Of a stretch of DNA of 64,000 bases, positions 1 to 64,000 are shown piece by piece (the stretch's first letter is position 1; each line of letters opens with the position of its first letter). The stretch comes from a virus. The position numbers were made by a program, and so were the translations under genes. The DNA lies in the IMG/VR virus record IMGVR_UViG_3300029092_000103. The stretch is one strand, 5' to 3'. The notes below the pieces were generated by a model that was given only the letters and a program-made list of their open reading frames with translations, was not told where the DNA came from and searched no databases.

Positions 1-174
1 CAGGATGAGCAGAACGGTATCTTCAAGTATCTGGTGGAAGGCGGTGACCTTTCCCTTTACGGGCTGACCAATGCGGTCACCCGTGCTTCGCAGGATGTGG
101 AGTCCTATGACCGTGCGACTGCGCTGGAAGGCATCGGCTGGCAGATCATGCAAAGGAGAGAACTGTATGTATAA
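1..174 (+). CDS. C-terminal fragment of a hypothetical phage protein; the 5' end lies outside the window
   Basis: Frame 1 is open from position 1 to the TAA at 172-174 (...DLSLYGLTNAVTRASQDVESYDRATALEGIGWQIMQRRELYV*). No recognisable motif. Confidence 0.4.
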   Translation, partial: QDEQNGIFKYLVEGGDLSLYGLTNAVTRASQDVESYDRATALEGIGWQIMQRRELYV

Positions 175-289
175 AAAGAAGCAGAAGAAGGACCAGAAGA
201 AAAAGAAGCAGATCAAGCAGACACCGAAAAAACAGTATACAGACCAGCGAAAGAGCATCAGCCGGATGATGCACAGACGGACTGGGTAA
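167..289 (+). CDS. Small lysine-rich basic peptide (40 aa), hypothetical
   Basis: ATG at 167 follows AGGAGAG at 154-160. Product is MYKKKQKKDQKKKKQIKQTPKK... Confidence 0.3.
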   Translation: MYKKKQKKDQKKKKQIKQTPKKQYTDQRKSISRMMHRRTG

Positions 290-299
290 GGAGGTAGCC

Positions 300-2240
300 A
301 TGAAGGAATTACACATTGATATAGAAACGTATTCCTCTGCTGACCTTGCCAAGTGCGGCGTCTATAAATACACGGAATCCCCGGATTTTGAGATCCTGCT
401 GTTTGGCTATTCCAGTGACGGCGGTGAGGTCAAGGTCGTGGATCTGGCGTGTGGAGAGAAGCTGCCAAAAGAGATATTGGCCGCACTGGAGGATGAGAGC
501 GTGACGAAGCTGGCACACAATGCCTCATTCGAGCGTGTCTGCCTGTCCCGGTATCTGGGGTATCCGACCGGGGAGTATCTGAACCCGGAGGAGTGGAAGT
601 GTACGATGGTCTGGTCTGCCTATATGGGACTGCCACTGTCTCTGGCCGGAGTCGGTGCAGTGTTGGGGCTGGATAAGCAGAAGATGGGAGAAGGCAAAGA
701 CCTGATCCGTTATTTTTGCGTACCCTGTGCACCGACAAAGACCAATGGTGGGCGGACAAGGAATCTTCCCTCCGATGCACCGGATAAGTGGGATGTCTTC
801 AAAAAATATAATGTGCGGGATGTTGAGGTCGAGATGCAGATCCAGCAGAAGCTGGAGCGTTTCCCGGTGCCAGATTCCGTATGGGAGGAATATGCTATCG
901 ATCAGGAAATCAACGACCGTGGCGTAAGGATTGATGGCGTGCTGGTACAGAACGCCATTGCAATGGACACCGAGATCAAGGAAGAATTGAAAACAAAGAT
1001 GCAGGAGCTGACTGCACTTGAGAACCCGAATTCCGTATCCCAGTTGTCCGGGTGGCTTGCTGATAACGGAGTGGAGACAGACAGTCTGGGTAAGAAGCAG
1101 GTCAAGGCTCTTATGGAAGAAGTACCGGAGGAGATCCGGGAAGTGCTGCGTCTGCGTCAGCAGCTGGCAAAAAGCAGTGTGAAAAAGTATCAGGCCATGA
1201 AGAATGCTGCCTGCTCGGACGGCCGGGCAAGAGGAATGTTCATGTTCTACGGAGCAAACCGCACCGGCAGGTTTTCAGGCCGCCTCATTCAGATGCAGAA
1301 CCTTCCTCAGAACCATCTGCCGGATCTGGCAGAGGCGAGAGCACTGGTACGGCAGGGAAATCTGGAAGCGGTGAAGATGCTGTATGGGGATGTGCCGGAT
1401 ACATTGTCCCAGCTCATCCGTACTGCATTCATCCCCAGAGAGGGCGCAAGGTTCTATGTGGCAGACTTTTCCGCCATCGAAGCCAGAGTCCTTTCCTGGA
1501 TCGCAGGGGAAGAATGGCGCATGGAGGTTTTTGCCTCTGGCGGCGATATCTACTGTGCAACGGCCTCCCGTATGTTCGGAGTGCCGGTCGTAAAGCATGG
1601 TGAGAATGGTGAACTGCGGCAGAAAGGGAAACAGGCGGAACTCAGCTGTGGTTACGGCGGCTCCGTTGGCGCATTGAAAGCGATGGGCGCTTTGGAACTT
1701 GGCATGAAAGAGGAAGAACTGAAACCGCTGGTGGATTCCTGGCGGTCAGCGAATCCGAACATCGTCCGGCTCTGGGGCGAGATCGAACGAGCAGCCATCC
1801 ATGTCATCAAGACCAAAGAGCCACAGCAGGTGAAGTGCCTGCGGTTCACTTACCAGTCTGGTTTTCTCTTTATTTATCTTCCCTCTGGCAGAAAGTTGGC
1901 GTATGTGAAACCGAGACTGGGAGAAAACCAGTTCGGCGGAACTTCCATTACCTACGAGGGTGTTGGCGGTACAAAGAAGTGGGAGAGGCTGGAGAGCTTT
2001 GGCGGCAAGCTGACCGAGAACGTGATCCAGGCAATCAGCCGTGATATCCTCTGCTATGCCATGCGCACACTCCGCTGCTGTTCCATTGTGATGCATGTGC
2101 ATGACGAGCTGATCATCGAAGCAGACCCACGGGTCAGCCTGGAAGCAATCTGTGAGCAGATGGGACGAACCCCGCCGTGGACACCGGGGCTGGTTTTGCG
2201 GGCAGATGGCTTTACTTCGGATTTTTATATGAAGGATTAA
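300..2240 (+). CDS. Family A (PolI-like) DNA polymerase with N-terminal 3'-5' exonuclease
   Basis: Exonuclease motifs DIETYS and HNASFE are present. Pol A motif A (YVADFSAIEARVLSW), motif B (RQKGKQAELSCGYGGS) and motif C (HVHDELII) are present. RBS GGAGGT lies upstream of the ATG. Confidence 0.9.
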   Translation: MKELHIDIETYSSADLAKCGVYKYTESPDFEILLFGYSSDGGEVKVVDLACGEKLPKEILAALEDESVTKLAHNASFERVCLSRYLGYPTGEYLNPEEWKCTMVWSAYMGLPLSLAGVGAVLGLDKQKMGEGKDLIRYFCVPCAPTKTNGGRTRNLPSDAPDKWDVFKKYNVRDVEVEMQIQQKLERFPVPDSVWEEYAIDQEINDRGVRIDGVLVQNAIAMDTEIKEELKTKMQELTALENPNSVSQLSGWLADNGVETDSLGKKQVKALMEEVPEEIREVLRLRQQLAKSSVKKYQAMKNAACSDGRARGMFMFYGANRTGRFSGRLIQMQNLPQNHLPDLAEARALVRQGNLEAVKMLYGDVPDTLSQLIRTAFIPREGARFYVADFSAIEARVLSWIAGEEWRMEVFASGGDIYCATASRMFGVPVVKHGENGELRQKGKQAELSCGYGGSVGALKAMGALELGMKEEELKPLVDSWRSANPNIVRLWGEIERAAIHVIKTKEPQQVKCLRFTYQSGFLFIYLPSGRKLAYVKPRLGENQFGGTSITYEGVGGTKKWERLESFGGKLTENVIQAISRDILCYAMRTLRCCSIVMHVHDELIIEADPRVSLEAICEQMGRTPPWTPGLVLRADGFTSDFYMKD

Positions 2241-2371
2241 GGGACAAGAGAAAAAGGAACAAGAAAAACTGAAAAAAATTAAGAGAAACAGGTTATAAAA
2301 GACCTCCGAAAATCTGGCGTGGTAGAGGGGAGCACTCCCTTACTCTATAGATTTTCGGAGGTCATTTTATT

Positions 2372-3130
2372 ATGTTAGAAGTTTTTGATTATCAGGGTCA
2401 GCAGGTTAGGACGGATTATAAGGACGAAGCCGTATGGTTTGTTGCAGCGGATGTGTGTCGGGTGCTGGATATCATCAACCCCACAATGGCAGTGGGGCGT
2501 TTGGATGATGACGAAAAGGGTCTAAGTAGTATTGAGACCCTTGGTGGAAATCAGCAGATGGTGGTAGTGAACGAAGCCGGGCTTTATTCTCTGATCCTCA
2601 CGAGCCGTAAACCGCAGGCAAAGGAATTCAAGCGTTGGGTCACGCATGACGTACTGCCGTCCATCCGCAAGCATGGTCTGTATGCCATTGATGATGTGTT
2701 GGAAAATCCGGATTTGCTGATTAAGGCGCTGACAGAGCTGAAGAAGGAGCGCGAAGAGAAGAAACGTCTGGAACTGGAGAATGCAGTCAAGGCACAGCAG
2801 ATCGCCGAGATGCAGCCGAAAGTTTCCTATTACGATATTGTCCTTGCCTGCCCGGATCTTGTAACCATTACCCAGATCGCAAAGGACTTCGGGATGTCGG
2901 CGAAAAAGCTCAATAAGATCCTGAAGGAAAAGAAGATCCAGTTTAAGCAGGGCAGGACATGGTTTTTGTATCAGAAGTATGCCGAGCAGGGCTACACCCA
3001 GAGCAAGACTTACCTCTATGACGAGGATAACCATACAGCCATGCATACGCTCTGGACGCAGAAAGGCCGGCTGTTTATTTATGAACTTCTGAAGGCAGAC
3101 GGGATTTTGCCGGTTATGGAGCGTGAGTAA
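2372..3130 (+). CDS. BRO-N domain / KilA-C phage antirepressor-like protein
   Basis: N-terminal BRO-N signature (FDYQGQQVRT...WFVAADVCRVLDI...NEAGLYSLIL...EFKRWVTHDVLPSIRKHG). C-terminal region resembles KilA-C/antA. Confidence 0.8.
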   Translation: MLEVFDYQGQQVRTDYKDEAVWFVAADVCRVLDIINPTMAVGRLDDDEKGLSSIETLGGNQQMVVVNEAGLYSLILTSRKPQAKEFKRWVTHDVLPSIRKHGLYAIDDVLENPDLLIKALTELKKEREEKKRLELENAVKAQQIAEMQPKVSYYDIVLACPDLVTITQIAKDFGMSAKKLNKILKEKKIQFKQGRTWFLYQKYAEQGYTQSKTYLYDEDNHTAMHTLWTQKGRLFIYELLKADGILPVMERE

Positions 3131-3169
3131 GGAAATGGAAAGAGAAGCAAGAAGTGTAGGAGGAAAGCG

Positions 3170-5521
3170 ATGAGAGACTTGAATATTGCCTACGGCAACA
3201 GCTGCATGGCGAAGAAATGGTCGAATAAGACGATCACCTTTGGGGAGCTGTGCGGCCGGCTGGAAAATACGATAAGAACCACGGAGACAGTCGAGGAATA
3301 CCAGAAGATGAAGCGCGCCGAGCGTGAAGCTGCCAAGGATAAGGGCGGCTTTGTCGGTGGTCAGCTGAAGGGCGGCAGAAGAAAGAGAGAAAATGTGGTC
3401 AGTCGTTCTATGCTGACGATGGATGTGGATAAGGGTGAAAAAGGCTTCATCGAAAGCTATGAGATGCTGGCCTCGTATACCTCTGTCCTCTATACCACCC
3501 ACGGACACACCCCGGAAGCACCTCGTTTCCGCATCATCATCCCGCTGACCCGTGATGTGACCCCGGATGAATACCAGGCCATTGCCCGGTACTTCGCAGC
3601 CGAATGGGGCATCGACCAGTTTGATGAATGCTCGTATCGCCCGCATCAGCTGATGTACTGGCCGACTACGCCATCGAATGGAGAGTATGTCTGTGAAAAG
3701 GTGGAGGGCGAATGGCTTGACCCGGATGTTTTTCTTTCTTTGCACCCTAACTGGCAGGACTGTTCTCTGCTTCCGACCAGCAGTAGAGAGAGCGAGGTAA
3801 AGGAAAACAGCGGCAAGAAGATGGAGGACCCGGAGGCAAAAGGCGGCGTGGTTGGACTGTTCTGCCGCGCCTATCCGATCCGTGAAGCCATCGACACCTT
3901 CCTTTCCAATGTCTATGAGCCGTCTGCCAACATTCCTGGCCGCTATTCCTATATCCCGGCGGATTCCTCTGCCGGCGTGCAGATTTTTGAAGAGAAGTTC
4001 GCGCACTCCTTCCATGCATCTGACCCCGCCTGTGGCCGTTCTCTGAATTCCTTTGACCTTGTGCGGGTACACAAGTTTGGGGATGAAGATGAGAAAAAGA
4101 GCTTCCAGGCAATGTGTGATTTTGCGATGAGTCTGGATAAGGTCAGGGTGCTGGCGGCAGAGGAGAAGAAAGCGGAAGCCGATATGGACTTCGATGACGG
4201 TGAGGACTGGAGAGAGAAGTTAAGGTATATGCCCAGAAGCAAGGTACTGGAGAACAGTGTCTTTAACGAGGTGCTGATCCTTAATAATGACCCGGAATTC
4301 CAGAATTTTGCGTTTAACGAGATGGCAAACCGCATCCAGATCACAGGAGAAGTTCCGTGGAACCGCCCGGACGATAACAAGTTCTGGCGCGATGCAGATA
4401 CCGCACAGCTGAAAGCCATCCTTGATACCCGCTATACCTCATTCTCTACCCGCAATCACGATGTGAGCTTTCTGAAAGTGGCGGACGACCGCAGTTTCCA
4501 CCCAGTCAGGGATTATTTGGACGGCCTGCCGTCTTGGGACGGTAAGGAACGGGTGGATACCCTGTTGATTGATTATTTTGATGCGGACGATACTCTGTAT
4601 GTCCGTGCGGTGACCCGGAAGATGCTGGTGGCAGCAGTCACCCGTATCTACCATCCCGGCACGAAGTTTGACTCTGTTCCGGTATTAGATGGTAAGCAGG
4701 GTATAGGAAAAAGTACGTTCTTAAAGGATCTGTGTGGAGAGGAATACTATGCCGACAACCTGAGTCTGACGGACATGAACGATAAGGCTGCCGCAGAGAA
4801 ACTGCAGGGATTCTGGATCGTTGAGATTCCGGAGCTCGCCGGTATGAAGAAGGCGGACATCGAAAAGGTGAAGGCCTTCATTACGACCACCGATGATAAG
4901 TATCGTCCTTCTTACGGACGCACCGTGGAATCCCACCCGCGGCAGTGCGTAGTGATTGCCAGTGTCAACGGTGAGAGGGGATACCTGCGTGATATCACCG
5001 GCAACCGCCGCTTCTGGGTCGTTAAGCTGAAGCAGACAGAGCAGAAGCGTAAGTGGCACTTTACACAGGAGGAGAAAGACCAGATCTGGGCGGAAGCCAA
5101 GAAGTACTATGAAGAAGGGGAGAAATTGTATTTAGAGGGTGAGCTGCTGGAGAGTGCAGAAATGGAACAGAAGAAGGCGATGGAGCTGGATGAGCGTCAG
5201 GGAATTGTCGAAGATTACCTGAATATGCTTCTGCCGGAACGCTGGGAGAAGATGGACCTCTATGCGAGAAGAAGCTATATCAACGAGAAGGATGGGCCGA
5301 CGGTAGAAAAGGGAACGGTGAAGAGGGAGTATGTCAGCAATGTGGAGATCTGGAGCGAGTGCTTCGGACGCTCGCCGTCTGATATGAAACCTGCGGATTC
5401 TTATTCTATCGCCGCGCTCATGACGCAGATTCCGGGCTGGGAGAGATCGAAAGACTGTAGGAAAAAGGGAATCTACGGAAAGCAGAGAGTGTACGTCAGA
5501 ACAGAGGAACAGGAAAAGTAA
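3170..5521 (+). CDS. Primase/helicase, VirE (virulence-associated protein E) family P-loop NTPase
   Basis: Walker A DGKQGIGKST is followed by a VirE-like C-terminal region. RBS AGGAGGA precedes the start. Confidence 0.8.
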   Translation: MRDLNIAYGNSCMAKKWSNKTITFGELCGRLENTIRTTETVEEYQKMKRAEREAAKDKGGFVGGQLKGGRRKRENVVSRSMLTMDVDKGEKGFIESYEMLASYTSVLYTTHGHTPEAPRFRIIIPLTRDVTPDEYQAIARYFAAEWGIDQFDECSYRPHQLMYWPTTPSNGEYVCEKVEGEWLDPDVFLSLHPNWQDCSLLPTSSRESEVKENSGKKMEDPEAKGGVVGLFCRAYPIREAIDTFLSNVYEPSANIPGRYSYIPADSSAGVQIFEEKFAHSFHASDPACGRSLNSFDLVRVHKFGDEDEKKSFQAMCDFAMSLDKVRVLAAEEKKAEADMDFDDGEDWREKLRYMPRSKVLENSVFNEVLILNNDPEFQNFAFNEMANRIQITGEVPWNRPDDNKFWRDADTAQLKAILDTRYTSFSTRNHDVSFLKVADDRSFHPVRDYLDGLPSWDGKERVDTLLIDYFDADDTLYVRAVTRKMLVAAVTRIYHPGTKFDSVPVLDGKQGIGKSTFLKDLCGEEYYADNLSLTDMNDKAAAEKLQGFWIVEIPELAGMKKADIEKVKAFITTTDDKYRPSYGRTVESHPRQCVVIASVNGERGYLRDITGNRRFWVVKLKQTEQKRKWHFTQEEKDQIWAEAKKYYEEGEKLYLEGELLESAEMEQKKAMELDERQGIVEDYLNMLLPERWEKMDLYARRSYINEKDGPTVEKGTVKREYVSNVEIWSECFGRSPSDMKPADSYSIAALMTQIPGWERSKDCRKKGIYGKQRVYVRTEEQEK

Positions 5522-5966
5522 GAAAAATCAAGGGAACAGGGAACAAGTGACAGGAAAGCGGTAAAAGAAAACAGGTAACAAGGGAACAGGAGAACAAGCA
5601 AAACGCAAAAGAAAAACGTATAGCGGAGAGGGCGGGGTGGGCGGTAGCTAAGTTCAAAAGGTGTCAACTATATGGGACAAGACCAACTTTTTCTATATAG
5701 AGTCTTTTGGTAAAAAGAAAAAACAGAAGAGTGTGTAATACGCATATAGGGGAAATAGCTATATAGAGAAAAAAGCGTGCTTGTTGTGAACCTGTTCCTT
5801 TTTACTTTATATCAACCCTAAAAAATAGCGTAAATACAAGGAAAAACGGGAAAATGGCAAAGGGGAACAGAAGCCGAAAAAAGACAACAGATAAGGAAAA
5901 ACGAAACAAGAAGGATGGCGCGGTGCCGCGCAGGGCGGGTTTTGGGGTATAGAGGAGATTAAGAAT
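5522..5966. repeat. 445-bp purine-rich non-coding region with repeats and inverted motifs; candidate replication origin
   Basis: GGGAACAGG repeats occur around 5533-5595 and the complementary CCTGTTCC lies at about 5793. Three CTATAT(A/G)G palindromic copies lie at 5669-5770. No ORF is longer than 30 aa. It sits directly downstream of the primase gene. Confidence 0.35.
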
Positions 5967-6251
5967 ATGAGGGAGAGAGACGTAGAGCAGAAATTAAGGA
6001 GCGAGGTAGAAAAGAGGGGTGGCAGGTGCTTTAAGTTTTTGTCTTCCGTATCTGGTGTGCCAGATCGGCTGCTTTTACTTCCCGGTGGTCTAGTAATTTT
6101 CGTGGAACTGAAGAAAGAGGGCGAGAAGCCAAGGAAGCTGCAGGAGGTACAGATGCGAAAAATAAGGGAATTGGGGTTTCATGTCCGGGTCGTGGACAGC
6201 GAACAGGGAATTCAGGAATTAATGAGGGAGATAGAAGATTGGAAAAGTTAA
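5967..6251 (+). CDS. VRR-NUC domain nuclease (PD-(D/E)xK)
   Basis: GVPDRLLLLPGG...VELKKEG matches the VRR-NUC core. Confidence 0.8.
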   Translation: MRERDVEQKLRSEVEKRGGRCFKFLSSVSGVPDRLLLLPGGLVIFVELKKEGEKPRKLQEVQMRKIRELGFHVRVVDSEQGIQELMREIEDWKS

Positions 6252-7618
6252 AGAGGGAGAATATGCACGAGTACCAGAGGTACTGTGTGGATTTCATAGA
6301 GACCCATGAAGAGGCAGCTGTATTGTTGGATATGGGACTGGGCAAAACAGCGATCGCACTGACTGCAATCTTTGATCTGGTCTATGACTTCTTTCTGGTG
6401 AGAAAGGTGCTGGTGGTGGCACCGCTTAGAGTGGCGAGAGATCAGTGGATCGCGGAAGTCGGAAAATGGGAGCATTTGTCGGATTTGAGGGTAAGCGTGG
6501 TGGTAGGTAGTGAACAGGAGAGAAAGGTCGCACTTATGCGAAGCGCGGATGTGTATGTGATAAATCGTGAGAATGTGGCATGGCTGGTAGAAAAAAGCGG
6601 AGCCGTTCTGGATTTTGACATGCTCGTGGTGGATGAGCTGAGTTCTTTTAAGAATTCAGACAGTAAGAGGTTCAAGGGGTTGATGAAATTAAGACCGAAG
6701 ATAAAAAGAACGGTAGGTCTGACAGGCACACCTGCATCCAACGGCTTAATGGATCTCTTTGCTGAGTATAAGCTGCTGGATAAGGGAAAGCGGCTGGGAA
6801 GGTTCATTACGAGGTACCGGGCTGATTACTTCAAGCCGGACAAGATGAACGGAGCAGTGGTCTACTCCTACAAGCCGCTCCCGTTTGCTGAGGAGGAAAT
6901 CTATAAAAAGATTTCTGACATGACCATTTCCATGAAGTCTACGGATTACTTACAGATGCCGGAAAAGGTCGTGACCGAGTGTATGGTCACGATGGATGAA
7001 AAGGAAAAGAAAAAATATGATGAGCTGAAAAAAGAATTGGTGCTGAACATGGGGGAAGAAAACGAGATCACAGCAGCAAATGCAGCTGCTCTCTGCGGAA
7101 AACTATCCCAGCTGGCGAATGGTGCAATCTACACCGATGACAAAAAGGTGATGCAGTTCCATGATAAAAAGCTGGATGCCCTGGAAGACCTGATTGAGGC
7201 CGCCAATGGAAAACCGGTTCTGGTAGCGTACTGGTACCAGCATGATCTGGAACGGATCAGGAAAAGACTGGATGAGAAGAAGATCGAGTATGACAAGATC
7301 GACAGCGGCGAGAGCATTAAGCGGTGGAATGCCGGTCAGCTTCCGGTCGGTCTGATCCACCCGGCTTCTGCCGGTCATGGGCTGAATCTTCAGAGCGGCG
7401 GCAACTGTATCATCTGGTTTGGAATCACATGGTCGCTGGAACTTTACCAGCAGACCAACGGAAGATTGTGGCGGCAGGGACAAAATTCTCAGACGGTGGT
7501 TATAAATCATATCATCACATCTGGCACTATAGATGAGAGGATTCTCCGGGTGCTCAAAGGTAAGGATGCGACACAGGAGGAGCTGATCGATGCAGTAAAA
7601 GCTAACTTAGGAGGATAA
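6239..7618 (+). CDS. SNF2-family DEAD/DEAH-box helicase
   Basis: Motif I LLDMGLGKT and motif II VVDELSSF are present, followed by a C-terminal helicase-C-like region. Pairing with VRR-NUC is typical in phages. Confidence 0.85.
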   Translation: MEKLKRENMHEYQRYCVDFIETHEEAAVLLDMGLGKTAIALTAIFDLVYDFFLVRKVLVVAPLRVARDQWIAEVGKWEHLSDLRVSVVVGSEQERKVALMRSADVYVINRENVAWLVEKSGAVLDFDMLVVDELSSFKNSDSKRFKGLMKLRPKIKRTVGLTGTPASNGLMDLFAEYKLLDKGKRLGRFITRYRADYFKPDKMNGAVVYSYKPLPFAEEEIYKKISDMTISMKSTDYLQMPEKVVTECMVTMDEKEKKKYDELKKELVLNMGEENEITAANAAALCGKLSQLANGAIYTDDKKVMQFHDKKLDALEDLIEAANGKPVLVAYWYQHDLERIRKRLDEKKIEYDKIDSGESIKRWNAGQLPVGLIHPASAGHGLNLQSGGNCIIWFGITWSLELYQQTNGRLWRQGQNSQTVVINHIITSGTIDERILRVLKGKDATQEELIDAVKANLGG

Positions 7619-7622
7619 AAAG

Positions 7623-7856
7623 ATGGCAAGTGAATTTGAACCGTATGAGAATCTGGCTAATGCGATTATTATTTCGGCAGCAGAGGACTACCGGGTCGCA
7701 CTCCGCAGACAGATGCGGCATCCCGACGGTCAAGAGACAAAACACACAGTGGACCGTTTGGAGAACTTTTTCCGATCGGCATGGTTTGGAGTGTTGACGG
7801 ATGTTGACGGTGAGTATCTGATGGCCCGTATCAGAAAAGAAGTTGAAGCAGCATAA
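7623..7856 (+). CDS. Hypothetical protein (77 aa)
   Basis: ORF with RBS GGAGGAT upstream, positionally coupled to the helicase gene. Confidence 0.5.
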   Translation: MASEFEPYENLANAIIISAAEDYRVALRRQMRHPDGQETKHTVDRLENFFRSAWFGVLTDVDGEYLMARIRKEVEAA

Positions 7857-7927
7857 AACGGGAAACGATGACAAACAAAGACAAAACATGCCAATCCGAG
7901 TGGAATAAAAATTCGGAGGTATGCAAG

Positions 7928-8377
7928 ATGAGCATTATGTGGAAGTACCTGGATAAGAGAGCGGCAGCAATTAAGGCTATCGGTGACTACGATAATATGC
8001 AGTTCATTATCCGCAATACAAAAGATGAGATTACGGTTGAGAGTGACAGAATGGTGGGTGTGGGAAGCCCGAACATGGATGGCATGCCACACGCCCACAA
8101 TCCGCAGGCGGGAGAGGAGAGGATTCTGGATGGCATCGAGAAAATTGATATTCTGAAAGAACGGTATCGGCAGGCGGTCGAGTACATGGACTGGTTTCAG
8201 CCAGCGTGGGATGGTCTGACGGAAGATGACAAGTATGTTCTGGAATGCTTCTATCAGACGGAAAGCAGCGATGTGAATCTGATCTGCGACCACTTCGGTA
8301 TTGAACGTTCCTCAGCTTATAACAAAAAGAACCGTGCGCTGGACAAGTTGGTCACACGGCTCTATGGCAAGGATTGA
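7928..8377 (+). CDS. ArpU/RinA-like phage late transcriptional regulator (sigma-70 region 4-like helix-turn-helix, HTH)
   Basis: C-terminal LTEDDKYVLECFY...ERSSAYNKKNRALDKL resembles a sigma region-4 HTH. ATG 7928 has GGAGG eight nt upstream. The alternative start at 7868 has a weaker RBS. Confidence 0.6.
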   Translation: MSIMWKYLDKRAAAIKAIGDYDNMQFIIRNTKDEITVESDRMVGVGSPNMDGMPHAHNPQAGEERILDGIEKIDILKERYRQAVEYMDWFQPAWDGLTEDDKYVLECFYQTESSDVNLICDHFGIERSSAYNKKNRALDKLVTRLYGKD

Positions 8378-8383
8378 TTCACG

Positions 8384-8412
8384 GGGCTCCGAAAGGGGCC
8401 TCGATTTTTTTG
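8384..8412 (+). terminator. Rho-independent terminator after the ArpU-like gene
   Basis: Hairpin GGGGCUCC-GAAA-GGGGCCUC (with two G-U pairs) followed by a T7 run. Confidence 0.6.
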
Positions 8413-8430
8413 CCGTTTTGTGGATTTTTT

Positions 8431-8592
8431 GTGATGAGTAAAATCGTGGACGACTTTATGGCAGGAGTGTGTTATGATGGGAGCATGAAAAAAGGCCAGA
8501 CGAGAATGGCCGGAGCAAATGAGTAAAATCGTGGACGACATGGCGGACAAAGTGTGCTATGCTAGTACCATGAAAATAGGCCCGGAGGAAAT
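8431..8592. repeat. Two tandem ~75-bp imperfect direct repeats, each starting ATGAGTAAAATCGTGGACGAC
   Basis: The copies are about 80% identical and differ by an in-frame 3-nt indel (TTT). Each opens a small ORF. Confidence 0.7.
8434..8526 (+). CDS. Small ORF in repeat copy A (30 aa, MSKIVDDFMAGVCYDGSMKKGQTRMAGANE); speculative
   Basis: Its stop overlaps the start of the copy-B ORF (AATGAGTAA). No clear RBS. Confidence 0.2.
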   Translation: MSKIVDDFMAGVCYDGSMKKGQTRMAGANE

Positions 8593-8662
8593 CCGGGAGA
8601 GCAGAAGCCTTGGAGGATTGATTCCCCCAGGGCTATTTTTATGCCCGGAAGGGGGAGGATAA
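8519..8662 (+). CDS. Small ORF in repeat copy B (47 aa, MSKIVDDMADKVCYASTMKIGPEEIRESRSLGGLIPPGLFLCPEGGG); candidate antitoxin or leader, translationally coupled to the MazF-like gene
   Basis: GGAG lies 3 nt upstream. Its stop TAA at 8660-8662 is 1 nt before the toxin ATG at 8664. Its last codons GGGGGAGGA supply the toxin's RBS. The differences between copies A and B preserve the reading frame and include synonymous changes (GCA/GCG, TGT/TGC). Confidence 0.3.
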   Translation: MSKIVDDMADKVCYASTMKIGPEEIRESRSLGGLIPPGLFLCPEGGG

Positions 8663-8663
8663 G

Positions 8664-9083
8664 ATGGGCAGAAAGAACCGACCTGTAAAAATACGTAAGA
8701 AGTCGCTTCCTGATGTCACCAGAATTCAGCCGCCAAAGCGGATGGACATCTGGTACGCACATTTGAGAGAGAACACTGGAACCTCAGTGCAGGAGGGCAG
8801 TCGTCCGGTGCTGGTCATCAGCAATGATATGGCAAATAAGAATTCTGATGTGGTCACTGTGATCCCGCTGACTAGTCAGATGAAGAGAATTGAACTGCCG
8901 ACGCACTGCATTATTCATGATCTGCTGGACGAGGATTCTGTTGTTCTGGCAGAGCAGATCACTGCAATTCCGAAGTGGAGATTACACAGGAAACTGTGCA
9001 GCTGCACGGATGAAGTGCAGGTAAGTGAAATAGAAAGAGCTGTAAAGGTACAGCTTGGATTGGAGGACGAAACCAATGAGTAA
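8664..9083 (+). CDS. mazF: MazF/PemK-family endoribonuclease toxin (EndoA/NdoA-like), with a basic N-terminal extension of about 26 aa
   Basis: DIWYAHL...GSRPVLVISND...VVTVIPLTSQMKRIELPTHCIIH...DSVVLAEQITAIPKWRL aligns nearly collinearly with B. subtilis EndoA (DVYFADL...GVRPVLVIQND...AIVAAITAQ..KLPTHVEI...DSVILLEQIRTIDKQRL). The alternative start at 8742 lacks an RBS. Confidence 0.85.
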   Translation: MGRKNRPVKIRKKSLPDVTRIQPPKRMDIWYAHLRENTGTSVQEGSRPVLVISNDMANKNSDVVTVIPLTSQMKRIELPTHCIIHDLLDEDSVVLAEQITAIPKWRLHRKLCSCTDEVQVSEIERAVKVQLGLEDETNE

Positions 9084-10143
9084 GATCATCACCTGTGAAC
9101 AGGTCAGCAATGGCCATCCAGATAAGATCTGTGACCAGATCGCAGATGCCATCGTGACCGACATTCTCCAGCATGACAGGAACGCCCGTGTGGCGATCGA
9201 GTGTCTGCTGAAAAAGAGCCAGCTCTTTATTGCCGGCGAAGTCACCACCGATTATCGGCCAAACTATCAGCAGATCGTTCACGATGTGTTCAACCGCATC
9301 GGTACCGAAAAGTTGGGGTGGAATCTGACCGAGCTTCTTCGCATCGGCATTCTGGTGGACAAGCAGTCGCCGGATATTGCGCTTGGTGTGGACAAGGGCG
9401 GTGCCGGTGATCAGGGAATTATGTATGGCTACGCCACCAACGAGACGGCAGAGCAGATGCCGATCCCGTACATGGTCGCCACCAAGTTCCTGCAGCTGTT
9501 GAAGGACCATCCGTCTAAGATGTTCCGGGCAGATGCCAAGGCGCAGGTCAGCTACGATTACGACACCGGTCGTATCACCACCTTCCTCTGCTCCGTGCAG
9601 CACAGCCCGGATGTGGAGGTCAGCGACTTCCGGCACATCATCGAATCCATGATGGTGCTTGCCGCCTGCGAGTATGGACTGGACGGTGATTTCACGAAGC
9701 TGGTCAATCCGACCGGTCGTTTTGTGCTGGGTGGCAGTTACGCTGACTGTGGTGTGACTGGTCGGAAGCTGGCGTGCGATACCTACGGCGGCATTGGTCG
9801 CATGGGTGGCGGTGCTCTGAGCGGTAAAGACCCCACCAAGGTGGACCGCTCTGCAGCATACATGGCGAGGAAGATTGCCAAGGACATTGTGCAGGCGGGC
9901 TACGCTGACAAGTGCGAAGTCCAGCTGGCTTACGCCATCGGCGTGGTGCAGCCGGTCGGTGTGTCGGTGGAGTGCTTCGGTACGGAGCATCAGTCCCTTG
10001 ACTTCATCGAAGCCTACGTCCATGACAGCTATGACCTGACCCCGCAGGGTATCATCAAGCGGCTGGGACTGCTGGATGTAGATTACAACAAGGTCAGTGC
10101 TTACGGTCACTTTGGTAAGGCTGGTCTTCCGTGGGAGGACTGA
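9076..10143 (+). CDS. metK: S-adenosylmethionine synthetase (methionine adenosyltransferase), phage-encoded
   Basis: Canonical MetK motifs are present: GHPDKICDQIADAI, GAGDQGIMYGYA, DTYGG...GGGALSGKDPTKVDRSAAY. ATG 9076 lies 9 nt after GGAGG. Confidence 0.9.
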   Translation: MSKIITCEQVSNGHPDKICDQIADAIVTDILQHDRNARVAIECLLKKSQLFIAGEVTTDYRPNYQQIVHDVFNRIGTEKLGWNLTELLRIGILVDKQSPDIALGVDKGGAGDQGIMYGYATNETAEQMPIPYMVATKFLQLLKDHPSKMFRADAKAQVSYDYDTGRITTFLCSVQHSPDVEVSDFRHIIESMMVLAACEYGLDGDFTKLVNPTGRFVLGGSYADCGVTGRKLACDTYGGIGRMGGGALSGKDPTKVDRSAAYMARKIAKDIVQAGYADKCEVQLAYAIGVVQPVGVSVECFGTEHQSLDFIEAYVHDSYDLTPQGIIKRLGLLDVDYNKVSAYGHFGKAGLPWED

Positions 10144-10146
10144 CCC

Positions 10147-10506
10147 ATGCCGTACAGACCAAAGACACCGTGCCGTCATCCCGGCTGCCCGGAGCTGGTG
10201 GAACCCGGCCGGCTTTACTGTGAGAAGCACCTGCCTCTCCACCCAGAGGTCATTCGCCCGGCGGCGAAGCGTGGATACAACAGGCGGTGGCAGAAAGCCA
10301 GAAAGTCGTATCTCGAAGCACATCCGCTCTGTGTGCAGTGTGCCAAGCAGGGCAAGTATGTCCGGGCAACGGTGGTGGATCACATCATTCCGCACCGTGG
10401 TGACCAGAAACTTTTCTGGGACCAGAACAACTGGCAGCCACTCTGTAAGAGCTGCCACGATAAGAAGACGCTGACAGAGGACATCAACCCGACCTACACC
10501 TACTGA
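10147..10506 (+). CDS. HNH endonuclease
   Basis: Cys pairs plus a His/Asn core (CVQCAKQG...VDHIIPHRGD...NWQPLCKSCHDKK). Confidence 0.8.
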   Translation: MPYRPKTPCRHPGCPELVEPGRLYCEKHLPLHPEVIRPAAKRGYNRRWQKARKSYLEAHPLCVQCAKQGKYVRATVVDHIIPHRGDQKLFWDQNNWQPLCKSCHDKKTLTEDINPTYTY

Positions 10507-10906
10507 CACCCCCGCCGGGGCCGGGGTCACTTCTCTACAGTGAAGTCACACGGAGACCGGTGCGCCCTTTTCTGTGAAAAACCGCAAAATTCATAGGCCG
10601 GGGGTCAGAGGAATAACGGCGCAAAATGAAACAGGAAAATGTACAGGCATCGGAGCTTCGGTTCCGGTGCCATTCTTTTTCCCCGAAATGAACCAAAGTG
10701 TGTGAAACCTCTCGTAAACAGGGAGCTTTCGCACATTTTAGCTTGTTCCGGGAGGAGCAGGGGCGAGCGGGAATCGGCCGCCGCAACAACGATCCAACCT
10801 GGCGGGGCAGTGCCGATTTCCACTTCGCCGCTTTTCGTATGAATTATGAGATTTTTCTAAGAAACCGCCGAAGAAACGGCGAAAAATGAGAGTGAGGTGA
10901 GGGCAG

Positions 10907-11227
10907 ATGGAAGATTACACGGCTGAGATGATCAGGGACATGGCTTTTTCTTTCTGCCCTCAGTGCGGTACGGCAATCGTACCAAATCATAAAGGCAGAC
11001 CCCGGAAGTTCTGCTCTCCGGAATGCCGGTCACGGTGGAACAACACCCATCCAAAGCCGGAGAACTGGAAGACCGTGCGGTCGAAGATCTGCCCGGTGTG
11101 CGGCGGGGAGTTTTCCTACCGGCACCAGTATGGTCTGGAACGGAAATATTGCAGCCGTGCCTGTGCAAACAAAGGACGCTGGAAGGAGGGCGATGCAAAT
11201 GGAAGAACCGCTGAACATAGAACGTGA
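10907..11227 (+). CDS. Zn-ribbon repeat protein, hypothetical (two copies of CPxCG...RKFCSxxCR)
   Basis: FCPQCGTA...GRPRKFCSPECRSRW and ICPVCGGE...ERKYCSRACANKGRW. Confidence 0.55.
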   Translation: MEDYTAEMIRDMAFSFCPQCGTAIVPNHKGRPRKFCSPECRSRWNNTHPKPENWKTVRSKICPVCGGEFSYRHQYGLERKYCSRACANKGRWKEGDANGRTAEHRT

Positions 11228-11693
11228 TGTGGTAAAGAACGGTGTCCGGCTGGACTGTGTGTTTGAGGGCTATGAGTACCGCCCGGAGAGAGAAGAAGTC
11301 CGAAGCCAGCGGCTTGCCGGGTTTGAGTGTTCAGAGATCGCAGAAGACACAGGGTTTTCTTTGGAACAGGTCACGGATTACTGCCGGGAACTGGGGTTGC
11401 CGGAAACAGGGAGCTGCCAGTTACAGCCGCCGGATGGGTCGGGGGAACGGCGCTGCCCGGTGTGCGGACGGATTCTCGTGCAGAGAGGGAACAGTGGTCG
11501 GAGACGGTTCTGTTCTCCTGATTGCCGGGAGGAATATTACAGGCAGCATAAGTCTTTCCGGATCGCGGTCTGTAAAAACTGTGGAAGGGAGTTCCATGCC
11601 GTAGATGAAGGAAAACGGCAGCGGAAGTTCTGCAGTCTGAATTGTTATTGGGATTATCGATACGGGATGAAGGGAGTGGATGAGGATGAGTAA
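11193..11693 (+). CDS. Zn-ribbon repeat protein, hypothetical (two more copies of the same CxxC...RKFCSxxC module)
   Basis: RCPVCGRI...GRRRFCSPDCREEYY and VCKNCGRE...QRKFCSLNCYWDY. GGAGGG precedes ATG 11193. Confidence 0.55.
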   Translation: MQMEEPLNIERDVVKNGVRLDCVFEGYEYRPEREEVRSQRLAGFECSEIAEDTGFSLEQVTDYCRELGLPETGSCQLQPPDGSGERRCPVCGRILVQRGNSGRRRFCSPDCREEYYRQHKSFRIAVCKNCGREFHAVDEGKRQRKFCSLNCYWDYRYGMKGVDEDE

Positions 11694-11904
11694 GATTATC
11701 GTTGTGTTTCCGATGTTCAACACCGGGGGTATCTGTGTACATGCGATTGACGATGCGGAAGATAAGGTGCTGGCATCTGTGAACGGGGAAAACCCGGAAT
11801 GGTGCGAGATGGCTGAACAGCCGCAGGAAGATGGCGAGGAGATGGAGTCGGGCTTTGTGTTCGGCTCCTTTTTCGTGCCGTTCTCCGGGGTCATGCGCGT
11901 GTGA
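11680..11904 (+). CDS. Hypothetical small protein (74 aa)
   Basis: ORF overlapping the stop of the previous gene. Weak RBS. Confidence 0.3.
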   Translation: MRMSKIIVVFPMFNTGGICVHAIDDAEDKVLASVNGENPEWCEMAEQPQEDGEEMESGFVFGSFFVPFSGVMRV

Positions 11905-11926
11905 ATCTGAACGAGGAGGAGCTTAC

Positions 11927-13195
11927 ATGAAAGCAACCGCTGAACTGAAAATGCTGCCGGTTTCCGTACTCAAGCCGGCCGCATACAATCCCCGGAAAAA
12001 GCTGAAGCCGGGGGACAAGGAGTACGAAAAAATCAAGAACTCCATTACGGAGTTCGGGTTCGCTGATCCGCTGGTGGTCAATGCCGATATGACGATCATC
12101 GGCGGCCACCAGCGTCTGACCGTTGCGATGGAGCTGGGCTACACTGAAGTGCCTTGTGCGGTGGTGGACATCGACAAGACCAGAGAGAAAGCCCTGAACA
12201 TTGCGCTCAATAAGATCACGGGTGCATGGGATGATTCCCTGCTGGCTGACCTGTTGAAAGATATCGAAGATTCCAACTTCGACCTTGGCAAGACGGGCTT
12301 TGACCCGCCTGAGATCGAGACGCTGTTCAACAAGGTACACAGCAAAGAAGTCAAGGAAGATGACTTCGATGTGGAATCCGAGCTAAAGCAGCCATGCTTC
12401 TCCAAAGAGGGCGACCTCTGGCATCTGGGAAAGCACAGCGTTCTGTGCGGCGATTCCACCAAAGCAGAATGCTACGACACCTTGATGGATGGCACCAAAG
12501 CCAACCTTGTGCTTTCGGACCCGCCTTACAATGTAGACGTGGAAGAAACGGCCGGCAAGATCCTGAACGACAACATGGGCGATTCGGAATTCTACCAGTT
12601 CCTGCTGGCAGCGTTTCAGCAGATGCACGAGCATCTGGCCGATGACGGCTCTATCTACATTTTCCATGCAGACACCGAGGGGCTGAACTTCCGAAAGGCA
12701 TTCAAGGATGCAGGGTTCTACCTGTCCGGGTGCTGTATCTGGAAGAAGAATGCTCTGGTGCTGGGCCGCAGTCCTTACCAGTGGCAGCACGAGCCGTGCC
12801 TCTACGGTTGGAAACAGAAGGGCAAGCACCAGTGGTATTCCGACCGGAAGCAGACGACTATTTGGGAGTATGACCGGCCGAAGTCCAACAAGGACCATCC
12901 GACCATGAAGCCCATCGGCCTGATGAGTTATCCCATCCGCAACTCGACCATGACCAACGGCATCGTTCTCGACCCGTTCCTCGGCAGCGGCTCGACGCTG
13001 ATTGCCTGTGAGAAAACCGACCGTGTGTGCCGGGGTATTGAGCTGGACCCGAAGTTCGTGGATGTTATCGTGAAGCGGTACATCGAACACAGCGAGGGTC
13101 ACTACGATGATGTGTATGTTATCCGGGATGGTCAGAAGCTGAAGTTCGAGGAAGTAGCAACCTTTGAGCCGGAAAGCGAGGACGCCGATGCCTGA
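11927..13195 (+). CDS. ParB-like nuclease N-terminal domain fused to a DNA methyltransferase (pfam01555-type N6A/N4C; DPPY motif)
   Basis: N-terminal ParB-like core (GGHQRL, PLVVNADMTIIGGHQR). Motif IV VLSDPPYN. C-terminal FxGSGST-like region (LDPFLGSGSTLIA). GAGGAGGA RBS precedes ATG 11927. Confidence 0.85.
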   Translation: MKATAELKMLPVSVLKPAAYNPRKKLKPGDKEYEKIKNSITEFGFADPLVVNADMTIIGGHQRLTVAMELGYTEVPCAVVDIDKTREKALNIALNKITGAWDDSLLADLLKDIEDSNFDLGKTGFDPPEIETLFNKVHSKEVKEDDFDVESELKQPCFSKEGDLWHLGKHSVLCGDSTKAECYDTLMDGTKANLVLSDPPYNVDVEETAGKILNDNMGDSEFYQFLLAAFQQMHEHLADDGSIYIFHADTEGLNFRKAFKDAGFYLSGCCIWKKNALVLGRSPYQWQHEPCLYGWKQKGKHQWYSDRKQTTIWEYDRPKSNKDHPTMKPIGLMSYPIRNSTMTNGIVLDPFLGSGSTLIACEKTDRVCRGIELDPKFVDVIVKRYIEHSEGHYDDVYVIRDGQKLKFEEVATFEPESEDADA

Positions 13196-13961
13196 TGTGA
13201 AATGCGTTCTCATCCATGACAACTTCCAGAACTTCAAGTCCTACAACATCCCCAAGGCGCAGCTGGTGATTGCAGACATTCCGTACAACATCGGTACGGA
13301 TTTCTACGCCAGCCGGCCGGACTGGTATGTAGATGGCGACAACAAAAATGGGGAGAGCAGTAAGGCGAGGAAGGCAGCGTTCAATACCGACTTCACTTTC
13401 AATATCGCAGAGTATTTCCACTTCTGCAACCGCCTGCTGAAGAAAGAACCCGGCACGGGTGAAAAAGATGCGCCGTGCATGATCGTGTTCTGTGCGTTCC
13501 AGCAGATCCCGAAAGTAATCACCGAAGCCGAGAAATACGGCTTCAAGAATTATATCCCTCTGGTGTTCTGCAAGAACTACAGTCCGCAGGTGCTCAAAGC
13601 CAATATGAAGATCGTGGGCGCAACGGAGTACGCGCTGGTGCTGTACCGGGGCAAGCTCCCGAAGTTCCGCAATCTCGGTGAGGACGGTAAGTCCCACATG
13701 ATCTTCAACTGGTTTGACTGGAAGAGAGATGGGAAGGAGTATCCGAAGATCCATCCCTCCCAGAAACCAATCTCCGTGATGAAGCGCCTGATCGAGACTT
13801 TCACTGACCCCGGCGATGTGGTCATTGACCCGTGCGCTGGTAGCGGCTCGACCCTTCGTGCAGCACGAGAGCTGGGGCGCAACAGCTATGGATTTGAAGT
13901 ATCCAGAGATTTTTACCAGAAAGCCAAGGAGCAGATGCTCGGAGAGGAGGATGGCGGATGA
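13188..13961 (+). CDS. DNA methyltransferase, beta-class N6-adenine/N4-cytosine (D-I-P-Y variant)
   Basis: Motif IV IADIPYN precedes motif I VIDPCAGSGSTLRAA. RBS AGGA lies 7 nt upstream of ATG 13188, which overlaps the stop of the previous gene. The ORF track's TTG at 13164 is an alternative start. Confidence 0.8.
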   Translation: MPDVKCVLIHDNFQNFKSYNIPKAQLVIADIPYNIGTDFYASRPDWYVDGDNKNGESSKARKAAFNTDFTFNIAEYFHFCNRLLKKEPGTGEKDAPCMIVFCAFQQIPKVITEAEKYGFKNYIPLVFCKNYSPQVLKANMKIVGATEYALVLYRGKLPKFRNLGEDGKSHMIFNWFDWKRDGKEYPKIHPSQKPISVMKRLIETFTDPGDVVIDPCAGSGSTLRAARELGRNSYGFEVSRDFYQKAKEQMLGEEDGG

Positions 13962-16354
13962 ACACAGAACAGAATAAGCCTTTGACCCTCGGCAGCCTCT
14001 TCGATGGCTCCGGGGGTTTTCCTTTGGGCGGTCTTTTGACCGGGCAGATCACTTCGCTGTGGAGCAGTGAAATCGAGCCGTTTGCCATCCGGGTCACGAC
14101 CAAGCGTCTGCCGTGGGTGAAGCATTACGGTGATGTGTCTGCTATCAGCGGTGCAGACCTGCCGCCCGTGGACATCATCACTTTTGGTTCACCCTGTCAG
14201 GATATGTCCATCGCCGGTAAGAGGGACGGTCTGGATGGTTCACGGTCCAGCCTGTTTTACGAAGCAATCCGAATCGTGAAGGAAATGAGGTGTAAGACCA
14301 ATGGAGAAAAACCAAGATTTATCGTCTGGGAGAATGTGCCAGGGGCCTTCTCCTCAAACAAAGGACAGGACTTCAAAGCAGTCCTCGAAGCCGTCATCGG
14401 TGTTAAAGAACCGGCCGCCACGGTGCCTGCGCCTGAGAAGAAAGGATGGCCCGACGCCGATTACTATGTGGGAGACGGATGGAGCGTCGCGTATCGAGTT
14501 CTTGATGCACAATGGTGGGGCGTTCCCCAAAGAAGAAAACGCATCTACCTTGTCGCAGATTTTGCAGACCAGAGTGCCCCAAAGGTACTATTTGAGTCCG
14601 AAGGCATGTCTCGGTATTCTGCGGAGGGCTTCCGTGCGTGGCAAAGAGCTGCCGCCGGTGCTGAAGGCAGCATTGGAGAGACAGGCTGCTGTGGATTCGA
14701 CGGATACAACGGATGCCTGACAGGAAATGTATCCTCGACCATCGGTGAAAACTGCGGGATGTCTACAGGCCGAAATAGTGTGGTGGTCCTGAACGACCAG
14801 GGCGGCACACAGATGGATGTTTCCGAAGATGTGACCGGGACCCTCCGGACGCAGGAGCATGGGCATCAGCCTTGTGTTCTGGAAGCAGCCGGCTTCTGTA
14901 CCGAGCATTCGGCAAATGCCAGAAGCATCGGGTATGAGGAAGAACGGTCGCCAACCCTCCGGGCTAGGGTCGTGCCTGCCGCCATCGCATTGGAAAATCA
15001 TCCAGCGGATAGCCGAGTGAAGATTTCCGAGGATGGCAAGGTGCAGACACTGACAAGTCGGTGTGGGACAGGAGGCGGCAATGTCCCAATGGTCATGGAT
15101 ACAGTTGAGAACTCCCCGGCAGTCACATTGAAGATCCGTTCTGGGTGTGAGGGCGGCGGCAAGGGAGCCATCTGGCAGGAAGAAAAGTCTGCTACTCTTG
15201 GCTGTAACAATGACCAGACGCTATTCGTTCCCAAGTGCTATGGTGTCTGCTCGAAAGCCAGCCATTCCATGATGTCCGACAATCCGCACAGTGGATTCTA
15301 TGAAGCCGAAACTTCCCGGACGCTGGACCGCAGCGGCGGTGACCCGACGTGCAATCAAGGTGGGCTGTGTATCTGTGAACCTGTTGTCTGCGTGGATCAG
15401 GGCGGTGGTAAGTCGAACTGCACAGTGGATGAACGGGTGGCACCACCCCTTGCCTGTACCCACGGTGGCGCACCGGCTGTTGCCTTTACCCAGAACCAGC
15501 GGGATGAAGTCCGGAATCTAGGGGATAAGTCAGCGGCACTAGCAGCAGAGCCGGGGATGAAGCAGCAGACCTTTGTGGCACAGCCGGAAGATGTGACGGC
15601 TTTCCATGTAAACCAGCGCAATGAGCTGATCGACCTGCATGGTAAGTCCGGTGCGCTTATGGCAACCCGGAGCGACCAGATGCAGACCTTCGTCCTGCAG
15701 GGCAACATGATCGGCCGCAAGGACGAGAATGGTCCGCAGGGAGATGGCGTCAATGAGGATGTATGCTTTACCTTGGATGCGACAGACCGACACGCAGTCT
15801 GCACACCGGAAGATGTGTATGCCATGACCACCGGCTCCTTTATGAGAATAGAGGAAAATGTATCTCCGACCCTGATGGCAAGGGATTACAAAGACCCGGC
15901 CACCATCGCACCGGTGCCGCATCTGAACGAGGGTGTTATGGGAACGGTGGCAACCGGAGCACATCCAAGCGGTTTTAACGGGCAGGACGCTTTTAATGAC
16001 CGGCTGGTCATTGACAACCCGGAAGTACAGCCTGCACCTGTGACCTACACCGTCCGCCGCCTGACACCGACAGAGTGTGCCAGACTGCAAGGCTTCCCAG
16101 ACTGGTGGTGCAGAAACCTTGGAACGGAAAATCCGACTGAGGAGGAGCTTGCATTCTGGGCAGATGTGTTTGAAACGCACCGTAAGATCGTGACACACGC
16201 GAAAAAGCCGAAGACGGAGAAGCAGATCCGTAAATGGCTCACTGACCCTTATACGGATTCGGCGGAATACCGTATCTGGGGCAACGGCATTTGCTTGGCA
16301 AACGCATTTTTTGTTCTGGCCGGCATCGCATGGTGCGCAGGACTGGAAGAATAA
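13958..16354 (+). CDS. DNA (cytosine-5)-methyltransferase, unusually large (798 aa), with a variable region of about 450 aa suggesting several target-recognition domains
   Basis: Motif I LFDGSGG, motif IV GSPCQDMS, motif VI FIVWENV, and C-terminal motifs RRLTPTECARLQGFPDWW. A long region from about 14600 to 16000 lacks conserved motifs. Confidence 0.85.
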   Translation: MNTEQNKPLTLGSLFDGSGGFPLGGLLTGQITSLWSSEIEPFAIRVTTKRLPWVKHYGDVSAISGADLPPVDIITFGSPCQDMSIAGKRDGLDGSRSSLFYEAIRIVKEMRCKTNGEKPRFIVWENVPGAFSSNKGQDFKAVLEAVIGVKEPAATVPAPEKKGWPDADYYVGDGWSVAYRVLDAQWWGVPQRRKRIYLVADFADQSAPKVLFESEGMSRYSAEGFRAWQRAAAGAEGSIGETGCCGFDGYNGCLTGNVSSTIGENCGMSTGRNSVVVLNDQGGTQMDVSEDVTGTLRTQEHGHQPCVLEAAGFCTEHSANARSIGYEEERSPTLRARVVPAAIALENHPADSRVKISEDGKVQTLTSRCGTGGGNVPMVMDTVENSPAVTLKIRSGCEGGGKGAIWQEEKSATLGCNNDQTLFVPKCYGVCSKASHSMMSDNPHSGFYEAETSRTLDRSGGDPTCNQGGLCICEPVVCVDQGGGKSNCTVDERVAPPLACTHGGAPAVAFTQNQRDEVRNLGDKSAALAAEPGMKQQTFVAQPEDVTAFHVNQRNELIDLHGKSGALMATRSDQMQTFVLQGNMIGRKDENGPQGDGVNEDVCFTLDATDRHAVCTPEDVYAMTTGSFMRIEENVSPTLMARDYKDPATIAPVPHLNEGVMGTVATGAHPSGFNGQDAFNDRLVIDNPEVQPAPVTYTVRRLTPTECARLQGFPDWWCRNLGTENPTEEELAFWADVFETHRKIVTHAKKPKTEKQIRKWLTDPYTDSAEYRIWGNGICLANAFFVLAGIAWCAGLEE

Positions 16355-16418
16355 ACTGGCCCGCTATATTACTAGGTAGGACAACTACCCGATGATATGG
16401 TGGGCTTACATATTGGTT

Positions 16419-16458
16419 CCATTTACACAACAGGTTTTGCAGTCCATTGTGTAAATGG
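16419..16458. repeat. Perfect 12-bp inverted repeat (CCATTTACACAA ... TTGTGTAAATGG) with a 16-nt loop; candidate operator or processing site
   Basis: Read directly from the sequence. It lies in the intergenic region between the C5-MTase gene and the acidic-protein gene, with no T-run after it. Confidence 0.5.
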
Positions 16459-16581
16459 TCGAACATGAAGAATATCGGAAAATGGCCTTGCTATTTGCTC
16501 GGTTTAGAGCGATATATGTGCTACCGAAAAGAACATCGGGATGCACAAAAACAAAAGAACAAGCAAAAGGAGCGATGAATT

Positions 16582-17808
16582 ATGTTGAAATTTGAACTGA
16601 ACGTAGCCGAGCGCAAGACCCTCGCAAAACGCATGGAGGACCTGACGGGCATCCACCCTTACTACACCAAAGCACCGCTGTACTCCTACGACATCGGCAA
16701 CTACACCATCGACCGGGATGGCAACCTGCTGGTCGAACCGGAGAATGCGGATGCCGAACTGCTGACGACCCTGCTGAATGAGGGTTTGATCCGCGGCGGT
16801 GAGAGCATCGAGGATGCGGATGCACAGAACCAGCCGGAGAACACAGAGCTGACTGTGGATGAGGAGCCTGTGACCGAAGCGGAAGCAGAGGAAGTGGAAG
16901 CCGAAGAAGCAGAACAGCAGACCGATGCAGAGCAGGAGATTCTGGATGAGCAGGAAGCCGATGATGTGGATACCACAGAACCGGAGGAGTCTTCGGAAAC
17001 CGAAGCCGGGGAAGCACAGGAATCGGATGATATGGCAGCGGATGGTACAGCAGAGGATGCGCCGGAAGAAGAGCCGGAGAATGAAGAACCGCAGGAAGCA
17101 GAAGATCAGACGGATGAAGTTCCTCTGGATTTGGAGCTTTCCTTCCCGGTCAGCCAGCACAACGGCGTGACTCTCCGCAACCTGGTCAACCTTCTCTACA
17201 GCCGCGGTAAGCTCATCGGAAAAGCGACTGGCGGACACTTCCATGTGGATGAAGGGCTGGTCGAAAAGCTGAAGGATGACAGCTGCACCTTTGCCATTAT
17301 GAACTTCATCAATGCGGTCAGCAATTATGAAGCCGAGCATGGTGTGGCACTGGAAGGTCTGAGAATTACCACCGAAAAGGTCACCTTTACCGGCTTCCCG
17401 ACTGCACCGGACCACGATCACCTGACGGCTTTCGCACAGCTGGCCGTCCTGATGAACCAGCAGGCCATCAGCCAGAAGCGCATCCAGGCAAAGGCTGTCA
17501 ATGATGAGAATGAGAAGTACGCACTCCGCACTTGGCTCCTGCGGCTGGGCATGAACGGTCCGGACTTCAAGGAGACCCGTAAGATTCTCATGGAGAGACT
17601 TTCCGGTCATGCGGCTTTCCGCACGGATGAGGAAGCACAGAAGTTCCTTGCAAGGGAAAAGGCAAAGCGGGATGCCCTGAAAGCCGCGAAACAGGCGGTA
17701 CAGGAGGGCGGTTCCTCCGCTGGGGAAACGGTCGAGCAGGATGCAACCCAGCCGACACAGCCCGACTGTGGGGCAGACACGGCGCAGATGATGGAGGCGG
17801 GAGCGTAA
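16582..17808 (+). CDS. Hypothetical protein with a very acidic Asp/Glu-rich central region of about 120 aa
   Basis: RBS AAGGAG upstream. The segment at 16780-17150 is almost entirely E/D/T/A/Q. Confidence 0.6.
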   Translation: MLKFELNVAERKTLAKRMEDLTGIHPYYTKAPLYSYDIGNYTIDRDGNLLVEPENADAELLTTLLNEGLIRGGESIEDADAQNQPENTELTVDEEPVTEAEAEEVEAEEAEQQTDAEQEILDEQEADDVDTTEPEESSETEAGEAQESDDMAADGTAEDAPEEEPENEEPQEAEDQTDEVPLDLELSFPVSQHNGVTLRNLVNLLYSRGKLIGKATGGHFHVDEGLVEKLKDDSCTFAIMNFINAVSNYEAEHGVALEGLRITTEKVTFTGFPTAPDHDHLTAFAQLAVLMNQQAISQKRIQAKAVNDENEKYALRTWLLRLGMNGPDFKETRKILMERLSGHAAFRTDEEAQKFLAREKAKRDALKAAKQAVQEGGSSAGETVEQDATQPTQPDCGADTAQMMEAGA

Positions 17809-17864
17809 GCTCCCAAGCCCCAATGGGGGCCGGAAAATATGCGAGACCCTCTTCCATTGTACCG

Positions 17865-17893
17865 ATATTAACTCGATAAATGTACATTATCAA
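17865..17893 (-). promoter_or_regulatory. Sigma70-type promoter on the minus strand (TTGATA-N17-TAATAT), pointing antisense into the acidic-protein and MTase genes
   Basis: The reverse complement reads CCGCTTGATAatgtacatttatcgagtTAATAT. It shares the CCGCTTG flank of the forward promoter family. Confidence 0.4.
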
Positions 17894-17963
17894 GCGGATA
17901 AACCGCAGAAATGTACACGATCTTTCACCCTCATATTTGTCGAATATATGTTCTTTTATGGCC

Positions 17964-17994
17964 TTGATAAATGCGAGAAACAGCGGCATATATA
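17964..17994 (+). promoter_or_regulatory. Promoter-family copy P0 (TTGATA, with -10 atatat/TATACA) upstream of the GGCT-like gene
   Basis: TTTTATGGCCTTGATA matches the upstream box of P1. Confidence 0.35.
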
Positions 17995-18039
17995 CAGTGC
18001 CGCCAGACAAGAGCGGAAAAGAAAGGAGTGCGAAATTTT

Positions 18040-18531
18040 ATGAAAAATAAGATGAAAAGAAAGAAATACTACATCGCTTACGGCAATAGCCTGTCTGTAG
18101 GACAGATGATGCAGAGGTGTCCGGGGGCACAGATCGTGGGGCAAGCGGTGCTTGTGGGCTGGGAGCTTTTATTCCGGGGGTGCGCAACCATCGCACCGAA
18201 TCCGAAGAAAAACACACCGGCTCTGGTGTGGAAAATTTCGGAGAGGGATGAGAGGTGTCTCGATGCCTACGAGGGCTTTCCGCACAACTTCCGCAAGGAA
18301 TACTTGAGCATTGAACTGCTTCGTGAGGGTGCAGAACCGGAAATTGTGACTGCGATGACTTACATCATGGAGAAAGACTTCGGGTGCTGTGCGCCGAGTC
18401 CGTATTACTACAAAATCCTGAAAGACGGCTACAAGGCATTCCACTTCCCAATGCATATCCTCGAAGATGCGCTGAAGAAATGTAGGAGCGGAGAGGCCGG
18501 TCGGCAGATGAGCAAGGAGGGACAGAGATGA
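18040..18531 (+). CDS. Gamma-glutamyl cyclotransferase-like (AIG2/GGCT family) protein
   Basis: KKYYIAYGNSLSVGQM matches the YxxYGSNL GGCT signature. Confidence 0.6.
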   Translation: MKNKMKRKKYYIAYGNSLSVGQMMQRCPGAQIVGQAVLVGWELLFRGCATIAPNPKKNTPALVWKISERDERCLDAYEGFPHNFRKEYLSIELLREGAEPEIVTAMTYIMEKDFGCCAPSPYYYKILKDGYKAFHFPMHILEDALKKCRSGEAGRQMSKEGQR

Positions 18532-18986
18532 GTTGCCCTGATAGAAAGACAGTTGAACGCCTCCGGGCAGAATACCCGGTGGGATGCCGCATTGTCCTCG
18601 ATGAGATGGATGACAAACAGGCTCCGAAAATCGGAACGCAGGGAACCTGCATGGGAGTCGATGATGCCGGAAGCATTATGGTGTCGCGGGACAGCGGCGG
18701 CAGCTTGAATGTTGCCTACGGCGCGGACAGTTGCCACCGTGTGGCTTCGGAGGGAGAAATCAAGGAATCCCTCGACCACCTCGGTAAAACGCGACAGACC
18801 GGCCCACGCTGCCCTAGGTGCGGAGCAAAGCCGGACTGTTACGATCATCAGCAGCAGGCACTCAGCAGGAGGGCAGACATCCAAGTTTGTAACCGCTGTG
18901 GAAACATCGAAGCGATGGAAGATTTCGCTGGAAACAAGAGTCTGCTGGCAGACTGGGCAATTGTGAAAGCGGGGTGGGTCGAATGA
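18528..18986 (+). CDS. DUF4314-like N-terminal domain plus C-terminal Zn-ribbon protein
   Basis: VGCRIVLDEMDD...GTQGTCMGVDDAGSIMVSRDSGGSLNV, then CPRCG...CNRCG. Confidence 0.6.
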   Translation: MSCPDRKTVERLRAEYPVGCRIVLDEMDDKQAPKIGTQGTCMGVDDAGSIMVSRDSGGSLNVAYGADSCHRVASEGEIKESLDHLGKTRQTGPRCPRCGAKPDCYDHQQQALSRRADIQVCNRCGNIEAMEDFAGNKSLLADWAIVKAGWVE

Positions 18987-19354
18987 AAGTGCTTTTGATT
19001 AAGCCGATGGAACATCCGCAGGTGGTGGATATTGAGGATTCTCTGGATGAATTTTACCGCATCCTCGAATGTGACTGCATTACGGCAGCCTACCCTTGGG
19101 CAGACCGGGTTGCATTGGTGACGGATGACAATGGAGGATTCACCGAGAAGTCATTCAGCAGATACATCCCAGAACTGGAGCAGCCCATCAAGGGAAACTT
19201 CTTCCTTTGCGGACTGGGGGAGGAGAACTTCACAGAATTGCCGGAAAACCTCATCCGAAAATATACGGAACGCTTCTGGGGGCCGGAAGCATTCGTCAGT
19301 ATGTTCGGTCAGATGAGCATCATCCGGATGGATGACGGAACAAAGCCAGAATAA
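18974..19354 (+). CDS. DUF3846-like protein
   Basis: MKVLLIKPMEHPQVVDIEDSL...ILECDCITAA pattern. Commonly co-occurs with DUF4314 on Firmicutes mobile elements. Confidence 0.6.
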   Translation: MGRMKVLLIKPMEHPQVVDIEDSLDEFYRILECDCITAAYPWADRVALVTDDNGGFTEKSFSRYIPELEQPIKGNFFLCGLGEENFTELPENLIRKYTERFWGPEAFVSMFGQMSIIRMDDGTKPE

Positions 19355-19363
19355 GAAAAATAG

Positions 19364-19393
19364 CCCTCTCGGAAATCCGGGAGGGTTTGGTTT
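19364..19393 (+). terminator. Rho-independent terminator
   Basis: CCCTCTCGG-AAAT-CCGGGAGGG followed by TTTGGTTT. Confidence 0.65.
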
Positions 19394-19595
19394 GAGCTGA
19401 AATGGGGCCTCGAAATAACGAGATCCCTCTTCCAGTTTACTGTATCTTAACTCTGGATAGCAACAATAGCAAGCAGAACCGCTGCCATAATGTACACAAA
19501 CATCTGACAGTGGTTTTGTGTATCCGAACCAACGAAAGCGAAGGATACGAGGAACAGCCCCAGCTCATGCTGGGGAGTCCCTTTGGAAAATTTCT

Positions 19596-19841
19596 TTAGA
19601 AGAAATCCCTCATGCTCATGCCGACTTCGTTGAGCTGTTCCTCCATGCTGCGGTAGTGACATTCTTCCTCGGTTTCTTCTTCCTCAAGCTCCTCTGGGAA
19701 AGGGTCGTGCTTCCAGCCGCCTTTTCTGTATTCTTCTTCTCGGATGTCGTTGCGGTCGTAAATGTCCAGCTCATATTCTTCTTCAAGCTCTGCGATGCGT
19801 TCCTCGATGATGCTTTCAATTTCGGTAATGGTCTTTTTCAT
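19596..19841 (-). CDS. Small acidic hypothetical protein (81 aa) on the opposite strand
   Basis: The reverse complement has GGAGGA 7 nt before ATG (MKKTITEIESIIEERIAELEEEYELDIYD...). It is preferred over the hydrophobic plus-strand ORF 19518-19916. Confidence 0.45.
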   Translation of the reverse strand: MKKTITEIESIIEERIAELEEEYELDIYDRNDIREEEYRKGGWKHDPFPEELEEEETEEECHYRSMEEQLNEVGMSMRDFF

Positions 19842-19989
19842 GGTCTGTATCCTCCGTTTTCGTTTGTTTTTCTTTGCTTTCGTTGTGTGTATAATGCCGC
19901 AGAAACACATATATAGCAAGCAAATTCGGAGGCATATATGTACCAAACATGGCATTGAATCCTTGTCGATAATATGAGGTTTTATGGCC

Positions 19990-20018
19990 TTGCTATTATC
20001 CGGCTCTGACGGTAATAT
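19990..20018 (+). promoter_or_regulatory. Promoter-family copy P1 (TTGCTA-N17-TAATAT)
   Basis: ggccTTGCTAttatccggctctgacggTAATATagg. Confidence 0.5.
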
Positions 20019-20049
20019 AGGCACACCGAACCGGAAAGGAGAAATGAAC

Positions 20050-20256
20050 ATGGAACGGTATACCTACGAAATTGCCTTTACGCGGCTGGATGGCCAGCTC
20101 GATGGGGCGCAGCAGTTCACGGATGAGGCTTATGCAAGAGAACTCCTCCGGATTTTTGATGATCCAGACTGTGCAGAGTTCTACAGCCGCATCCAGCTGA
20201 CCCGCCATGACAGGAAAACCGGTGCAGATGAAATTTTGGAAACCCTGAATTTTTGA
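20050..20256 (+). CDS. Hypothetical small protein (68 aa)
   Basis: AAAGGAG lies 9 nt before ATG 20050. Confidence 0.5.
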   Translation: MERYTYEIAFTRLDGQLDGAQQFTDEAYARELLRIFDDPDCAEFYSRIQLTRHDRKTGADEILETLNF

Positions 20257-20263
20257 GGAGGAT

Positions 20264-20812
20264 ATGAACATGGAAAAGAAATGGAACAAGACCCGCTTAA
20301 ATGCGCTGGCGGCAGATTTTGACAATGTGGCATCCCGCTGCCAGATGGTGCAGGAGTTCGGAAATTACCCGGATGCCCTGTGGGGTGAAAATGAAAACGG
20401 GGAGAAAGTAATGCTCAGCATCTGCAAGGACGGAATCACCGCGCGTGTATTCCAGAAAAATCAATGGGTGCGCGTCAACGAGTATGATGCCAAAGGGTAT
20501 ATGACCGGCGAAACCTATGAGGGCCGTTGGGCAGAACTGCCGAAGGCTGCGGAGGCGGAATCAACAGAGGACTTGAAACTTTCAGATGAGCAGACTGCCC
20601 GGAACGATGAAGTCTACAACGCTGCCTATGATTTTTGCAAGATCATGGCAGAGGATGAGAACCTCGAATGGAATATGGAGATACTTGGACAGCTGGCAGA
20701 TTTCGCCGCAGAGCTTCTGACCGGCCACGGCAGCAAGGTGCGGTACCCGTCTGTGGTGACCGAGCCGGATGGCAGGCAGCATATCGAGGAATTTTATGGG
20801 GTGGGAGATTAA
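20264..20812 (+). CDS. Hypothetical protein (182 aa)
   Basis: GAGGAGGA RBS upstream. Confidence 0.6.
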   Translation: MNMEKKWNKTRLNALAADFDNVASRCQMVQEFGNYPDALWGENENGEKVMLSICKDGITARVFQKNQWVRVNEYDAKGYMTGETYEGRWAELPKAAEAESTEDLKLSDEQTARNDEVYNAAYDFCKIMAEDENLEWNMEILGQLADFAAELLTGHGSKVRYPSVVTEPDGRQHIEEFYGVGD

Positions 20813-20858
20813 CACATCTGCCCGAATATCCGGCTGAATGATCGTGTACATTAGCCGC

Positions 20859-20887
20859 TTGCTATGATCCGCATAAGACGGTAACAT
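20859..20887 (+). promoter_or_regulatory. Promoter-family copy P2 (TTGCTA-N17-TAACAT) with the upstream box ATCGTGTACATTAGCCGC
   Basis: Read from the sequence. Confidence 0.5.
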
Positions 20888-20918
20888 ACAGCTACCAAAA
20901 CGAAAGGGGAACACGAAT

Positions 20919-21179
20919 ATGACTTACACGAAAATCAATCTTTATCTGGACAGCGGAATCCCGGAGGCACTCAGCAACCTTTGGTATGGCACCGACAGTT
21001 CGGTGGTGGAAATTAGGGACGCCGTTGAGGATGCGAAAAACGGCGAGGATTTGCTGAACCGCATCCAGAAGATGAAGCTCCTGCGGAAGTTTACCCTCGA
21101 CCGGGAAAATGAGAAGCGAGTGCGGCTGAAAGCCACCGACTTCTGCGGAAACATCAGCTACCTCGAAATCATCCGATAA
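20919..21179 (+). CDS. Hypothetical protein (86 aa)
   Basis: RBS AAAGGGGAA. Followed by the hairpin GGCTGGAACCGACCAGCC and a T-run at about 21203-21230. Confidence 0.55.
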   Translation: MTYTKINLYLDSGIPEALSNLWYGTDSSVVEIRDAVEDAKNGEDLLNRIQKMKLLRKFTLDRENEKRVRLKATDFCGNISYLEIIR

Positions 21180-21308
21180 GAACAAGACCGACAGGCGCAA
21201 GGGGCTGGAACCGACCAGCCTTTTGCTCGTGTCTGTCTTCCGAAAGATGGCATAAAAAGCACATAAATATGACGATTACGGGGCTGAATAATCGTGTAGT
21301 ATAGCCGC

Positions 21309-21337
21309 TTGATAGTGTGCCAAGGTGACGGTAATAT
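21309..21337 (+). promoter_or_regulatory. Promoter-family copy P3 (TTGATA-N17-TAATAT) with the upstream box ATCGTGTAGTATAGCCGC
   Basis: Read from the sequence. Confidence 0.5.
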
Positions 21338-21389
21338 ACAGTCACCGAAAGGGAAAACCACAGAACAACGTAAAATGGAGGACACGACA

Positions 21390-21803
21390 ATGACGAAGAA
21401 TGAAGAGCGGCTGAGCAAACTTTTTAATGAGCTGGTACCGGACATGGGCAAGGCAGACAGCCTCGCAGGGGAGCTGGTCAGAGCCATTAACCGAATCGGA
21501 TACCGATTCTGCAACGATGGCGACATGGTTAACCAGGGATACGGCAAGGAAACCTGCAACGCTCCGGCTCGATTCCTGATGGCCAAGGGCAACCACGAAA
21601 TTGCAGACCTGACGGTCGCCCTTTGGGAGATTTTCAGCGAGGATGCCTACGAAAAGGTGATGGACACCCTTGAGGGAGCAGTTGCCGACTACATCGAGCA
21701 GAACCCAGACCTCCGCAGCCAGCCGACCGAGGATATGTGGAGCTTCTTCGATGAGGAAGAGGACAAGGATGACAGCTGGATGGAAGAGGAAGAATACTAC
21801 TAA
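21390..21803 (+). CDS. Hypothetical protein (137 aa)
   Basis: GGAGGA lies 7 nt before ATG 21390. Confidence 0.55.
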   Translation: MTKNEERLSKLFNELVPDMGKADSLAGELVRAINRIGYRFCNDGDMVNQGYGKETCNAPARFLMAKGNHEIADLTVALWEIFSEDAYEKVMDTLEGAVADYIEQNPDLRSQPTEDMWSFFDEEEDKDDSWMEEEEYY

Positions 21804-21900
21804 ACTAGAGAAATACACGGGGCTTGCCGGAAACGGTGGCCCTTTTCTTCTGCCATAATTACCACAAATCTGGTGCTGCGTCTTTGTGTAGTATGGCCGC

Positions 21901-21929
21901 TTGATAATGTGCCAAAGTGACGGTAATAT
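21901..21929 (+). promoter_or_regulatory. Promoter-family copy P4 (TTGATA-N17-TAATAT)
   Basis: Read from the sequence. Confidence 0.5.
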
Positions 21930-21973
21930 GCACATACCGAAACGGAAAACGAAGAAAAACGGAGGAAACTACC

Positions 21974-22165
21974 ATGAAGAAGAACATCACCAAGACCGAA
22001 GAAAAAGCCCTGCTGGAGATTGCCAAGCGTCTGATGGCATCGGTGGACAGCCGCGGCGACCTCGAAGAACACGGATGTGACAGCGAGGACTTCATTGAAG
22101 TGTCCGTCTGGAGTCTCAAGAAAACGCTGGAAGAAGCCTACCAGCTTGGCAAGGCAAAACGCTAA
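21974..22165 (+). CDS. Hypothetical small protein (63 aa)
   Basis: GGAGGA lies 7 nt before ATG 21974. Confidence 0.45.
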   Translation: MKKNITKTEEKALLEIAKRLMASVDSRGDLEEHGCDSEDFIEVSVWSLKKTLEEAYQLGKAKR

Positions 22166-22238
22166 GCCCAGACAGCCCGACACAGCCCCACAGAGGGGCA
22201 GGTGTGGCGGCGTGGAATGCGCCGGGAGGGAGAAGCAC

Positions 22239-22484
22239 ATGGACGATATGATGATGGAGCTTATTGCGAAGATCTATGGTTATATGGACGATGCGGAAAA
22301 AGCCAGCTTTACGCTGGAGGCTGCCAAAGAGATGGTCGAAGACCAAATCCAAATTGATAAGGATCACGGTCGGAAACCGCTGGAGTACGACCCTGAACTT
22401 TTCTACGATACCATGCGAGTTTATCCGGCAGGATGCAGAGGACGAGGATTGACGTACATTCTGCCCGGTATTCCGGGCAGATGA
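22239..22484 (+). CDS. Hypothetical small protein (81 aa)
   Basis: GGGAGGGAGAAG precedes ATG 22239. The 3' end contains the hairpin CTGCCCGGTATTCCGGGCAG. Confidence 0.45.
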   Translation: MDDMMMELIAKIYGYMDDAEKASFTLEAAKEMVEDQIQIDKDHGRKPLEYDPELFYDTMRVYPAGCRGRGLTYILPGIPGR

Positions 22485-22501
22485 TCGTGTAGTATAGCCG
22501 C

Positions 22502-22530
22502 TTGCTATCCTCCGCACAGGACGGTAATAT
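22502..22530 (+). promoter_or_regulatory. Promoter-family copy P5 (TTGCTA-N17-TAATAT)
   Basis: Read from the sequence. Confidence 0.5.
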
Positions 22531-22586
22531 ACAGTCACACCGAGAGGGAAAACCCTACGGAAAAACAAAAACACGGAGGATTTACC

Positions 22587-22871
22587 ATGAAAAAGCACCT
22601 GATTAACTTCCCCGACAACGGCATCAGCATCGAGAGCTACTACGATCGGCTTAGCCCCTGCAACGACAGCATCATGCAGTTCGGCGACCGAGTCCTGGTT
22701 GCCAAGACGAACTGGAAAGGCAGCGTGGAGGCTGCGGTGTACGGTTTCGCAGAAGACCCCAAGGAAGGGCTTTCGGAGATTGAGTGCCGACTGGAACTTC
22801 TGAAGATTTCCGATGAAACCTACGCTGATGCCGGACACGCAATAGAGTGGTGCATTAAGAATGCACACTGA
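22587..22871 (+). CDS. Hypothetical protein (94 aa)
   Basis: GGAGGAT RBS upstream. A terminator-like hairpin follows. Confidence 0.5.
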   Translation: MKKHLINFPDNGISIESYYDRLSPCNDSIMQFGDRVLVAKTNWKGSVEAAVYGFAEDPKEGLSEIECRLELLKISDETYADAGHAIEWCIKNAH

Positions 22872-22987
22872 AAAATGGGCAGGGCTCCCGAACGGGGGCT
22901 TTTGCTCGTTGTGGTGAAAATACGCTGTGTCAGAAATACACATAAATCCGACAAATGCCGGCGCAGATAATCGTGCAGCATAGCCGC

Positions 22988-23016
22988 TTGCTATATCCCG
23001 GCAGCGACGGTAATAT
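22988..23016 (+). promoter_or_regulatory. Promoter-family copy P6 (TTGCTA-N17-TAATAT)
   Basis: Read from the sequence. Confidence 0.5.
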
Positions 23017-23074
23017 ACAGTCATACCAAGGGGAACAGCCCCAAAGAAAGTAAAACACACGGAGGAAACAAACC

Positions 23075-23452
23075 ATGATGAAGAAAGCCAAGACCTACCT
23101 TGCCAGCATTCAGACGGCTACCACTGAGCGTGAACTGACCGGCATCGAAATCAAGTTCAAGCAGGATGTGAGCATCGACTGGGATGACATCAGTAAACTT
23201 TGCAGGGCAGCAGATGACCGGAGGTACATCCTGCGAAATAAGGTGGACACCATCCAGCTCAAGGAAATCCTGTTCAAGAGGACAGGAGCCGAGATGGATG
23301 CCTATCACGACATGAGCCGCAAGCCGGAAAGCTGGTCGGCAGAGGAAATCGAGAAGCAGCGGATTCGCTTCTGTGCAGTCTGGCAGGTTATTGAAGAAGC
23401 GGAGCTGGTCGATGAGTACGAGGTTTGGAAAGCAACCAACTTCAATGCCTAA
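23075..23452 (+). CDS. Hypothetical protein (125 aa)
   Basis: GGAGGAAAC RBS upstream. Followed by the GCCCC-GAAA-GGGGC hairpin. Confidence 0.55.
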   Translation: MMKKAKTYLASIQTATTERELTGIEIKFKQDVSIDWDDISKLCRAADDRRYILRNKVDTIQLKEILFKRTGAEMDAYHDMSRKPESWSAEEIEKQRIRFCAVWQVIEEAELVDEYEVWKATNFNA

Positions 23453-23576
23453 CATCTAAAGGACACATGCCCCGAAAGGGGCTGTGCCTCGTATCCGATG
23501 TGTTTTATATAGATTACAAGGACTTCTTCGGAGGTTCTTTTCTTTTACCCATTTTTGAGGAGAGGAGGGGAAGCCA

Positions 23577-24056
23577 ATGGCTACCAGAGGCAGAAAACCA
23601 AAGCCGACCGCTATGAAAGAACTGGAAGGCAATCCGGGCAAGCATCCGCTGAATACCAGCGAACCGAAGCCCAATAAGAAAGCACCGGCCTGTCCGAAGT
23701 GGCTGGAGCCGGAAGCGAAAAAAGAGTGGCGCAGACTTGCCAAGCAGATGGAAGCCATCGGCATCCTGACCGAAGTGGATATGGCAGCCTTCGCCGGTTA
23801 CTGTCAGGCGTATGCCCGGTGGAAAGAGGCTGAGGAATTCATCACTCAGCACGGCACCATCGTCAAGACCCCGTCCGGATACTGGCAGCAAGTGCCGCAG
23901 GTGTCTATCGCACAGACTTATCTGAAAATCATGAATAAGTTCGCAGAGCAGTTCGGCCTGACCCCGTCCTCTCGAAGCAGGATCATTGCTTCGGATGGTG
24001 GCCCGGCGGATGCAAACGATGAGATGGAGAATTTGCTGGGAGGAGACGGCAGTTGA
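23577..24056 (+). CDS. terS: Terminase small subunit (P27 family)
   Basis: RGRKPKPTAMKELEGNPGK...EAKKEWRRLAKQMEAIGILTEVDMAAFAGYCQAYARWKEAEEF is the P27-family signature. Confidence 0.8.
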   Translation: MATRGRKPKPTAMKELEGNPGKHPLNTSEPKPNKKAPACPKWLEPEAKKEWRRLAKQMEAIGILTEVDMAAFAGYCQAYARWKEAEEFITQHGTIVKTPSGYWQQVPQVSIAQTYLKIMNKFAEQFGLTPSSRSRIIASDGGPADANDEMENLLGGDGS

Positions 24057-25681
24057 TGGCAGAAACAAGACCAAAGAATTATCCGAAACTGAAAGATTAC
24101 AAGCCCAGTCGGTTCATGCTCTCGACCTGTCACTACGATGTAGCTAAAGCAGACCGGGCGGTAACTTTCATTGAAAACCTGCGTCATACCAAAGGCAAAT
24201 GGGCCGGGAAGCGGTTCTGGCTGCTTCCTTGGCAGGAGCAGATCATCCGGGATGTGTTTGGCATCGTGGATGAAAGAGGAAACCGTCAGTTCCGCACAGC
24301 GTATGTCGAAATCGGAAAGAAAAACGGCAAGTCCGAACTTGCCGCTGCGGTGGCTCTGTATCTGCTTTTTGCCGACAACGAACCCTCTGCGGAAGTCTAT
24401 GGTGCTGCAGCAGACCGTCAACAGGCATCCATCGTTTTCGATGTTGCCCACCAGATGGTGCAGATGACCCCGGCACTGCTGAAGCGGTGCAAGATTATGG
24501 CAGCCACCAAGCGCATTGTGAACTACGGCAACGCAGGATTCTACCAAGTCCTGTCTGCTGAAGTTGGTACAAAGCATGGCTTGAATGTGTCCGGACTCGT
24601 TCTGGATGAAGTTCACGCCCAGCCCAACCGCAAGCTCTATGATGTTCTTACCAAAGGTTCCGGTGATGCCCGTGAACAGCCATTGTTCTTCCTGATCACC
24701 ACGGCCGGCACGGACAAGGAAAGCATCTGCTACGAACTGCACATGAAAGCCCTTGATCTACTGGCCGGCCGCAAGATAGACCACACCTTTTACCCGGTGG
24801 TCTACGGTCTGACCGATGAGGATGACTGGCATGATGAAGCCAACTGGTATAAGGCAAATCCATCCCTCGGACAGACCATCCAGATCCAGCGTGTCCGGGA
24901 TGCCTATCAGGAGGCTCTGGACAATCCGGCAGAGGAGAATGTATTCAAACAGCTTCGTCTGAATATGTGGGTGTCCTCGCTGACCCGGTTTATCCCGGAA
25001 CACATCTACAACCTTGGCAACCAGCCAATCGATATGGAGGCCCTCAAAGGCCGTGACTGTTATGGAGGTCTGGACTTGTCCAGCACCGGAGACATCACGG
25101 CTTTTGTGTTGATTTTTCCACCGAGAGTTCCAGAAGAAAAGTACATCATGCTTCCGTTCTTCTGGATTCCGGAGGATACGATTCCACAGCGTGTGCGTAG
25201 AGCATCCGTTCCGTATGATATCTGGTATCAGCAGGGCTACCTGATAGCGACCGAGGGCAATGTGATTCACTACGGCTTTATCGAAAAAGTCATCGAAGAA
25301 CTGGGCAAGACCTATCACATTAAAGAAATCGCCTTTGACCGATGGGGAGCGGTGCAGATGACCCAGAACCTTGAAGGGATGGGCTTTACGGTCGTTCCTT
25401 TCGGCCAGGGATTCAAAGATATGAGCCCTCCCACCAAGGAGTTTTACAAGCTCCTGATGGAAGGACGAATCATCCACGGTGGCAACCCGGTTATGGCATG
25501 GATGGCCGGCAATGTGGTCGTGGACACCGACCCGGCGGGCAACATCAAGCCGACCAAGGCAAAGTCGCCGGAGAAGATTGATGGTATCGTCGCTGCGATC
25601 ATGGCACTGGACCGCTGCATCCGGAACGAAGGACAGCAGCAGGAAAGCGTTTATGACGAACGTGACATGATCGTTTTTTGA
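24053..25681 (+). CDS. terL: Terminase large subunit
   Basis: Terminase_1-like N-terminal ATPase (WAGKRFWLLPWQEQIIRDVFG), Walker B LVLDEVHAQ, and a C-terminal nuclease region. Confidence 0.9.
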   Translation: MMAETRPKNYPKLKDYKPSRFMLSTCHYDVAKADRAVTFIENLRHTKGKWAGKRFWLLPWQEQIIRDVFGIVDERGNRQFRTAYVEIGKKNGKSELAAAVALYLLFADNEPSAEVYGAAADRQQASIVFDVAHQMVQMTPALLKRCKIMAATKRIVNYGNAGFYQVLSAEVGTKHGLNVSGLVLDEVHAQPNRKLYDVLTKGSGDAREQPLFFLITTAGTDKESICYELHMKALDLLAGRKIDHTFYPVVYGLTDEDDWHDEANWYKANPSLGQTIQIQRVRDAYQEALDNPAEENVFKQLRLNMWVSSLTRFIPEHIYNLGNQPIDMEALKGRDCYGGLDLSSTGDITAFVLIFPPRVPEEKYIMLPFFWIPEDTIPQRVRRASVPYDIWYQQGYLIATEGNVIHYGFIEKVIEELGKTYHIKEIAFDRWGAVQMTQNLEGMGFTVVPFGQGFKDMSPPTKEFYKLLMEGRIIHGGNPVMAWMAGNVVVDTDPAGNIKPTKAKSPEKIDGIVAAIMALDRCIRNEGQQQESVYDERDMIVF

Positions 25682-25705
25682 TATGAAAATTTGGAGGAAA
25701 AAGCT

Positions 25706-25921
25706 ATGAAGTATCTGATGAGTGCAGAATGGTGGAAGGCAGCCGGCATCCGTGCTGCAAAGACGATGTTCCAGACCGGCGCGGCCCTGGTCGTAACACA
25801 GCTTCCCGGTGGAAGCGTGGACTGGGTGGCAATCGGCAGTGCCGCAATCGTGGCCGGCGTTGCTTCACTTGGCACCAGCCTTGCTGGTCTGCCGGAGCTG
25901 GAGAAGGGAGATAATGCCTGA
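25706..25921 (+). CDS. LL-H family holin-like small membrane protein (71 aa)
   Basis: WWKAAGIRAAKTMFQTGAALVVTQ...VDWVAIGSAAIVAGVASLGTSLAGLPE resembles LL-H holin proteins. GGAGGA RBS upstream. Confidence 0.5.
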   Translation: MKYLMSAEWWKAAGIRAAKTMFQTGAALVVTQLPGGSVDWVAIGSAAIVAGVASLGTSLAGLPELEKGDNA

Positions 25922-27318
25922 TGGGATTCTGGGAATGGATGGGATTTGAAAATCCAAGGGATTCTCCTAAAACAGAACAGCCGAAAGAGGGTCTGCCGCA
26001 GGTCACGGATAATGTCCGCGATTCCGGGCAGACCTTTGTGTTTGGCCGTTCCAATGCCGGGGAGCAGGTGGACGAGAAAGCCGCCATGCAGATCCCGACC
26101 GTGTATGCCTGTGTTCGTCTGCTGGCAGAGTCCATTGCGGCACTGCCACTGCATCTGTACCGGATGACCGATGATAACGGCAACAAGGAAAAGGCACGGG
26201 ATCATCCGCTGTACAAGATTTTGTATCGGCAGCCAAACCCGGAAATGACATCCTTTGTCTTCTGGGAAACCCTGATGACCCACTTGCTCCTCTGGGGCAA
26301 TGCCTATGCACAGATTGTCCGGGATGGTAAAAACACGGTGTTGGGTCTGTATCCGCTTTTGCCGGAGAATGTCGAGGTGGACCGTGATGAGAGCGGCGAA
26401 CTCTACTATATCTACCACGCATACACGGATGAAGTTCCGGGAGAGCAGAACAAGGATATCTATTTTCGCCGGGATGAAATCTTTCATGTGCCGGGGTTGG
26501 GCTTCAATGGCCTAATCGGTTTCTCACCGATTGCCATGATGAAGAACTCTCTCGGCACTTCCATTGCGGTGGACAAGTACGGCTCTTCCTTTTTTAAGAA
26601 TGGCGCACAGCCCAGCGGTGTGTTGGAACACCCCGGCGTCCTGAAAGACCCGAACCGTGTCCGGGATAACTGGGAAGCTGCCTACGGTGGTGCGGCCAAT
26701 GCGCATCGTGTGGCAGTGCTGGAAGAGGGCATGGTCTACAAACCAATCTCCCTGCCGCCAGAGGACAGCCAGTTCCTTGAAACGAAGCAGTTCTCGGTGA
26801 CGGAGATCTGCCGCATTTTCCGTGTGCCTCCGCATCTGGTAGCTGACCTGTCCAGAGCGACCTTTTCCAACATTGAATACCAGTCGCTGAACTTCGTGAT
26901 GCACAGCTTGACTCCGTGGCTTGTCCGTATCGAGCAGGGCATCATCAAGGATTTGCTGCTGGAAGAGGAGCAGGATACCTACTTTCCCAAGTTTAATGTG
27001 GACGGATTACTCCGGGGCGACTACCAGAGTCGGATGAACGGCTATGCCACCGGCATCAGCAATGGCTTCCTCTCCCCGAACGATGTGCATCGGCTCGAAA
27101 ACATGGACCTCATCCCGGCAGAGGAGGGCGGCGATGATTACTACCTGAACGGCGGCTATGTGAAGCTGAAAGATGCAGGTGTGGCGCAGCAGAATAAAGC
27201 GGCAGCAGTCCAGCAGAATCAGCCCAAGGAAACACAGACCGATCCGGAAGAAGAACCTGACAGCGATAACCGGCTGAGTGAGAGTAAGCCACGGAAAAAT
27301 GGAAGGAGAACCCGATGA
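25921..27318 (+). CDS. Portal protein (HK97 family)
   Basis: HK97-portal-like core (FWETLMTHLLLWGNAYAQIV..., FRVPPHLV) and gene position. Confidence 0.85.
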   Translation: MGFWEWMGFENPRDSPKTEQPKEGLPQVTDNVRDSGQTFVFGRSNAGEQVDEKAAMQIPTVYACVRLLAESIAALPLHLYRMTDDNGNKEKARDHPLYKILYRQPNPEMTSFVFWETLMTHLLLWGNAYAQIVRDGKNTVLGLYPLLPENVEVDRDESGELYYIYHAYTDEVPGEQNKDIYFRRDEIFHVPGLGFNGLIGFSPIAMMKNSLGTSIAVDKYGSSFFKNGAQPSGVLEHPGVLKDPNRVRDNWEAAYGGAANAHRVAVLEEGMVYKPISLPPEDSQFLETKQFSVTEICRIFRVPPHLVADLSRATFSNIEYQSLNFVMHSLTPWLVRIEQGIIKDLLLEEEQDTYFPKFNVDGLLRGDYQSRMNGYATGISNGFLSPNDVHRLENMDLIPAEEGGDDYYLNGGYVKLKDAGVAQQNKAAAVQQNQPKETQTDPEEEPDSDNRLSESKPRKNGRRTR

Positions 27319-28223
27319 AGAAATTCTGGAACTGGATCAAAAACAGTGATGACACCAGAATCCTCCGGCTGGAAGGACCCATCGATGAGGAATCTTTCTG
27401 GGGCGATGAGATCACGCCGCAGATGTTCCGGGATGAGCTGGAATCCGGCGAGGGGGATGTGACCGTCTGGATCAACAGTCCGGGCGGAAATGTGTTCGCC
27501 GCCGCCGAGATCTATACCATGCTTAAGGATTACAAGGGCAGCATCACGGTCAAGATCGATGCGATTGCAGCTTCGGCGGCATCTGTTGTCGCAATGGCCG
27601 GTGATACTGTCCAGATGAGTCCTGTCGCCATGCTGATGATCCATGACCCCAGCACCGTTGCGATGGGCAACACCAAGGACATGGAGAAGGCCATCGAGGT
27701 GCTGGAGGAAGTCAAGGAGAGCATCATCAATGCTTACGCTGCAAAGAGCGGCCTGACCCATGCCCGCATTGCCAACCTCATGAGCAATGAGACTTGGATG
27801 AATGCGAAGAAGGCAGTGGAGCTGGGCTTTGCAGACGAGATCCTCTTTGCAAAGAAAGAGGACGAGCCGGACAGTGACCCGGCAGACCCGGAGAATCCTG
27901 ATGATTCGGAGGAAAACCCAGACAGTAAACCGGGCGAGGACGGAGAAAAGCAGTCGCTCCAGATGGATGCGGCAGGGCACCTTTTCTCCAGTCGTCAGAT
28001 GGATTTAATCGTCCTGAACCGTCTGGGTGTGAAGCCGGAAGCTGTGGGACAGAAGCACACCGCGCCTGAGAAGCCGCCTGCTGACCCGAAACCATCCGCA
28101 GAACAGACCCCTCCGGCAGAACTGCCTGCCAACTCCAAACCCGTCCTTGATATGGACGGGAAGACCGAGGATGGCAGTATTCCTTACAATATCCTGATGA
28201 AGCAGCTTGAGTGCATGAAGTGA
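27315..28223 (+). CDS. Prohead maturation protease, ClpP-like (S14) family
   Basis: INSPGGNVFAAAEIY...AASAASVVAMAGD...MIHDP are the ClpP catalytic-region motifs. Confidence 0.85.
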   Translation: MKKFWNWIKNSDDTRILRLEGPIDEESFWGDEITPQMFRDELESGEGDVTVWINSPGGNVFAAAEIYTMLKDYKGSITVKIDAIAASAASVVAMAGDTVQMSPVAMLMIHDPSTVAMGNTKDMEKAIEVLEEVKESIINAYAAKSGLTHARIANLMSNETWMNAKKAVELGFADEILFAKKEDEPDSDPADPENPDDSEENPDSKPGEDGEKQSLQMDAAGHLFSSRQMDLIVLNRLGVKPEAVGQKHTAPEKPPADPKPSAEQTPPAELPANSKPVLDMDGKTEDGSIPYNILMKQLECMK

Positions 28224-28280
28224 TGTGCATTCAGGCTGTTTTTCATATCACCACAAATCAATCTATGGAGGAAAACGACT

Positions 28281-29486
28281 ATGAGTAAGATTTTGAAACT
28301 GCGCACGAAGCGCAACACTCTCTGGGAGCAGACCAAGGACTTTCTGGAGAAGAACCGCGGCGAGAACGGTCTGGTGAAGGCCGAAGCCGTGGAGCAGTAC
28401 AACAAGATGGCGCAGGAGGTCAAGGACCTCGGCGCGGAGATCGAGCGTCTGGAGCAGCAGGCACAGATCGAGGCACAGCTGTCCGCACCGACTTCCACCC
28501 CTGTCCATGCTGACCCGAAGAGCGGTGCCAAGAAGGATGTCAAGCCGACTGCCACTGCCGAGTATGCCGAGAACTTCTGGAACATGATCCGCAACCGTGG
28601 CCATTACGGCGAAGTTCGCAATGCCCTGTCTGTGGGCGAGGATTCTGAGGGCGGTTTTACTGTTCCCGATGAGTTCGAGAAGAAGCTGGTGGAGGCACTG
28701 GAAGAGAACAACATCTTCCGTGGCATGGCAACCGTCATCCGCACCAGCTCCGGCACCCGTAAGATTCCCATTGCAGAAGATACCGGTGAGGCCAGCTGGA
28801 TCGATGAGGGCGAGGAGATCCCGGAGAGCGATACCACCTTCGGTCAGACCATGCTGTCCGCTTACAAGCTGGGCACCATGATTAAGATTTCCAACGAACT
28901 GCTGAACGATTCCGCTTTTGACCTTGCTACCTATATTGCTCGCCGCTTCGGTGTGCGCATGGGCAATGCCGAGGAGCGCGCCTTTATTACCGGTGACGGT
29001 GTGGGCAAGCCTCTGGGTCTGCTGGCCGAAGCTGGCGGCGCAAAGGTCGGTGTGACCGCTGCTCAGAAGGATGCCGTGTCTTTCGATGAAATCTTCAAAC
29101 TCTACTACGCACTGAAAGCTCCGTACCGCAAGAAGGCACAGTTCCTCTGCAACGAAGCCCTGGTGCTGCAGCTGATGACCATCAAGGACAACAATGGCAA
29201 CTATATCTGGAAGCCGGGTCTGGAAATCGGCAAGCCTGATACCCTGCTGAACCGCCCGCTGAAGACGTCCGCATTTATGCCGGAGATCAAGGGCGGCAGC
29301 AAGGTCATGGCTTTTGGCGATTACAGCTACTACTGGGTGGCTGATCGCCAGAACCGCACCTTCCGTCGTCTGAACGAGCTGTATGCCCGTACTGATCAGG
29401 TCGGCTTCCTGACCACCCAGCGTGTCGATGGTAAGCTGATCCTGCCCGAAGCCGTCCAGCTGCTTCAGATGGCACCGCAGGGCTAA
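28281..29486 (+). CDS. Major capsid protein (HK97 fold) with an N-terminal scaffolding/delta domain
   Basis: Coiled-coil N-terminus, then an HK97 MCP-like core. It follows the protease gene. Confidence 0.85.
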   Translation: MSKILKLRTKRNTLWEQTKDFLEKNRGENGLVKAEAVEQYNKMAQEVKDLGAEIERLEQQAQIEAQLSAPTSTPVHADPKSGAKKDVKPTATAEYAENFWNMIRNRGHYGEVRNALSVGEDSEGGFTVPDEFEKKLVEALEENNIFRGMATVIRTSSGTRKIPIAEDTGEASWIDEGEEIPESDTTFGQTMLSAYKLGTMIKISNELLNDSAFDLATYIARRFGVRMGNAEERAFITGDGVGKPLGLLAEAGGAKVGVTAAQKDAVSFDEIFKLYYALKAPYRKKAQFLCNEALVLQLMTIKDNNGNYIWKPGLEIGKPDTLLNRPLKTSAFMPEIKGGSKVMAFGDYSYYWVADRQNRTFRRLNELYARTDQVGFLTTQRVDGKLILPEAVQLLQMAPQG

Positions 29487-29495
29487 GAAAGGGGG

Positions 29496-29843
29496 ATGTT
29501 GGTCATGGCATTGATTCCGCTTTACGAAGCAAAGACCTACCTTCGGGTAGACAGCAGTGATGAAGATGCCCTGATCGGCATCCTCTTATCTTCTGCGGAG
29601 CAGATGTGCAAGGATGTGGGCCGCCTTTCGGAAGACCAGTGGGAGGCAGTCAATGCTGCTGACCGGGATGCCGAGAACGGGGTACAGCCCACAAGGGAAC
29701 TGGAAGCCCTGCGCAGCACCTGCCGTGTGGCAATTTTGTATGCGCTGGGGTATCTCTATGAACACCGGGACGAAGCCGACCATCACCAGCTGATGCTGAC
29801 GCTTCGTTCAATTTTGTTTGCTGTGAGGGAGGGGGTGTTCTGA
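29496..29843 (+). CDS. Head-tail connector (gp6-like)
   Basis: LIPLYEAKTYLRVDSSDEDALIGILLSSAE pattern and gene position. Confidence 0.65.
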   Translation: MLVMALIPLYEAKTYLRVDSSDEDALIGILLSSAEQMCKDVGRLSEDQWEAVNAADRDAENGVQPTRELEALRSTCRVAILYALGYLYEHRDEADHHQLMLTLRSILFAVREGVF

Positions 29844-30199
29844 TGATCGAAAAGCTGAATGAGCGGATCACGATTGAAAAAAGCACAGTCGTGACCGATA
29901 AGGTCGGAAACCATCGGAACACATGGGAGGAATATTTCACCTGCTTCGCCTACGTTTTGACCTATGAATCGCAGGAGGAAGATGGTGAGGTCACAGCCGA
30001 ACAGAAAAGCGTGGTGTTCACGGTCCGTTGGTGCAGTGAAACCAGAGGGCTGACCTCTACTGGTTACCGCATCCGCTTCCGAGAGCAGCTCTACGATATC
30101 GAATCCATTGACCCGATGAATTTCCAAAAGAAAACGCTGAAGATTCACTGCCGTTTGGAAAGGAGGCAGCCGGATGAGCAGAACCGTCAGCATCGATGA
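29843..30199 (+). CDS. Head closure / head-tail adaptor protein
   Basis: Assigned from position and size. Confidence 0.55.
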   Translation: MIEKLNERITIEKSTVVTDKVGNHRNTWEEYFTCFAYVLTYESQEEDGEVTAEQKSVVFTVRWCSETRGLTSTGYRIRFREQLYDIESIDPMNFQKKTLKIHCRLERRQPDEQNRQHR

Positions 30200-30551
30200 G
30201 ATGGCAGATGCCATCAATGAGGGCTTGAAAGAGTATGCAACCCTTGCCTCCACCGAGGTCAAGAAAGCTGTCCGCAAGTCTGCGAAAACGGTCAAAGACC
30301 AGATTTCCTCTAATGCCCCGTCCCGAACGGGTGCATACAAAGAAAGCTGGGTGGCGACCAAGCAATCTGAATCCAGCCAGAGCCTTCAGATGGTGGTGCA
30401 TTCCAAGAACCGCTATCAGTTGGCACATTTGCTGGAAAAAGGCCATGCCAAACGTGGTGGTGGCCGGGTGGCTGCAAGACCCCACATTGCTCCGGCAGAA
30501 CAGGCTGGTATCGAGCTGCTCCAATCCCTCATCGAAAAGGCACTGAAATAG
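30174..30551 (+). CDS. HK97 gp10-family tail-completion protein
   Basis: HLLEKGHAKRGGGRVAARPHI is the gp10 signature. Confidence 0.65.
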   Translation: MSRTVSIDEMADAINEGLKEYATLASTEVKKAVRKSAKTVKDQISSNAPSRTGAYKESWVATKQSESSQSLQMVVHSKNRYQLAHLLEKGHAKRGGGRVAARPHIAPAEQAGIELLQSLIEKALK

Positions 30552-30560
30552 GAGGTACAC

Positions 30561-30878
30561 ATGACCCACGAAGAAGTGAAAGCTCTGGTGGAGGAGATGG
30601 GGCTTCCGTATGCGTATGACCATTTTGCAGAAGGGAAGAGCCCTGACCCACCGTTTATCTGCTTCCTGTATCCGAAAGCCGAGAACTTCGGTGCGGACAA
30701 CCTTGTGTACCACCATTTCAACCGGCTGGACATTGAGGTGTACACCGATTATAAAGACCCGGATATGGAGGCAAGCATTGAAGAAGTCCTGACGGCGCAT
30801 GAACTCTACTATGAGAAAAGCGAGGTCTGGATCGAAACCGAAAAGATGTATGAAGTCCTGTATGAGCTGACTGTGTGA
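30561..30878 (+). CDS. Tail component / tail terminator-like hypothetical protein
   Basis: Assigned from position. RBS GGAGGT upstream. Confidence 0.45.
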   Translation: MTHEEVKALVEEMGLPYAYDHFAEGKSPDPPFICFLYPKAENFGADNLVYHHFNRLDIEVYTDYKDPDMEASIEEVLTAHELYYEKSEVWIETEKMYEVLYELTV

Positions 30879-30913
30879 GCCAGCCGCAGGGCTATTTTAT
30901 TGGGAGGTAACCT

Positions 30914-31531
30914 ATGTCGAAGAAAAGCAATAAGGTCAAATTTGGCCTGAAAAACTGCCATTATGCCAAGGCAACCTTTGACGAAGATGGCAGTGTCACC
31001 TATGCAAAGCCGGTCCGCATCCCCGGTGCAGTCAGCCTGTCGATGGATGCCAATGGCGAGATCGAGCCGTTTTACGCGGATAATGTTGCCTATTATGTTG
31101 TGAATAACAACTCCGGCTACGAAGGTGATCTGGAAATCGCACTGGTTCCGGAGAGCTTCCTCACGGACATCATGCACGAGGAGTTGGATGGCAACGGTGT
31201 TCTGGCAGAGAACGCCAACGTGGAGCTGGAGCATTTCGCATTCCTGTTCGAGTTCGATGGCGACCAGCGTCATACCCGTCATGTCTTTTACAACTGTGTG
31301 GCAAGCCGCCCTGCTGTTGAGGGTGAGACCACCGAGGACAGCAAAGAGGTCAAGACCGAAACGCTGAGCCTGCAGGCGACCCCTCTGGCAAACGGTTATG
31401 TCAAGGCCAAGACTGGTACCAACACCACCGATGAGGTTTACAACAAGTGGTACGATGCCGTCTACGAGCCGCAGGCGGAGGCGATGGACACCGCTGAACC
31501 CGGCCAGACCGAAGAGCAGCCGCAGGGCTGA
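30914..31531 (+). CDS. Major tail protein
   Basis: Assigned from position, size and composition. RBS GGGAGGT upstream. Confidence 0.65.
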   Translation: MSKKSNKVKFGLKNCHYAKATFDEDGSVTYAKPVRIPGAVSLSMDANGEIEPFYADNVAYYVVNNNSGYEGDLEIALVPESFLTDIMHEELDGNGVLAENANVELEHFAFLFEFDGDQRHTRHVFYNCVASRPAVEGETTEDSKEVKTETLSLQATPLANGYVKAKTGTNTTDEVYNKWYDAVYEPQAEAMDTAEPGQTEEQPQG

Positions 31532-31594
31532 GAAACACTTATACACCGCAGAGCTTCGACTCTGCCTACACTATTATAATAGGAGAACAAAACT

Positions 31595-32422
31595 ATGAAG
31601 AAGATCATTCCGCTGTTTGCATTTATTCTTGTTGTCTTTCTGGCCGTCTGCTCGTTTAGCATCATCCCTACCGGATACACTGGCGTGAAGACCAGTTTTG
31701 GTCAGATCCAGGAAACCACCATCCAGAGCGGCAAGCTCAACTTCTGCATTCCCTTTGTACAGAGCATCCACAAGGTCAACAACAAGCAGCAGGATAAGCA
31801 CATCGAGGCGCAGGTCTGGGGTGAAGCCTCCGACAAGACTCCGGTGTATGCCGCTGATGTCATTGTGACCTATCAGGTACTTCCTGAGAAGAGCGCATGG
31901 CTGTATGCGAATGTGTCCGACATCAAGAATCTGGTCGGTGATGAACTGGTGGCATCTGCCATCAAGTCTGCGATGGCAGAACTTGGTCCCAATGAAGTGA
32001 CAAACCGTACCAAGATTGAGCCTCTGGCTCAGCAGAAGCTGGCAGAGTCGCTGGAACAGAAATACGGCGAGGGCGTTGTGTTTGTGAACAAGGTCGTAAT
32101 CAACGATATGGATTTCGAGGATGCTTATAACGACGCAATCCAGCAGAAGTCCATTGCACAGCAGAACGCCGATAAGCAGAAGATTGAGAACGAAGCCGCC
32201 ATTGCCAAGGCAGAAGCTGACAAGCAGGTGGCAATCACCAATGCGGAGGCTGAAGCCCAGAAGACTTCCATTGCTGCAGAAGCGCAGGCCGAGGCAAACC
32301 GCAAGATTGCAGAGAGTCTGTCCTATACGCTGATCGAGTATCAGAAAGTTCAGAAGTGGGATGGCAAGCTGCCCACTGTGAGCGGTGGCAATGCTCTGGT
32401 GAGCATCGACCCGGCTGAGTAA
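31595..32422 (+). CDS. SPFH/band-7 (HflC/prohibitin-like) membrane protein; a moron inside the tail module
   Basis: N-terminal transmembrane segment (IIPLFAFILVVFLAV), an SPFH core, and an Ala/Glu/Gln-rich coiled-coil C-terminus. Flanked by duplicated terminator-like repeats at 31530-31566 and 32417-32456. Confidence 0.8.
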   Translation: MKKIIPLFAFILVVFLAVCSFSIIPTGYTGVKTSFGQIQETTIQSGKLNFCIPFVQSIHKVNNKQQDKHIEAQVWGEASDKTPVYAADVIVTYQVLPEKSAWLYANVSDIKNLVGDELVASAIKSAMAELGPNEVTNRTKIEPLAQQKLAESLEQKYGEGVVFVNKVVINDMDFEDAYNDAIQQKSIAQQNADKQKIENEAAIAKAEADKQVAITNAEAEAQKTSIAAEAQAEANRKIAESLSYTLIEYQKVQKWDGKLPTVSGGNALVSIDPAE

Positions 32423-32488
32423 GAAACACGATATACGGCAGAGCTTCGGCTCTGCCACTTTTACATGAAATTTTTGGAGGATACGATT

Positions 32489-32869
32489 ATGGCAGTTACG
32501 AAGAAAATCGAGATCGATGGCAAAGAAGTCACTTTCAAGGCCAGTGCCGCTGTGCCTCGCCTGTACCGCATCAAGTTCGGACGCGACATCTACAAAGACC
32601 TGCGCCAGCTGGAAAAGAGTGTGGGGGAGAACGACGAGGACAATTCCAACCTTGATCTGTTCAGTCTGGAGATGTTCGAGGATCTGGCATGGCTGATGGC
32701 CCGTCATGCAGACCCTGCGAATGTGCCGGACAGCCCGGAGGAGTTCCTTGACCAGTTCAACACCTTCTCCATCTACCAGATTCTGCCCCAGCTGATCGAA
32801 CTGTGGGGCCTGAATGTGCAGACCGAGGTGGAATCCCGAAAAAACCTCGCAAAAGTGAGCGGGAAATGA
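32489..32869 (+). CDS. Tail assembly chaperone (gpG-like)
   Basis: GGAGGA lies 7 nt before ATG 32489. Ends just after the slippery site. Confidence 0.6.
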   Translation: MAVTKKIEIDGKEVTFKASAAVPRLYRIKFGRDIYKDLRQLEKSVGENDEDNSNLDLFSLEMFEDLAWLMARHADPANVPDSPEEFLDQFNTFSIYQILPQLIELWGLNVQTEVESRKNLAKVSGK

Positions 32870-33030
32870 CCACCCCGCTCTTTCTGCTGCGCTGTGTGCA
32901 GCTCGGTATCAGCATCGCCGACCTCGACCTGCTGACCATCGGGTTGGTCAATGATATGTTCACGGAGCGACAGAATGACGATTATCCGTACAAAGAGCTG
33001 GCAAGTCAGTCGGACTTCGACCACTTCTAA
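32489..33030 (+). CDS. Tail assembly chaperone frameshift product (gpGT-like), made by a -1 programmed frameshift at A_AAA_AAC (32839-32845)
   Basis: The heptamer A AAA AAC sits in the G frame. The -1 frame continues open to 33030 as ...PKKPRKSEREMTTPLFLL... Confidence 0.55.
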
Positions 33031-33038
33031 AGAAAAAA

Positions 33039-33084
33039 CAGACGACCGTGCTTATATTGCAAACGAAATAAGCACAGTCGTCTG
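33039..33084 (+). terminator. 17-bp-stem hairpin terminator for the plus-strand tail genes
   Basis: CAGACGACCGTGCTTAT...ATAAGCACAGTCGTCTG with one mismatch. Confidence 0.6.
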
Positions 33085-33103
33085 ACAGCAGGGTATAAAA
33101 AAT

Positions 33104-33127
33104 CCCCCAGCCGTGCACAACTGGGGG
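33104..33127 (-). terminator. Terminator for the convergent minus-strand cassette
   Basis: CCCCCAG...CTGGGGG hairpin followed on the minus strand by TTTTTTAT. Confidence 0.6.
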
Positions 33128-33239
33128 AGAAAGAAGGTGGCCCGGAGGTCATCTTCCCGGTCTCAGACCTCGCAAGGTTACTGAAACCTGATCGCTAATG
33201 AATTATAGCTGATTGGGTGTAAATAGTCAACTAAGTATT

Positions 33240-33491
33240 TCATGCAGAAGCGGAATCGGTGGGTTTGCGTGTATCTTCAAAGACATTGCGAAGGTAATCA
33301 GGGCCTTCCATCCATAGGCCAGTAGAATAATCGAACAACTCCTTATAAGCAGGGGAAGTCGAAAACTCAAAGAATGCCTGATCAAAGGGGATGCCCGATT
33401 CGGCGCAGTAATCTTCGAGCATTGCCCGCATGACATTTACAGCACAAGACTCGCGCTGTTCGTCACTGACATTATAGGTGCTTGAAGTCAT
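33240..33491 (-). CDS. DUF3791-like small protein
   Basis: AAGGAG lies 8 nt before ATG on the minus strand. ...YKELFDYSTGLWMEGPDYL pattern. Confidence 0.5.
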   Translation of the reverse strand: MTSSTYNVSDEQRESCAVNVMRAMLEDYCAESGIPFDQAFFEFSTSPAYKELFDYSTGLWMEGPDYLRNVFEDTRKPTDSASA

Positions 33492-34044
33492 AGTTGTCAC
33501 TCCTTATAAATTCGAGAGATTGGATCGCTTTTTCGTTGCAGAAGCAGAACTGGTCTTCTAGGCGATTCGGCAGTAGCATTTTGATAGCAAAGCTATCGGC
33601 ATCTTCAGAGCCGGGTTCACCATAAGCGCGTGTGGTGTAAAGCTGTAAAGTGCGGGCAGTTTGGTCGTCGGCTATTTTTCCTCCGATGATGTCAAACTTG
33701 GCGTACTGTTCCCGGACATCTGGGAACAAGGTTCTTCTACGGTTTGAAGCAACAAAATGGAGCCAATTCCTATCAGCAGCATTGAATAGGTGAATGGCGA
33801 TATCGGGATTTAAATGGAGTTTGAAAACAGAAATGTAACCGGATGCTGTGCCAGAAGGCAGTTTCCCTTCGTTTACCTGTTTGTTTACAGACAGAGGAAC
33901 AAAACCTTGAGCCTGCTTGTAGGAGCTTGTGACGTAGAAACCGCGCCCGAAATCTTTGCCTTGTTTACATTTGCTAAGATCGATTTCGGACACCTGGATG
34001 AAACTGCCGTGATAGAGCAACATTCCGTTTGTTAATGTCAGCAT
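33472..34044 (-). CDS. DUF3990 domain protein
   Basis: LYHGSFIQVSEIDLSKCKQGKDFGRGFYVTSSYKQA is the DUF3990 N-terminal signature. Confidence 0.7.
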   Translation of the reverse strand: MLTLTNGMLLYHGSFIQVSEIDLSKCKQGKDFGRGFYVTSSYKQAQGFVPLSVNKQVNEGKLPSGTASGYISVFKLHLNPDIAIHLFNAADRNWLHFVASNRRRTLFPDVREQYAKFDIIGGKIADDQTARTLQLYTTRAYGEPGSEDADSFAIKMLLPNRLEDQFCFCNEKAIQSLEFIRSDNYDFKHL

Positions 34045-34262
34045 ACGGCAACACCTCGGCTTTTCAGCATTTCCTCGACATCATCCAAAGCGCACTCATA
34101 GCTGCTTAAATGGAGAAAGTCGTAACACCTGGCGATAAATCCAAACACATCATTATCCTGAAATATCTTCGCGCAGGCTTCAGGAGACTTTTTCCACTTG
34201 GATTGAGCCATACGGAAAACCCAGCACTGCATATCGGCAATATCAATTTGATGTTCACTCAT
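34038..34262 (-). CDS. DUF3791 domain protein (the usual partner of DUF3990)
   Basis: AAGGAGG lies 8 nt before ATG 34262 on the minus strand. ...FGFIARCYDFLHLSS... Confidence 0.55.
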   Translation of the reverse strand: MSEHQIDIADMQCWVFRMAQSKWKKSPEACAKIFQDNDVFGFIARCYDFLHLSSYECALDDVEEMLKSRGVAVC

Positions 34263-34479
34263 AGAGCATACCTCCTTTGAGTACAATTTTTCAATTTAAG
34301 TATAGCTCTTTTTTCGGCTTATAGCAACGAAAGATTTGTAAATTTCTAAGTTGCAAGCCCACTTCCCAAAAAAAGTAACTCACGAGTTAGTAACTTACGA
34401 GTATATTATTTTACCGCTTTAGCCTGTCTGCCTCGTGCAGATGGGCTTTTTTCATGCCCACGAGGAGGTGGTTACCCGC

Positions 34480-37400
34480 ATGGCATCCAGAATCCAGGGC
34501 ATCGCCGTTGAAATCGGCGGCGATACCACAAAGCTCTCCAAAGCACTGGAAGGTGTAAACAAATCAATAAAGGGGACGCAGTCCGGACTGAAGGATGTCA
34601 ACAAACTCCTGAAGCTGGACCCCTCGAATACTGAACTGGTCGTCCAGAAGCAGAAGATGCTCAAGGATGCCATTGAAGCCACCAAGGAAAAGCTGGCAAC
34701 CTTAAAGACCGCTGCACAGCAGGCCAATGAACAGCTTGCCAATGGTGAAATCACCCAGCAACAGTACGATGCTCTCCAGCGTGAGATTGCTGAGACAGAA
34801 CAGAATCTGAAATCCCTGCAGGAGCAGGCGGCGACCACTAACGCGACCCTTGCCAAAATCGATGAGGCCGGCGAAAAATTACAGAACCTTGGCTCTTCGG
34901 TCGAAAATGTGGGTAAGAAGTTCCTTCCTGTGACCGCAGCTGTGACCGGCCTCGGCACAGCGGCAGTGAAAACAGCGGCTGACTTCGATGCTGAGATGAG
35001 CAAGGTTTCTGCTATTTCCGGTGCGACCGGGGCTGACTTTGACAAACTCCGTGCGAAAGCCCGTGAGATGGGCGCAAAGACCAAATTCTCCGCAACAGAA
35101 GCCGCCTCCGCGATGGAGTATATGGCGATGGCCGGTTGGCGCACCGAAGATATGCTTTCTGGTATTGAGGGCATTATGAACCTCGCGGCCGCTTCCGGTG
35201 AAGACCTCGCCACGACCTCGGATATCGTCACGGACGCCCTTACCGCTTTCGGCCTGTCGGCTTCAGATTCCGGTCATTTTGCGGATATCCTTGCGGCAGC
35301 TTCTTCCAACGCGAACACCAACGTCAGCATGATGGGCGAGACGTTCAAGTACTGTGCGCCTATCGCCGGCGCGTTGGGATTCTCGGCAGAGGATACCGCA
35401 GAAGCCATCGGCCTCATGGCAAACAGCGGTATCAAGGCTTCGCAGGCTGGTACTTCTCTGCGTTCCATTATGAACAACCTTGCCGGTGATGTGACCTTTG
35501 TCGGCAAGAACATCGGTGAGGTCACGATTGCTACCAGCAATGCAGACGGCAGTATGAGAAGCCTGAATGACATTCTTGCAGACTGCCGTGTGGCTTTTGC
35601 AGGATTGTCTGAATCCGAAAAGGCAGCCAATGCGGAAGCTCTGGTCGGCAAGAATGCAATGTCCGGCTTCCTCGCTCTGATGAATGCCGGCGAGGGGGAT
35701 ATCAATAAACTCCGTGGTGCAATCGAGGGATGCGATGGCGCATCCGAACGCATGGCAGAAACCATGCAGGACAATTTAAGTGGTCAGCTCACCATTCTGA
35801 AATCTCAGTTGGAGGAGCTGGCCATTTCTTTTGCCGATATCCTGATGCCGACCATCCGCAAAATCGTATCGGCGGTGCAGCAGTTTGTTGATAAGCTGAA
35901 CAGCATGGACGACAGCACCAGAGAGGTGATTATCCGAGTCGCGCTGCTGGCAGCTGCGATTGGTCCGCTGCTCATTGTTCTGGGTAAGACCATATCAACG
36001 GTCGGCACAGCGATGCGGGGATTCAGTTCTCTCGCAAAGGGTGTCCGGCTGCTCATTACCCACGTGGGTGGTGCCAGCGGTGCATTCGGCAAACTGGGCG
36101 CAGTGCTGGGCGGCCTATCCGGGCCGGTTGTGGCGGTGGTCGCGGTCATCGGTACACTGGTAGCAGCATTTCTCGATTTGTGGAATACAAACGAGGAATT
36201 CCGTACAGCAATCACTGGCATCTGGAACGATATCGTATCCAAAGTGAAAGCCTTCTGCGACCAGTTGACGCAGCGGATCAATGCACTCGGCTTTGATTTT
36301 AAGGATATCACTCAGGTTCTGCAATCAATCTGGAACGGATTCTGTCAGTTGCTGGCCCCACTGTTCGAAGGCGCATTTCAGAATATCTCTACTATCCTCG
36401 GCGTCGTGCTTGATTCGATGGTCGGTCTGCTCGATGTTTTCTCTAACATTTTCTCCGGAAATTGGCGTGGAGCGTGGGAGTCGGCAAAGAGTATTTTCTC
36501 TGGAATCTGGCAGGGCATCCGCTCGATTCTCTCTGTTACCCTTACGACTCTGCGGAATACGCTGGATGTTTTCCTTGGATTCTTCGGTACAAGCTGGCAG
36601 TCTGTCTGGAGCGGCATCCAGCAGTTCTTTGTGTCGATTTGGAGTGGAATCAGCGGATTTTTCTCGGATACGGCTTCGTCCATTTATTCGGTGGCAATCT
36701 CTGTGTTTACGGGGATTTCCGGATTCTTCACTTCGATTTTGACCTCGATCCAGACGACCTTCCGCACGACATGGACGGCGATTTCGCAGTCGGTTTCGTC
36801 TGCACTGACCGTGATCCACGACACTGTGGTGCGTGTATGGATGGCAATCTCGACTGTAATCTCGTCTGTGATGACTTCCATCTGTGAGACAATCCTGCAG
36901 GTTTGGTCCGGAATCTACACCACGATCCAGCCTCTGCTGGAGGCATTCCAATACCTGTTCAAGACGATTTGGCAGGCCATTCAGATTTTGGTCGGTGCTG
37001 CACTGACGGAAATTCACTCGAAAATCGTTTCGATTTGGAATTCTATCGTTGCATTTGTGACACCCCTACTTTCTGGCCTACAGTCGGTTTTCTCGGCAGC
37101 ATGGACAGACATCCAGCTGGCGATCTCTACGGTGCTGACGGCAATCCGGACTTCGGTGACATCTATCTGGAATGCAATCGTATCGTTCCTCTCGCCGCTG
37201 CTGACCGGAATCCAGACTCGGATGACCTCCGCATGGATGGCAATCCAGAATGTGATTTCGACTACTCTCTCGACAATCCATTCGGTGGTGTCGTCTATTT
37301 GGATGGCTATTAGCAGTAAAATTTCGTCTGTGGTTTCGGGCATCCGGTCCGTGATTTCTTCCGGCTGGAACTTCATGAAATCCACAGTTACGAATCTCAG

Positions 37401-39471
37401 CAACGAAATCCGCTCGGCAGCGACAAGTGCATTCGAGTCTATGAAGTCTGGAATCTCGTCCACAATTTCGGGCATCCAGACTACGATTTCGACCGGATTC
37501 AACAATGCAGTTTCGTTCATCAAGGGGTTGATAGGGCAGGCGTTCTCGTGGGGCTCTGACCTGATCGGAAACATCGTGTCGGGCATCAAGTCACGGATTC
37601 AGGATGTGACAAATGCAGTGACCGGTGTGGCAGATAAGATCCGCTCAGTCCTTCACTTTTCTGTGCCGGATGAAGGCCCACTTTCCGATGCAGATGAGTA
37701 TATGCCCGACTTCATGAAGCTGCTGGCGACCGGAATTAAGAAAAATGTCCGTGTTGTCGTGAAGGCGGTGCGTGGTCTGGCTTCGTCTATGAGTGACAAT
37801 CTGACCACTCCCGTCGATTCTCTGAGCGACTGGATGGATTCTGTAGTCGGTGGTTTTGCAACGACCATTCACAGAAGCGAACGCGGAATCGGCTCGGCGG
37901 CAGGAAGCGTGGGTCGCAGCATTCAATCGCAGCTCATGTCCGGACTTTCCGGCGTGAAGACGCAGTTCCAGCAGCTCTGGACCGACCTGCAGGGTATCAC
38001 CAAGGCAGCAGTCGGCAACATGAGCGATGAAGTGAAGCAGGGCTTCGCGGATATGAAATCTTCCATTAGTGAACTGAGTCAGGAAACCAGTTCACTTGGC
38101 AGTGCAATCCGCAGTCTCGGCGACACTTTCAACTCTGATTTCCTGAAAAATCTGGGAAATGGCATCAGCAAAATCGGCGATACGGTAGACAGCGTCATCC
38201 GCATTGTGGACAAGATCGGCTCCATGAAGACCACGATTGGAAATCTCGGAAGTACGATGCAGAACCTCGGCAACATTCTCGGTACAGAGAATGGCGGTGG
38301 TCTGCTGTCTAACCTTGGCAGTTTCCTGTCGAAAATCGGTACTGCGGATGGCGGCCAGATCGTAGCCAAATTCGGAGAGTTAATCTCCGGTTTGACCTCT
38401 AAAATGGGCGGTCTGGGGCAGGGAATTTCCAGCATCCTCTCTAAACTGGGAAGCCTCGGCTCCAGCAGTAGCGGAATCCTATCGAGCCTCGGCAGTCTGG
38501 CGTCCGGTGTGATCTCCAAACTTGGAGGTCTGGGCGGCAGCCTGACCGGATTGCTCTCCGGAATTGGCTCATCGCTGGGTAGCATCGCCGGGTCGGTCGG
38601 CTCAGCATTGGCAGGTCTGTTCGGGTCAGTCGGCTCTACCGTCTCCAGTCTGGCCGCTGGCGCAGGCACAGCCCTTGCTGGCGTGGCAAGTTCAGCAGGT
38701 GGCCTCCTCGCATCGGCAGGTACAGCACTCGCGGGTCTGGCTGGTCCGGCCGGCATCGCAGTCGCGGCAGTCGGCGGTATCGGCCTTGGTTTGACCGCTC
38801 TCTGGAAGCATTGCGATGGTTTCCGTGAGGGTGTGACGAATATTTGGAACAAAGTGACATCGGTATTCTCGAAGGGCGCGGCGGCGATCAAGAACGGAAT
38901 CTCCAATGCGGCGTCTGCGATAAGCAGCGTGGCATCGTCTATTTGGAGTGGCATTAAGAATGTGACCTCGTCTGCCTGGAACTGGGGTAAGGATATCGTC
39001 GGTGGTATCGCCGGTGGCATCAAAAAAGGGGTGAGCTGGGTCGGTAGTGCGGTGAAGAGCGTAGCAAAGGGAATCCGCTCGTTCCTTCACTTCTCTGTGC
39101 CGGACGAAGGCCCGTTGTCTGATGCTGACACCTATATGCCGGACTTTATGAAGCTCTTGACGAGTGGCATCAAGGGCAGCGAGGGCGGTCTGCTGAAACA
39201 GGTCCGCTCTATGGTATCTAAGGTACAGCAAGGAATGGCGGGCATCAGTTCCTTCAGCCTGCCGGAACTGACCCTGCCGCACTTTGACGGTTTCGCATGG
39301 AACTTCCCACAGGCGGCACTGGCCGGAGGCAACACTACGCGGACGACAAACCTTGGCGGTGTGTATATCACGGTCAACGGTTACAACGCCCGGAACGATG
39401 ATGAACTGGCACAGACCGTTGCCGATAAAATCAACGGCATGATTCATGAAGATGATTCGGTATTCAAGTAA
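34480..39471 (+). CDS. Tail tape measure protein (1,664 aa)
   Basis: N-terminal coiled-coil and a long repetitive Ser/Gly/Ala/Ile-rich middle. An internal motif of about 33 aa, LHFSVPDEGPLSDAD(E/T)YMPDFMKLL, occurs twice. Confidence 0.85.
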   Translation: MASRIQGIAVEIGGDTTKLSKALEGVNKSIKGTQSGLKDVNKLLKLDPSNTELVVQKQKMLKDAIEATKEKLATLKTAAQQANEQLANGEITQQQYDALQREIAETEQNLKSLQEQAATTNATLAKIDEAGEKLQNLGSSVENVGKKFLPVTAAVTGLGTAAVKTAADFDAEMSKVSAISGATGADFDKLRAKAREMGAKTKFSATEAASAMEYMAMAGWRTEDMLSGIEGIMNLAAASGEDLATTSDIVTDALTAFGLSASDSGHFADILAAASSNANTNVSMMGETFKYCAPIAGALGFSAEDTAEAIGLMANSGIKASQAGTSLRSIMNNLAGDVTFVGKNIGEVTIATSNADGSMRSLNDILADCRVAFAGLSESEKAANAEALVGKNAMSGFLALMNAGEGDINKLRGAIEGCDGASERMAETMQDNLSGQLTILKSQLEELAISFADILMPTIRKIVSAVQQFVDKLNSMDDSTREVIIRVALLAAAIGPLLIVLGKTISTVGTAMRGFSSLAKGVRLLITHVGGASGAFGKLGAVLGGLSGPVVAVVAVIGTLVAAFLDLWNTNEEFRTAITGIWNDIVSKVKAFCDQLTQRINALGFDFKDITQVLQSIWNGFCQLLAPLFEGAFQNISTILGVVLDSMVGLLDVFSNIFSGNWRGAWESAKSIFSGIWQGIRSILSVTLTTLRNTLDVFLGFFGTSWQSVWSGIQQFFVSIWSGISGFFSDTASSIYSVAISVFTGISGFFTSILTSIQTTFRTTWTAISQSVSSALTVIHDTVVRVWMAISTVISSVMTSICETILQVWSGIYTTIQPLLEAFQYLFKTIWQAIQILVGAALTEIHSKIVSIWNSIVAFVTPLLSGLQSVFSAAWTDIQLAISTVLTAIRTSVTSIWNAIVSFLSPLLTGIQTRMTSAWMAIQNVISTTLSTIHSVVSSIWMAISSKISSVVSGIRSVISSGWNFMKSTVTNLSNEIRSAATSAFESMKSGISSTISGIQTTISTGFNNAVSFIKGLIGQAFSWGSDLIGNIVSGIKSRIQDVTNAVTGVADKIRSVLHFSVPDEGPLSDADEYMPDFMKLLATGIKKNVRVVVKAVRGLASSMSDNLTTPVDSLSDWMDSVVGGFATTIHRSERGIGSAAGSVGRSIQSQLMSGLSGVKTQFQQLWTDLQGITKAAVGNMSDEVKQGFADMKSSISELSQETSSLGSAIRSLGDTFNSDFLKNLGNGISKIGDTVDSVIRIVDKIGSMKTTIGNLGSTMQNLGNILGTENGGGLLSNLGSFLSKIGTADGGQIVAKFGELISGLTSKMGGLGQGISSILSKLGSLGSSSSGILSSLGSLASGVISKLGGLGGSLTGLLSGIGSSLGSIAGSVGSALAGLFGSVGSTVSSLAAGAGTALAGVASSAGGLLASAGTALAGLAGPAGIAVAAVGGIGLGLTALWKHCDGFREGVTNIWNKVTSVFSKGAAAIKNGISNAASAISSVASSIWSGIKNVTSSAWNWGKDIVGGIAGGIKKGVSWVGSAVKSVAKGIRSFLHFSVPDEGPLSDADTYMPDFMKLLTSGIKGSEGGLLKQVRSMVSKVQQGMAGISSFSLPELTLPHFDGFAWNFPQAALAGGNTTRTTNLGGVYITVNGYNARNDDELAQTVADKINGMIHEDDSVFK

Positions 39472-39479
39472 AGGGGGAG

Positions 39480-40262
39480 ATGCGTATGGGCTACAATGCC
39501 CCAAAGCAGACTGTATCGCAGTTTCAGCTTAAAGGCAGATATGCCAGACAGTATCTGTCGTTTGCAGGGAAGTCCAGCAAGGACTTCCTTTTATATTTAT
39601 CTGGTCCCGGTGTGTATGATTCTCCGGCTGCGGATGTGGATACCACCTCGGTTCCCGGCCGCAATGGAGATATTATCACAGAAAAGGCAAAAGCCGGACG
39701 GCGTCGGTATCAGAATGTGGATATCAAGTACAAGGCCTTCTTCTTCAACGGCCTGCCGGCCAAGACCGCAGCAGTCAAGGCATGGCTGCTCTCGCCGGTG
39801 GGGTATCAAAAATTGCAGGACACCTACGACCCGGATTTCTTCCGAATGGCGGTCTGCAAAGATGCCCTTGCCTTTGATGTGACTGCCCAGAGAGCCGCGG
39901 AAATGGAGCTAACCTTTAACTGCAAGCCCCAGCGGTGGAGTGTAGAGGGGCAGAGAAGCATTCGGCTGGAAAGCAGAGCAACGCTCAAAAATCCCTTTGC
40001 TTTCCCTGCACAGCCCATCTTCAAGGTCTATGGAGACAGCGGCGGTGAGCTGTATGTGGGCGAAGAGAAGATCACCATTCACAGCATCACGGACTATGTG
40101 CTGCTCAACTGTGAAACGCACAATGCCTACAATGCTACCGGATTTTGCAATGAAACCATTCTTTCGAATGACTTTCCAGAACTGCCGGAGGGCAAGACAC
40201 AGATCACATGGACAGGCGGTATTACGGCAGTGGAGGTCATTCCACGTTGGTGGACGCTTTGA
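39480..40262 (+). CDS. Distal tail protein (Dit, siphovirus tail family)
   Basis: Assigned from position after the tape measure, its size, and the beta-rich sequence. Confidence 0.7.
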   Translation: MRMGYNAPKQTVSQFQLKGRYARQYLSFAGKSSKDFLLYLSGPGVYDSPAADVDTTSVPGRNGDIITEKAKAGRRRYQNVDIKYKAFFFNGLPAKTAAVKAWLLSPVGYQKLQDTYDPDFFRMAVCKDALAFDVTAQRAAEMELTFNCKPQRWSVEGQRSIRLESRATLKNPFAFPAQPIFKVYGDSGGELYVGEEKITIHSITDYVLLNCETHNAYNATGFCNETILSNDFPELPEGKTQITWTGGITAVEVIPRWWTL

Positions 40263-40268
40263 TGGGAG

Positions 40269-42110
40269 ATGAGGCCGGTGATCCCATGCTTATATGATTC
40301 CAAAGAAATGAAGTTCACCCATAACGGCATCGGGAAGCTGGCCGACACACAGTCCTGTACTGTGACCGAAAAGCGAAACGGCAGTTATGAGCTGAAGCTG
40401 GTCTGTCCGGCAGATGGTATCCATGCCGAAATGCTGGAGGAGGGGAATATCATCCTCGCCAAGCCCTCCGACACTATGCAGAGCCAGCCGTTCCGTATCT
40501 ACAAGATCACCACTCCCATTGACGGGAAACTGGAAGTGCAGGCACGGCACATTTCCTATCAGCTCAACTTTATTACAGTTTCCCCGTTTTCAGTGACCGG
40601 GTGTATCGGAGCAATGCAGGGACTGAAAAGTCATGCGGCTTCCGACTGCCCATTCGATGTCTGGACGGATGTGGATTCCAGTGCAACCTTTACGCTGGGG
40701 GTTCCATCCTCGTTTCGTAACTGTCTGGGCGGCATGGATGCTTCTGTGCTGGATACCTTCGATGGAGAATTCGAGTGGGATAGATATCTGGTCAAGTTCC
40801 ATAAGGCCAGAGGTGCGGATCATAATGTCCACATCACCTACGGCAAGAATCTGACTGACTTCAAGATGGAAAAATCCATCGAGAACACCATCACAGGTGT
40901 GCATCCGTATTGGGCGGACAGCGAAACACAGGAGGTCATGGAACTGCCGGAAAAGGTAGTGCTGATGAGCAAGAAGTTTGTTCCATATCAGAAAATCACT
41001 GTGCTGGACTGCACCAGTGACTTTCAGGAGAAACCTACGGAGGACGCACTGAGAGAATTTGCCCAGAACTATATCGACACGACCGACCTGATCGAGCCGG
41101 AGATTGACATCAAAATCGACTTTGTTCAGCTCTGGAATACACCAGGATACGAGGATATTGTGGAAGCGGAGCGTGTTTCCCTCTGCGATACCGTCCATGT
41201 GTATATCTCGAAGCTGGGCATCGAGGTCAGCTCTAAGGTCACGGAAACCGAGTATGATTCGCTGCTGGAACGGTATAACAGCATCACGCTGTCGAACTCC
41301 ACGGTCAGCAGTCGGAATTCCTCGTTGACAGGTTCGCTGAACAGTATCCGGAATACAGCGACCATTGCTTACGACACTGCAATCCGTGCAGAAACAGCTG
41401 TGGGAGAACAGGTCGGTGGAATCACAGCATCGATCATCTATGACGGTACACTTTTTGCTGCGCTGTTCGGACTACATTATAAAAATGAGACTGACAGCAA
41501 AGGCAACACTGTCCGCTATGCGTTCAATGCCAGAGCTTTGAGTCAGTCTACGGTAGCGTGGAAAAACAGCTCTGCCGGGTTATTTGTATCTACCGATGGT
41601 GGTAAGACGTGGGGCTATGGCTGGGAGTCAGATGATACTGCAGACAAAACAGCAATCCTGCTGGAACAGACCCTCAAGGAACTGGACGACCGCTATAAGA
41701 AAGCAACAGAGCTTTCCGAAGATTTACTGAAAGAGCTGGATGAACGGTACAAAACGGCGACCGCCATTTCTGCAGAGCTTCAGAAAACACTCGATCAGCG
41801 GTATGAAACAGCAAAGAAGCTGTCCAAAGAGCTGTATGAGGAGTTGGACAAGCGGTATGGAACTGGAAACACGGGAATCCCTGTGTCGGAAACAACACCG
41901 GAAGCCCCGGCAGTCGATACCCTCTGGGTCGATAAGAAGAACCTGCGGTTAAAGCTCTGGGATGGCGAGCAGTGGCAGACGGTTGGCTATGAGCCGGAGA
42001 AACCCGACCCGGAACCAACTGATCCAGAGCCCACGGAACCCACAGAGCCAGAGATTCCAGATACAGAAGACAAAGAAGAAGGTGACACCGAGGAAGGAGG
42101 GGGCGCGTAA
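40269..42110 (+). CDS. Tail-associated lysin / tail endopeptidase-like protein (Tal)
   Basis: Prophage-tail-like N-terminal domain, coiled-coil repeats (LKELDDRYKKATELSEDLLKELDERYKTA...), and a C-terminal PEPT-rich linker. Confidence 0.7.
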   Translation: MRPVIPCLYDSKEMKFTHNGIGKLADTQSCTVTEKRNGSYELKLVCPADGIHAEMLEEGNIILAKPSDTMQSQPFRIYKITTPIDGKLEVQARHISYQLNFITVSPFSVTGCIGAMQGLKSHAASDCPFDVWTDVDSSATFTLGVPSSFRNCLGGMDASVLDTFDGEFEWDRYLVKFHKARGADHNVHITYGKNLTDFKMEKSIENTITGVHPYWADSETQEVMELPEKVVLMSKKFVPYQKITVLDCTSDFQEKPTEDALREFAQNYIDTTDLIEPEIDIKIDFVQLWNTPGYEDIVEAERVSLCDTVHVYISKLGIEVSSKVTETEYDSLLERYNSITLSNSTVSSRNSSLTGSLNSIRNTATIAYDTAIRAETAVGEQVGGITASIIYDGTLFAALFGLHYKNETDSKGNTVRYAFNARALSQSTVAWKNSSAGLFVSTDGGKTWGYGWESDDTADKTAILLEQTLKELDDRYKKATELSEDLLKELDERYKTATAISAELQKTLDQRYETAKKLSKELYEELDKRYGTGNTGIPVSETTPEAPAVDTLWVDKKNLRLKLWDGEQWQTVGYEPEKPDPEPTDPEPTEPTEPEIPDTEDKEEGDTEEGGGA

Positions 42111-42778
42111 TGGTCACAAGCATTTATCAGGAAGTGGAGCTGTCGCTGACGGAAAATCTCATCCCGGTGACAGTTCCGGTCAAGCAGTATGACAACAAAG
42201 CACGGAAAGTTCGCTGTGTCCTATATAACAACTCCGTGCAGTATTCTGTGCCGCAGGACTGCATCGTAGCCTGTTCCGGCACCAGACCGGACGGTACGAT
42301 TTTTCACTACACCAGCGAAACGGCAACTGACCTTGTATTTGTCGAAAATGGAGCGGTCGTCTTTACGATTACGGCTTTCATGACCGCGCAGGCAGGACGG
42401 TTTCCGCTGGATATTGTTATGCTCAGCACAGCAGGTGATGTCCTTGGCTCGTTCTCCCTCACACTGAAAGTGGAGCGGGCGGCCATCAACAACGGTAAGA
42501 TCGCCACTTACACTTATGCCGGTGTGGTGGAAGCCATCCGCAAAGGACTGCTGGAAGTATATATCACGGACGATGGCTATTTTGCCATTGTGTCGGAGGA
42601 TGGGCTTGGCTTCAGCGATAAGTCGGAGTCCAGTACCATCCAGAAGTTCATCGAGAATCTGCTCAATTGCACGGTCACGGATGACGGCTATCTTGCCTTC
42701 ACCACGGAAGATGGCCTGAAGCTCATCTTCTCGATGGACGATGACGGACGACTGGTCGTAGAGTTTGCAAACGGCTGA
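42110..42778 (+). CDS. Baseplate upper protein (BppU-like)
   Basis: Assigned from position and a BppU_N-like N-terminus. Confidence 0.55.
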   Translation: MVTSIYQEVELSLTENLIPVTVPVKQYDNKARKVRCVLYNNSVQYSVPQDCIVACSGTRPDGTIFHYTSETATDLVFVENGAVVFTITAFMTAQAGRFPLDIVMLSTAGDVLGSFSLTLKVERAAINNGKIATYTYAGVVEAIRKGLLEVYITDDGYFAIVSEDGLGFSDKSESSTIQKFIENLLNCTVTDDGYLAFTTEDGLKLIFSMDDDGRLVVEFANG

Positions 42779-42801
42779 TGCAGCCGGGAAAGGAGAAAAA
42801 T

Positions 42802-45800
42802 ATGTCGGAATATATCGGCAATCGTATCGTTCCGCACCATGATGGTGTTTGGGACAAAACGAAAGAATATGAACCGTTGACCATTGTATATGAGGAAGCA
42901 ACGGGTGACAGCTATATCAGCCGCAAACCTGTGCCGGCCGGAACGCTTCTGTCGCAGGAGAAATACTGGGCGATGTGTTCCCGGTTCTCGGAGCAGATGG
43001 CACTTCATCGGAAAAAGACTGCGCAGGATGTGGCTGATATCACGAAGAAAGTGGATGCCACCAACAGTGCCGTTGCTGCGAATAAGGCAGAAATGGACAA
43101 GACCGCAGAAACGCTGAAAGCCCAGATTGATGCCAATGTCAAGGCATCTACGGACAAAAATGCCAACTATGCGCAGGAGTTGGTGGATGCTCGTGTGGAT
43201 GATACCGGAAAAACCTATGGCACGGCAGGCGACAATGTCCGAGCCATCGGCAGAGTGCGTTCCATGCAGGATGTCATGAAGAACTGGTATCTGAATGCCG
43301 GCTATGTGAACAAAAACGGCTACATTACTGCGTCTGAGAGCTGGCGTGTGGCGCATCTAATCCCAGTCAGTGGTGATTCCATTCTGGTGACTGGTCAGTT
43401 CGGCTATATGAGCGGCAGTGATGAGTACAACAATGTGGTCTGCTATGACATGGATCGCAAATTCCTCGGCGGCTGCTTCCGGGCAGAAAATAACAAAGTC
43501 TATGACAATTATGTGATCACGTTGCTCCCGAATACCCGTTTCATTTCCATTACTACTAGTGAAAAGCTGCTGCCGAAGCTCTCTGTATACCTTTACGACA
43601 ATATGCTCCCGTTGAATCTTTTGTCGAATTACGCGACTAGCTGGCAGTGGATGAACGGAAGCGTGGACATCAGGTTTACGGGTAGTAAGGTGACCGTTAC
43701 CTTCCCGGAGGGTAAGAATGTATATGTCTGCCGCCGCCCGAATGGTACTCAGTATGAGCAGACGCTGTTGACTGATGCAAGCAGCATTTCGGTGGATTTC
43801 TCCACAAAAAAGTGGTGGGCTGTCTACTATGATGGCAAGGAAGTATCTGCGGACGAGTCTGGAACGAAGATTGAAGTTCCGGTCATCAGGGTGGCAAATA
43901 CCGATGGGGACTGGGGCAAGTTGTTCACCCGGAACCGTTTTGTGTTTGCTGTGTTTTATGATGGTAATGTCGTATATGCTGCTCCATCCAACAACGGTAC
44001 GGTCATCAACGGCATCGACTACGGTAATCCGGCGAAGATTGCTTATAATGCGGTGACCCAGCACAAGTACCGCTCGGCGAAGATGTTCCTTTCCACGGGT
44101 CAGCTCATGATTGACACCGTCAACCGCACCATTCAGGTCACTAAACGGATTCTTGCTGCGGTGGATAACGGCACCTACTACTGGATTAGTGTCGGTGAGG
44201 AGCCTGTGCCGATACTGGACAGCGAGGAAGCAGAAAAGCACCACATGCTGATTTTGGCCTATGATTCCTCCAAGGGTGAAATCAACCTTTACAACACTGC
44301 GCAATTCCGTGCGTTGGGAGCTTTTGGCTATTATATCGCCGCATGGTATGAGAATCACTTCTGGTATCCGCACATGGGCTCGTCCTTCAGCATCGTACTG
44401 AATGGTACGGAGTATAAGGCAGGTGCACTGTTCGATGAGGAGCGCCGTGATTCTTATGTTGAGAAAAAGTATGCGAACCAGTTCCAGCAGATTCGTTCTG
44501 ACCTTGCCGGCCGCGATTCCCGGCACATGTATCTGGCAAGTGGTGGAATCACCATCGATCAGAATGCTGGCACGATTCAGGTCAGCTCCAAGTGTCTGGG
44601 TGTGCCGGATACGTTCCACTATCAGTGGATCACCGCAAGTGACCCGGTGGAGATGGCGTTCAATACGGCCGGTTCTTATGGAATGCCGATGCGTATCCTC
44701 GCTTACGATGCCAGTACGCAGACCATTAACCTGTATGACACCAGCCTGTTCCGAAAGCTGGGCACGAACGGTTTCTATATCGCAAGCTGGTATCTGAGCA
44801 AGCTGTATAATCCGCATATCAACCCGGATGTGACCTTTATCGTAAACGGAAAGGAATACAAAGCTGGTGACCTGTTTGCGGACAATGAGGCATCCTTTAT
44901 CCCGAAGCGTATTACTGACTATGTTCAGAAAGCAGTATCGGGTAACACAGAGGATGACATCGTGACCCCGTCCCATTGGGACTGCATGGAGGGGCGGCAA
45001 TTGTCTATCTTCTATGACTGCCTTTCCCGGCATGATGGCAAGGAAAATCTGTATGTGTTCGCCAAAGGTACGAATGCGCCGACGTTGACCCGGAACGAAT
45101 ACTGCATGAACTACACCCCGACCACTGAAAGCTCGGATTTCTCCCTGACGGTTCGCCGTCTGGATGAGAATGACTGCCACATCGTTTCTTCCAAAGCGGT
45201 GCAGGTGAAAGTCCACCATAAGCTGAAGAATAAGCTCACGAAGAATGTCTGCATTTGCGGTGATTCTCTCGTGGACAATGGTCATGTGGCAACGGAAGTG
45301 TACCGGCTGCTGGCAGAGGATGGCGACTGTGTGATCCATCAGCTCGGCACGAGAGGCCCGGACGGTGGTAAGCATGAGGGGCGCGGCAGTTGGACCTTCG
45401 CCCGGTATCTGGCAGACAGCGACTACGCCGGCAAGACCAATGCTTTCTGGGATAAGCTCAAGAGTCGGCTGGACTTCCAGAAGTACTGTGAAACCAACGG
45501 CTATGAGGGCATCGATTACTTTCTGATTGCACTTGGCACCAATGATGTGTCTCAGGGCAGTACGCTGTACCGCACCGAGGCAGAAGTGCAGAAGTTCGTG
45601 GACCAGGCAAAGCAGTTCATTGATGCGCTGCTGGATAAGGAAACCGGCTTCCCGAACTGCAAGGTCGGTATTGGCCTTTGTGGTCCCGGCTCGGATTACT
45701 CCTACCAGTGCGGTGCAAGCATGGGCATTTTCCATATGAGCATTAATACGCTGAACCTCGCACTGATCAAGGCATTTGATGCTGGCAAGTACCATAAGAA

Positions 45801-45999
45801 CGTGACCTGCTTTGCACATGGTCTGCGTACTGACCGCCGTCTGGCATTCCCGTATGCAGACAAGCCTGTGACGAACCGCTTTACGGAAACGAGCCGGACG
45901 CTGACCAACAGCATCCATCCTTCCGCACGAGGATATCAGGCATGGGCAGACGGTTACTACTGCCAGATCCGTGCATGGCTGACCGAGGACAGCAAGTAA
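42802..45999 (+). CDS. Receptor-binding protein / tail fibre with a C-terminal SGNH/GDSL hydrolase domain
   Basis: C-terminal VCICGDSLVDNG (the GDS block) and later ...FLIALGTNDV..., ...SIHPSARGY. AAGGAG lies 6 nt before ATG 42802. Confidence 0.7.
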   Translation: MSEYIGNRIVPHHDGVWDKTKEYEPLTIVYEEATGDSYISRKPVPAGTLLSQEKYWAMCSRFSEQMALHRKKTAQDVADITKKVDATNSAVAANKAEMDKTAETLKAQIDANVKASTDKNANYAQELVDARVDDTGKTYGTAGDNVRAIGRVRSMQDVMKNWYLNAGYVNKNGYITASESWRVAHLIPVSGDSILVTGQFGYMSGSDEYNNVVCYDMDRKFLGGCFRAENNKVYDNYVITLLPNTRFISITTSEKLLPKLSVYLYDNMLPLNLLSNYATSWQWMNGSVDIRFTGSKVTVTFPEGKNVYVCRRPNGTQYEQTLLTDASSISVDFSTKKWWAVYYDGKEVSADESGTKIEVPVIRVANTDGDWGKLFTRNRFVFAVFYDGNVVYAAPSNNGTVINGIDYGNPAKIAYNAVTQHKYRSAKMFLSTGQLMIDTVNRTIQVTKRILAAVDNGTYYWISVGEEPVPILDSEEAEKHHMLILAYDSSKGEINLYNTAQFRALGAFGYYIAAWYENHFWYPHMGSSFSIVLNGTEYKAGALFDEERRDSYVEKKYANQFQQIRSDLAGRDSRHMYLASGGITIDQNAGTIQVSSKCLGVPDTFHYQWITASDPVEMAFNTAGSYGMPMRILAYDASTQTINLYDTSLFRKLGTNGFYIASWYLSKLYNPHINPDVTFIVNGKEYKAGDLFADNEASFIPKRITDYVQKAVSGNTEDDIVTPSHWDCMEGRQLSIFYDCLSRHDGKENLYVFAKGTNAPTLTRNEYCMNYTPTTESSDFSLTVRRLDENDCHIVSSKAVQVKVHHKLKNKLTKNVCICGDSLVDNGHVATEVYRLLAEDGDCVIHQLGTRGPDGGKHEGRGSWTFARYLADSDYAGKTNAFWDKLKSRLDFQKYCETNGYEGIDYFLIALGTNDVSQGSTLYRTEAEVQKFVDQAKQFIDALLDKETGFPNCKVGIGLCGPGSDYSYQCGASMGIFHMSINTLNLALIKAFDAGKYHKNVTCFAHGLRTDRRLAFPYADKPVTNRFTETSRTLTNSIHPSARGYQAWADGYYCQIRAWLTEDSK

Positions 46000-46125
46000 A
46001 TCTCCATCGTCAATGGCAGACAGGGGTTATATTTGTCTGTTAAACGGTGTTCATTATAGAAGTTTTTACACAAGGCGGCATCGACCGTCTATTTTTATGC
46101 CCAAAAGGGCGGAAAGGGTAAGATT

Positions 46126-46536
46126 ATGCAGAATGTGATCGACAAGATTGAGTGGATGTTCGCAGGTCTGGGTGGTTTCCTGGGCTGGTTCTTCGGTGGC
46201 TTTGATGGCTTCCTTTATGCATTGGTGGTGTTTGTGGTCTGCGACTACTTCACCGGCGTGCTGGCGGCAGCCATCAAGCACGAACTGTCCTCTGCGGTCG
46301 GCTTCCGTGGTATCGCCAAGAAGGTGTGCATCTTTGTGCTGGTTGGCATCGCCAACATCATCGACACGCAGATCCTCCAGAACGGCGCGGCCATCCGTAC
46401 CGCAGTGGTGTTCTTCTATCTGGCAAATGAGGGCTTGAGCTGTTTGGAGAATGCAGCAGTGATCGGTCTGCCGGTGCCGGACAAGCTCAAGGAGATGCTG
46501 GCGCAGCTGAAGGAAGAAAAGAATAAGGACGAGTAA
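46126..46536 (+). CDS. Holin (phage_holin_4_1 / toxin-secretion holin family)
   Basis: Three hydrophobic segments (GLGGFLGWFFGGFDGFLYALVVFVVCDYFTGVLAAAI..., ...IFVLVGIANII..., ...AVVFFYLANE) and a charged C-terminus. Confidence 0.8.
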   Translation: MQNVIDKIEWMFAGLGGFLGWFFGGFDGFLYALVVFVVCDYFTGVLAAAIKHELSSAVGFRGIAKKVCIFVLVGIANIIDTQILQNGAAIRTAVVFFYLANEGLSCLENAAVIGLPVPDKLKEMLAQLKEEKNKDE

Positions 46537-46590
46537 CCAATGGGGAGAGGTGTAACAGCCTTTCTCTGAATTTTATAGGAGGCAAACATT

Positions 46591-47319
46591 ATGAGTAAGA
46601 AAGAGTATCCCGCAAAGCTGACGACTGGCTATTACCGTGTGCGTGAGGTCTGGGAGGATGAGGCATCTCAGCTGGGCGCGTACCGTTTGCTGGCGAACGC
46701 AAAAGCCAAGTGCGATGAGAATCCCGGCAGTCGTGTGTTCGACAATGACGGCAATGTGATCTACCCGGAGGAAGCTGTGCTTGTTACCGGAGCAGAGGAA
46801 GAAGAGGAGCATCCGGTACAGGATGAGCCAGAGGAAAAAGGGCCGGAAACCGAGGAACAGCCCAAGGAAGATGCCCCAGCAGATAAGGAGAAGTCTGACG
46901 AGGAGAAGAATCAGGAGTCCGCTGTGGACGAGAATGAGTTCCCGACCGCAGAGGAGCTTCCGGCCACCATTGCCTATGGCAAGCTCAAGACTCTCATGAA
47001 TATCCGCAAAAACCCCAGTCTGGATGCGGAGATCGTAGCGGTCTACAAGAAGAACACCCTTGTGGAGATCATCCAGTTCTGCGATGGCTGGCTGAAGATC
47101 AAGTGCTCGGAATCGGAGGATGGTGTGGCGTATGTTCTGAACAGCGCGGACACCTATGCGTTCACTGCCAGCAAGATCTATGAGGTCCGTCCCGGCGACA
47201 ACCTCTGGAAGATTGCGGTGACTGAACTGGGAGATGGCAATCGCTGTGCGGACATCCGTGCCTTGAACGGTCTGACTTCCAATGCCATCCGGGTCGGTAT
47301 GAAACTGCTGATCCCGTGA
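46591..47319 (+). CDS. Cell-wall-binding protein: N-terminal SH3b-like repeat, acidic linker, C-terminal LysM domain
   Basis: C-terminal YEVRPGDNLWKIAV...IRALNGLTSNAIRVGMKLLIP is a LysM domain. The N-terminal YYRVREVW...NPGSRVFDNDGNVIYP domain is also found in the endolysin C-terminus. Confidence 0.65.
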   Translation: MSKKEYPAKLTTGYYRVREVWEDEASQLGAYRLLANAKAKCDENPGSRVFDNDGNVIYPEEAVLVTGAEEEEEHPVQDEPEEKGPETEEQPKEDAPADKEKSDEEKNQESAVDENEFPTAEELPATIAYGKLKTLMNIRKNPSLDAEIVAVYKKNTLVEIIQFCDGWLKIKCSESEDGVAYVLNSADTYAFTASKIYEVRPGDNLWKIAVTELGDGNRCADIRALNGLTSNAIRVGMKLLIP

Positions 47320-47387
47320 CAACAAAATAACCACAGCACAAGGCTCGGAGCAATCCGGGCCTTAACTTTTTTCAGGAGGGAATCACT

Positions 47388-48860
47388 ATGGGATATACCA
47401 ATAGTCCACTCGTTGTTTATACCAAACTCTCCCCGAACCATTCTGGGCAGAGAACACAGAGCATTGACCGCATCACACCGCATTGTGTGGTCGGTCAGCT
47501 TTCTGCAGAAAGCATCTGCGGCTGCTTCACCAGCACGAGTCGTCAGGCAAGCTGTAACTACGGCATCGGCACGGATGGTCGTGTATCGCTTTGTGTCGAG
47601 GAAAAGAATCGCAGCTGGTGTTCATCCAGTAATGTCAATGACCAGAGAGCAGTTACCATCGAATGTGCCAGTGATAAGAGTGAGCCGTATGCTATGAACA
47701 GTGCAGTGTACAATTCGCTCATCAAGCTCTGCATCGATATCTGCCAGCGTAACGGCAAGAAGAAGCTCTTGTGGCTGGGCGATAAGAATAAAACTCTCAA
47801 TTACGCGCCGGCAACAGATGAAATGGTGCTGACGGTTCACCGGTGGTTTGCCAACAAAAGCTGCCCCGGCGACTGGCTCTATAACCGTCTGGATGATCTG
47901 GCCGCAAAAGTAACGGCGGCACTGAGCGGTTCATCTACTTCATCCGGTATGCAGGCAACTTCGCTGAAGAATCTCACCGAGGCAGAAGCAGTTGCAAAGA
48001 TTGGTCCGCTGTTTACTGCGAACCAGAAAACCACGGGCATCCTTGCTTGCGTGTCGATGGCACAGTTCATTCTGGAGTCTGGATACGGCAAATCCGAGTT
48101 GGCGCAAAAGGCCAATAACTGCTTCGGCATGAAAACCTCTCTTTCTGGGAACAGCTGGCCGAATTCCGCATGGGACGGCAAGTCCGTCTACACGAAGAAA
48201 ACGCAGGAGCAGAATGCAGCCGGCTCGATGGTCACGATCACCGCCGACTTTCGCAAGTACGCTTGTGTCGAGGACTCCATTGCCGACCATGCGGCGTATC
48301 TGCTTGGTGCGATGAACGGCAGTAAGAAACGCTACGAGGGTCTGGAGGGCTGTACCGATTGCAAGAAAGCGGCACAGATCATCAAGGATGGCGGTTACGC
48401 CACCAGCCACACCTATGTGCAGAATTTCTGCAATATCATCGAGCGTTGGAATCTGACACAGTACAATGCCACCTCCGGCAGCAGCACCACCATTTCTGGC
48501 TGGTACCGTGTGCGTAAGAGCTGGCAGAATGCTGCGTCCCAGAAGGGCGCATTCCATGACCTCACCTATGCGAAGCAGTGTGCGGATAAGAATCCGGGCT
48601 ATTATGTCTTCGACCCGGATGGTAAGGCAACCTATCCTGTGACCCAAACCTCGTCTGTCCCGTATGCAGTCCGGGTGTCCATCAGCAATCTCAATATCCG
48701 CAAGGGTCCGGGCACGAACTATGCGAAGACCGGGCAGCACACCGGCAAGGGGGTGTTCACCATTATTGCGGAATTTGCCGGCGCGGGTTCCACGAAAGGC
48801 TGGGGCAAGCTGAAATCCGGTGCAGGCTGGATCAGTCTGGATTACGCCGCTCGTATCTAA
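47388..48860 (+). CDS. Endolysin: N-acetylmuramoyl-L-alanine amidase (Amidase_2/PGRP), glucosaminidase (GH73-like), and cell-wall-binding repeats
   Basis: N-terminal PGRP/amidase_2 region (HCVVGQ...ECASD). GH73-like ILACVSMAQFILESGYGKSELAQKANNCFGMK. Two C-terminal SH3b-like repeats. Confidence 0.85.
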   Translation: MGYTNSPLVVYTKLSPNHSGQRTQSIDRITPHCVVGQLSAESICGCFTSTSRQASCNYGIGTDGRVSLCVEEKNRSWCSSSNVNDQRAVTIECASDKSEPYAMNSAVYNSLIKLCIDICQRNGKKKLLWLGDKNKTLNYAPATDEMVLTVHRWFANKSCPGDWLYNRLDDLAAKVTAALSGSSTSSGMQATSLKNLTEAEAVAKIGPLFTANQKTTGILACVSMAQFILESGYGKSELAQKANNCFGMKTSLSGNSWPNSAWDGKSVYTKKTQEQNAAGSMVTITADFRKYACVEDSIADHAAYLLGAMNGSKKRYEGLEGCTDCKKAAQIIKDGGYATSHTYVQNFCNIIERWNLTQYNATSGSSTTISGWYRVRKSWQNAASQKGAFHDLTYAKQCADKNPGYYVFDPDGKATYPVTQTSSVPYAVRVSISNLNIRKGPGTNYAKTGQHTGKGVFTIIAEFAGAGSTKGWGKLKSGAGWISLDYAARI

Positions 48861-49029
48861 AACAGTCCCCGTCCTCCTTGGGCGGGGCGTACATATGGTG
48901 CAAATAGGACAATAATCAACCGCATTATTCTCCGTCTTTCTGCGGCCAAATTTACTTGATAATATCACGAAACAGAGGGAATATGTGACTGCCCAAAGAG
49001 AAGAAGCGGGCAGGAAGGAGCGATGATTT

Positions 49030-51420
49030 ATGAGTGCTGGTACGGATTTCCTTGCAAGTTTGCAGAAAAAGACTGTGAAAAGTACAGTCCAACAGAAACA
49101 GCAGAAGAGAGCGAATGCATCCGCTGTGGATGTCTCGGCTTTACTGGAAGCCGCTCTCAGGCAGAAGAAACCTACGGAAGCTGTGGCAGATGTTCGTCAA
49201 AGTGCGGATGTCGCCACAGCTTCTTTTTTACCACCGACTGACACGCATCAAGGCAAGTCTACTCAACAAAAGCCGAAAAGCGCGTCAGATAAAGCAGTAC
49301 TACAGAAGCAATCAACCTCAAAATCCAAAGACATCGTTGATGCCGGTATCACAGCCCTTATCCAGAAAGCTCTGGATGCCAAAAAGGTTATGGAGCAGCC
49401 GGATATTGCAGAAAGGCTGCAAAGTAGTATGGAGAGCGAGTTCACACAGCTTTTCGCTGCCGAGAATGAACCGCAGGAAAGCAAGTTTGTTTCGACTGCG
49501 ACATTCCGCACCACCAAAAAGAAGATTGGAAGCATCCGTGTGGCGGCTTATATCCGCGTGTCCACGGATATGAGCGACCAGGAGAACTCATACGAAACGC
49601 AGGAAAAGTATTTTAATCAGCTGATTCAAAGCAATCCGGAATGGAATGCAGTCGGTGTGTACTCCGATTACGGTATCTCCGGCACTTCCAAGGAAAAGAG
49701 AACTGGATTCCGCAGGCTGATGCGCCACTGTAAGGATGGCAAAATCGACCGCATTGTGTGCAAGTCCATTTCCCGATTTGCCCGAAATACGGCTGACTTT
49801 ATGACGGCACTGGATACCCTGCACGACTGCGGAGTGACGATTCTGTTCGAGAAAGAAAATCTGGATACGGCAGACCCGACCAGCGACTTCATCCTTACAA
49901 CGCTGGCCGCCATCGCACAGGAAGAAAGCCGCAGCATTTCCGGTAACATCCGACAGGGCAATAAGATGCGCTTTCCGAAAGGGGAAGTTCCCAACAAGAT
50001 TATGTACGGATACCGCTACAACGGGAAGATGGTTACTTCCGAGAGCGGATATGAGTATAAAGACATCGAGGTCGTGGAAGAAGAAGCCAAGGTCGTCCGG
50101 CGCATTTTCAACGAAGTCGTGGAAGGCAAAGCCTATACGGAAATCGCAAGGGGACTGAATCTGGATAAGATTCCGGCTCCGGAGTCAGATATGGCGAGGG
50201 CCAGAAAGCGGAATTCCAAGAAAGGACAGCTGAACAGTGATTTACAGGACGGCTGGACTGGAGGGAATATCACGAGAATCGTCCGTGCCGAGCGATACAT
50301 GGGAGCAGTTCTCATTCAGAAGGTGTTCACACCGGATTATCTGACCCATACGGTTCAGAAAAACAACGGTGAAGTTCCACAGTATTTTGTCCGGAACCAC
50401 CATCCGGCAATCATTGATGAGGATTTGTTTCAAAAAGCGCAGGAAGTCGTAAAGGCAAACAGTGAACTGTATAACAGGACAAGGTTCAAGAAGAAGCCGA
50501 GAGCATTTTCTCAGAGGCTCATCTGTGGGGAGTGTGGACGGTTCTACTCTGTGACAAATGGAAACGGAAGCAATCCCATTTGGAGATGCCCTACGAGCAG
50601 CCAGACGACTGGAAAGTGCATCTGCCATGCAGAGAAAGTATACGAGGAACAGATTGTTCGTGTATTCCGTAAGGCGATTCTGGAACGGTTCCGGCTGACC
50701 ATCAAGCCCATTCACGACAATGTGGCTGTGGCAGATATCATGAGCGGACGTTTCAAAGAGCAGTATGACAACTTCACACCGGAAGCGGATTCCTTTGTGA
50801 GCCAGATGCTTGCAAGACTGGAAAGCATTCAAAAGCTGGACTTCATGGAACGCGACCGTGCTTTTTATAAGAAGCAGATTGCCGCCGCCCACACCAGTGT
50901 GGAAAGCACCAATAAGAAGATTCGGCTTCTGAAAAGTCAGGTAGATGTGATGCATACTCGTCTGGAAGTCCTCGGAGATGAGATGATCAGTCCGGCTTCC
51001 ATTGAGGAAAAGAAAAAACTCATTGAGAAGCTGGAGCAGGATGTTCAAAAAGACACAGACACTGAGCAGAAGCTGACCGAACAGCTCGACTACATGGAAA
51101 ACTACTGGGAAGAGCTGGAGAGCGACTATGAACGCAGGGAAAAGGCAATCGAGTGGATGAAGAACCTCCCGGTGGGTCGGGATGGTACGGTGGCTTTCTT
51201 AAATGAAGTGACCGAAGAACACTGCAAGGCATTTATCCTTTCGATTACCATCTATTCACCGCTGAAGTTCACGGTTCACTGGTTTGATGATACCAAGACC
51301 GAGGTGCAGATGGATTCCAACATTGAAGATTACCGCAATACCGCAAGCTACTATGACGGGCATACGATGCGTGATGGCAGCCAGCGGAAAAAGTATGTAA
51401 GAAGAACCAGAAGAAAATAA
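49030..51420 (+). CDS. Large serine recombinase (integrase), with an N-terminal extension of about 155 aa
   Basis: Resolvase catalytic domain (RVAAYIRVSTDMSDQENSYETQ...ISGTS...SISRFARNT), then recombinase, Zn-ribbon (CGECGRF...WRC) and coiled-coil regions. Confidence 0.85.
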   Translation: MSAGTDFLASLQKKTVKSTVQQKQQKRANASAVDVSALLEAALRQKKPTEAVADVRQSADVATASFLPPTDTHQGKSTQQKPKSASDKAVLQKQSTSKSKDIVDAGITALIQKALDAKKVMEQPDIAERLQSSMESEFTQLFAAENEPQESKFVSTATFRTTKKKIGSIRVAAYIRVSTDMSDQENSYETQEKYFNQLIQSNPEWNAVGVYSDYGISGTSKEKRTGFRRLMRHCKDGKIDRIVCKSISRFARNTADFMTALDTLHDCGVTILFEKENLDTADPTSDFILTTLAAIAQEESRSISGNIRQGNKMRFPKGEVPNKIMYGYRYNGKMVTSESGYEYKDIEVVEEEAKVVRRIFNEVVEGKAYTEIARGLNLDKIPAPESDMARARKRNSKKGQLNSDLQDGWTGGNITRIVRAERYMGAVLIQKVFTPDYLTHTVQKNNGEVPQYFVRNHHPAIIDEDLFQKAQEVVKANSELYNRTRFKKKPRAFSQRLICGECGRFYSVTNGNGSNPIWRCPTSSQTTGKCICHAEKVYEEQIVRVFRKAILERFRLTIKPIHDNVAVADIMSGRFKEQYDNFTPEADSFVSQMLARLESIQKLDFMERDRAFYKKQIAAAHTSVESTNKKIRLLKSQVDVMHTRLEVLGDEMISPASIEEKKKLIEKLEQDVQKDTDTEQKLTEQLDYMENYWEELESDYERREKAIEWMKNLPVGRDGTVAFLNEVTEEHCKAFILSITIYSPLKFTVHWFDDTKTEVQMDSNIEDYRNTASYYDGHTMRDGSQRKKYVRRTRRK

Positions 51421-51455
51421 GAGCCAGTCATAAGGCTGGCAGAAAGGGGCAGATT

Positions 51456-53756
51456 ATGACAAGACAAAAAGTAGATGTGATTCCCGCCAGTGTACGTTCG
51501 GTACAGAACGGCGGTCAGCTCAAAAGCCAGACCAATATCCGAGTGGCAGCCTACTGCCGTGTCTCCACGGGAGATGAGAGCCAGCAGACTTCCTACACGA
51601 CCCAGAAAGCATTCTACAAAGACCTCATCACTCGGAAAACCGGCTGGATTTTTGCTGGCATCTATGCAGATGAAGCAAAGTCTGGTACGAACCGAGAGCA
51701 TCGTGAGGAATTTAACCGCATGATGAAGGACGCGATGGATGGCAAGCTGGACTACATTGTTACGAAGTCCATTTCCCGATTCGCACGAAATACCATCGAC
51801 TCCCTGACCTGTACCCGTGAGCTTCGACAGTTGAAGCCGCCCGTGGGTATCTACTTTGAAAAAGAAAATATCGACACGCTGGATGCCAAAGGCGAACTGA
51901 TTTTGACGATTCTTTCGGCTTTGGCACAGGATGAGAGCCGTTCCATTTCGGACAATATCCGCTGGAGCATCCAGAAGAAGTTTCAGGCTGGTGTTCCGCA
52001 CATCAATCTGAAGCGGATGCTGGGGTATGAGCTGGGGCCTAATAAGCAGTGGGTCATCGTGCCAGAGCAGGCAGAAATCATCCGGTACATTTTCGACCGC
52101 TATGTGAAAGGACAGACGGCGAATAAAATTGCACGGGAACTGAACCAGATGGAGAAGCTCACGGTCAACGGGAAGAAGTGGAGAGCAAGTTCCATTCTGA
52201 TCGTCCTGCGGAATGAAAAGTATGTGGGCGACATCGAGATGCAGAAGACCATCACCAAAGACTTCCTGACCCACCGTTCCAGCATCAACAAGGGCGAGGC
52301 ACCCCGTTACTATGTGAAAAACCATCATGTGGGCATCATCGACCGTGTAACTTGGGACAAGGTGCAGACCATGCTGTTCGAGAAGCCGAGGACGGACATG
52401 ACCAAAGGCCCCGGCAAGAAAAAGGTAAAGAGCATCAAAGGTTCTCCATTTGGAAACCTGCGCTGTGGTGCAATTTTGGAGAACGGACCGGATGCCGGAA
52501 AGCCCTGCGGTGAGGGATTCTTCCGTGTGACCTACACGGGAGTGGCAAACGGTTATACTGATGAGCGGAGCTTACAGGCGACCGGGGAGGATACCGGAGA
52601 GTATCTGGAAAAATACACCTATTCCTATCCAGTCTGGCGGTGTAAGAGAAAAGTTGGAGAGAGGGATGGTGAACCGCCGAAGAATGGTACACCCGACCAG
52701 AAAGCGTATTGCCGGAGCAAACTTGGACGCTTGTCGGATGAGGAACGCAAAGCCGCTGATGAGCGGTGTCCATCGGAAGTCTACCATGAATGTGCGCTGG
52801 AACAGAGCTTCATGGAACTGCTCTACAGCATGAAGCGTGATTATGAACAGCACGGAGACGCTTCCATGATCGTGACCATGTTCGATAACGCCTATGAGCA
52901 GGCTGTCCAACTGGCAAACAACAGCAGTATCTCGGTACAGAGGATGGCGACCGTAGAGAACCAGATTAAAGAGATGGAAGAACGCCTGCAGGATGCTATC
53001 AGCCATCAGGTGGCGGCTCTTCGGGAAGCTGCTCTGGAGCAGAGTGCGGAACTGAACGAAGCCCTTTCCAATGGTGAGATGACCATTGATGATATCGACA
53101 TGGACATCCGAAGCGGACTGACACCGGGTAGTATCGGAGTGAGCTTCTATGGGACGGAAACGGAGGAAGGCTCGGAAGCCCAGATTTATACGGAGCTTGT
53201 GAATGACCTGCAGGAACGCTTGCAAACACTCAGGCAGGAACGGCAGACTATTGAAGAAGAGCAGGGTGTTCTGGCCATCATGAAGAAGAACTTTGAATAC
53301 TTCCTCGCCTGCCTGAAAGAACTGCCGGATGCCAATGCAAGTGGGATGCCCCTGAAAGTCAACGGGCTGGATGTACAGGGAAGCCTGATGCGAGATGCCG
53401 AGGGAAAGCCAATTGATGGAAAGACCGCTGCCGTCCACAATGGAAAAATCAAGTTGACGCCTGAGCGGATTGCGGAAGCCCCCGATATGCTTCATTTTGA
53501 AAAAGGTATCTATTGTGCTTTCATTGAAAGTGGAGTATTGCAGGGAGATGTGGCGACCTACAAGACAAACTTCGGTGTGACACTGACTTCAAAGGGTAAC
53601 CGTAGAACACTCACCAGCTTCATGGGCTATAAGCGGAGTGACCTGAACGGCAATGTGGTCTACATTGATGCCCCTTACAAAGTGTACGGATTCAGCATTC
53701 AGTACCGCCGGTATCTGACAACCGCTGCAAAGCGTGAGAGGAAAGAAGCAGTATAA
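51456..53756 (+). CDS. Large serine recombinase (second copy)
   Basis: RVAAYCRVSTGDESQQTSYTTQ...KSGTN...SISRFARNT, recombinase domain, coiled-coil. Confidence 0.85.
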   Translation: MTRQKVDVIPASVRSVQNGGQLKSQTNIRVAAYCRVSTGDESQQTSYTTQKAFYKDLITRKTGWIFAGIYADEAKSGTNREHREEFNRMMKDAMDGKLDYIVTKSISRFARNTIDSLTCTRELRQLKPPVGIYFEKENIDTLDAKGELILTILSALAQDESRSISDNIRWSIQKKFQAGVPHINLKRMLGYELGPNKQWVIVPEQAEIIRYIFDRYVKGQTANKIARELNQMEKLTVNGKKWRASSILIVLRNEKYVGDIEMQKTITKDFLTHRSSINKGEAPRYYVKNHHVGIIDRVTWDKVQTMLFEKPRTDMTKGPGKKKVKSIKGSPFGNLRCGAILENGPDAGKPCGEGFFRVTYTGVANGYTDERSLQATGEDTGEYLEKYTYSYPVWRCKRKVGERDGEPPKNGTPDQKAYCRSKLGRLSDEERKAADERCPSEVYHECALEQSFMELLYSMKRDYEQHGDASMIVTMFDNAYEQAVQLANNSSISVQRMATVENQIKEMEERLQDAISHQVAALREAALEQSAELNEALSNGEMTIDDIDMDIRSGLTPGSIGVSFYGTETEEGSEAQIYTELVNDLQERLQTLRQERQTIEEEQGVLAIMKKNFEYFLACLKELPDANASGMPLKVNGLDVQGSLMRDAEGKPIDGKTAAVHNGKIKLTPERIAEAPDMLHFEKGIYCAFIESGVLQGDVATYKTNFGVTLTSKGNRRTLTSFMGYKRSDLNGNVVYIDAPYKVYGFSIQYRRYLTTAAKRERKEAV

Positions 53757-53922
53757 GGATGAGATATGACCCTGCTGGGTGTGGCTTTTGTGGCTGCATC
53801 TGGCAGGGCCTTTTTTGTTTGTGGGAGATTTTATTCTTTTTTACATGTGGGGATTGCTATGTGCAGAGATCTGTTATATGTTGTGGATGACGAGGAATAC
53901 ACATAGCAGGAGAGATGACGAT

Positions 53923-54321
53923 ATGAAAAAATTATCGTGGTTATCGGTAGAGGATTATGGAACAACACCATTGGAAGTGATAATCGTGAGTGCAATGAAA
54001 GGGTATCTGGGAGAAATGCCAGAGAGTAAAGCATTGAAAAAGATCGAGGAAGTCTTTGACCCAAAGGTCATCCGGCTGTTCGGTGACGATGGCGCACCAA
54101 TGCCCGTACAAAGCACTGTTGACGGTGCAAAATTCGCTGCATTCATCGACGAGGCAGTAGCTGATGTGGTGAAACGAATGGAATCGGACATGAGCGACAT
54201 CGGGCAGATTGCACTGGAGGCTTTGCGAGATATAGACGGGAAGGTGATCGTTGAAACGATGAGTCCTGAGTTTGTGAGCTTCCTAGGGGATGTGTATAGA
54301 AGTTTGAAATTTGACAAATAA
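53923..54321 (+). CDS. Hypothetical protein (132 aa)
   Basis: ATG 53923 follows GGAGAGA. The ORF track's upstream extension is hydrophobic and of low complexity. Confidence 0.4.
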   Translation: MKKLSWLSVEDYGTTPLEVIIVSAMKGYLGEMPESKALKKIEEVFDPKVIRLFGDDGAPMPVQSTVDGAKFAAFIDEAVADVVKRMESDMSDIGQIALEALRDIDGKVIVETMSPEFVSFLGDVYRSLKFDK

Positions 54322-54418
54322 AAACGGAAAACCCGTTGATATTTTCTGGCGATAGGGGTATAATAAGATTGCAAGAAAATAAAAACGATAAATCCGTTTT
54401 TAGAAGGGAGAATGATAC

Positions 54419-55570
54419 ATGAAAATACTCCGTATCACCGCACAGGGACTTCCACTGTTTAAAGAAAACCTGGATATCTGTTTTTACACACAGCAGCGCG
54501 TAAGTGAGGATGATAAGTGTAGTCTATATAATTTGATTGATAATTATTATCTTCACACTACCAATGCGTTTATTGGAATCAATGCGTCTGGTAAGACCTC
54601 TGTGTTAAAGGTTATCAATTTGGCTCTGAACATTGTAAAGAATGAGCCCATTAATCATGTAGAGGCAAAAACTATTCTTGGTGGAGCAAGAGAAGCTACG
54701 ATTTGCACTTATTTTTATGATAATCGTAAATATGTCTGCTGCCTAGAAACTGTAATTACGGCAAAAAAAGCAAAGGCAGGAGATTATGTGTATTCGATCC
54801 TGTCCGAAAGACTGTGGGAAAAATCAATTGTCAGTATCAAGTCGAAGAAGTATTTGACGGATTTCACCGGAATGGAGCCTGTGGCATCGCGTAATAGCGA
54901 TGAAGCATATCTTTCAGATGATGTCAGCTTTATCATTGCACATAATAAAAAAGCAAATGATACGGTGGAAGTGTTTAGCTTACTTTCTTACACGAATGTG
55001 AATGTGCTTCCCTTTACTGAGGATATTCCATTGGAAGTGATTGCTTTTCTGGACCCAACCATTGAAAAATTGTGCTTCGAGCAAACAGAGGGAAAGACAT
55101 TTATCCATTTGAAATTCCGAAATGAAGATGAAATTGTTTTAAACAATGCAGTGGACCTTGAGCAGTATCTGTCTTCCGGTACAATCAAAGGTATTATTAC
55201 ATTCTCAATGGTGAAGGAGGTACTTCAATCTGGTGGATACTTGCTGGTAGATGAAATTGAAAACCATTTTAATAAGGAAATTGTAACAACACTGATTCGT
55301 TTCTTTATGGATGGCCGACTTAACAAAAAAGGTGGAACACTGATTTTTACAACACATTATCCAGAGTTGTTGGATGAATATGACCGCAATGATGGAATTT
55401 GTATCGTAAGAAACCGTAATGGCATCACAGTAGAAAACCTGAGCTATATATTGAAACGTAATGATATTAAAAAAAGCGATGCATATCAGAGTGGATTTCT
55501 GGAAGGAACGACCCCTGCGTATGAGGCCTATATGCGCTTGAAGAAGAACCTGGCTGCTTCAATTCATTAA
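54419..55570 (+). CDS. AAA_21/ABC-like ATPase (AbiLi-like, OLD-family ATPase-like)
   Basis: Walker A GINASGKTSV. Walker B/D-loop LLVDEIENHFN. H-loop TTHYPELL. The sequence is AT-rich relative to the prophage. Confidence 0.75.
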   Translation: MKILRITAQGLPLFKENLDICFYTQQRVSEDDKCSLYNLIDNYYLHTTNAFIGINASGKTSVLKVINLALNIVKNEPINHVEAKTILGGAREATICTYFYDNRKYVCCLETVITAKKAKAGDYVYSILSERLWEKSIVSIKSKKYLTDFTGMEPVASRNSDEAYLSDDVSFIIAHNKKANDTVEVFSLLSYTNVNVLPFTEDIPLEVIAFLDPTIEKLCFEQTEGKTFIHLKFRNEDEIVLNNAVDLEQYLSSGTIKGIITFSMVKEVLQSGGYLLVDEIENHFNKEIVTTLIRFFMDGRLNKKGGTLIFTTHYPELLDEYDRNDGICIVRNRNGITVENLSYILKRNDIKKSDAYQSGFLEGTTPAYEAYMRLKKNLAASIH

Positions 55571-55582
55571 GGAGGCGGCAGA

Positions 55583-56104
55583 ATGGAATTGGCAAAATAT
55601 AAGGCGTGTATCTGCGAGGGTTCGGCGGAGGCTGCGATTATCGATATACTGGTCGATAATGACCTTTTGATCTTTACCTGAGAAGAAATGCTCAATGAAG
55701 AAGTTATCCGATGCAGGAACGCAAAGAAATTTGAGGAACGTTACTTACGTAAGGAATTTGCAGATCAGGTTTCTGTCATACGGATTCTAGATTCGCGCAG
55801 GGAAGAATTTCGACTCAGCAAGGCATACGAAAATAAGATTGATGTTATTAATGTCATTACAGCTCCCGAAATAGAAATGTTGATTATCCATAATGAGGGA
55901 GAGTATGAACATTTTAAGCGTTCTGGGAAGAAGCCGAGTGAGTTTTGTAAAGTGAATCTCCGTATGCATAATGTAAAGTCGTATGAATTCGTGAAAGACT
56001 ATTTTAGTGATCCACAAACACTGGTGGGGGCGATTAAAGAATATCGTAGAACCGCAAATATCCCAAATGGAGAATACTGCTTGTCTGACTTGCTAAAGCA
56101 ATGA
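55583..56104 (+). pseudogene. RloB/DUF4276-like (Toprim-like, AbiLii-like) gene interrupted by an in-frame TGA at 55679-55681
   Basis: N-terminal ...KACICEGSAEAAIID matches the RloB/DUF4276 CEGxxE signature. The 32-aa ORF (55583-55681) and the 138-aa ORF (55688-56104) are in the same frame, separated only by TGA. GGAGG lies 7 nt before ATG 55583. Confidence 0.55.
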
Positions 56105-56325
56105 GAAACGGCAGTCATGTACAAGGCCACAGGAGATATAAGAAAAGAAGCGCATAATTGAAAATAATTGGCCCACTGGCGCACTGTGTAGAATCCTACA
56201 TGGTACGTTGGTGGGTTTCTTTTTTTGCCTTACCCGCATGAACCACAGACAGCACCTCGGTGTGATCCGAAGTGCAGCTGTGGCTTATGCGGGCTTTTTT
56301 GTTATATGGTCAACGAGTTACAAAG

Positions 56326-56667
56326 TCAGATGCCTAACCCGTATAAAATCGCTTTCATCTCCTTTACCATCCGGGTGAGGATTTCCTGTTCAGTTGCATT
56401 GCAGTCCAAAAGCAGTCGGTGAATCTCCGTATCAGCTGTAGAGGTGGAATGCGTCAGGCTGTCTACGAGAAGGTCGTCTGCCGATACATTCAAGATATTT
56501 GCAATCTGCACGAGAGATTCCAAACTGGGCTTACTCTTTCCGAGTTCAATGTTGCTGATGTGCTTATAGCCAACCTCACACCTGAAAGCGAGTTCTTCCT
56601 GTGATAAATTTCCTTTGTTCCTAAAATTGGCGATGCGCTGTCCAAGCGCAGTATAGTCAATTGCCAT
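56326..56667 (-). CDS. XRE-family helix-turn-helix (HTH) transcriptional regulator (putative repressor)
   Basis: HTH LSQEELAFRCEVGYKHISNIELGKSKPSLESLVQIANILNV. AAGGAGG RBS before ATG 56667 on the minus strand. Confidence 0.75.
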   Translation of the reverse strand: MAIDYTALGQRIANFRNKGNLSQEELAFRCEVGYKHISNIELGKSKPSLESLVQIANILNVSADDLLVDSLTHSTSTADTEIHRLLLDCNATEQEILTRMVKEMKAILYGLGI

Positions 56668-56802
56668 ACAGTCCTCCTTATGGTTTACCCGCATAAGGCT
56701 GATATGATTATCTCGCAGGAGAAAATGTATGGCAACAGAGTGAGGACACTCTAAGACCGCAGAGCCACTTACCCCTATCAGTAGTGTGGTCTTAGCCTGT
56801 TA

Positions 56803-56852
56803 TTCCACCTGATAGGTGGAATTTTCGACTTCATTCCATCTGACAGGTGGAA
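56803..56852. promoter_or_regulatory. Two 19-bp palindromic operator-like sites (TTCCACCTGATAGGTGGAA and TTCCATCTGACAGGTGGAA) in the divergent region between the XRE gene and the AAA_25 gene
   Basis: Read from the sequence at 56803-56821 and 56834-56852. Confidence 0.55.
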
Positions 56853-56918
56853 GTCAAAGCACCGCACATATTCTATAATATAAATGTAGTAAAAGACTGC
56901 AATTGGAAAGGAAAGACA

Positions 56919-57896
56919 ATGGCAAGTAAAGAGCAAGTGGGGATTCTTACATTATATAGTGATGTACAGGCGACTTCTGTTCGCTGGCTGTGGTATCCGT
57001 TCATTGCAGTTGGAAAGATCACATTGCTTCAAGGCGACCCCGGTGACGGAAAGTCCACAATGATGATGAATCTGATTGCCGGTTTGTCCAATGGTGGGAG
57101 CCTCCCGGATGGTAAGCCGGTCGGGATGCCACAGAGGGTTATTTATCAGTGTTCGGAAGATGGCGTTTCGGATACCATCAAGCCTCGGCTGGAAAAGTGC
57201 GGAGCCGATTGCAGGAATGTGGCGTTCATAAATGAAGAAACCTACAGTGGGCTGACGCTGGATGATGAACGTATCCGGCAGGCTATTATAGAATTCCGGC
57301 CGAGGCTGGTAGTCATCGACCCGATACAGGCGTATCTCGGAAGTGACTCTGACCTCCAGATTGCAGGCAGAGCCAGAAAGTTGATGCAGCGTCTTGGAAT
57401 GTGGGCATCCGTATATGATTGTGCCATTGTGCTGATCGGTCACCTCAACAAGAAAGAGGGAACAAAAGGTCTGTATCGGAGTCTCGGCAGTATCGATGTG
57501 GTGGCGGCTGCCCGGAGTGTCCTGCAGGTGGAGAGAGATCCAGAGAACGCCGATATCCGCATCGTCCGGCAGATAAAGAACAGTCTGGCTCCATCCGATG
57601 GTGAAATCCGGTTTTCGATAACAGCAGAGCAGGGCTTCAAATGGCTGGAATGTGAAGTTGCACCAAATCCGGCAGCAGAGCCGGAAGCACCAAACTTTGA
57701 ATCGAAAGCCGAGAAAGCGGCCTATCTGATTAAGAAACTGCTTTCAGAGGGTGATATGAGATCCAGAGAAATCTACATAAGGCTGAGCGATGAAGGTATC
57801 AGCCGCAGGACAGCAGAAAACATAAAAAAGGAACTCGGCATCCGAAGTTACCGGAGGATGCGTCAGTGGTATTGGAGCATCCAGCCGGAAGATTGA
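56919..57896 (+). CDS. AAA_25 / RecA-DnaB-like P-loop ATPase (RepA-like)
   Basis: Walker A LLQGDPGDGKST, Walker B LVVIDPIQAY, and GHLNK. Confidence 0.7.
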   Translation: MASKEQVGILTLYSDVQATSVRWLWYPFIAVGKITLLQGDPGDGKSTMMMNLIAGLSNGGSLPDGKPVGMPQRVIYQCSEDGVSDTIKPRLEKCGADCRNVAFINEETYSGLTLDDERIRQAIIEFRPRLVVIDPIQAYLGSDSDLQIAGRARKLMQRLGMWASVYDCAIVLIGHLNKKEGTKGLYRSLGSIDVVAAARSVLQVERDPENADIRIVRQIKNSLAPSDGEIRFSITAEQGFKWLECEVAPNPAAEPEAPNFESKAEKAAYLIKKLLSEGDMRSREIYIRLSDEGISRRTAENIKKELGIRSYRRMRQWYWSIQPED

Positions 57897-57906
57897 GAGG
57901 AAACAA

Positions 57907-59763
57907 ATGACAAAAAGTGAACGGCAAGAGCGCAAACAAAAAATTAGAGAACGTTATAAAGGCACGGATACATCCAGAATTAAAGTAATTCCTGCGAAAT
58001 CTTCAGAGAACTTGGAAACAAGCAACACCATTCGTCGTGTTGCTGCTTATGTACGTGTTTCAACTGATAATGATGAACAGACTTCATCCTATGAGCTTCA
58101 GAAGAATTATTATACTAAGTATATCAAGGCGCAACCAGGTTGGGAGTTCGCTGGAATTTATGCTGACGAGGGCATCAGTGGTACTTCTCTTGAGCACCGA
58201 AAGGGAATGCAGAAGCTAATTGAAGATTGTAAAGCTGGGAAAATTGACCTTATACTTACAAAATCGATTTCTCGATTCGCTAGAAACATTGTAGATTGCC
58301 TTTCAATAGTTGGTATGTTGAAGGATCTTGAGCCACCCGTAGGTGTAAAGTTTGAAACAGATAATATTTCAACGTTAGACATCAATGGACGGATGCTCTT
58401 GTCCATTGTGGCTTCTTTGGCAGAGGAGGAATCTCATAATAAATCTCTTCTGATGAATTGGTCTCTTGAACAACGTTATAAAGACGGAATGTTTCTTATT
58501 CCAGAACTTTTGGGGTACGATCTGGATGAAAATGGTAACCTTGTGGTTAATCCAGAAGAAGCACAGACTGTAAAGGTGATTTATTATTTGTATTTGAACG
58601 GATTCTCGCTTACGGAAATTGCTGAACTGTTGACCGATTATAGAAGGAAAACAAAATTAGGTAATACAGAATGGAATCCAAGTTCTTTGGCTGCTGTGAT
58701 CGCCAATGAAAGACATTGTGGAGATCTTTTAGCAAGAAAAACTTACACACCCAATTATTTGACTCATAAATCGAAGAAAATCAAAAATAACGAACGTGCA
58801 CAATATTGGAATTTCGACCATCATGAGGCAATTGTATCCAGAGAGGTCTATAATGCAGCAAATCATCTGCGAGCATCCCGGAGCTATGCAAAGCGAAAAC
58901 GTCCTCTGCCAGTTTTGAGTGTGGTCGATGACGGCATTCTTCGTGGATATGTACCTTTCGACAAAGACTGGACAGGATTTTCAGCAGAGGAATATCGAGA
59001 GGCTTCTGAAAGTGTAATGCTGGAGAAAGAAACTGACACGGTAGAAGTCATGAATCGTTTGGATTTGACCGGCTATGAAGTAGTCCGTGCACAGTATTTC
59101 TCGACTTTGCGGAATCCGGCCATGACGATTTCAAATGGAAGGTTGCGGTTTAATACAGCTTGTCTGAAAAAATTTGAAAATGTTGAGTATGTAGAACTGC
59201 TTCTGAACTCGGTTGACCGCTGTGTTGCTATCCGCCCCTGCGAAAAGAGCAATCCGAATGCAATTCATTGGGGGCGATTGAAAGAGGGACGGTGGTGTGC
59301 CAGTACACTTGTTTGCCGTGGTCTAGCAAAAGCACTTTTTGACATCATGGAATGGGAAGATGGCTTAAAATACCGTTTTCGTGGACAGTTTGTGGAGCAG
59401 GGCGATAATAAGTTGATGCTCTTTGAACTGGACGAACCGGAAATGGTCAAAGTCGAAGAAATCGTTCTTCCGCCCAAGGGAGAAGATGCTGAAGGCGAAA
59501 CAGTTAAGCAGACGATTTACATTCTTCCGCCGGAATGGGCAGGAACCTTTGGACAACCAATCACAAGCATTGCGCAGATTAGCCTCTTACAACAGAAACA
59601 TTATGCCGGAAACTGGGATGTACTTAGACCAGCAGCAGAAATAGAAGAAATGAATACATTTACGGTAGAAAATTTAAATGCGTTGCTTCACGAAGCGGAA
59701 GAAATAATGGAAGGATGGACTGATACAGATGGAGGAGAACAAAACGAGTGTTCCGATGAATGA
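57907..59763 (+). CDS. Large serine recombinase (third copy, AT-richer)
   Basis: RRVAAYVRVSTDNDEQTSSYELQ...ISGTS...SISRFARNI, recombinase domain, and a distinctive C-terminal domain (RLRFNTACLKKF...VAIRPC). Confidence 0.85.
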   Translation: MTKSERQERKQKIRERYKGTDTSRIKVIPAKSSENLETSNTIRRVAAYVRVSTDNDEQTSSYELQKNYYTKYIKAQPGWEFAGIYADEGISGTSLEHRKGMQKLIEDCKAGKIDLILTKSISRFARNIVDCLSIVGMLKDLEPPVGVKFETDNISTLDINGRMLLSIVASLAEEESHNKSLLMNWSLEQRYKDGMFLIPELLGYDLDENGNLVVNPEEAQTVKVIYYLYLNGFSLTEIAELLTDYRRKTKLGNTEWNPSSLAAVIANERHCGDLLARKTYTPNYLTHKSKKIKNNERAQYWNFDHHEAIVSREVYNAANHLRASRSYAKRKRPLPVLSVVDDGILRGYVPFDKDWTGFSAEEYREASESVMLEKETDTVEVMNRLDLTGYEVVRAQYFSTLRNPAMTISNGRLRFNTACLKKFENVEYVELLLNSVDRCVAIRPCEKSNPNAIHWGRLKEGRWCASTLVCRGLAKALFDIMEWEDGLKYRFRGQFVEQGDNKLMLFELDEPEMVKVEEIVLPPKGEDAEGETVKQTIYILPPEWAGTFGQPITSIAQISLLQQKHYAGNWDVLRPAAEIEEMNTFTVENLNALLHEAEEIMEGWTDTDGGEQNECSDE

Positions 59764-60421
59764 ACAGTCAGTAGAAAATGATAGAGATGCACGGGCTGAA
59801 GAACTGGAAAGTACATTTTCGTATGACGGATACCAAGTCGTGCGTAAGGAACTTTTTGCACATCTGCGTGACCCGGCCATCGTGATCCGCAAGGACAGCA
59901 TCACGTTCAACACGGCCTGTATCACTGGGCTGGAGGATGTGGTCTATGTACACGTCATGTTCAACAGCGACTTGAAGCGCATTGTCGTGCGCGGCTGCGA
60001 TGAAAATGAAAAAGATGCGCTACGCTGGTGCATCGCCAAGGAGGACAAGCGCAAAAGTCGGAAGATGTCCTGCAAGCCTTTTTCAGAACTGGTCTATAAG
60101 GAAATGGGATGGGATAGGGAATGTCGGTACAAGATGCTGGGCTACAGAATCACCTTTGAGGGTGAAACTTTGTACGTTTTTGATCTGCTCGTGCCAGAGG
60201 TTTTTTATGAACCCCAGAAGCGCAAGAAGGGTGCTGCTCCTCAGACACAGGATGTAAGACCTGCGAATGCGAGAAAGGGATTTTACCCAGATGATATTGC
60301 AGGTACTTTCGGTGTGCCAGTGGAAGAACATCTAAAAGAATCCGAAATCAAGCAGATGGACGGATATGTGTCGATGGGCATCTTGACAGGAAAAAATGAA
60401 CCCGACACCGGAAATAAATAA
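59729..60421 (+). CDS. Hypothetical protein; a stand-alone paralog of the third recombinase's C-terminal domain
   Basis: YQVVRKELFAHLRDPAIVIRKDSITFNTACITGLEDVVYVHVMFNSDLKRIVVRGC aligns with the recombinase's EVVRAQYFSTLRNPAMTISNGRLRFNTACLKKFENVEYVELLLNSVDRCVAIRPC. Confidence 0.5.
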   Translation: MEENKTSVPMNEQSVENDRDARAEELESTFSYDGYQVVRKELFAHLRDPAIVIRKDSITFNTACITGLEDVVYVHVMFNSDLKRIVVRGCDENEKDALRWCIAKEDKRKSRKMSCKPFSELVYKEMGWDRECRYKMLGYRITFEGETLYVFDLLVPEVFYEPQKRKKGAAPQTQDVRPANARKGFYPDDIAGTFGVPVEEHLKESEIKQMDGYVSMGILTGKNEPDTGNK

Positions 60422-60477
60422 AAACACTCAACAGAAACCAAGGGAGAAGTGCGCCCATTTTTAAGGAGGGGAGAGAA

Positions 60478-60954
60478 GTGAATGAAAGAACATGGAATCA
60501 GCGGATGCTGGGCCTGACCTTTAATGCTGTAGATGGAAGAATCACTATCTTCCGCAGTACATTGGAGGAACTCGGCTGGCCGACCAACTATCGGTTTCTG
60601 TATAATCGGAAAGCAAAACAGGTAGCAGTCCAGAACTGCGCGGCCGAAGATGCAGGTTCTCATAAGACACCGAAGCTGAATGCGAGCAACAGCTGCGAAA
60701 TCAAGTGTATGGCGTTTGTGAGGATGATCTATCGGGATATGCGGTGGAACCAGGACAATACATATCGTCTGGAGGGGAAAAGTATCCCCGGACAGCAGCT
60801 TGTGAGCTTCGATTTATCTTCCCCGTTTTTAGTGGAAAACGGAATAGCTCTGGACGAAAATCTAAGCCCAACAAAGCCCCTGTGTGGCGAAGAAATGTCC
60901 TCTGCGGAAAGTTCCTCGGCCTTGCCGATAAAACGCGACAGTGGGGCAGTGTAA
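60478..60954 (+). CDS. Hypothetical protein; second stand-alone paralog of the same domain (GTG start)
   Basis: RITIFRSTLEELGWPTNYRFLYNRKAKQVAVQNC... has the same pattern. AAGGAGGGG lies 6 nt before GTG 60478. Confidence 0.45.
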   Translation: MNERTWNQRMLGLTFNAVDGRITIFRSTLEELGWPTNYRFLYNRKAKQVAVQNCAAEDAGSHKTPKLNASNSCEIKCMAFVRMIYRDMRWNQDNTYRLEGKSIPGQQLVSFDLSSPFLVENGIALDENLSPTKPLCGEEMSSAESSSALPIKRDSGAV

Positions 60955-61113
60955 GGGGCGTGTGGCGAAGCAGGCCAAAAAAAGCCCACCGGGTCACGGT
61001 CCAGGATGCTTGCAAGGCAGCAAGGCGGAAGGTGACCGGGTGGGCAGGAGACATTTTGGATGAGTCTACTCAACAAGTGAATAAAATCACTTTTGTATCT
61101 GCGAACGACAAAA

Positions 61114-61420
61114 ATAAGTGATTAAGCTCACTTATAGCTATTGAAAATAAGTGATTCTGTTCACTTAGAAAAAGTGAGCTTTTTACGCCATCCTAGATTT
61201 TAGATGAAGTCGTCATCCAGCAAAAATAAGTGAATATAATCACTTAAAAACATCAAAAATCCAAATAAGTGAGCTTAATCACTTATCCGAAGAAAAGTGA
61301 ACATTTTACTCCCTGACCGGGTTTGAGGTCGTCGATTAGTCCATAATCGACGGCTTCTTTTTTATGCTCAAAAAAGGGGGTATGTAGCTACATAACGCAA
61401 TAAGTGAGCTTTATACGCCA
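61114..61420. repeat. Iteron cluster: four 22-bp palindromes ATAAGTGA-N6-TCACTTAT/A plus three AAGTGAGCTTT(T/A)TACGCCA-type half-site variants
   Basis: Palindromes at 61114-61135, 61147-61168, 61226-61247 and 61265-61286. Half-site variants at 61169-61190, 61291-61310 and 61398-61420. Also the TGTAGCTACA palindrome at 61383-61392. Confidence 0.7.
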
Positions 61421-61574
61421 CTGTCGAGCAACTTCGCCGCGGTATGTTTAGTCCAGAAATGTCTACTTAACAAAATCAGTTGAGGTCTGATGGTCTATGG
61501 TGGAGCGTAATACACATGCGATAATAGGCGTTTTCGCATAAATATACGTTGCATTTTACTGTGAAAATCATGTT

Positions 61575-61811
61575 TTGTGCAGTAGGTTGTTAATACTGAT
61601 AAGAGAGTTAAAGAAAAAATTGAAAATTCCTCATTTATATCCCAATGGATCTCTATGTCTATACTATCCGGATTATAACGAATGGAATGCAGATGACTTA
61701 TGGGCTGATTCTATAATTCCATGGACCTGCCTTTGGCTGTATTTTTTTGAATTATGGATAGCAACTGGGGAGTGGTTGGGTGGAGGAATTCATCCAGGAA
61801 ATAACAATTGA
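61575..61811 (+). CDS. Hypothetical small protein (78 aa), AT-rich
   Basis: ORF only. Confidence 0.3.
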   Translation: MCSRLLILIRELKKKLKIPHLYPNGSLCLYYPDYNEWNADDLWADSIIPWTCLWLYFFELWIATGEWLGGGIHPGNNN

Positions 61812-61959
61812 ATGTTGCAACGAATCTAGGCAAACAAAAATACCCGAACAAAAGAAAGCAAGCCGTGTGGACAAACTGAACTCCAGGAGTTCACACGGTA
61901 ATTTTTGAAGGTTGCTATATAGTTTGTAACTGAAATAAAAGTAATGGAGCGTAAGAAAA

Positions 61960-62343
61960 ATGAATTTATCAAAAATACATCATATTGCAATTATTGTATC
62001 TGACTACGAAGCCGCAAAGAATTTTTATGTGAACAAGCTGGGATTCTCTGTCATCAGAGAAAACTACCGCCCGGAGCGTAAGGACTGGAAGCTGGATCTT
62101 CGTATTAATGAGCACACAGAGCTGGAGATTTTCGCTGAGGAAAATCCGCCGAAGCGTGTGAACTGCCCGGAAGCCTGTGGGCTGCGTCACCTTGCGTTCT
62201 GCGTTGATAGCGTGGAACAGACAGTGAATGAGCTGGCAGAGGTCGGGATTGAATGTGAGCCGATCCGGGTTGACGATTACACCGGCAAGAAGATGACTTT
62301 CTTCCATGACCCGGACGGACTGCCGCTGGAATTGCACGAATAA
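61960..62343 (+). CDS. VOC-family (glyoxalase/bleomycin-resistance/dioxygenase) protein
   Basis: IHHIAIIVSDYEAAKNFYVNKLGF...HLAFCVDS...FFHDPDGLPLEL is the VOC fold signature. Confidence 0.8.
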   Translation: MNLSKIHHIAIIVSDYEAAKNFYVNKLGFSVIRENYRPERKDWKLDLRINEHTELEIFAEENPPKRVNCPEACGLRHLAFCVDSVEQTVNELAEVGIECEPIRVDDYTGKKMTFFHDPDGLPLELHE

Positions 62344-62345
62344 TT

Positions 62346-63140
62346 ATGGGAGAGAAAAGAGCGTATAAAGCCAGAAAGCCTGGCGGTGGCAGGAAAAAGC
62401 TGAAGCCAGAATATGATGCAGAGAAAAATCTGAAAGAGCAGATGAATGCTGCTGTATCCCTCTATAAAAACAACTCTCTCCAAGCCATTGCAAATGAACT
62501 GACTCTCAACCCTATCAAGGTTCGCAAGCTGCTCATCACAGCTGGTGTGTATGAGTCGGATATAGCGGAGATGGTACGGCGTACTTTTTATAGGTATAGA
62601 AAAATACAGAACTATAAAGAAGCAATCCTCTCCACCGCATCAGAACTCAAGCTGTCCAAAGCCTCGGTCACTTCGTATCTGCCGTATGAAAAGGGCGTGT
62701 ATTTCCCAAGCACAACCTCAACAGAGAAGATCAGTGTGGGTGCAGAGCGGCAGAGGAGATACCGGGCAACGAAGAAGCTGCGAGCAGCGCCGACAGAGGA
62801 ACATCTGTGGGAAGTGGTTCTGGCATATCAAAAAGTGCGTTTTAAAACCTATTCCGGCTTGCCATTCTCTTATGAAATACGAAAAGGCAGAAGCGGCGAA
62901 TACACAAAAGAGCTCTGGATCGACAGGCGAGAGAGCAGCAAGAGTCTGGCGTGGAGCTCGGTGTTGCTGGCGCTGGGCAATGTAAAAGAGGTCGGAGCAG
63001 TGGTTGACCGTCCGAAAGCGTTGGGTGATATTCGTGGAGTGACCTACATCTACGGGATGTTCTACCGGTTTGGGCTGATTGATGTGCCGGACGCGGTAAA
63101 GGAGAAGATGAATAAGCGCGGGTGTATTTCCAAGGGCTGA
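62346..63140 (+). CDS. Hypothetical protein (264 aa) with a basic N-terminus
   Basis: ORF immediately after the VOC gene. Confidence 0.5.
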   Translation: MGEKRAYKARKPGGGRKKLKPEYDAEKNLKEQMNAAVSLYKNNSLQAIANELTLNPIKVRKLLITAGVYESDIAEMVRRTFYRYRKIQNYKEAILSTASELKLSKASVTSYLPYEKGVYFPSTTSTEKISVGAERQRRYRATKKLRAAPTEEHLWEVVLAYQKVRFKTYSGLPFSYEIRKGRSGEYTKELWIDRRESSKSLAWSSVLLALGNVKEVGAVVDRPKALGDIRGVTYIYGMFYRFGLIDVPDAVKEKMNKRGCISKG

Positions 63141-63757
63141 TATACGGACACTTATGTGTGCAACTAACGGTACGTAGAGTAACAAGGTTTCATATCGAAC
63201 AAAAATACACTGTTTCCTACACCATCTCCTAAAATCATGTCCGGTGAAATTTCAGCAAAAGAGGCATCAGAGGAGCGCATCTGGGCAGAGCAAACGCCCC
63301 CGGCGGCAGCTCCGGGCCCCGGACGCTCCGAACTATGTGTTCCATGAAAATAGACTTTCAAATATGAGAAAATGCAGACCGGATGTGAAATTGACGGAAA
63401 CCTTGCAAATGACGCTGAAACGTGATATAATCGTGGTACGAACAAGCCGGTTTTGGTACGACAACGGTATGCTGTAGTACTGTAACTGTTGTTTCGAAAT
63501 TATGAACGACTACAAAAAATGTGTGAAAATTTAGCGTAGCTACGACGACACCTATCAGGTTCAGGTCGTGTCCTGGTACGACAACGAGAACTCCTACACC
63601 TCTCAGATGGTCCGTACCATTAAGTACTTCGCCGAGAACTGCTAGTCACAGCTCTACGCTCAAAAGTGCTTGAGATGCCGTGCTGAGTAACAGCCTGTGT
63701 TGACCTTTCTGGTACGAACATGCTGTGATAGGTGCGACAACAGGAACTTGAGTTCTA

Positions 63758-63802
63758 CACCCTTCCTTTTGCGGGTCTCCGTGAGAGGAAGGGTGTTTTG
63801 TT
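63758..63802 (+). terminator. Hairpin terminator (CACCCTTCC...GGAAGGGTG plus TTTTGTT)
   Basis: Read from the sequence. Confidence 0.5.
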
Positions 63803-63824
63803 ATGTGAGCTCTATCATAAACCA

Positions 63825-63865
63825 CGCGCCCCTTCCGATGTGGTCTGCCACAGGGAAGGGGCGCG
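63825..63865. terminator. 12-bp-stem hairpin (CGCGCCCCTTCC...GGAAGGGGCGCG) between convergent genes; bidirectional terminator
   Basis: Read from the sequence. Followed by TTTGAATG. Confidence 0.5.
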
Positions 63866-63882
63866 TTTGAATGCGGGATATT

Positions 63883-64000
63883 TTATTTTTTGCTATTTCC
63901 CACCCGCATCTTGAAATCCTCATACCCGAACTTTACAAGCTCGCGGCAGGTGCCGGCGGCGTCCATCGCCCAGATGGGCGGGAGGGGCATGCCGTTGAAG
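63883..64000 (-). CDS. 3' end of a minus-strand gene, probably host (...PIWAMDAAGTCRELVKFGYEDFKMRVGNSKK*)
   Basis: Open minus-strand frame runs to the window edge. Stop TAA (reverse complement) at 63883-63885. Confidence 0.4.
   Translation of the reverse strand, partial: FNGMPLPPIWAMDAAGTCRELVKFGYEDFKMRVGNSKK

Follow-up and report, generated by a model that had tools for sequence, protein, structure and literature searches.

Genomes of the candidate phage order Ca. Heliusvirales frequently carry a C5-cytosine DNA methyltransferase (C5-MTase, 67%) and an S-adenosylmethionine (SAM) synthetase (58.9%), and the study suggests that MetK and methyltransferase (MTase) act together against restriction-modification (R-M) (de Jonge et al. 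2024, Nat Commun, PMC11283538). Its passages searched here handle both genes as KEGG-annotated auxiliary metabolic genes and mention no cassette structure in the MTase. That metK and dcm occur together on viral genomes is also on record (bioRxiv 10.1101/2021.01.05.425418).

Multispecific C5-MTases are represented by those of the Bacillus phages SPR, phi3T, rho11s, SPbeta and H2 and by M.(phi)BssHII (Trautner laboratory), which are phage-borne, orphan and built on a single catalytic core. Their motifs VIII and IX are set apart by an enlarged stretch of contiguous, exchangeable recognition modules with a T-L core, and two to five specificities are known in the Bacillus-phage enzymes. The target-recognition domains (TRDs) mapped in SPR and phi3T are reportedly ~40-50 aa long, and inactive pseudo-TRDs are said to occur in these enzymes. 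Phage T3 likewise manipulates the SAM pool against SAM-dependent host defences, through a SAM lyase (SAMase), with the opposite strategy: it destroys SAM and inhibits host MetK, which disables Type I R-M and BREX, and its own DNA is unmethylated, in contrast to the phage described here, which would make SAM and carries MTases. The literature searched presents depletion of SAM and inhibition of MetK as these T3 tactics; it gave no instance of host SAM depletion directed against phages, a theme that the first-pass annotation invokes.

The DNA analysed, referred to as the window, is a stretch of 64,000 nucleotides (IMG/VR record IMGVR_UViG_3300029092_000103). Our best explanation takes its source to be a temperate siphophage of gut Lachnospiraceae/Clostridia, of Ca. 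Heliusvirales / Streptococcus 'Javan' type by likeness, not by formal classification. On the + strand, window positions 9076-16354 encode MetK, an HNH endonuclease, two Zn-ribbon proteins and three MTases, all with scores far above chance, between replication genes on one side and packaging genes on the other. The content proposed in the first-pass annotation is borne out: three MTases (a ParB-N fusion, a beta-class DIPY enzyme and a C5-MTase) by Pfam, phrog and PADLOC matches, and an HNH and two Zn-ribbon proteins (PF01844/phrog_144, phrog_2308) within the claimed 1.8 kb between MetK and the MTases (10143 to 11927). The gene set is real, but it has already been described for this phage lineage. 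A MazF/PemK toxin gene at 8664-9083, absent from that annotation, is context and lies outside the methylation function.

8664..9083, + strand: MazF/PemK-like toxin gene (PF02452, E 2e-22; phrog_1936, E 2e-26)
9076..10143, + strand: MetK, compact phage-type S-adenosylmethionine synthetase, 355 aa (Pfam, TIGR01034, phrog_1569)
10147..10506, + strand: HNH endonuclease, 119 aa (PF01844, E 4e-10; phrog_144, E 3e-38)
10646..10671, + strand: terminator-like hairpin followed by a T-run in the HNH/Zn-ribbon gap (11-bp stem, 7 GC pairs; consensus match only)
10907..11227, + strand: Zn-ribbon protein 1, 106 aa, two CxxC...CSxxC units (phrog_2308, E 1e-17; phrog_1271, E 1e-17)
11193..11693, + strand: Zn-ribbon protein 2, ~166 aa from an internal ATG, two CxxC...CSxxC units (phrog_2308, E 4e-22)
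11927..13195, + strand: ParB-N::beta-class amino-MTase fusion (SDPPYN ... DPFLGSGST), 422 aa (PF02195 + PF01555; phrog_498)
13188..13961, + strand: second beta-class amino-MTase (DIPYN ... DPCAGSGST), 257 aa (PF01555, E 1e-25; phrog_67)
13958..16354, + strand: C5-cytosine DNA MTase, 798 aa (PF00145, E 5e-41; TIGR00675; PDLC03715)
14693..16033, + strand: putative target-recognition cassette array in the C5-MTase, residues 246-692 (TRD-core HMM, indels, dN/dS, cassette orders)

The order MetK-HNH-Zn-ribbon-ParB-MTase-C5-MTase is kept in Streptococcus phage Javan55, in Evtepia phage NatCom_42594 (Ca. Heliusvirales) and in ~55-60 IMG/VR loci. TerL and MetK of NatCom_42594 are 75% and 62% identical to those of the window, and both phages share the order helicase ... 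MazF-like ... MetK-HNH ... DNA MTase ... gamma-glutamyl cyclotransferase ... TerS/TerL. The NatCom_42594 MetK is mis-annotated as 'peptidase'. Javan55 is similarly close (TerL 76%, MetK 57%, and 67% between the ParB-MTase and its 'adenine-specific methyltransferase') and has the identical order sigma-like gene - MetK - HNH - Zn-ribbon - ParB-MTase - C5-MTase - TerS - TerL. The Javan C5-MTase, however, has 417 aa, belongs to an SPbeta-like subfamily and possesses few cassettes, whereas that of the window has 798 aa and ~12. The window further adds the second beta-class MTase and ~7 kb of accessory genes before TerS. The Streptococcus prophage 12/111phiA, grouped with Javan55 among the 'Javan' / group-A prophages, also has a toxin gene upstream of metK (PMC8223999); the toxin there is of RelB/YafQ type, in contrast to the MazF type of the window.

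Judged from its sequence, MetK is complete, in agreement with the first-pass annotation, and it is not a recent host copy. The three Pfam domains PF00438, PF02772 and PF02773 match at E 8e-26, 2e-24 and 1e-55, the score with the curated metK equivalog TIGR01034 is 394 bits, well over its cut-off of 309, and phrog_1569 matches over the full length at 449 bits. The alignment spans residues 5-369 of E. coli MetK, whose structure is solved, and retains GHPDK, GAGDQG, DAK, TGRK, GGGA-SGKD and KVDRSAAY; five residues after the gating loop are deleted and the last ~15 are absent. MetK is thereby ~25-30 residues shorter than cellular MetKs, as might be expected of a host-derived copy in decay, a reading that is scarcely credible in view of the equivalog score and the retained substrate-binding and catalytic motifs. 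Moreover, phrog_1569 is a phage MetK family of the same compact length (140 phage records, 398 IMG/VR relatives), and the closest cellular MetKs, including those of Lachnospiraceae, are only 42-49% identical, against 52-99% for prophage-type MetKs; this distance argues that MetK is not a recent host copy, and a host-derived pseudo-copy is rejected. Translation most likely starts at ATG 9076, which has a GGAGGA ribosome-binding site upstream, and not at the previously assigned TTG 9055; the end of the toxin gene overlaps this start by 8 nt. No SAM riboswitch was detected near MetK, and no Rfam family matched anywhere in the window.

It is plausible from the conserved synteny that MetK feeds the MTases. 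A DNA MTase lies within 8 kb of four of the six prophage-type MetKs with enough flank and of 1 of ~72 cellular metK loci, a control that contrasts phage with cellular context and not phages with and without MetK. MetK might instead be a lysogenic-conversion or auxiliary metabolic gene that alters the methyl cycle, sulfur metabolism, polyamine or AI-2 pools or the surface phenotype of the host, with the MTases nearby only through a shared replication-packaging accessory slot. In S. agalactiae prophage 12/111phiA, deletion of the relB-yafQ/endonuclease/metK region, or of just metK, leads to less aggregation, shorter chains and reduced glycocalyx and biofilm, and plasmid-borne metK partly restores these traits (PMC8223999). 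The window shares this toxin-MetK-endonuclease layout, enclosed between the terminator-like hairpins at 8382-8403 and 10646-10671 in the manner of a typical moron. Viral metK is regarded as an organosulfur auxiliary metabolic gene, with purifying selection and expression in lake metatranscriptomes (bioRxiv 10.1101/2021.01.05.425418), and the MetK of FP_Brigit is followed by 6 kb without an annotated MTase, containing only a ParB-like nuclease. We nevertheless consider this alternative unlikely, since the MetK-HNH-Zn-ribbon-MTases order persists even where the phages' MetKs share only 57-62% identity and most prophage-type MetKs are accompanied by MTases. The auxiliary and MTase-supplying roles of MetK can coexist.

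The genes between MetK and the MTases need not be connected with methylation. The HNH gene begins 3 nt past the MetK stop and lies directly 3' of MetK in ~60 close IMG/VR relatives (those with enough downstream sequence), in NatCom_42594 and in Javan55, where it is unannotated; its family, phrog_144, is most often tied to phage packaging. In translation, each Zn-ribbon protein contains two C-P-x-C-G...(R/K)(K/R)(F/Y)-C-S-x-x-C units, although Pfam zinc-finger matches to the first are weak and below cut-off. phrog_1271 is a region fused to HNH enzymes, and the Zn-ribbon motif is joined to HNH in other phages. The second protein probably starts near 11193; its repeated FCS motif is marked by direct-repeat family D2, and in Javan55 a homologous gene lies between those for HNH and ParB-MTase. 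Two terminator-like hairpins, at 10646-10671 and 11844-11868, split the region into MazF-MetK-HNH, the pair of Zn-ribbon genes and the operon of MTases, so that the single methylation 'island' of the first-pass annotation probably does not function as a whole. MazF-MetK-HNH has the look of a cassette of its own. Since 1.8 kb with unrelated-looking genes and both hairpins separates MetK from the MTases, their co-expression can only be presumed.

The best explanation treats the three MTases as orphan and translationally coupled. Their genes overlap by 8 nt (ParB-MTase/DIPY) and 4 nt (DIPY/C5-MTase), with sequences ATGCCTGA and ATGA, respectively, and the scanned proteins of the region include none recognised as a restriction enzyme. 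The ParB_N and N6_N4_Mtase domains of the fusion match at E 1e-8 and 1e-28, phrog_498 at 631 bits and the PADLOC MTase_II model PDLC03229 at 575 bits; its start is ATG 11927, correcting 11831. For the DIPY MTase the start is ATG 13188, and some quarter to third of close relatives gave no detectable copy of it. Regulatory orphan MTases such as Dam and CcrM are well known, and the same conserved block includes an HNH and a ParB-N (nuclease/CTPase-like) domain. The MTases might thus serve as a packaging or replication mark, in epigenetic control of lysis-lysogeny, or in shielding from a phage nuclease such as the HNH. We regard this as improbable: the HNH enzyme has 119 aa, is of phrog_144 type and lacks a recognisable specificity domain, and three MTases with a fast-changing recognition array fit a restriction arms race better than a fixed mark.

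The C5-MTase scores 138 bits with TIGR00675 (cut-off 101). Its PF00145 match is split into N- and C-terminal parts, and M.HhaI aligns at both ends. The catalytic motifs fall into two blocks, I-VIII in residues 11-200 and IX-X in residues 695-790. The first-pass annotation was right that the insert far exceeds a single TRD, but put it at about 450 aa; from motif VIII (QRRKR, residue 191) to motif IX (RRLTPTE, residue ~700) it measures ~505 aa. The best PADLOC model is PDLC03715, 'orphan methyltransferase' (REBASE-derived, 719 positions), and its 904-bit match indicates that the catalogue already includes long family members; the match falls into five stretches, reflecting other cassette content, and the entry contains no specificity or cassette analysis. 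The catalytic core is ~23% identical to that of the SPbeta-type enzyme, which places it in a different subfamily.

Sequence comparison supports the interpretation of the variable region as a multi-cassette TRD array, as the likening to SPR/phi3T had anticipated, and not as a single TRD with an unrelated domain. Twelve units assort independently: m1 (residues 246-274), m2 (275-305), m3 (306-346), m4 (347-381), m5+6 (382-425), m7 (426-474), m8 (475-507), m9 (508-541), m10 (542-580), m11 (581-616), m12 (617-652) and m13 (653-692). A generic TRD-core HMM finds seven copies of the core 'GSQGDVSEDVSPTLRARDGGHPPCV', each at E 9e-6 or better; m9 and m10 form a tandem pair (E 1e-26), and cassette HMMs cross-match, e.g. 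m2 to m12 at 6e-9 and m8 to m2 at 2e-8. m11 matches part of the variable regions of an SPbeta-type Bacillus-phage MTase (E 3e-8) and of the Javan55 MTase (E 7e-7). Homologues 78-90% identical differ by cassette-sized indels, and 57 phages, nearly all with MetKs at least 91% identical to that of the window, display 19 cassette architectures of 589-821 aa. In near-identical phages, cassettes are gained, lost, duplicated and reordered. The 150 representatives exhibit 136 cassette orders, 75 of which lack colinearity with the query. After m5 comes m6 in 47 of 48 cases, while every other cassette has promiscuous neighbours. All cassette units are under purifying selection, with dN/dS of 0.02-0.29 across every cassette versus 0.12-0.14 in the catalytic domains.

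The window enzyme has ~12 cassettes, against the two to five specificities of the Bacillus-phage enzymes, and most of these cassettes could be structural repeats or inactive pseudo-TRDs, leaving one to three methylated motifs. Several cassettes have only 29-35 aa, the TRD-core profile is significant in 7 of the 12 units, and inactive TRD remnants are said to exist in Bacillus-phage enzymes. A PDB search with the cassette-core profile retrieved no TRD of a solved C5-MTase, and the predicted structure of the array has a pLDDT of 28. Many classic C5 targets, moreover, are still avoided in the genome. Such a low multispecificity is possible, but doubtful: selection on each cassette matches that on the catalytic core, the cassettes assort independently in many orders, a complete 413-aa family member has m5+6 as its sole unit, and cassette content that varies among otherwise near-identical phages is hard to square with inert spacers.

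Observed/expected ratios in the genome are 0.60 for GGCC, 0.25 for CCWGG, 0.57 for GATC and 0.32 for ACGT, and five 6-bp palindromes (CCATGG, AAGCTT, CCCGGG, GGCGCC and CTCGAG) are absent. This strong avoidance argues that methylation does not protect every site and that other evasion routes exist besides. Deamination of 5mC could by itself deplete methylated sites.

On balance, we favour with some reserve a self-methylation module in which the MTases protect phage DNA, the C5-MTase contributes many cassettes and MetK supplies SAM. The two beta-class amino-MTases and the C5-MTase would methylate the replicating phage genome, which may then enter the next host pre-protected from restriction enzymes. 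The compact MetK, presumably converting methionine and ATP to SAM, probably keeps up a sufficient supply of the methyl donor when many sites in a burst of new DNA have to be methylated. Like the SPR, phi3T and SPbeta enzymes, the C5-MTase would act through one core and a row of ~12 short target-recognition cassettes, each presumably targeting methylation to a short sequence of its own, and gain, loss, duplication and reordering of cassettes would adapt the set of protected sites to host restriction systems.

The first 54 kb of the window, in which every long ORF lies on the + strand, is the genome of a temperate siphophage with the following layout.

upstream of the MetK-MTase region, +: replication and early genes (DNA polymerase, Ant, primase-helicase, SNF2 helicase, sigma-like regulator)
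8664-9083, +: MazF/PemK toxin gene
9076-10143, +: MetK, predicted S-adenosylmethionine (SAM) synthetase
10147-10506, +: HNH endonuclease
10646-10671: terminator-like hairpin
between the two hairpins, +: Zn-ribbon genes 1 and 2
11844-11868: terminator-like hairpin
from ATG 11927, +: ParB-MTase (ParB-N domain fused to a beta-class amino-methyltransferase)
from ATG 13188, +: DIPY MTase (second beta-class enzyme)
13958-16354, +: C5-MTase
after the MetK-MTase region, +: amidoligase-like protein and gamma-glutamyl cyclotransferase
further on: packaging and structural genes (TerS, TerL, portal, capsid, tail), then lysin and large serine recombinases

The TerL protein shares 75% identity with that of the Evtepia phage NatCom_42594 (classified Ca. 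Heliusvirales), with which gene order is also shared, and the comparison with that order covers TerL identity and gene order. It is 76% identical to TerL of Streptococcus "Javan" prophages. For the MetK region, the closest relative with a resolved genome is a prophage of Clostridium fessum SNUG30386, the MetK of which is 99% identical and the DNA of which is ~84-94% identical to the window in patches. We also note that three large serine recombinase genes are present, an adjacent pair (49030-51420 and 51456-53756) and a third (57907-59763) past a low-GC (0.40) segment. This segment, cited at 54419-55570, encodes an AbiLi-like AAA ATPase (PADLOC E 6e-30) and an AAA_25 protein, and the region is possibly a nested element or a defence cassette carried by the prophage.

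All genes named in the first-pass annotation are present and statistically solid in Pfam, PHROG, TIGR and PADLOC profile scores; the MazF/PemK gene, whose stop is overlapped by MetK, was absent from its list. Several starts were refined from the sequence itself: MetK starts at ATG 9076 with a GGAGGA site upstream, and its stop lies 3 nt from the start of the HNH gene. The ParB-MTase start is preceded by GAGGAGGAG, and the three MTase genes overlap at ATGCCTGA and ATGA, which indicates that they are translationally coupled. The hairpins divide the region into MazF-MetK-HNH, the Zn-ribbon genes and the MTase operon.

Several smaller features accompany these genes. Between Zn-ribbon gene 2, the end of which it overlaps, and the ParB-MTase, a 74-aa ORF (11680-11904) takes up the gap; the second hairpin sits within this ORF, and one or other of the two may not be real. 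Directly upstream of the MazF/PemK gene and just past a terminator-like hairpin at 8382-8403, 64-nt direct repeats (8434-8497 and 8519-8582; 78% identical, 85-nt period) encode paralogous small ORFs of 30 aa (8434-8526) and 47 aa (8519-8662), both beginning MSKIVDD. These may be the missing antitoxin(s), as protein or RNA. Neither the small ORFs nor the 74-aa ORF gave a PHROG match. Directly after the MTases, a 408-aa protein (16582-17808) carries an extremely acidic D/E-rich stretch at residues ~75-175, which is DNA-mimic-like, and its C-terminal half matches phrog_2443 "amidoligase". It is followed by the gamma-glutamyl cyclotransferase (17971-18531), and the same pair lies downstream of the MTases in NatCom_42594 and IMG/VR relatives.

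MetK (355 aa) has the full-length three-domain architecture, with PF00438, PF02772 and PF02773 all over their gathering scores, and reaches 394 bits against the NCBI equivalog TIGR01034 (cut-off 309.4). It aligns to residues 5-369 of E. coli MetK (7ll3) with every motif checked intact. The residue-by-residue alignment retains GHPDK (His14/Asp16), Glu42, Glu55, Gln98, GAGDQG (Asp118), DAK (Asp163/Lys165), Asp238, Arg244/Lys245 and GGGAxSGKD (Lys265/Lys269/Asp271), substrate- and metal-binding residues numbered here as in the E. coli enzyme. The protein is compact: five residues are deleted right behind the gating loop, two further small deletions are present and the C-terminal tail is missing. 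This form is common to the phrog_1569 family (~345-355 aa; 449.5 bits, residues 11-361 on positions 2-345 of the 346-position phage profile), and Javan55 MetK bears the same deletions. Identity is 52-99% to prophage-type MetKs and 42-49% to cellular ones, those of Lachnospiraceae included (GTDB, one genome per species). The intact motifs, the equivalog score and the distance from cellular MetKs bear out the earlier claim of a complete MetK and speak against a recent host-derived pseudo-copy. An Rfam scan of the window found no SAM riboswitch and no other RNA family.

The motifs of the C5-MTase, read in translation, follow the canonical order LFDGSGG, SPCQ, ENV, QRRKR, RRLTPTECARLQGFPD and GNGI, as tested against motifs I (FxGxG), IV (PCQ), VI (ENV), VIII (QxRxR), IX (RxLTxxE...QGFP) and X (GNG). 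The protein matches PF00145 (E 5e-41) and TIGR00675 (138 bits, cut-off 101), both of its ends align to M.HhaI, and its best PADLOC model is an orphan MTase (719 positions, 904 bits). The oversized insert described in the first-pass annotation is real, and its size was underestimated: motif VIII and motif IX are ~505 residues apart. The shortest complete family member has a variable region of 127 aa.

Several independent lines show that this region (residues 246-692, divided into segments m1-m13) is an array of contiguous, predicted recognition cassettes rather than a single target-recognition domain (TRD) plus a foreign domain. A blastp self-comparison of the variable region gave no matches, and windowed Smith-Waterman comparison against shuffles was used in its place together with cassette HMMs. 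Residues 508-541 and 547-581 emerge as a clear tandem pair, and segment HMMs cross-detect other segments, e.g. m2 finds m12 (6e-9) and m8 finds m2 (2e-8). An iterated generic profile with the consensus GSQGDVSEDVSPTLRARDGGHPPCV finds seven copies in the enzyme (E 9e-6 to 4e-14). The invariant T-L of this core is the hallmark of C5-MTase recognition domains.

Natural variation follows the same units. More than 100 homologues of 78-90% identity range from 719 to 825 aa through indels whose positions match the cassette segments. Among 57 IMG/VR phages, nearly all with a MetK at least 91% identical, 19 C5-MTase architectures of 589-821 aa are found, which vary in m1, m8, the copy number of m9/m10, m13, duplication of m4 and an extra 42-aa cassette. 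Cassette order was compared in 150 representatives clustered at 50% identity: 136 distinct orders occur, and half of the proteins (75) are not colinear with the window enzyme. In 47 of 48 cases m6 comes after m5, and this pair is counted as one unit, while all other segments have promiscuous neighbours. One complete 413-aa enzyme has m5+6 as its sole unit. Purifying selection acts on each cassette, with dN/dS values (0.02-0.29) as low as those of the catalytic domains. The region thus appears as 12 independently assorting units, of which seven match the common core, and natural variation, as read from these sequences, shows cassettes that are seemingly autonomous, since they come, go and change places while the enzyme is retained. 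Separately, the 40 residues that link motif VIII to the first cassette (residues 206-245; 14573-14692) alone appear unconstrained, with a dN/dS of 1.36 at an unusually low dS (0.10), against 0.02-0.29 in the rest of the gene.

The copy number of the generic core correlates with variable-region length only at r = 0.51, since several cassette families escape the generic HMM, and this correlation was replaced by the per-cassette analysis. AlphaFold2 on the full C5-MTase with 40 homologues of ~90% identity returned an unusable model (mean pLDDT 28); the prediction failed because the alignment consists of near-identical sequences. When the PDB was searched with the variable region alone, the matches were all spurious ones to TALE repeats (E at least 0.05); the 27-position cassette-core profile, which is too short for whole-database power, found no C5-MTase there. 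A possible lead to the target of m12 ("ENVSPTLMARDYKDPATI") was set aside: it resembles "QSVTRTLSARYYKDGAEI" of PDB chain 3lx6 (title "Cytosine-specific methyltransferase"), which we take to be Dcm-like, but the match is non-significant and CCWGG is strongly avoided in the genome.

The multispecific C5-MTases of the SPR/phi3T/SPbeta type likewise have an enlarged stretch from motif VIII to motif IX, in which several recognition modules lie side by side. The catalytic core of the window enzyme is 23% identical to that of the SPbetaL4 enzyme, and its generic core profile matches an SPbeta-type enzyme at "GLSPTLTTMGGGH" (E 4e-4). Cassette m11 is clearly homologous (E 3e-8) to part of the variable region in an SPbeta-type Bacillus-phage MTase, and the Javan55 MTase has a homologous segment in its own variable region (E 7e-7). 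These likenesses suggest an enzyme of related mechanism that belongs to a different subfamily from the Bacillus-phage enzymes.

The other two MTases are predicted amino (N6A/N4C) DNA MTases of the beta class, with motif IV before motif I (PF01555 in both): SDPPYN precedes DPFLGSGST in the ParB-MTase, and DIPYN precedes DPCAGSGST in the DIPY MTase. No restriction-enzyme family was found among the scanned proteins of 8664-17808 (Pfam, PHROG, PADLOC), and the locus does not qualify as a Type II restriction-modification (R-M) system. The sole nuclease there is the 119-aa HNH protein (phrog_144).

The order sigma-like gene, MetK, HNH, Zn-ribbon, ParB-MTase, C5-MTase and TerS/TerL is conserved in the Streptococcus phage Javan55, NatCom_42594 and ~55-60 IMG/VR relatives, and the block is therefore old and stable. 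The "island" of the first-pass annotation stands as to shared orientation and conserved order. As a single transcription or methylation unit it is doubtful: terminator-like hairpins split it into three groups, the HNH protein is of the phrog_144 type, the Zn-ribbon motif is fused to HNH enzymes elsewhere, and neither family has a link to methylation. The HNH and Zn-ribbon genes more likely constitute a nuclease module, possibly packaging-associated. DNA MTases lie within 8 kb of four of six prophage-type MetK loci and of one of ~72 cellular metK loci, a contrast between phage and cellular context. MetK is linked to the MTases by the conserved neighbourhood and, weakly, by this contrast.

Some database records of these loci deserve comment. 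In the GenBank record of Javan55 (MK448802.1), homologues of the window HNH (~6037-6402) and Zn-ribbon (~6691-7146) genes lie unannotated between metK and the adenine MTase, and the MetK of NatCom_42594 is annotated as "peptidase". The closest phage record, MT836278.1, has a 2.98-kb deletion (junction 4357/4358, window 10067..13044) from the metK 3' end to the 3' end of the ParB-MTase gene, which takes out the two Zn-ribbon genes and the HNH gene along with most of the ParB-MTase, and replaces the last ~20 MetK residues. Considered as a case of MetK directly beside MTases, this record was rejected as linkage evidence, being a deletion derivative with a truncated metK.

The best-supported reading of the MetK-MTase set is a self-methylation module, in which the three orphan MTases would pre-protect progeny phage DNA, the C5-MTase would act like the multispecific Bacillus-phage enzymes with many more cassettes, and MetK would sustain the supply of methyl donor. 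A serious rival is that metK alters the surface phenotype of the lysogen, an effect to which experiments with a Streptococcus prophage point (PMC8223999); such a role is compatible with one in methylation. Host SAM depletion had also been put forward as an anti-phage theme. This is not borne out by the literature found, in which phage T3 destroys SAM and inhibits MetK to counter Type I R-M and BREX.

Palindrome usage calls for caution over the self-methylation reading. In the phage part (window 1-54000), observed/expected ratios are 0.32 for ACGT, 0.25 for CCWGG, 0.57 for GATC and 0.60 for GGCC, and CCATGG, AAGCTT, CCCGGG, GGCGCC and CTCGAG are absent (9-20 of each expected). The avoidance is strong and also selective, since CCGG, AGCT, TCGA and GCSGC occur at expectation. 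Either methylation covers only part of the threat, or methylated sites are lost through 5mC deamination.

In INPHARED, 140 phage records encode MetK, ~90 of which are Streptococcus prophages annotated as such. Kieft et al. place metK among the auxiliary metabolic genes of viruses, with purifying selection acting on it, and note that it shares viral genomes with dcm (bioRxiv 10.1101/2021.01.05.425418). De Jonge et al. (PMC11283538) report a C5-MTase in 67% and a SAM synthetase in 58.9% of Ca. Heliusvirales genomes and suggest that the two may aid against restriction-modification. Were the two genes independent, ~39% of these genomes would be expected to carry both. The MetK-plus-MTases module is already known for this phage lineage, and the literature searched held no description of the cassette structure of this C5-MTase family. 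The observation made in the first-pass annotation is confirmed, and part of its interpretation is supported. With its 12 cassettes, the C5-MTase is a large and well-documented addition to the multispecific C5-MTases and no new kind, and the findings extend current concepts and change none.

The mapped TRDs of SPR and phi3T measure ~40-50 aa, and inactive pseudo-TRDs exist in those enzymes. To our knowledge, characterised multispecific C5-MTases have two to five specificities at most. A bolder and rather doubtful proposal is that the 798-aa enzyme is hyper-multispecific, with at least 8 of its 12 cassettes active on distinct targets, that gut phages reshuffle them quickly in evolutionary terms in tracking host restriction repertoires, and that the phage MetK is needed because methylating so many sites in a phage burst would exhaust SAM. 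Many active specificities, if true, would raise the interest of the finding from modest. A natural library of short, freely recombining C5 cassettes on one catalytic scaffold could help to map the rules of sequence recognition, and could go into "methylation helper" plasmids for protecting DNA in advance against many restriction systems simultaneously.

Restriction barriers are dense in gut Firmicutes, and crossing them bears on phage host range, horizontal transfer and DNA delivery into hard-to-transform Clostridia. How this lineage crosses them matters because its phages are reported in ~80% of human gut metagenomes (PMC11283538). If a phage needs to top up SAM for self-methylation, the common viral auxiliary metabolic gene metK would be a counter-defence accessory.

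Follow-up and report, generated by a model that had tools for sequence, protein, structure and literature searches.

Organization of the locus

Within the 64-kb stretch of viral DNA analysed here (the window), the tail operon carries a single SPFH/Band-7 gene between the genes for the major tail (tube) protein and tail assembly chaperone G (Table 1). The identity of both neighbours, as proposed in an earlier note on this DNA, is borne out by their phrog_88 and phrog_709 matches and by the -1 slippery site; PF06488, also matched by the major tail gene, is the phage tail tube protein family. A second in-frame ATG lies at 32465, upstream of the chaperone start, and relatives annotate the MAVTKK start (ATG 32489). 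The T frame corresponds to an ORF in the -1 frame (32803-33030) that overlaps with the end of G, and every relative has a 54-aa T ORF. Between the chaperone and the tape measure gene, a minus-strand cargo trio with a GC3 of 0.47-0.49 includes Pfam matches to DUF3990 (E = 6.6e-33) and DUF3791 (E = 1.4e-10), and the corresponding genes match the PADLOC candidates PDC-M13 (E = 1e-33) and PDC-M10. Relatives hold Abi_2, or YoeB/RelB together with Abi_2, in the same slot. The truly variable slot of foreign composition is this chaperone/tape-measure junction, one gene beyond SPFH, and it behaves as a true defence-cargo hot spot, unlike the SPFH gene.

Table 1. Coordinates of the SPFH gene, its neighbours and associated features in the window.
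Feature	Position	Strand	Evidence or content
Major tail (tube) protein, 205 aa, left neighbour	30914..31531	+	phrog_88 E = 6.6e-57; PF06488 E = 1.7e-8
Left intergenic region	31532..31594	+	repeat copy 1, TACAC..TATAAT, SD AGGAG, then SPFH ATG
SPFH/Band-7 gene, 275 aa	31595..32422	+	Pfam Band_7, phrog_200, PDB sequence matches, AF2/Foldseek, dN/dS
Deletion end-point cluster, SPFH codons 47-58	31733..31766		fusions and DNA junctions in defective relatives
Right intergenic region	32423..32488	+	repeat copy 2, ACUUUUACAU, SD GGAGG, chaperone ATG at 32489
Tail assembly chaperone G, 126 aa, right neighbour	32489..32869	+	phrog_709 E = 1.3e-39
-1 frameshift extension (GT form) of the chaperone	32839..33030	+	slippery A_AAA_AAC at 32839-32845
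Hypervariable cargo slot, chaperone/tape measure	33240..34286	-	86-aa ORF, DUF3990, DUF3791

The SPFH protein

The Band_7 model (PF01145) matches residues 23-209 of the encoded protein with an E-value of 3.6e-16 (60.2 bits, against a gathering cut-off of 23.6), and PHROG 200 matches it with E = 7e-40. Its sole hydrophobic segment covers residues 4-22 (mean Kyte-Doolittle 2.72) and forms an N-terminal signal-anchor, in agreement with a helix at residues 5-20 of the AF2 model. The model further contains an alpha/beta core at about residues 66-174 (strands 66-95 and 162-174, helices 97-157), followed by one long helix of approximately 80 residues (176-253); the C-terminal tail, KWDGKLP, is conserved. 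The mean pLDDT of this monomer is 71, with low confidence at residues 21-58 and 261-275. A Foldseek search with the model retrieves prohibitin, erlin, HflK/C, stomatin, QmcA and flotillin, all with a probability of 1.00, and the PDB sequence matches are prohibitin, QmcA and HflC. The product of the gene is a single-pass membrane-anchored SPFH protein, and the N-terminal anchor, SPFH core and long C-terminal helix read from the sequence earlier are borne out by Band_7, AF2 and Foldseek. The designation 'HflC-like' holds at the superfamily level only, since the protein scores far below the cut-offs of the NCBIfam equivalogs TIGR01933 (hflK; 31.8 vs 159.4 bits), NF008259 (HflC; 24.5 vs 427 bits) and TIGR01932 (hflC; 19.3 vs 134.4 bits), which rules out HflK/HflC orthology. 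A paired hflK-hflC arrangement was not found, the window and every related locus containing a single SPFH gene, and no NfeD partner gene adjoins it. A comparison with PADLOC-DB 2.0 returned no family at E <= 0.01, and a known defence system is rejected on this basis.

Hairpin repeats flanking the gene

The left repeat copy, GAAACACTTATACACCGCAGAGCTTCGACTCTGCC at 31532-31566, abuts the major-tail stop TGA (31529-31531), and the right copy, GAAACACGATATACGGCAGAGCTTCGGCTCTGCC at 32423-32456, abuts the SPFH stop TAA (32420-32422). Exactly two sites of the 64-kb window match their 19-nt core, GCAGAGCTTCGRCTCTGCC, also with three mismatches allowed (chance expectation 0.03; at least two matches in none of 100 shuffles), and the pair is the top direct repeat found in the window, with 88% identity over 26 nt. 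The same GC-rich hairpin follows both stops, where the earlier note had placed the repeat, and lies nowhere else in the window. In the left copy, GCAGAG-CTTCGA-CTCTGC (31548-31565), a C.A mismatch reduces the stem to 6 bp around a loop of 6 nt (-10 kcal/mol, z = -2.0). The right copy, GGCAGAGC-UUCG-GCUCUGCC (32437-32456), forms a stem of 8 bp capped by UUCG (-18.8 kcal/mol, z = -3.4) and is followed by ACUUUUACAU.

The hairpins are conserved, with both copies present in 214 related loci of intact arrangement. The seven inner pairs remain paired in 37 of 37 distinct variants, which include compensations from A-U to G-C and, at one pair, a G.U in 33 of the 37; the observed pairing or covariation score was reached by none of 500 shuffles. 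In the related loci the loop is mostly C(UUCG)G, and this loop together with the conserved G.U pair suggests that the hairpin functions in the sense RNA. The stem is conserved, and the terminator scan picks out the right hairpin with ACTTTTAC in the window and the related locus L013, but not in L088 of clade 2. A U-tract (5 T in 8 nt) follows the right copy in the window, whereas the left copy and the clade-2 copies are devoid of one. The terminator label is weak since the clade-2 hairpins lack a U-tract at either copy. In the scan of the left intergenic region (31532-31594), neither a terminator-like U-tract nor a promoter-like site was detected. The 5' flank GAAACAC..ATAC that is common to both copies is peculiar to the lineage of the window; in most relatives, the similarity between the left and right regions is confined to the hairpin, a TACAT motif and the Shine-Dalgarno/start region.

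Origin, conservation and expression

Seventeen phage records match both flanks with approximately 0.95-1.04 kb less intervening DNA. In five annotated distant Ca. Heliusvirales phages, the tail gene and the chaperone gene are spaced by 1, 13, -4, 11 and 13 nt, and both SPFH and the hairpin are absent from this junction. Since the two genes abut in these distant relatives, positions 31532-32488 of the window are a clade-specific single-gene insertion of about 0.96 kb in one Ca. Heliusvirales sub-clade. Its members are temperate siphophages of Clostridia; isolates that carry them include Faecalibacterium, Blautia, Clostridium fessum and Lawsonibacter. Few temperate phages of human-gut Clostridia are as widespread as Ca. 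Heliusvirales. The expectation that related phages would have the major tail gene directly followed by the chaperone gene was correct, but the single repeat predicted at that junction is missing from the distant relatives. Genomes with a single hairpin are limited to L028 and L037, viral contigs of 47.8 and 29.4 kb in which SPFH is gone and one hybrid hairpin remains. Because their flanks are 100% identical to those of SPFH-carrying genomes, they arose by recent, precise deletion from one repeat to the other and do not preserve an ancestral empty site. With hairpin-free junctions in distant relatives and secondary deletions as the only single-copy genomes, a target-site duplication is ruled out, and the proposed duplication of the insertion site is not supported.

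An intact SPFH gene occupies the same place in 67 of 75 MTP-anchored close relatives, and it is disrupted or lost in about 11% of the close relatives. The synteny is unchanged at 93%, 81% and 79% protein identity. Across clades, dN/dS is 0.03-0.10 (about 0.05) at a dS of 0.25-1.15, and 88 residues are invariant in an alignment of 24 sequences that spans 73-93% identity. The GC content is 0.517, and the GC3 of 0.649 falls among the values of the neighbouring genes (0.60-0.73), so that the deviant base composition expected of a moron is not seen for this gene against its surroundings. The SPFH gene is thus old in the clade, inherited vertically with its neighbours, native in composition and under strong purifying selection.

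The gene lies on the late-operon strand and has its own Shine-Dalgarno sequence (31581-31585). A scan for sigma-70-like plus-strand promoters upstream of SPFH returned none in the window, L013 or L088, with a crude consensus that Clostridial or phage-factor-dependent promoters would escape. The TATAAT hexamer at 31575-31580 is located immediately upstream of the Shine-Dalgarno sequence and is not accompanied by a -35 element; a transcript starting about 7 nt downstream (31586-31588) would begin at or just past the Shine-Dalgarno sequence and thereby have an SD-less leader. An independent sigma-70 promoter for SPFH is rejected on this proximity and on the consensus scan of the three lineages. 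A TTTACA-16-TACGAT arrangement in the right intergenic region is likewise dismissed as a chaperone promoter, its -10 element abutting the ATG. With no sigma-70-like promoter preceding SPFH, the gene is most likely co-transcribed late, together with the tail operon. The view of the gene as a freshly acquired, independently transcribed moron is not supported, given its native GC3, conserved position, late-operon strand and missing sigma-70-like promoter. What survives of the term is the extra DNA between genes that are adjacent in relatives: SPFH is a moron in the comparative ('more DNA') sense only and, although genuine, a rather unremarkable accessory gene of a phage. The location of a moron and the behaviour of one are separable here, as SPFH behaves like a clade-core late gene.

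Comparison with known systems

The original moron is HK97 gene 15, whose product gp15 is a superinfection exclusion protein (PMC3594210). As with SPFH, the product is a single-pass membrane protein and the gene an addition to the tail operon, located beside the chaperone genes, missing from related phages and with bacterial homologues outside prophages (PMC3594210). However, gp15 is encoded between chaperone and tape measure, which corresponds to the DUF3990/DUF3791 slot in the window, and SPFH is located one junction upstream. In addition, gene 15 has its own promoter and terminator, a deviant GC content and demonstrated prophage expression, whereas SPFH has a native GC3, no recognisable promoter and a clade-wide instead of sporadic distribution. 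The proteins themselves are unrelated (YebO-like versus SPFH).

Phage proteins of PHROG 200 belong to the same family as SPFH, with 23-30% identity over 89-99% of the length. Examples are found in the Faecalibacterium phages Toutatis and Lelie, the Bacillus phages AR9 and PBS1, Escherichia phage Skarpretter and Stenotrophomonas phage DLP5, and they are annotated by domain only ('lipoprotein', SPFH or prohibitin-family). In contrast to the locus in the window, the gene is situated in early/replication neighbourhoods (methyltransferases, helicase/primase, dUTPase) of the phages examined, outside the tail operon and without bracketing hairpin repeats. Neither a tested function of a phage SPFH protein nor a mention of SPFH in papers on Heliusvirales turned up in a literature search, and a conserved SPFH gene in a tail operon offers a tractable way into the role of this class of phage proteins.

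Among cellular proteins, the HflK/HflC-FtsH system of E. coli shares the N-terminal anchor, SPFH domain, coiled-coil helix and predicted extracytoplasmic orientation, and the fold matches include 7vhq, 7wi3 and 9cz2. Nevertheless, the phage protein is not an orthologue, given its sub-cut-off scores, and is encoded by one gene instead of a hetero-pair. The best sequence and fold matches of the phage protein are the prohibitin, erlin, stomatin and QmcA cages (8rrh, 9o9u, 9oh9, 8z5g), which have the same domain order but an identity of only 14-23%, and the phage gene has no adjacent NfeD partner, unlike QmcA-YbbJ. A chromosomal Clostridia SPFH protein of 300 aa (MT835486.1, locus L003) shares 43.7% identity across 95% of the length and shows the same architecture, including a (K/E)W(D/N)G.LP tail. 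Its gene differs in having bacterial surroundings (amidases, sfsA, butyrate kinase) and no flanking hairpins. The phage gene may plausibly derive from a chromosomal gene of this kind.

Possible functions

The explanation preferred here, to which about an even chance is given, combines an old clade-specific insertion with late co-expression in the tail operon and an accessory membrane SPFH protein. During lytic growth the gene would be part of the tail-operon transcript, and the hairpins on this transcript may determine the relative amounts of tail tube, SPFH and chaperone by partly terminating transcription or by stabilising 3' ends, while at the DNA level, as direct repeats of 18-20 bp, they might permit occasional precise loss of the cassette. 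The KK/KKHR residues preceding the anchor suggest an N-in, C-out topology, a prediction based on the positive-inside rule only. By analogy with HflK/C, prohibitin and QmcA, the protein could form a ring or cage at the extracytoplasmic side of the cell membrane that encloses or regulates a membrane client such as an FtsH-type protease, a DNA-entry receptor or channel, or a holin. SPFH would then be an accessory protein of the infection cycle and not part of the virion. An infection-cycle role of the wider family is also suggested by SPFH genes in early/replication modules elsewhere, including those of lytic-screen isolates (Escherichia phage Skarpretter). Morons inside the late operons of other phages, HK97 gene 15 and lambda lom, are expressed from prophages (PMC3594210), an observation that counts against this explanation. 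Also against it are the missing NfeD neighbour, the close relatives with a disrupted or lost SPFH and the clade-2 hairpins devoid of a U-tract.

A role of SPFH in defence, exclusion or the lysis-lysogeny decision is no more than possible. On one such reading, a lysogenic-conversion or superinfection-exclusion moron would be transcribed from the repressed prophage, its cage blocking DNA entry or otherwise excluding phages; HK97 gp15, Ltp, SieA and T5 Llp are the comparators for superinfection exclusion. This reading is tentatively entertained, as a possibility falling short of a probable account. It agrees with the membrane anchor and predicted outward-facing domain, the 'lipoprotein' annotation carried by PHROG 200 members, the defence-type cargo of the next slot downstream (PDC-M13 candidates, Abi_2, YoeB/RelB), the TATAAT hexamer at 31575-31580 and the terminator-like hairpin downstream of SPFH, as well as with an extra tail-operon gene beside the chaperone, in the region of HK97 gene 15 (PMC3594210). 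However, the hexamer has no -35 element and would yield the SD-less leader, no promoter-like site occurs in three lineages, and the gene has no PADLOC match. Moreover, SPFH is native in composition and near-universal in the clade, whereas the real variable defence cargo lies on the opposite strand with foreign GC3. An improbable alternative is that SPFH acts on host FtsH as an HflK/HflC-type modulator and in this way adjusts the lysis-lysogeny decision, as in the analogous turnover of lambda CII/CIII. The superfamily, the domain order and predicted outward topology as in HflK/C, and weak sequence and fold matches to HflK/HflC speak for it, but prohibitin, erlin and stomatin match equally well, the equivalog scores are far under their cut-offs, the single gene has no K/C partner, and expression from a position in the late tail operon would be wrongly timed for a decision on lysogeny.

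The position between tail tube and chaperone, probable co-transcription and near-uniform occurrence in the clade would also accommodate a virion or tail-assembly component, e.g. a structural protein or a membrane platform for tail building. This is very improbable, as SPFH is missing from all more distant members of the order, which have the same tail module, is precisely deleted in L028 and L037, carries a frameshift or an internal deletion in several tail modules that are intact in other respects and has homologues in early/replication modules of other phages. Furthermore, to our knowledge SPFH proteins do not constitute a virion class. The disruption or loss of about 11% of the copies and the many deletion derivatives would fit a functionless passenger that is retained by linkage alone. 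This reading is scarcely credible and is effectively refuted by the signature of selection in the sequences, namely the low dN/dS at near-saturated dS across clades and the 88 invariant residues.

Deletion end points within the SPFH gene

In several defective relatives, deletions end at codons 47-58 of SPFH. In L005 and L006, which are 99.8-99.9% identical to the window elsewhere, position 23842 of the window is joined to 31747 by a clean 7.9-kb deletion. The junction in L007/L008 connects 27636 to 31735, further junctions fall into the cluster in L009/L010, L133 and L329, and an internal SPFH deletion extends from 31746/50 to 32121/24 in L052, L060, L074 and L335. The X::SPFH fusion proteins (with TerS, ClpP or DNA-polymerase) were each recovered in two independent samples or assemblers; this recurrence and the near-identity of L005 on both sides rule out assembly chimeras. 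An HNH-AP2 homing endonuclease (L086/L087) is not supported as the cause of the hot spot, given that genomes with and without the gene share an identical hot-spot sequence. A conserved DNA hairpin at the hot spot (TCTGCA/TGCAGA) is rejected, as it is limited to the main clade and absent in clade 2, where most of the junctions occur. A packaging end at this site was also discarded, with 2 of 10 nearby contig ends located there, which is not significant.

A joint reading, considered unlikely, takes the hairpin-bounded SPFH cassette to mark a fragile or targeted site of a very widespread gut phage lineage, with recurrent breaks in codons 47-58 that convert active prophages into fixed defective ones, combined with a late extracytoplasmic SPFH cage that would mask DNA entry. 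The candidate breakers would be a sequence-tolerant nuclease (CRISPR-Cas or a phage-borne endonuclease) or a physical DNA end, and microhomology joining would then lead to one-sided deletions of 4 to ~30 kb that remove head and tail-tube genes. If real, the hot spot bears on how prophages of gut commensals turn defective, and the joint reading, if true, would provide the first assignable role for the large PHROG-200 family.

A 221-aa truncated SPFH protein (P0114), the representative of a 358-member protein cluster, is not a hot-spot event: at the locus of the representative (L328), 7 nt are duplicated at codon ~36, and V55 is taken as a new start by the gene caller. The size of the cluster represented by the C-terminal ORF of this frameshifted allele, together with the disruption or loss in about 11% of the close relatives, indicates that the SPFH gene is dispensable for prophage maintenance.

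Genomic setting

The window is a temperate phage with replication and modification genes (DNA polymerase A, VapE primase, SNF2 helicase and three methyltransferases), packaging and head genes (TerS/TerL, portal, ClpP-type protease and HK97-type capsid), tail, holin and endolysin genes and two tandem large serine recombinases. The plus strand near the SPFH gene is organized as a standard siphophage late operon.

Features of the late operon surrounding the SPFH gene
Feature	Position	Strand	Remarks
HK97-gp10-like tail completion protein	30174-30551	+	
Tail terminator	30561-30878	+	
Major tail protein	30914-31531	+	phrog_88, E = 6.6e-57
Left repeat copy with hairpin, after major-tail stop	31532-31566		
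SPFH ORF, 275 aa	31595-32422	+	Pfam Band-7 and PHROG 200
Right repeat copy with hairpin, after SPFH stop	32423-32456		
Tail chaperone G	32489-32869	+	phrog_709, E = 1.3e-39
-1 slippery A_AAA_AAC	32839-32845	+	leads into chaperone T frame, end 33030
Three-gene trio (86-aa ORF, DUF3990, DUF3791)	33240-34286	-	GC3 0.47-0.49 (foreign)
Tape measure gene	34435-39471	+	

The major tail gene is bracketed by a 13-nt exact repeat, CAGCCGCAGGGCT (30881-30893 and 31517-31529; chance expectation in 2.5 kb estimated by us at ~0.05), whose first copy lies just upstream of the gene's RBS and whose second copy forms its last codons. The tandem recombinase genes mark the prophage end (49030-53753) and are followed by a low GC (0.40-0.43) segment at 54000-62000, which carries an AAA_21/AbiEii-like ATPase, an AAA_25 ATPase and a third serine recombinase (57907-59760). 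This segment is probably a second element that integrated right next to the prophage.

Insertion relative to distant relatives

In a blastn comparison of the region with phage genomes, all matches are to gut phages of the Ca. Heliusvirales type (64-72% identity), and 17 phage records align with both flanks but are shorter by 0.95-1.04 kb in between. Major tail and chaperone genes adjoin in five annotated relatives, the gap being 1 nt in NatCom_42228, 13 nt in NatCom_13861, -4 nt in NatCom_19828, 11 nt in NatCom_31361 and 13 nt in Terrisporobacter phage TPDSL_ph1, and neither SPFH gene nor hairpin is present at this junction in any of the five. Since these genes abut without a hairpin, 31532-32488, including both hairpins, represents extra DNA; the SPFH cassette is an insertion relative to the order-level backbone. 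The additional gene proposed in the earlier note is thus borne out. That note had also expected related prophages to show the tail gene next to the chaperone with a single repeat copy: in these five relatives the adjacency is found, the single copy is not. Its duplicated insertion site has to be given up, as the ancestral junction lacks such a sequence and contigs with a single hairpin are recent deletions. Target-site duplication is rejected on the same grounds, the flanks of these contigs (L028 and L037) matching SPFH-carrying genomes. All 214 loci that carry the gene in the intact arrangement have a hairpin in both intergenic regions.

Conservation and precise loss of the SPFH gene

Among 80 viral contigs with a major tail protein 84-96% identical to that of the window, 75 extend to the chaperone, and 67 of these carry a full-length SPFH gene at the same position. 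The intact tail-SPFH-chaperone arrangement occurs in 214 loci when viral, metagenome and isolate-genome scans are pooled, and is kept at 93%, 81% and 79% SPFH identity. Pairwise dN/dS of SPFH is 0.03-0.10 (dS up to about 1.1) and its GC3 of 0.649 falls within the range of neighbouring late genes (0.60-0.73). Wide retention, low dN/dS and native GC3 show a functional gene that is old in the sub-clade and vertically inherited; it is not a recent, variable cargo. Pseudogenised alleles occur in L025, L055 and L081, in otherwise intact tail modules, and the allele of locus L328 is frameshifted near codon 36, where 7 nt (CCAGATC) are duplicated (around 3065-3075 of L328). The C-terminal ORF of this allele, P0114, is the representative of a cluster of 358 proteins from public metagenomes, inspected at the representative's locus.

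Two IMG/VR contigs, L028 (5610-5690) and L037, present an 'empty site' with one hybrid hairpin, flanked on the left as in the left copy and on the right as in the right copy. Since these contigs match SPFH-carrying genomes at 100% identity over 2.0 kb on the left side and 1.5 kb on the right, they represent recent precise deletions through recombination of the two 18-20-bp repeats, and the flanking repeats serve as recombination substrates.

In a scan of genome contigs, the tail/SPFH module recurs across families (L198-L207; ~78-93% nucleotide identity per segment) in isolates of Faecalibacterium prausnitzii, F. intestinale, Blautia faecis, Blautia sp. and Clostridium fessum and in metagenome bins classified as Lawsonibacter, Clostridium sp. 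and Faecalibacterium. This distribution suggests either recent transfer between families or a host range of unusual breadth.

Hairpins in the flanking repeats

The repeat GAAACAC-N-ATAC-N-GCAGAGCTTCG(A/G)CTCTGCC lies behind both stops, where the earlier note had placed it, and its 19-nt core is unique to these two sites in 64 kb with 3 mismatches allowed (chance expectation 0.03; two matches in 0 of 100 shuffles). The right copy folds into a UUCG-capped stem of 8 bp (-18.8 kcal/mol, z = -3.4), and a single C.A mismatch interrupts the left copy (-10 kcal/mol, z = -2.0). Across 37 distinct variants the seven inner pairs are always paired and A-U to G-C compensations are present, while the commonest form has a G.U pair that would be a C.A mismatch if read on the other strand; the observed pairing or covariation score was reached by none of 500 shuffles. 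This combination points to a hairpin acting in the sense transcript. Each hairpin is followed by a conserved TACAT and then a Shine-Dalgarno, so the two intergenic regions are paralogous over their full length. Additional similarity in the GAAACAC flank is confined to the window's lineage, and a T-rich tract follows only the right copy, only in the main clade of SPFH-carrying relatives. The hairpins may be partial terminators or 3'-end stabilisers inside the late operon.

Properties of the SPFH protein

The 275-aa ORF matches Pfam SPFH/Band-7 (E = 3.6e-16, 60.2 bits, cut-off 23.6) and PHROG 200 (E = 7e-40). The architecture described in the earlier note is recovered: one hydrophobic segment at residues 4-22 serves as anchor, and the AF2 model (mean pLDDT 71, with low confidence at residues 21-58 and 261-275) has a helix at 5-20, an alpha/beta core at ~66-174 and a single long C-terminal helix at 176-253. 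Foldseek against the PDB retrieves prohibitin, erlin, HflK/C, stomatin and QmcA, all with probability 1.00, and a PDB sequence search finds prohibitin-2, QmcA and HflC at 1e-5 to 1e-3. As HflK/HflC equivalog models score far below their cut-offs, the protein belongs to the SPFH superfamily and is not HflK/C, which narrows the original 'HflC/prohibitin-like' label. A basic N-terminus ahead of the anchor (KK in the window, KKHR in relatives) suggests an N-in, C-out topology, which would expose the SPFH domain at the outer face in the manner of HflK/C. Outside phages, the closest homologue found is encoded on a Clostridia chromosome (43.7% identity); homologues in other phages share 23-30% identity and lie in early/replication neighbourhoods.

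The ClpP-type prohead protease (27315-28223) has weak precomputed Pfam matches to NfeD1b_N and SDH_protease, as recorded for fusion protein P0092. Prokaryotic SPFH proteins usually have an NfeD protease as operon partner, and the match here may be coincidence.

Expression and possible roles

The gene lies on the late-operon strand with its own Shine-Dalgarno. A consensus scan for plus-strand sigma-70-like promoters, which non-canonical promoters could escape, found none upstream of SPFH in the window, main-clade locus L013 or L088 of clade 2, another SPFH-carrying group. The TATAAT at 31575-31580 was rejected as a promoter: it has no -35 element, and its position directly upstream of the Shine-Dalgarno leaves too little room for a normal leader. 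Transcription of SPFH together with the tail genes would be the simplest interpretation. The favoured explanation, given about an even chance, is an accessory late gene fixed in the clade, whose product would form an SPFH ring on the membrane in lytic growth; the hairpins on either side would tune transcript dosage and now and then allow the cassette to be lost precisely. An exclusion moron expressed from the prophage is a tentative alternative; PADLOC models do not match the protein.

A modulator of FtsH acting on the lysogeny decision is unlikely, and a structural or assembly protein very unlikely; a literature search found no paper giving any phage SPFH protein a function. Least probable of all is a neutral passenger, which the dN/dS values contradict. 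The observation of the earlier note is confirmed and its interpretation holds in part: the SPFH protein, extra gene and two repeats stand, the duplicated insertion site does not, and 'HflC-like' applies at superfamily level. The gene belongs with already known phage-borne SPFH genes and tail-operon morons, and is unusually well conserved and in an unusual place.

Deletion end points within SPFH

Many of the 120 best protein-database matches consist of SPFH ~50-275 fused behind an N-terminal portion of a different phage protein; TerS, ClpP protease, DUF2800, DUF2815, a DNA-polymerase exonuclease domain and several unknown proteins are among the partners. At the DNA level these are clean large deletions in defective relatives. 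They span 4 to about 30 kb and are sealed at microhomologies of 3-5 nt; their left ends vary, and their right-hand ends cluster at 31733-31766 (codons 47-58). In L005/L006, 99.8-99.9% identical to the window, 23842 is joined to 31747 across CAT, and in L007/L008 27636 is joined to 31735 across GCTGA; further right-hand ends lie at 31747 (L009/L010), 31739 (L133) and 31744 (L329). Assembly chimeras are excluded as a source, since the TerS, ClpP and DNA-polymerase fusions each recur in two independent samples or assemblers. An internal SPFH deletion in L052, L060, L074 and L335 begins at the same spot, and a smaller cluster occupies codons 1-7.

At least 13 independent junctions fall in codons 47-58 versus about 8 in the other 46 of the first 58 codons (P roughly 3e-5 by our own binomial estimate, with 20% expected and boundaries picked after viewing the data). 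The protein list shows only fusions keeping about 78% or more of SPFH, and in DNA-anchored samples end points are scattered over the whole interval from tail gene to SPFH; ascertainment bias may account for part of the signal. The hot spot shows no significant excess of contig ends. A conserved DNA hairpin there is missing in clade 2. A few clade-2 relatives (L086 2983-3678, L087, L100, L153 and L202) carry a free-standing 231-aa HNH_3 and AP2 homing endonuclease gene directly after the right hairpin, before the chaperone; a target for it at the hot spot is unsupported, the hot-spot sequence being common to genomes with and without the gene.

Cargo between chaperone T and tape measure

The slot between chaperone T and tape measure is the position of HK97 gene 15 (PMC3594210); here it holds the minus-strand trio instead. 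Unlike the SPFH site, this slot is a hypervariable hot spot for defence cargo: the trio matches PADLOC candidate PDC-M13, and relatives carry Abi_2 (L004) or YoeB/RelB and Abi_2 (L092). Terminator-like inverted repeats lie at 33039-33084 and 33103-33128, between chaperone T and the trio.

Follow-up and report, generated by a model that had tools for sequence, protein, structure and literature searches.

Three minus-strand genes, here called orfA, orfB and orfC, lie between the tail assembly chaperone genes and the tape-measure protein (TMP) gene of a temperate Ca. Heliusvirales-like gut phage. We regard this cassette, with moderate confidence, as a toxin-antitoxin (TA) or abortive-infection-type moron expressed in the lysogen, and as a member of the module formed by DUF3791, DUF3990 and a small partner. 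It matches an already catalogued candidate anti-phage or TA system, PDC-M13, and is no new kind of element. The window, that is, the whole stretch of DNA that was analyzed, comprises 64,000 nucleotides (IMG/VR record IMGVR_UViG_3300029092_000103).

Layout of the locus and its expression signals

The features of the region are the following:

32465-32869, plus strand: tail assembly chaperone gene 1, 134 aa (phrog_709, PHROG match 1.3e-39)
32866-33030, plus strand: tail assembly chaperone gene 2, 54 aa (phrog_3033, PHROG match 2.1e-23)
33033-33084, minus strand: predicted distal terminator (hairpin 1), a 17-bp stem at 33039-33084 followed by a T-run at 33038-33033
33230-33097, minus strand: backbone element, comprising a predicted promoter TTGACT-17-TATAAT at 33230-33202, a predicted transcript of some 100 nt and, with U6, hairpin 2 (33128-33103)
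33491-33240, minus strand: orfC, 83 aa
34044-33472, minus strand: orfB, 190 aa, DUF3990
34262-34038, minus strand: orfA, 74 aa, DUF3791
34327-34299, minus strand: predicted cassette promoter TTGCTA-17 nt-TATACT, from a sigma70-like consensus scan
34375-34402, no strand: tandem direct repeat GTAACTCACGAGT / GTAACTTACGAGT, from sequence reading
34480-39471, plus strand: TMP gene, probable start ATG 34480 with the RBS GAGGAGG

The ORF calls and PHROG matches agree with the first-pass annotation of this DNA, which had described three antisense genes breaking a plus-strand structural operon at the chaperone-TMP junction: all three cassette genes are on the minus strand, and their surroundings are otherwise coded on the plus strand. 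The two chaperone genes are joined by an ATGA overlap at 32866-32869 and are syntenic with the genes immediately 5' of the TMP gene in the NatCom phages; homologues of the TMP gene are annotated "tail length tape measure protein". Within the cassette, orfA and orfB overlap by 7 nt and orfB and orfC by 20 nt, and each of the three genes is preceded by a Shine-Dalgarno sequence. A further ORF of 41 aa (33152-33027), which runs through both terminators, was discarded, as it has no RBS and spans the hairpins.

The cassette was also said to carry its own promoter, and this is borne out by a predicted sigma70-type promoter that stays with cassette copies in unrelated contexts. Approximately 36 nt separate the end of its -10 element from the ATG of orfA. 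The -10 is unchanged, and the -35 reads either TTGCTA or TTGATA, in a phage copy (L005), in a chromosomal polysaccharide locus (L160), in an ICE-like region (L162) and in L013. Across the family, a promoter match of at least 10/12 was found in 28 of 96 distinct upstream regions, whereas controls of coding or shuffled sequence had such a match in 4 of 96.

Regarding transcription termination, the first-pass annotation had proposed facing hairpins that belong to the cassette. Both hairpins exist, at 33039-33084 and 33103-33128, but they do not face each other: the two T/U runs (33033-33038 and 33097-33102) are on the minus strand, and the hairpins are therefore minus-strand terminators in tandem. 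After the chaperone gene, no canonical terminator was found on the plus strand. Hairpin 1 directly adjoins the chaperone T gene at its stop codon, and the hairpin's minus-strand fold is well separated from shuffled sequence (z = -6.75). Its stem closes with a G-U pair on the minus strand, where the plus strand has a C-A mismatch, and its outer stem shows compensatory changes in L005 and in L165-L176. Hairpin 2, the proximal one, is predicted to end both the backbone element and the cassette transcript. As the same element accompanies different cargo in other phages, being found 3' of such cargo in 11 other IMG/VR contigs, hairpin 2 is part of the phage backbone; minus-strand terminators are thus present, but this one is not the cassette's own. 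The backbone element is a candidate sRNA, with a promoter that is an 11/12 match to the consensus and a fold whose minimum free energy is -43.4 kcal/mol (z = -3.0); a search of positions 32800-34600 against Rfam returned no family.

The segment from 33240 to 34402, of about 1.16 kb, is an exchangeable accessory segment, and the tandem repeat, a possible operator, lies at its TMP-proximal end. Homology with a phage carrying the ParE cargo (L170) stops at this repeat; one repeat copy is left at the homology edge in the chromosomal L160, while both are present in L005. In sister phages, the same chaperone-TMP site is empty or holds an HNH gene, a GNAT gene, an HTH gene with an additional gene of unknown type, or a Phd/YefM-like and ParE-like pair bounded by the same backbone elements, although the Phd and ParE Pfam matches in these phages are below the gathering thresholds. 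That the cassette is a tail component was rejected, as it is missing in sister phages that share these tail genes and is found outside phages.

The three proteins

OrfB belongs to DUF3990 (PF13151), scoring 114 bits where the cut-off is 32.2 and covering model positions 1-152 of 152. It is a stand-alone protein of 190 aa and not part of a virion protein. An ADP-ribosyltransferase (ART) or toxin-like fold had been put forward as the point to check, and that fold is present: orfB has the split beta-sheet of ARTs and resembles NAD-using toxins such as diphtheria toxin. This is in line with the Pfam ART clan, which includes DUF3990 (PMC7955679). Searching the sequences of the PDB with a profile of DUF3990 retrieved no real homologue. 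Among 109 distinct sequences, H12, D31, FG-GFY37, W94, R102 and Q165 are invariant. The first two positions expected of an ART site are in place, with H12 in strand 1 (9-14) and Y37 in strand 2 (36-39), each unchanged in 109/109 sequences. The canonical catalytic Glu that the H-Y-E clade carries on strand 5 was not found: in the strand at 163-168, residue 163 is Glu in only 24 of the 109 sequences, residue 164 is D or N, and it is Q165 that is invariant. OrfB would accordingly read as an H-Y-Q variant, in which Q165 is placed with the catalytic Glu by strand position. Because the canonical Glu is absent, transferase activity is not assured, and NADase, binder or other functions are options; the eleven invariant residues are consistent with an active enzyme. 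We presume orfB to be the effector or toxin of the cassette.

OrfA, assigned to DUF3791 (PF12668) with 41.8 bits against a gathering cut-off of 25, is a small protein of four helices whose gene comes first in the cassette, an antitoxin-like position. Two-gene variants of the module located away from contig edges keep A in 7 loci and C in 2, and we propose that orfA is the constant partner. A natural in-frame A::C fusion in which DUF3990 is deleted exists as well (P0186). Among the top representatives, there was no natural DUF3791-DUF3990 fusion, and the longer proteins had no DUF3791 domain; one longer DUF3990 representative is a TrbL fusion fragment.

The gene order DUF3791/DUF3990/DUF3791 given by the first-pass annotation holds for orfA and orfB by Pfam, but only in part for orfC. 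This protein has no Pfam match at E ≤ 0.01 and does not reach the DUF3791 gathering threshold, and none of its 72 close homologues has a Pfam domain. In hhalign comparisons with the DUF3791 family, broad and mutually exclusive profiles gave probabilities of 86% and 72% (1.1% for the reversed control), whereas narrow profiles of orfA and orfC gave 0.2%. A merger of orfC with DUF3791 by iterated HMMs was set aside as possible profile drift. Judging from these comparisons, orfC is probably a family of its own and a remote relative of DUF3791. PHROGs contained no informative family for any of the three proteins.

Relation to known systems and spread of the module

A search for defence systems, which had also been suggested for this region, identified all three genes as candidate PDC-M13: the three proteins, encoded by adjacent genes, match the PADLOC HMMs PDC-M13A (orfA, 1.6e-8), PDC-M13B (orfB, 1.1e-33) and PDC-M13C (orfC, E = 1.9e-7), a correspondence at the HMM level. 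As here, PDC-M13 consists of one DUF3990 protein and two small partners. The 145 PDC systems (Payne et al., bioRxiv 10.1101/2024.01.29.577857; PADLOC-DB v2) were termed untested by their authors; they are guilt-by-embedding candidates, drawn from genes located inside loci of BREX, DISARM and type I RM. The present copy differs in being in a phage tail operon and not inside a BREX, DISARM or RM locus.

Other systems resemble the cassette less closely. ParST, MbcTA and Xre-RES are RES-domain toxins of ART fold with protein antitoxins, but they have two genes instead of three, their partners are not DUF3791 four-helix proteins but Xre or COG5642, and orfB has neither a RES-domain match nor the R-E-S motif, its invariant residues being H-Y-Q. 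DarTG is a defence-active TA system with an ART-fold toxin on mobile elements, yet the pairing of DarT (DUF4433) with a macrodomain antitoxin was not found here. DUF3990 itself forms the C-terminal toxin domain in Rhs effectors of the T6SS, such as Serratia Rhs5 and Enterobacter RhsA, and a presumed immunity gene follows (PMC4524185, PMC10763514). These effectors thus carry the same Pfam domain as orfB in a position reserved for toxins; however, they are secreted polymorphic toxins of Proteobacteria, and the toxin role is there assigned by position.

The first-pass annotation had regarded DUF3990 and DUF3791 as a widespread pair on mobile elements, and the pair is indeed found on plasmids, ICE-like elements, chromosomes and in several phage lineages. 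A profile search collected 3,573 representatives of clusters formed at 50% identity, and a survey of rumen genomes reported 3,324 PDC-M13 loci (PMC13356809). The A-T-C order is retained in approximately 126 of 152 loci from six phyla, and independent gene calls recover overlaps of 7-13 nt and 17-20 nt. Small, adjacent, co-directional and overlapping genes, together with the conserved promoter, correspond to the gene architecture of type II TA systems. In other phage lineages, the module is antisense to the neighbouring structural genes in all three loci checked (L122, L126 and L145).

Proposed function and alternative explanations

Overall, the points that could be addressed in silico, namely the variable slot, the scattered spread of the cassette, together with its promoter, over chromosomes, plasmids and ICE-like elements, the ART fold and the PDC-M13 matches, all agree with the earlier suggestion of a moron of TA or defence type and not a tail component; from them we infer enzymatic activity, toxicity, neutralization by the partners, expression in the lysogen and a defence phenotype. 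In the mechanism that we propose, host RNA polymerase would read three translationally coupled genes from the sigma70-type promoter of the cassette, and expression in the lysogen is expected because this transcription runs antisense to the late operon. The DUF3990 protein would be an enzyme of ART fold that uses NAD+ at an H-Y-Q active site, either as a mono-ADP-ribosyltransferase or as an NAD+ glycohydrolase. One or both four-helix partners would bind it directly and keep it inactive, with orfA as the constant partner and orfC as an accessory or sensor subunit. Loss or displacement of a partner, e.g., when another phage infects or the prophage is lost, would then free the enzyme and lead to cell arrest or death, and the outcome may be an abortive-infection-type protection of the lysogen population, prophage addiction, or both. 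Against this reading, DUF3791 did not resemble any known antitoxin, immunity protein or DNA-binding fold. In addition, late plus-strand transcription must pass through the cassette before it reaches the TMP gene, which is a further point against it.

We consider it unlikely that the cassette serves pure addiction, i.e., post-segregational killing by a selfish TA system that stabilizes a prophage, plasmid or ICE without any anti-phage role. Such a role would fit the scattered single islets of the module that stand alone between chromosomal housekeeping genes, its occurrence on 85 plasmids, including pBF9343, where it is beside a zeta-toxin module, and its replacement by a Phd/ParE-like pair at this site in sister phages. 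It would also fit the little enrichment of defence genes among its neighbours: the 148 nearest neighbours in 40 bacterial genomes, taken without a control set, were mostly housekeeping genes, with few defence-like ones. This survey showed no defence-island enrichment, a point against the defence reading as well, but it counts as evidence in neither direction. However, the PADLOC PDC candidates derive from embedding in BREX, DISARM and type I RM loci, and one ICE-like copy is adjoined by SIR2/AAA/HNH genes. Moreover, many TA modules do both, and the addiction account overlaps with the TA or abortive-infection reading more than it excludes it.

It seems improbable that orfB is an offensive or counter-defence enzyme of the phage, which would modify a host target, be it RNA polymerase, a translation factor or a defence protein, to the advantage of the phage, as thought for T4 Alt/ModA/ModB or for ART-PolyVal, while the small proteins would serve as specificity adaptors or chaperones. 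In structure, the viral proteins closest to orfB are indeed ART-PolyVal domains, from polyvalent and ejection proteins of phages, and the module is present in several phage lineages. Nevertheless, ART-PolyVal domains (PF18760, of polyvalent proteins from phages and conjugative elements; cyanophage A4 ejection protein 9k3a_B) are located within very large injected proteins, whereas orfB is free-standing, with dedicated small partners and outside any virion protein, and it scored 17.9 bits against the ART-PolyVal Pfam model, far below the threshold of 31.2. Most copies of the module are chromosomal, plasmid-borne or ICE-like, with no phage genes nearby; here it is antisense to the late operon, and its host-type promoter is also kept in non-phage copies.

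Just as little probability is given to a non-toxic, NAD-related or regulatory set, in which an H-Y-Q variant devoid of transferase activity would bind NAD or ADP-ribose, or process nucleic-acid ends in a Tpt1-like manner, as a harmless metabolic or repair accessory, since the eleven invariant residues, including the polar D31, R102 and Q165, argue for catalysis, Gln-based NADase toxins of the ART superfamily exist (TNT and Tse6), the same domain serves as the toxin tip of Rhs proteins, and the TA-like operon architecture and mobility favour a toxin.

Returning to the TA or abortive-infection reading, a more far-reaching version of it can be put forward tentatively, as a possibility that we would not yet call probable. 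DUF3990 may represent a new class of NAD+-consuming effectors, with an ART fold and an H-Y-Q site, each governed by two paralogous four-helix controllers of DUF3791 type, one being the inhibitor and the other the trigger sensor. The resulting tripartite abortive-infection system might then rank with the most abundant of the defence modules of gut and rumen bacteria that await study, and temperate phages would swap it with classical TA pairs at a dedicated tail-operon slot, beside which a conserved phage sRNA is located.

Although the DUF3990/DUF3791 module is very common, our literature search for DUF3990, DUF3791, PF13151/PF12668 and PDC-M13 found no functional study or experiment. The present cassette is a clean natural example of it, whose boundaries, promoter and terminators are defined, from a phage lineage that is prevalent in the human gut, and ready comparisons are offered by sister phages in which the site is empty or holds a Phd/ParE-like pair. 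Should the proposed reading not be true, the module would be one more accessory cassette; if orfB is an H-Y-Q toxin or NADase curbed by two partners, it would constitute a new family of ART-type effectors in bacterial immunity, and would help to explain how gut prophages protect their hosts or render them addicted.

Gene content and boundaries of the antisense cassette

The window is a temperate phage carrying PolA, a VapE-type primase, an SNF2 helicase, methylases, terminase-to-tail genes, an endolysin and large serine recombinases, with nearly all genes on the plus strand. The three-gene minus-strand cassette that the first-pass annotation had placed between the tail-chaperone and tape-measure genes is real, with ORFs spanning 34262-33240 and Pfam matches to DUF3791 and DUF3990.

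Features of the chaperone/tape-measure junction
32465-32869, plus: tail-chaperone gene (PHROG match, phrog_709)
32866-33030, plus: tail-chaperone gene (PHROG match, phrog_3033)
33097-33230, minus: sRNA-like element (TTGACT-17-TATAAT promoter, ~100-nt structured RNA, intrinsic terminator, i.e., hairpin 2)
33491-33240, minus: orfC, 83 aa, ATG preceded by AAGGAG
34044-33472, minus: orfB, 190 aa
34262-34038, minus: orfA, 74 aa, ATG preceded by AGGAGG
34327-34299, minus: cassette promoter, TTGCTA-17-TATACT, upstream of orfA
34480 (likely start ATG), plus: tape-measure gene, 1,663 aa

The three genes overlap, orfA and orfB by 7 nt (ATGCTGA) and orfB and orfC by 20 nt. In Pfam, orfB matches DUF3990 (114 bits, cut-off 32.2), with an additional weak, below-threshold match to ART-PolyVal, and orfA matches DUF3791 (41.8 bits, cut-off 25), while orfC has no match.

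In close relatives (DUF3990 94-95% identical), homology to the window runs to the orfC stop codon and diverges beyond it, where these relatives carry a fourth gene, a 112-aa DUF3791 paralogue. At this position the window has instead the ~130-nt sRNA-like element, whose promoter is an 11/12 match and whose RNA has a minimum free energy of -43.4 kcal/mol (z = -3.0); no Rfam family was found for it. The element is at least 95% identical at the same site in 11 other IMG/VR phage contigs, its presence being independent of the upstream cargo; in these contigs the upstream cargo is an antisense pair of Phd/YefM-like (110 aa) and ParE-like (111 aa) proteins (Pfam E = 5.7e-5 and 2.1e-4, both below gathering thresholds). 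Towards the tape-measure gene, a ParE-cargo phage and the window cease to be homologous at ~34402. Together, these two breaks and the shared element delimit the exchangeable cargo to 33240-34402. A C/U-rich anti-SD-like stretch, CCACCUUCUUUCUCCCCC, was also observed in the sRNA-like transcript.

The cassette had been credited with its own promoter and terminator. The promoter does travel with it: copies in the related phage L005, the chromosomal polysaccharide locus L160, the ICE-like region L162 and a further locus, L013, with unrelated flanks, have an invariant -10 and a -35 of TTGCTA or TTGATA. Moreover, among 96 distinct regions upstream of family members, 28 match the sigma70 consensus at 10/12 positions or more, against 4/96 in both coding and shuffled controls. 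The promoter match is therefore not due to chance. Hairpin 1 (33039-33084), the sRNA-like element bearing hairpin 2 and the conserved tape-measure-leader hairpin (34421-34447) belong to the phage backbone. Hairpins 1 and 2, described earlier as facing, are both present at the positions given in the first-pass annotation, but the U-run of each lies on the minus strand, and hairpin 1 forms 17 uninterrupted pairs in the minus-strand RNA, among them a G-U pair where the plus strand has a C-A mismatch; they are therefore tandem minus-strand terminators. No canonical plus-strand terminator was found 3' of the chaperone genes.

Two further elements were observed at the tape-measure side. A tandem direct repeat, GTAACTCACGAGT / GTAACTTACGAGT (34375-34402), lies ~50 nt upstream of the cassette -35, at the extreme end of the exchangeable segment; a single copy is retained in chromosomal L160. 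The repeat may be an operator. The plus-strand hairpin at 34421-34447 is terminator-like, with a T6 run immediately before the tape-measure RBS, and is kept with compensatory changes in L005 and the ParE-cargo phage L170; a predicted alternative pairing (CCUCGUG...CACGAGG) would sequester that RBS. The hairpin may serve, after antisense cargo, to attenuate tape-measure expression or to control it at the level of translation.

The DUF3990 protein and its small partners

Regarding the fold of DUF3990, a toxin fold was obtained: the confident AlphaFold2 model of orfB (44 homologues, pLDDT 92.7, pTM 0.87) matches ART-PolyVal domains among viral models in Foldseek, and Pfam places DUF3990 within the ART clan (PMC7955679). 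No sequence homologue of orfB was found among PDB entries. Over 109 distinct family members, down to ~25% identity, H12, D31, F32, G33, G35, F36, Y37, W94, R102, A125 and Q165 are invariant, while E163, which opens the strand bearing the Glu in H-Y-E enzymes, is Glu in only 24 of the 109. With H12, Y37 and Q165 invariant and E163 variable, the family is an H-Y-Q variant. TNT and Tse6 are Gln-based NAD+ glycohydrolase toxins of the ART superfamily; by analogy, NADase activity is retained beside mono-ADP-ribosyltransferase activity as the likely chemistry of orfB. In addition, Rhs effectors of the T6SS carry DUF3990 as their C-terminal toxin tip, of putative activity, in Serratia and Enterobacter (PMC4524185, PMC10763514).

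The orfA model is a four-helix bundle (pLDDT 92.6) with generic helical structural matches only; a macrodomain or hydrolase was ruled out, as the protein is too small. DUF3990 had been described as bracketed by two DUF3791-like genes, which holds for orfA, while orfC is a probable DUF3791 relative judging from profile comparison. orfC forms a separate family, none of its 72 close homologues has a Pfam domain, and narrow profiles gave no match to DUF3791; mutually exclusive broad profiles gave a colinear 57-column hhalign match (72% probability, E = 3.4e-5; reversed control, 1.1%), an earlier, less clean comparison having given 86%. In three contigs, orfA residues 1-44 are naturally fused in frame to orfC ~32-83 (P0186); the fusion removes the whole DUF3990 gene and leaves an effector-less allele.

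Distribution and cargo exchange

Scanning one genome per species turned up no fewer than 557 genomic stretches encoding relatives, and the scan of IMG/VR yielded 66 viral loci. Among 1.84 billion representatives searched with a profile, 3,573 relatives were found; the best 150 of these are free-standing and at most ~300 aa long, and many are fragments. The order small partner A, DUF3990, small partner C is found in ~126 of 152 loci, some with an extra fourth gene; of the two-gene variants that lie clear of contig edges, seven retain A and two retain C. These loci come from Firmicutes, Negativicutes, Spirochaetes, Fibrobacter, Bacteroidota, Eggerthellaceae, Planctomycetes and Chloroflexi. As a lone islet the module sits between the UDG and CorA genes of the Arabiibacter chromosome, between hydrolase and peptidoglycan-binding genes, or within a capsule locus; it is also found on 85 plasmids and a MobA/MobL element. 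Other copies adjoin SIR2_2, AAA ATPase and HNH genes in an ICE-like region (L161:10122-14778); RtcB RNA ligase with a 106-aa unknown protein (L162:7259-8707) and a relaxase; and a zeta-toxin module on B. fragilis pBF9343 (L177:4005-5118). Nearest neighbours (n = 148, 40 genomes) are mainly housekeeping genes, with a few defence-like ones. In the three loci checked from other phage lineages (L122, L126, L145), the module is antisense to the structural genes beside it.

The same junction was compared in annotated Ca. Heliusvirales phages.

Junction states in sister phages
NatCom_42228: empty, 15-nt gap between chaperone and tape-measure genes
NatCom_23091: antisense HNH_2 protein, 325 aa
NatCom_22372: GNAT acetyltransferase
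NatCom_10489: HTH_3 protein and unknown protein

Together with the Phd/ParE-like pair and the two DUF3990 cassettes, of three and four genes, these make at least seven states, one of them empty, so that the cassette is dispensable for tail assembly. The fourth gene of the four-gene cassette (L005:10815-11153) is a chimera, with an N-terminal DUF3791 domain paralogous to orfA and a C-terminal tail, SPFISEEELFRRLGITEDDLVGFDDVEIE, near-identical to that of the Phd-like antitoxin of ParE-cargo phages (L170:5156-5488), which is evidence for recombination between cargo cassettes at this slot.

Other accessory genes were observed in the window. An SPFH/Band7 lipoprotein-like gene (phrog_200; 31595-32422, plus), with its own terminator (32437-32456), lies between the major tail protein and chaperone genes; it is absent from the NatCom phages L001-L004 and present in L005 and L170-type relatives, and is thus a second moron of the tail operon. 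Downstream of the endolysin, 49030-59763 encodes two or more large serine recombinases (49030-51420, 57907-59763) and an AAA_21 (AbiEii-like ATPase) protein (54419-55570); this stretch is a possible second site of accessory or defence cargo, close to the integration module.

Proposed function

Comparison with known defence systems, by PADLOC-DB HMMs, matched the three proteins to PDC-M13A, B and C of the candidate system PDC-M13. PDC comprises 145 candidate systems picked because they lie embedded within BREX, DISARM and type I RM loci (bioRxiv 10.1101/2024.01.29.577857), and PDC-M13 is among the most frequent matches in rumen genomes (PMC13356809). No published function for the module was found in the literature searched.

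On balance, we favour a prophage-expressed protein toxin-antitoxin or abortive-infection-type module. This is based on the constant order and overlap of three genes under a host-type promoter of their own, the enzyme-like effector of toxin fold with small non-enzymatic partners, and the scattered, mobile single islets on plasmids, ICE-like elements, prophages and chromosomes. It is further based on the use of DUF3990 as an Rhs toxin domain, the precise replacement of the cassette by a Phd/ParE-like pair in the same slot of sister phages, and the natural allele with the effector deleted and the partners fused. The main uncertainties are the absent catalytic Glu, the choice between defence and mere addiction, and the neutralisation of orfB by the small partners, which is predicted. 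The first-pass view of a toxin-antitoxin or defence-type moron, and not a tail component, is sound, as operon, toxin fold, mobility and cargo exchange agree. The cassette is an instance of a catalogued, uncharacterised candidate system and not a new kind of element. New in this work are the H-Y-Q signature, the boundaries of the cassette and its co-travelling promoter, the corrected terminator geometry, the sister-phage cargo-slot comparison and the conserved sRNA-like backbone element.
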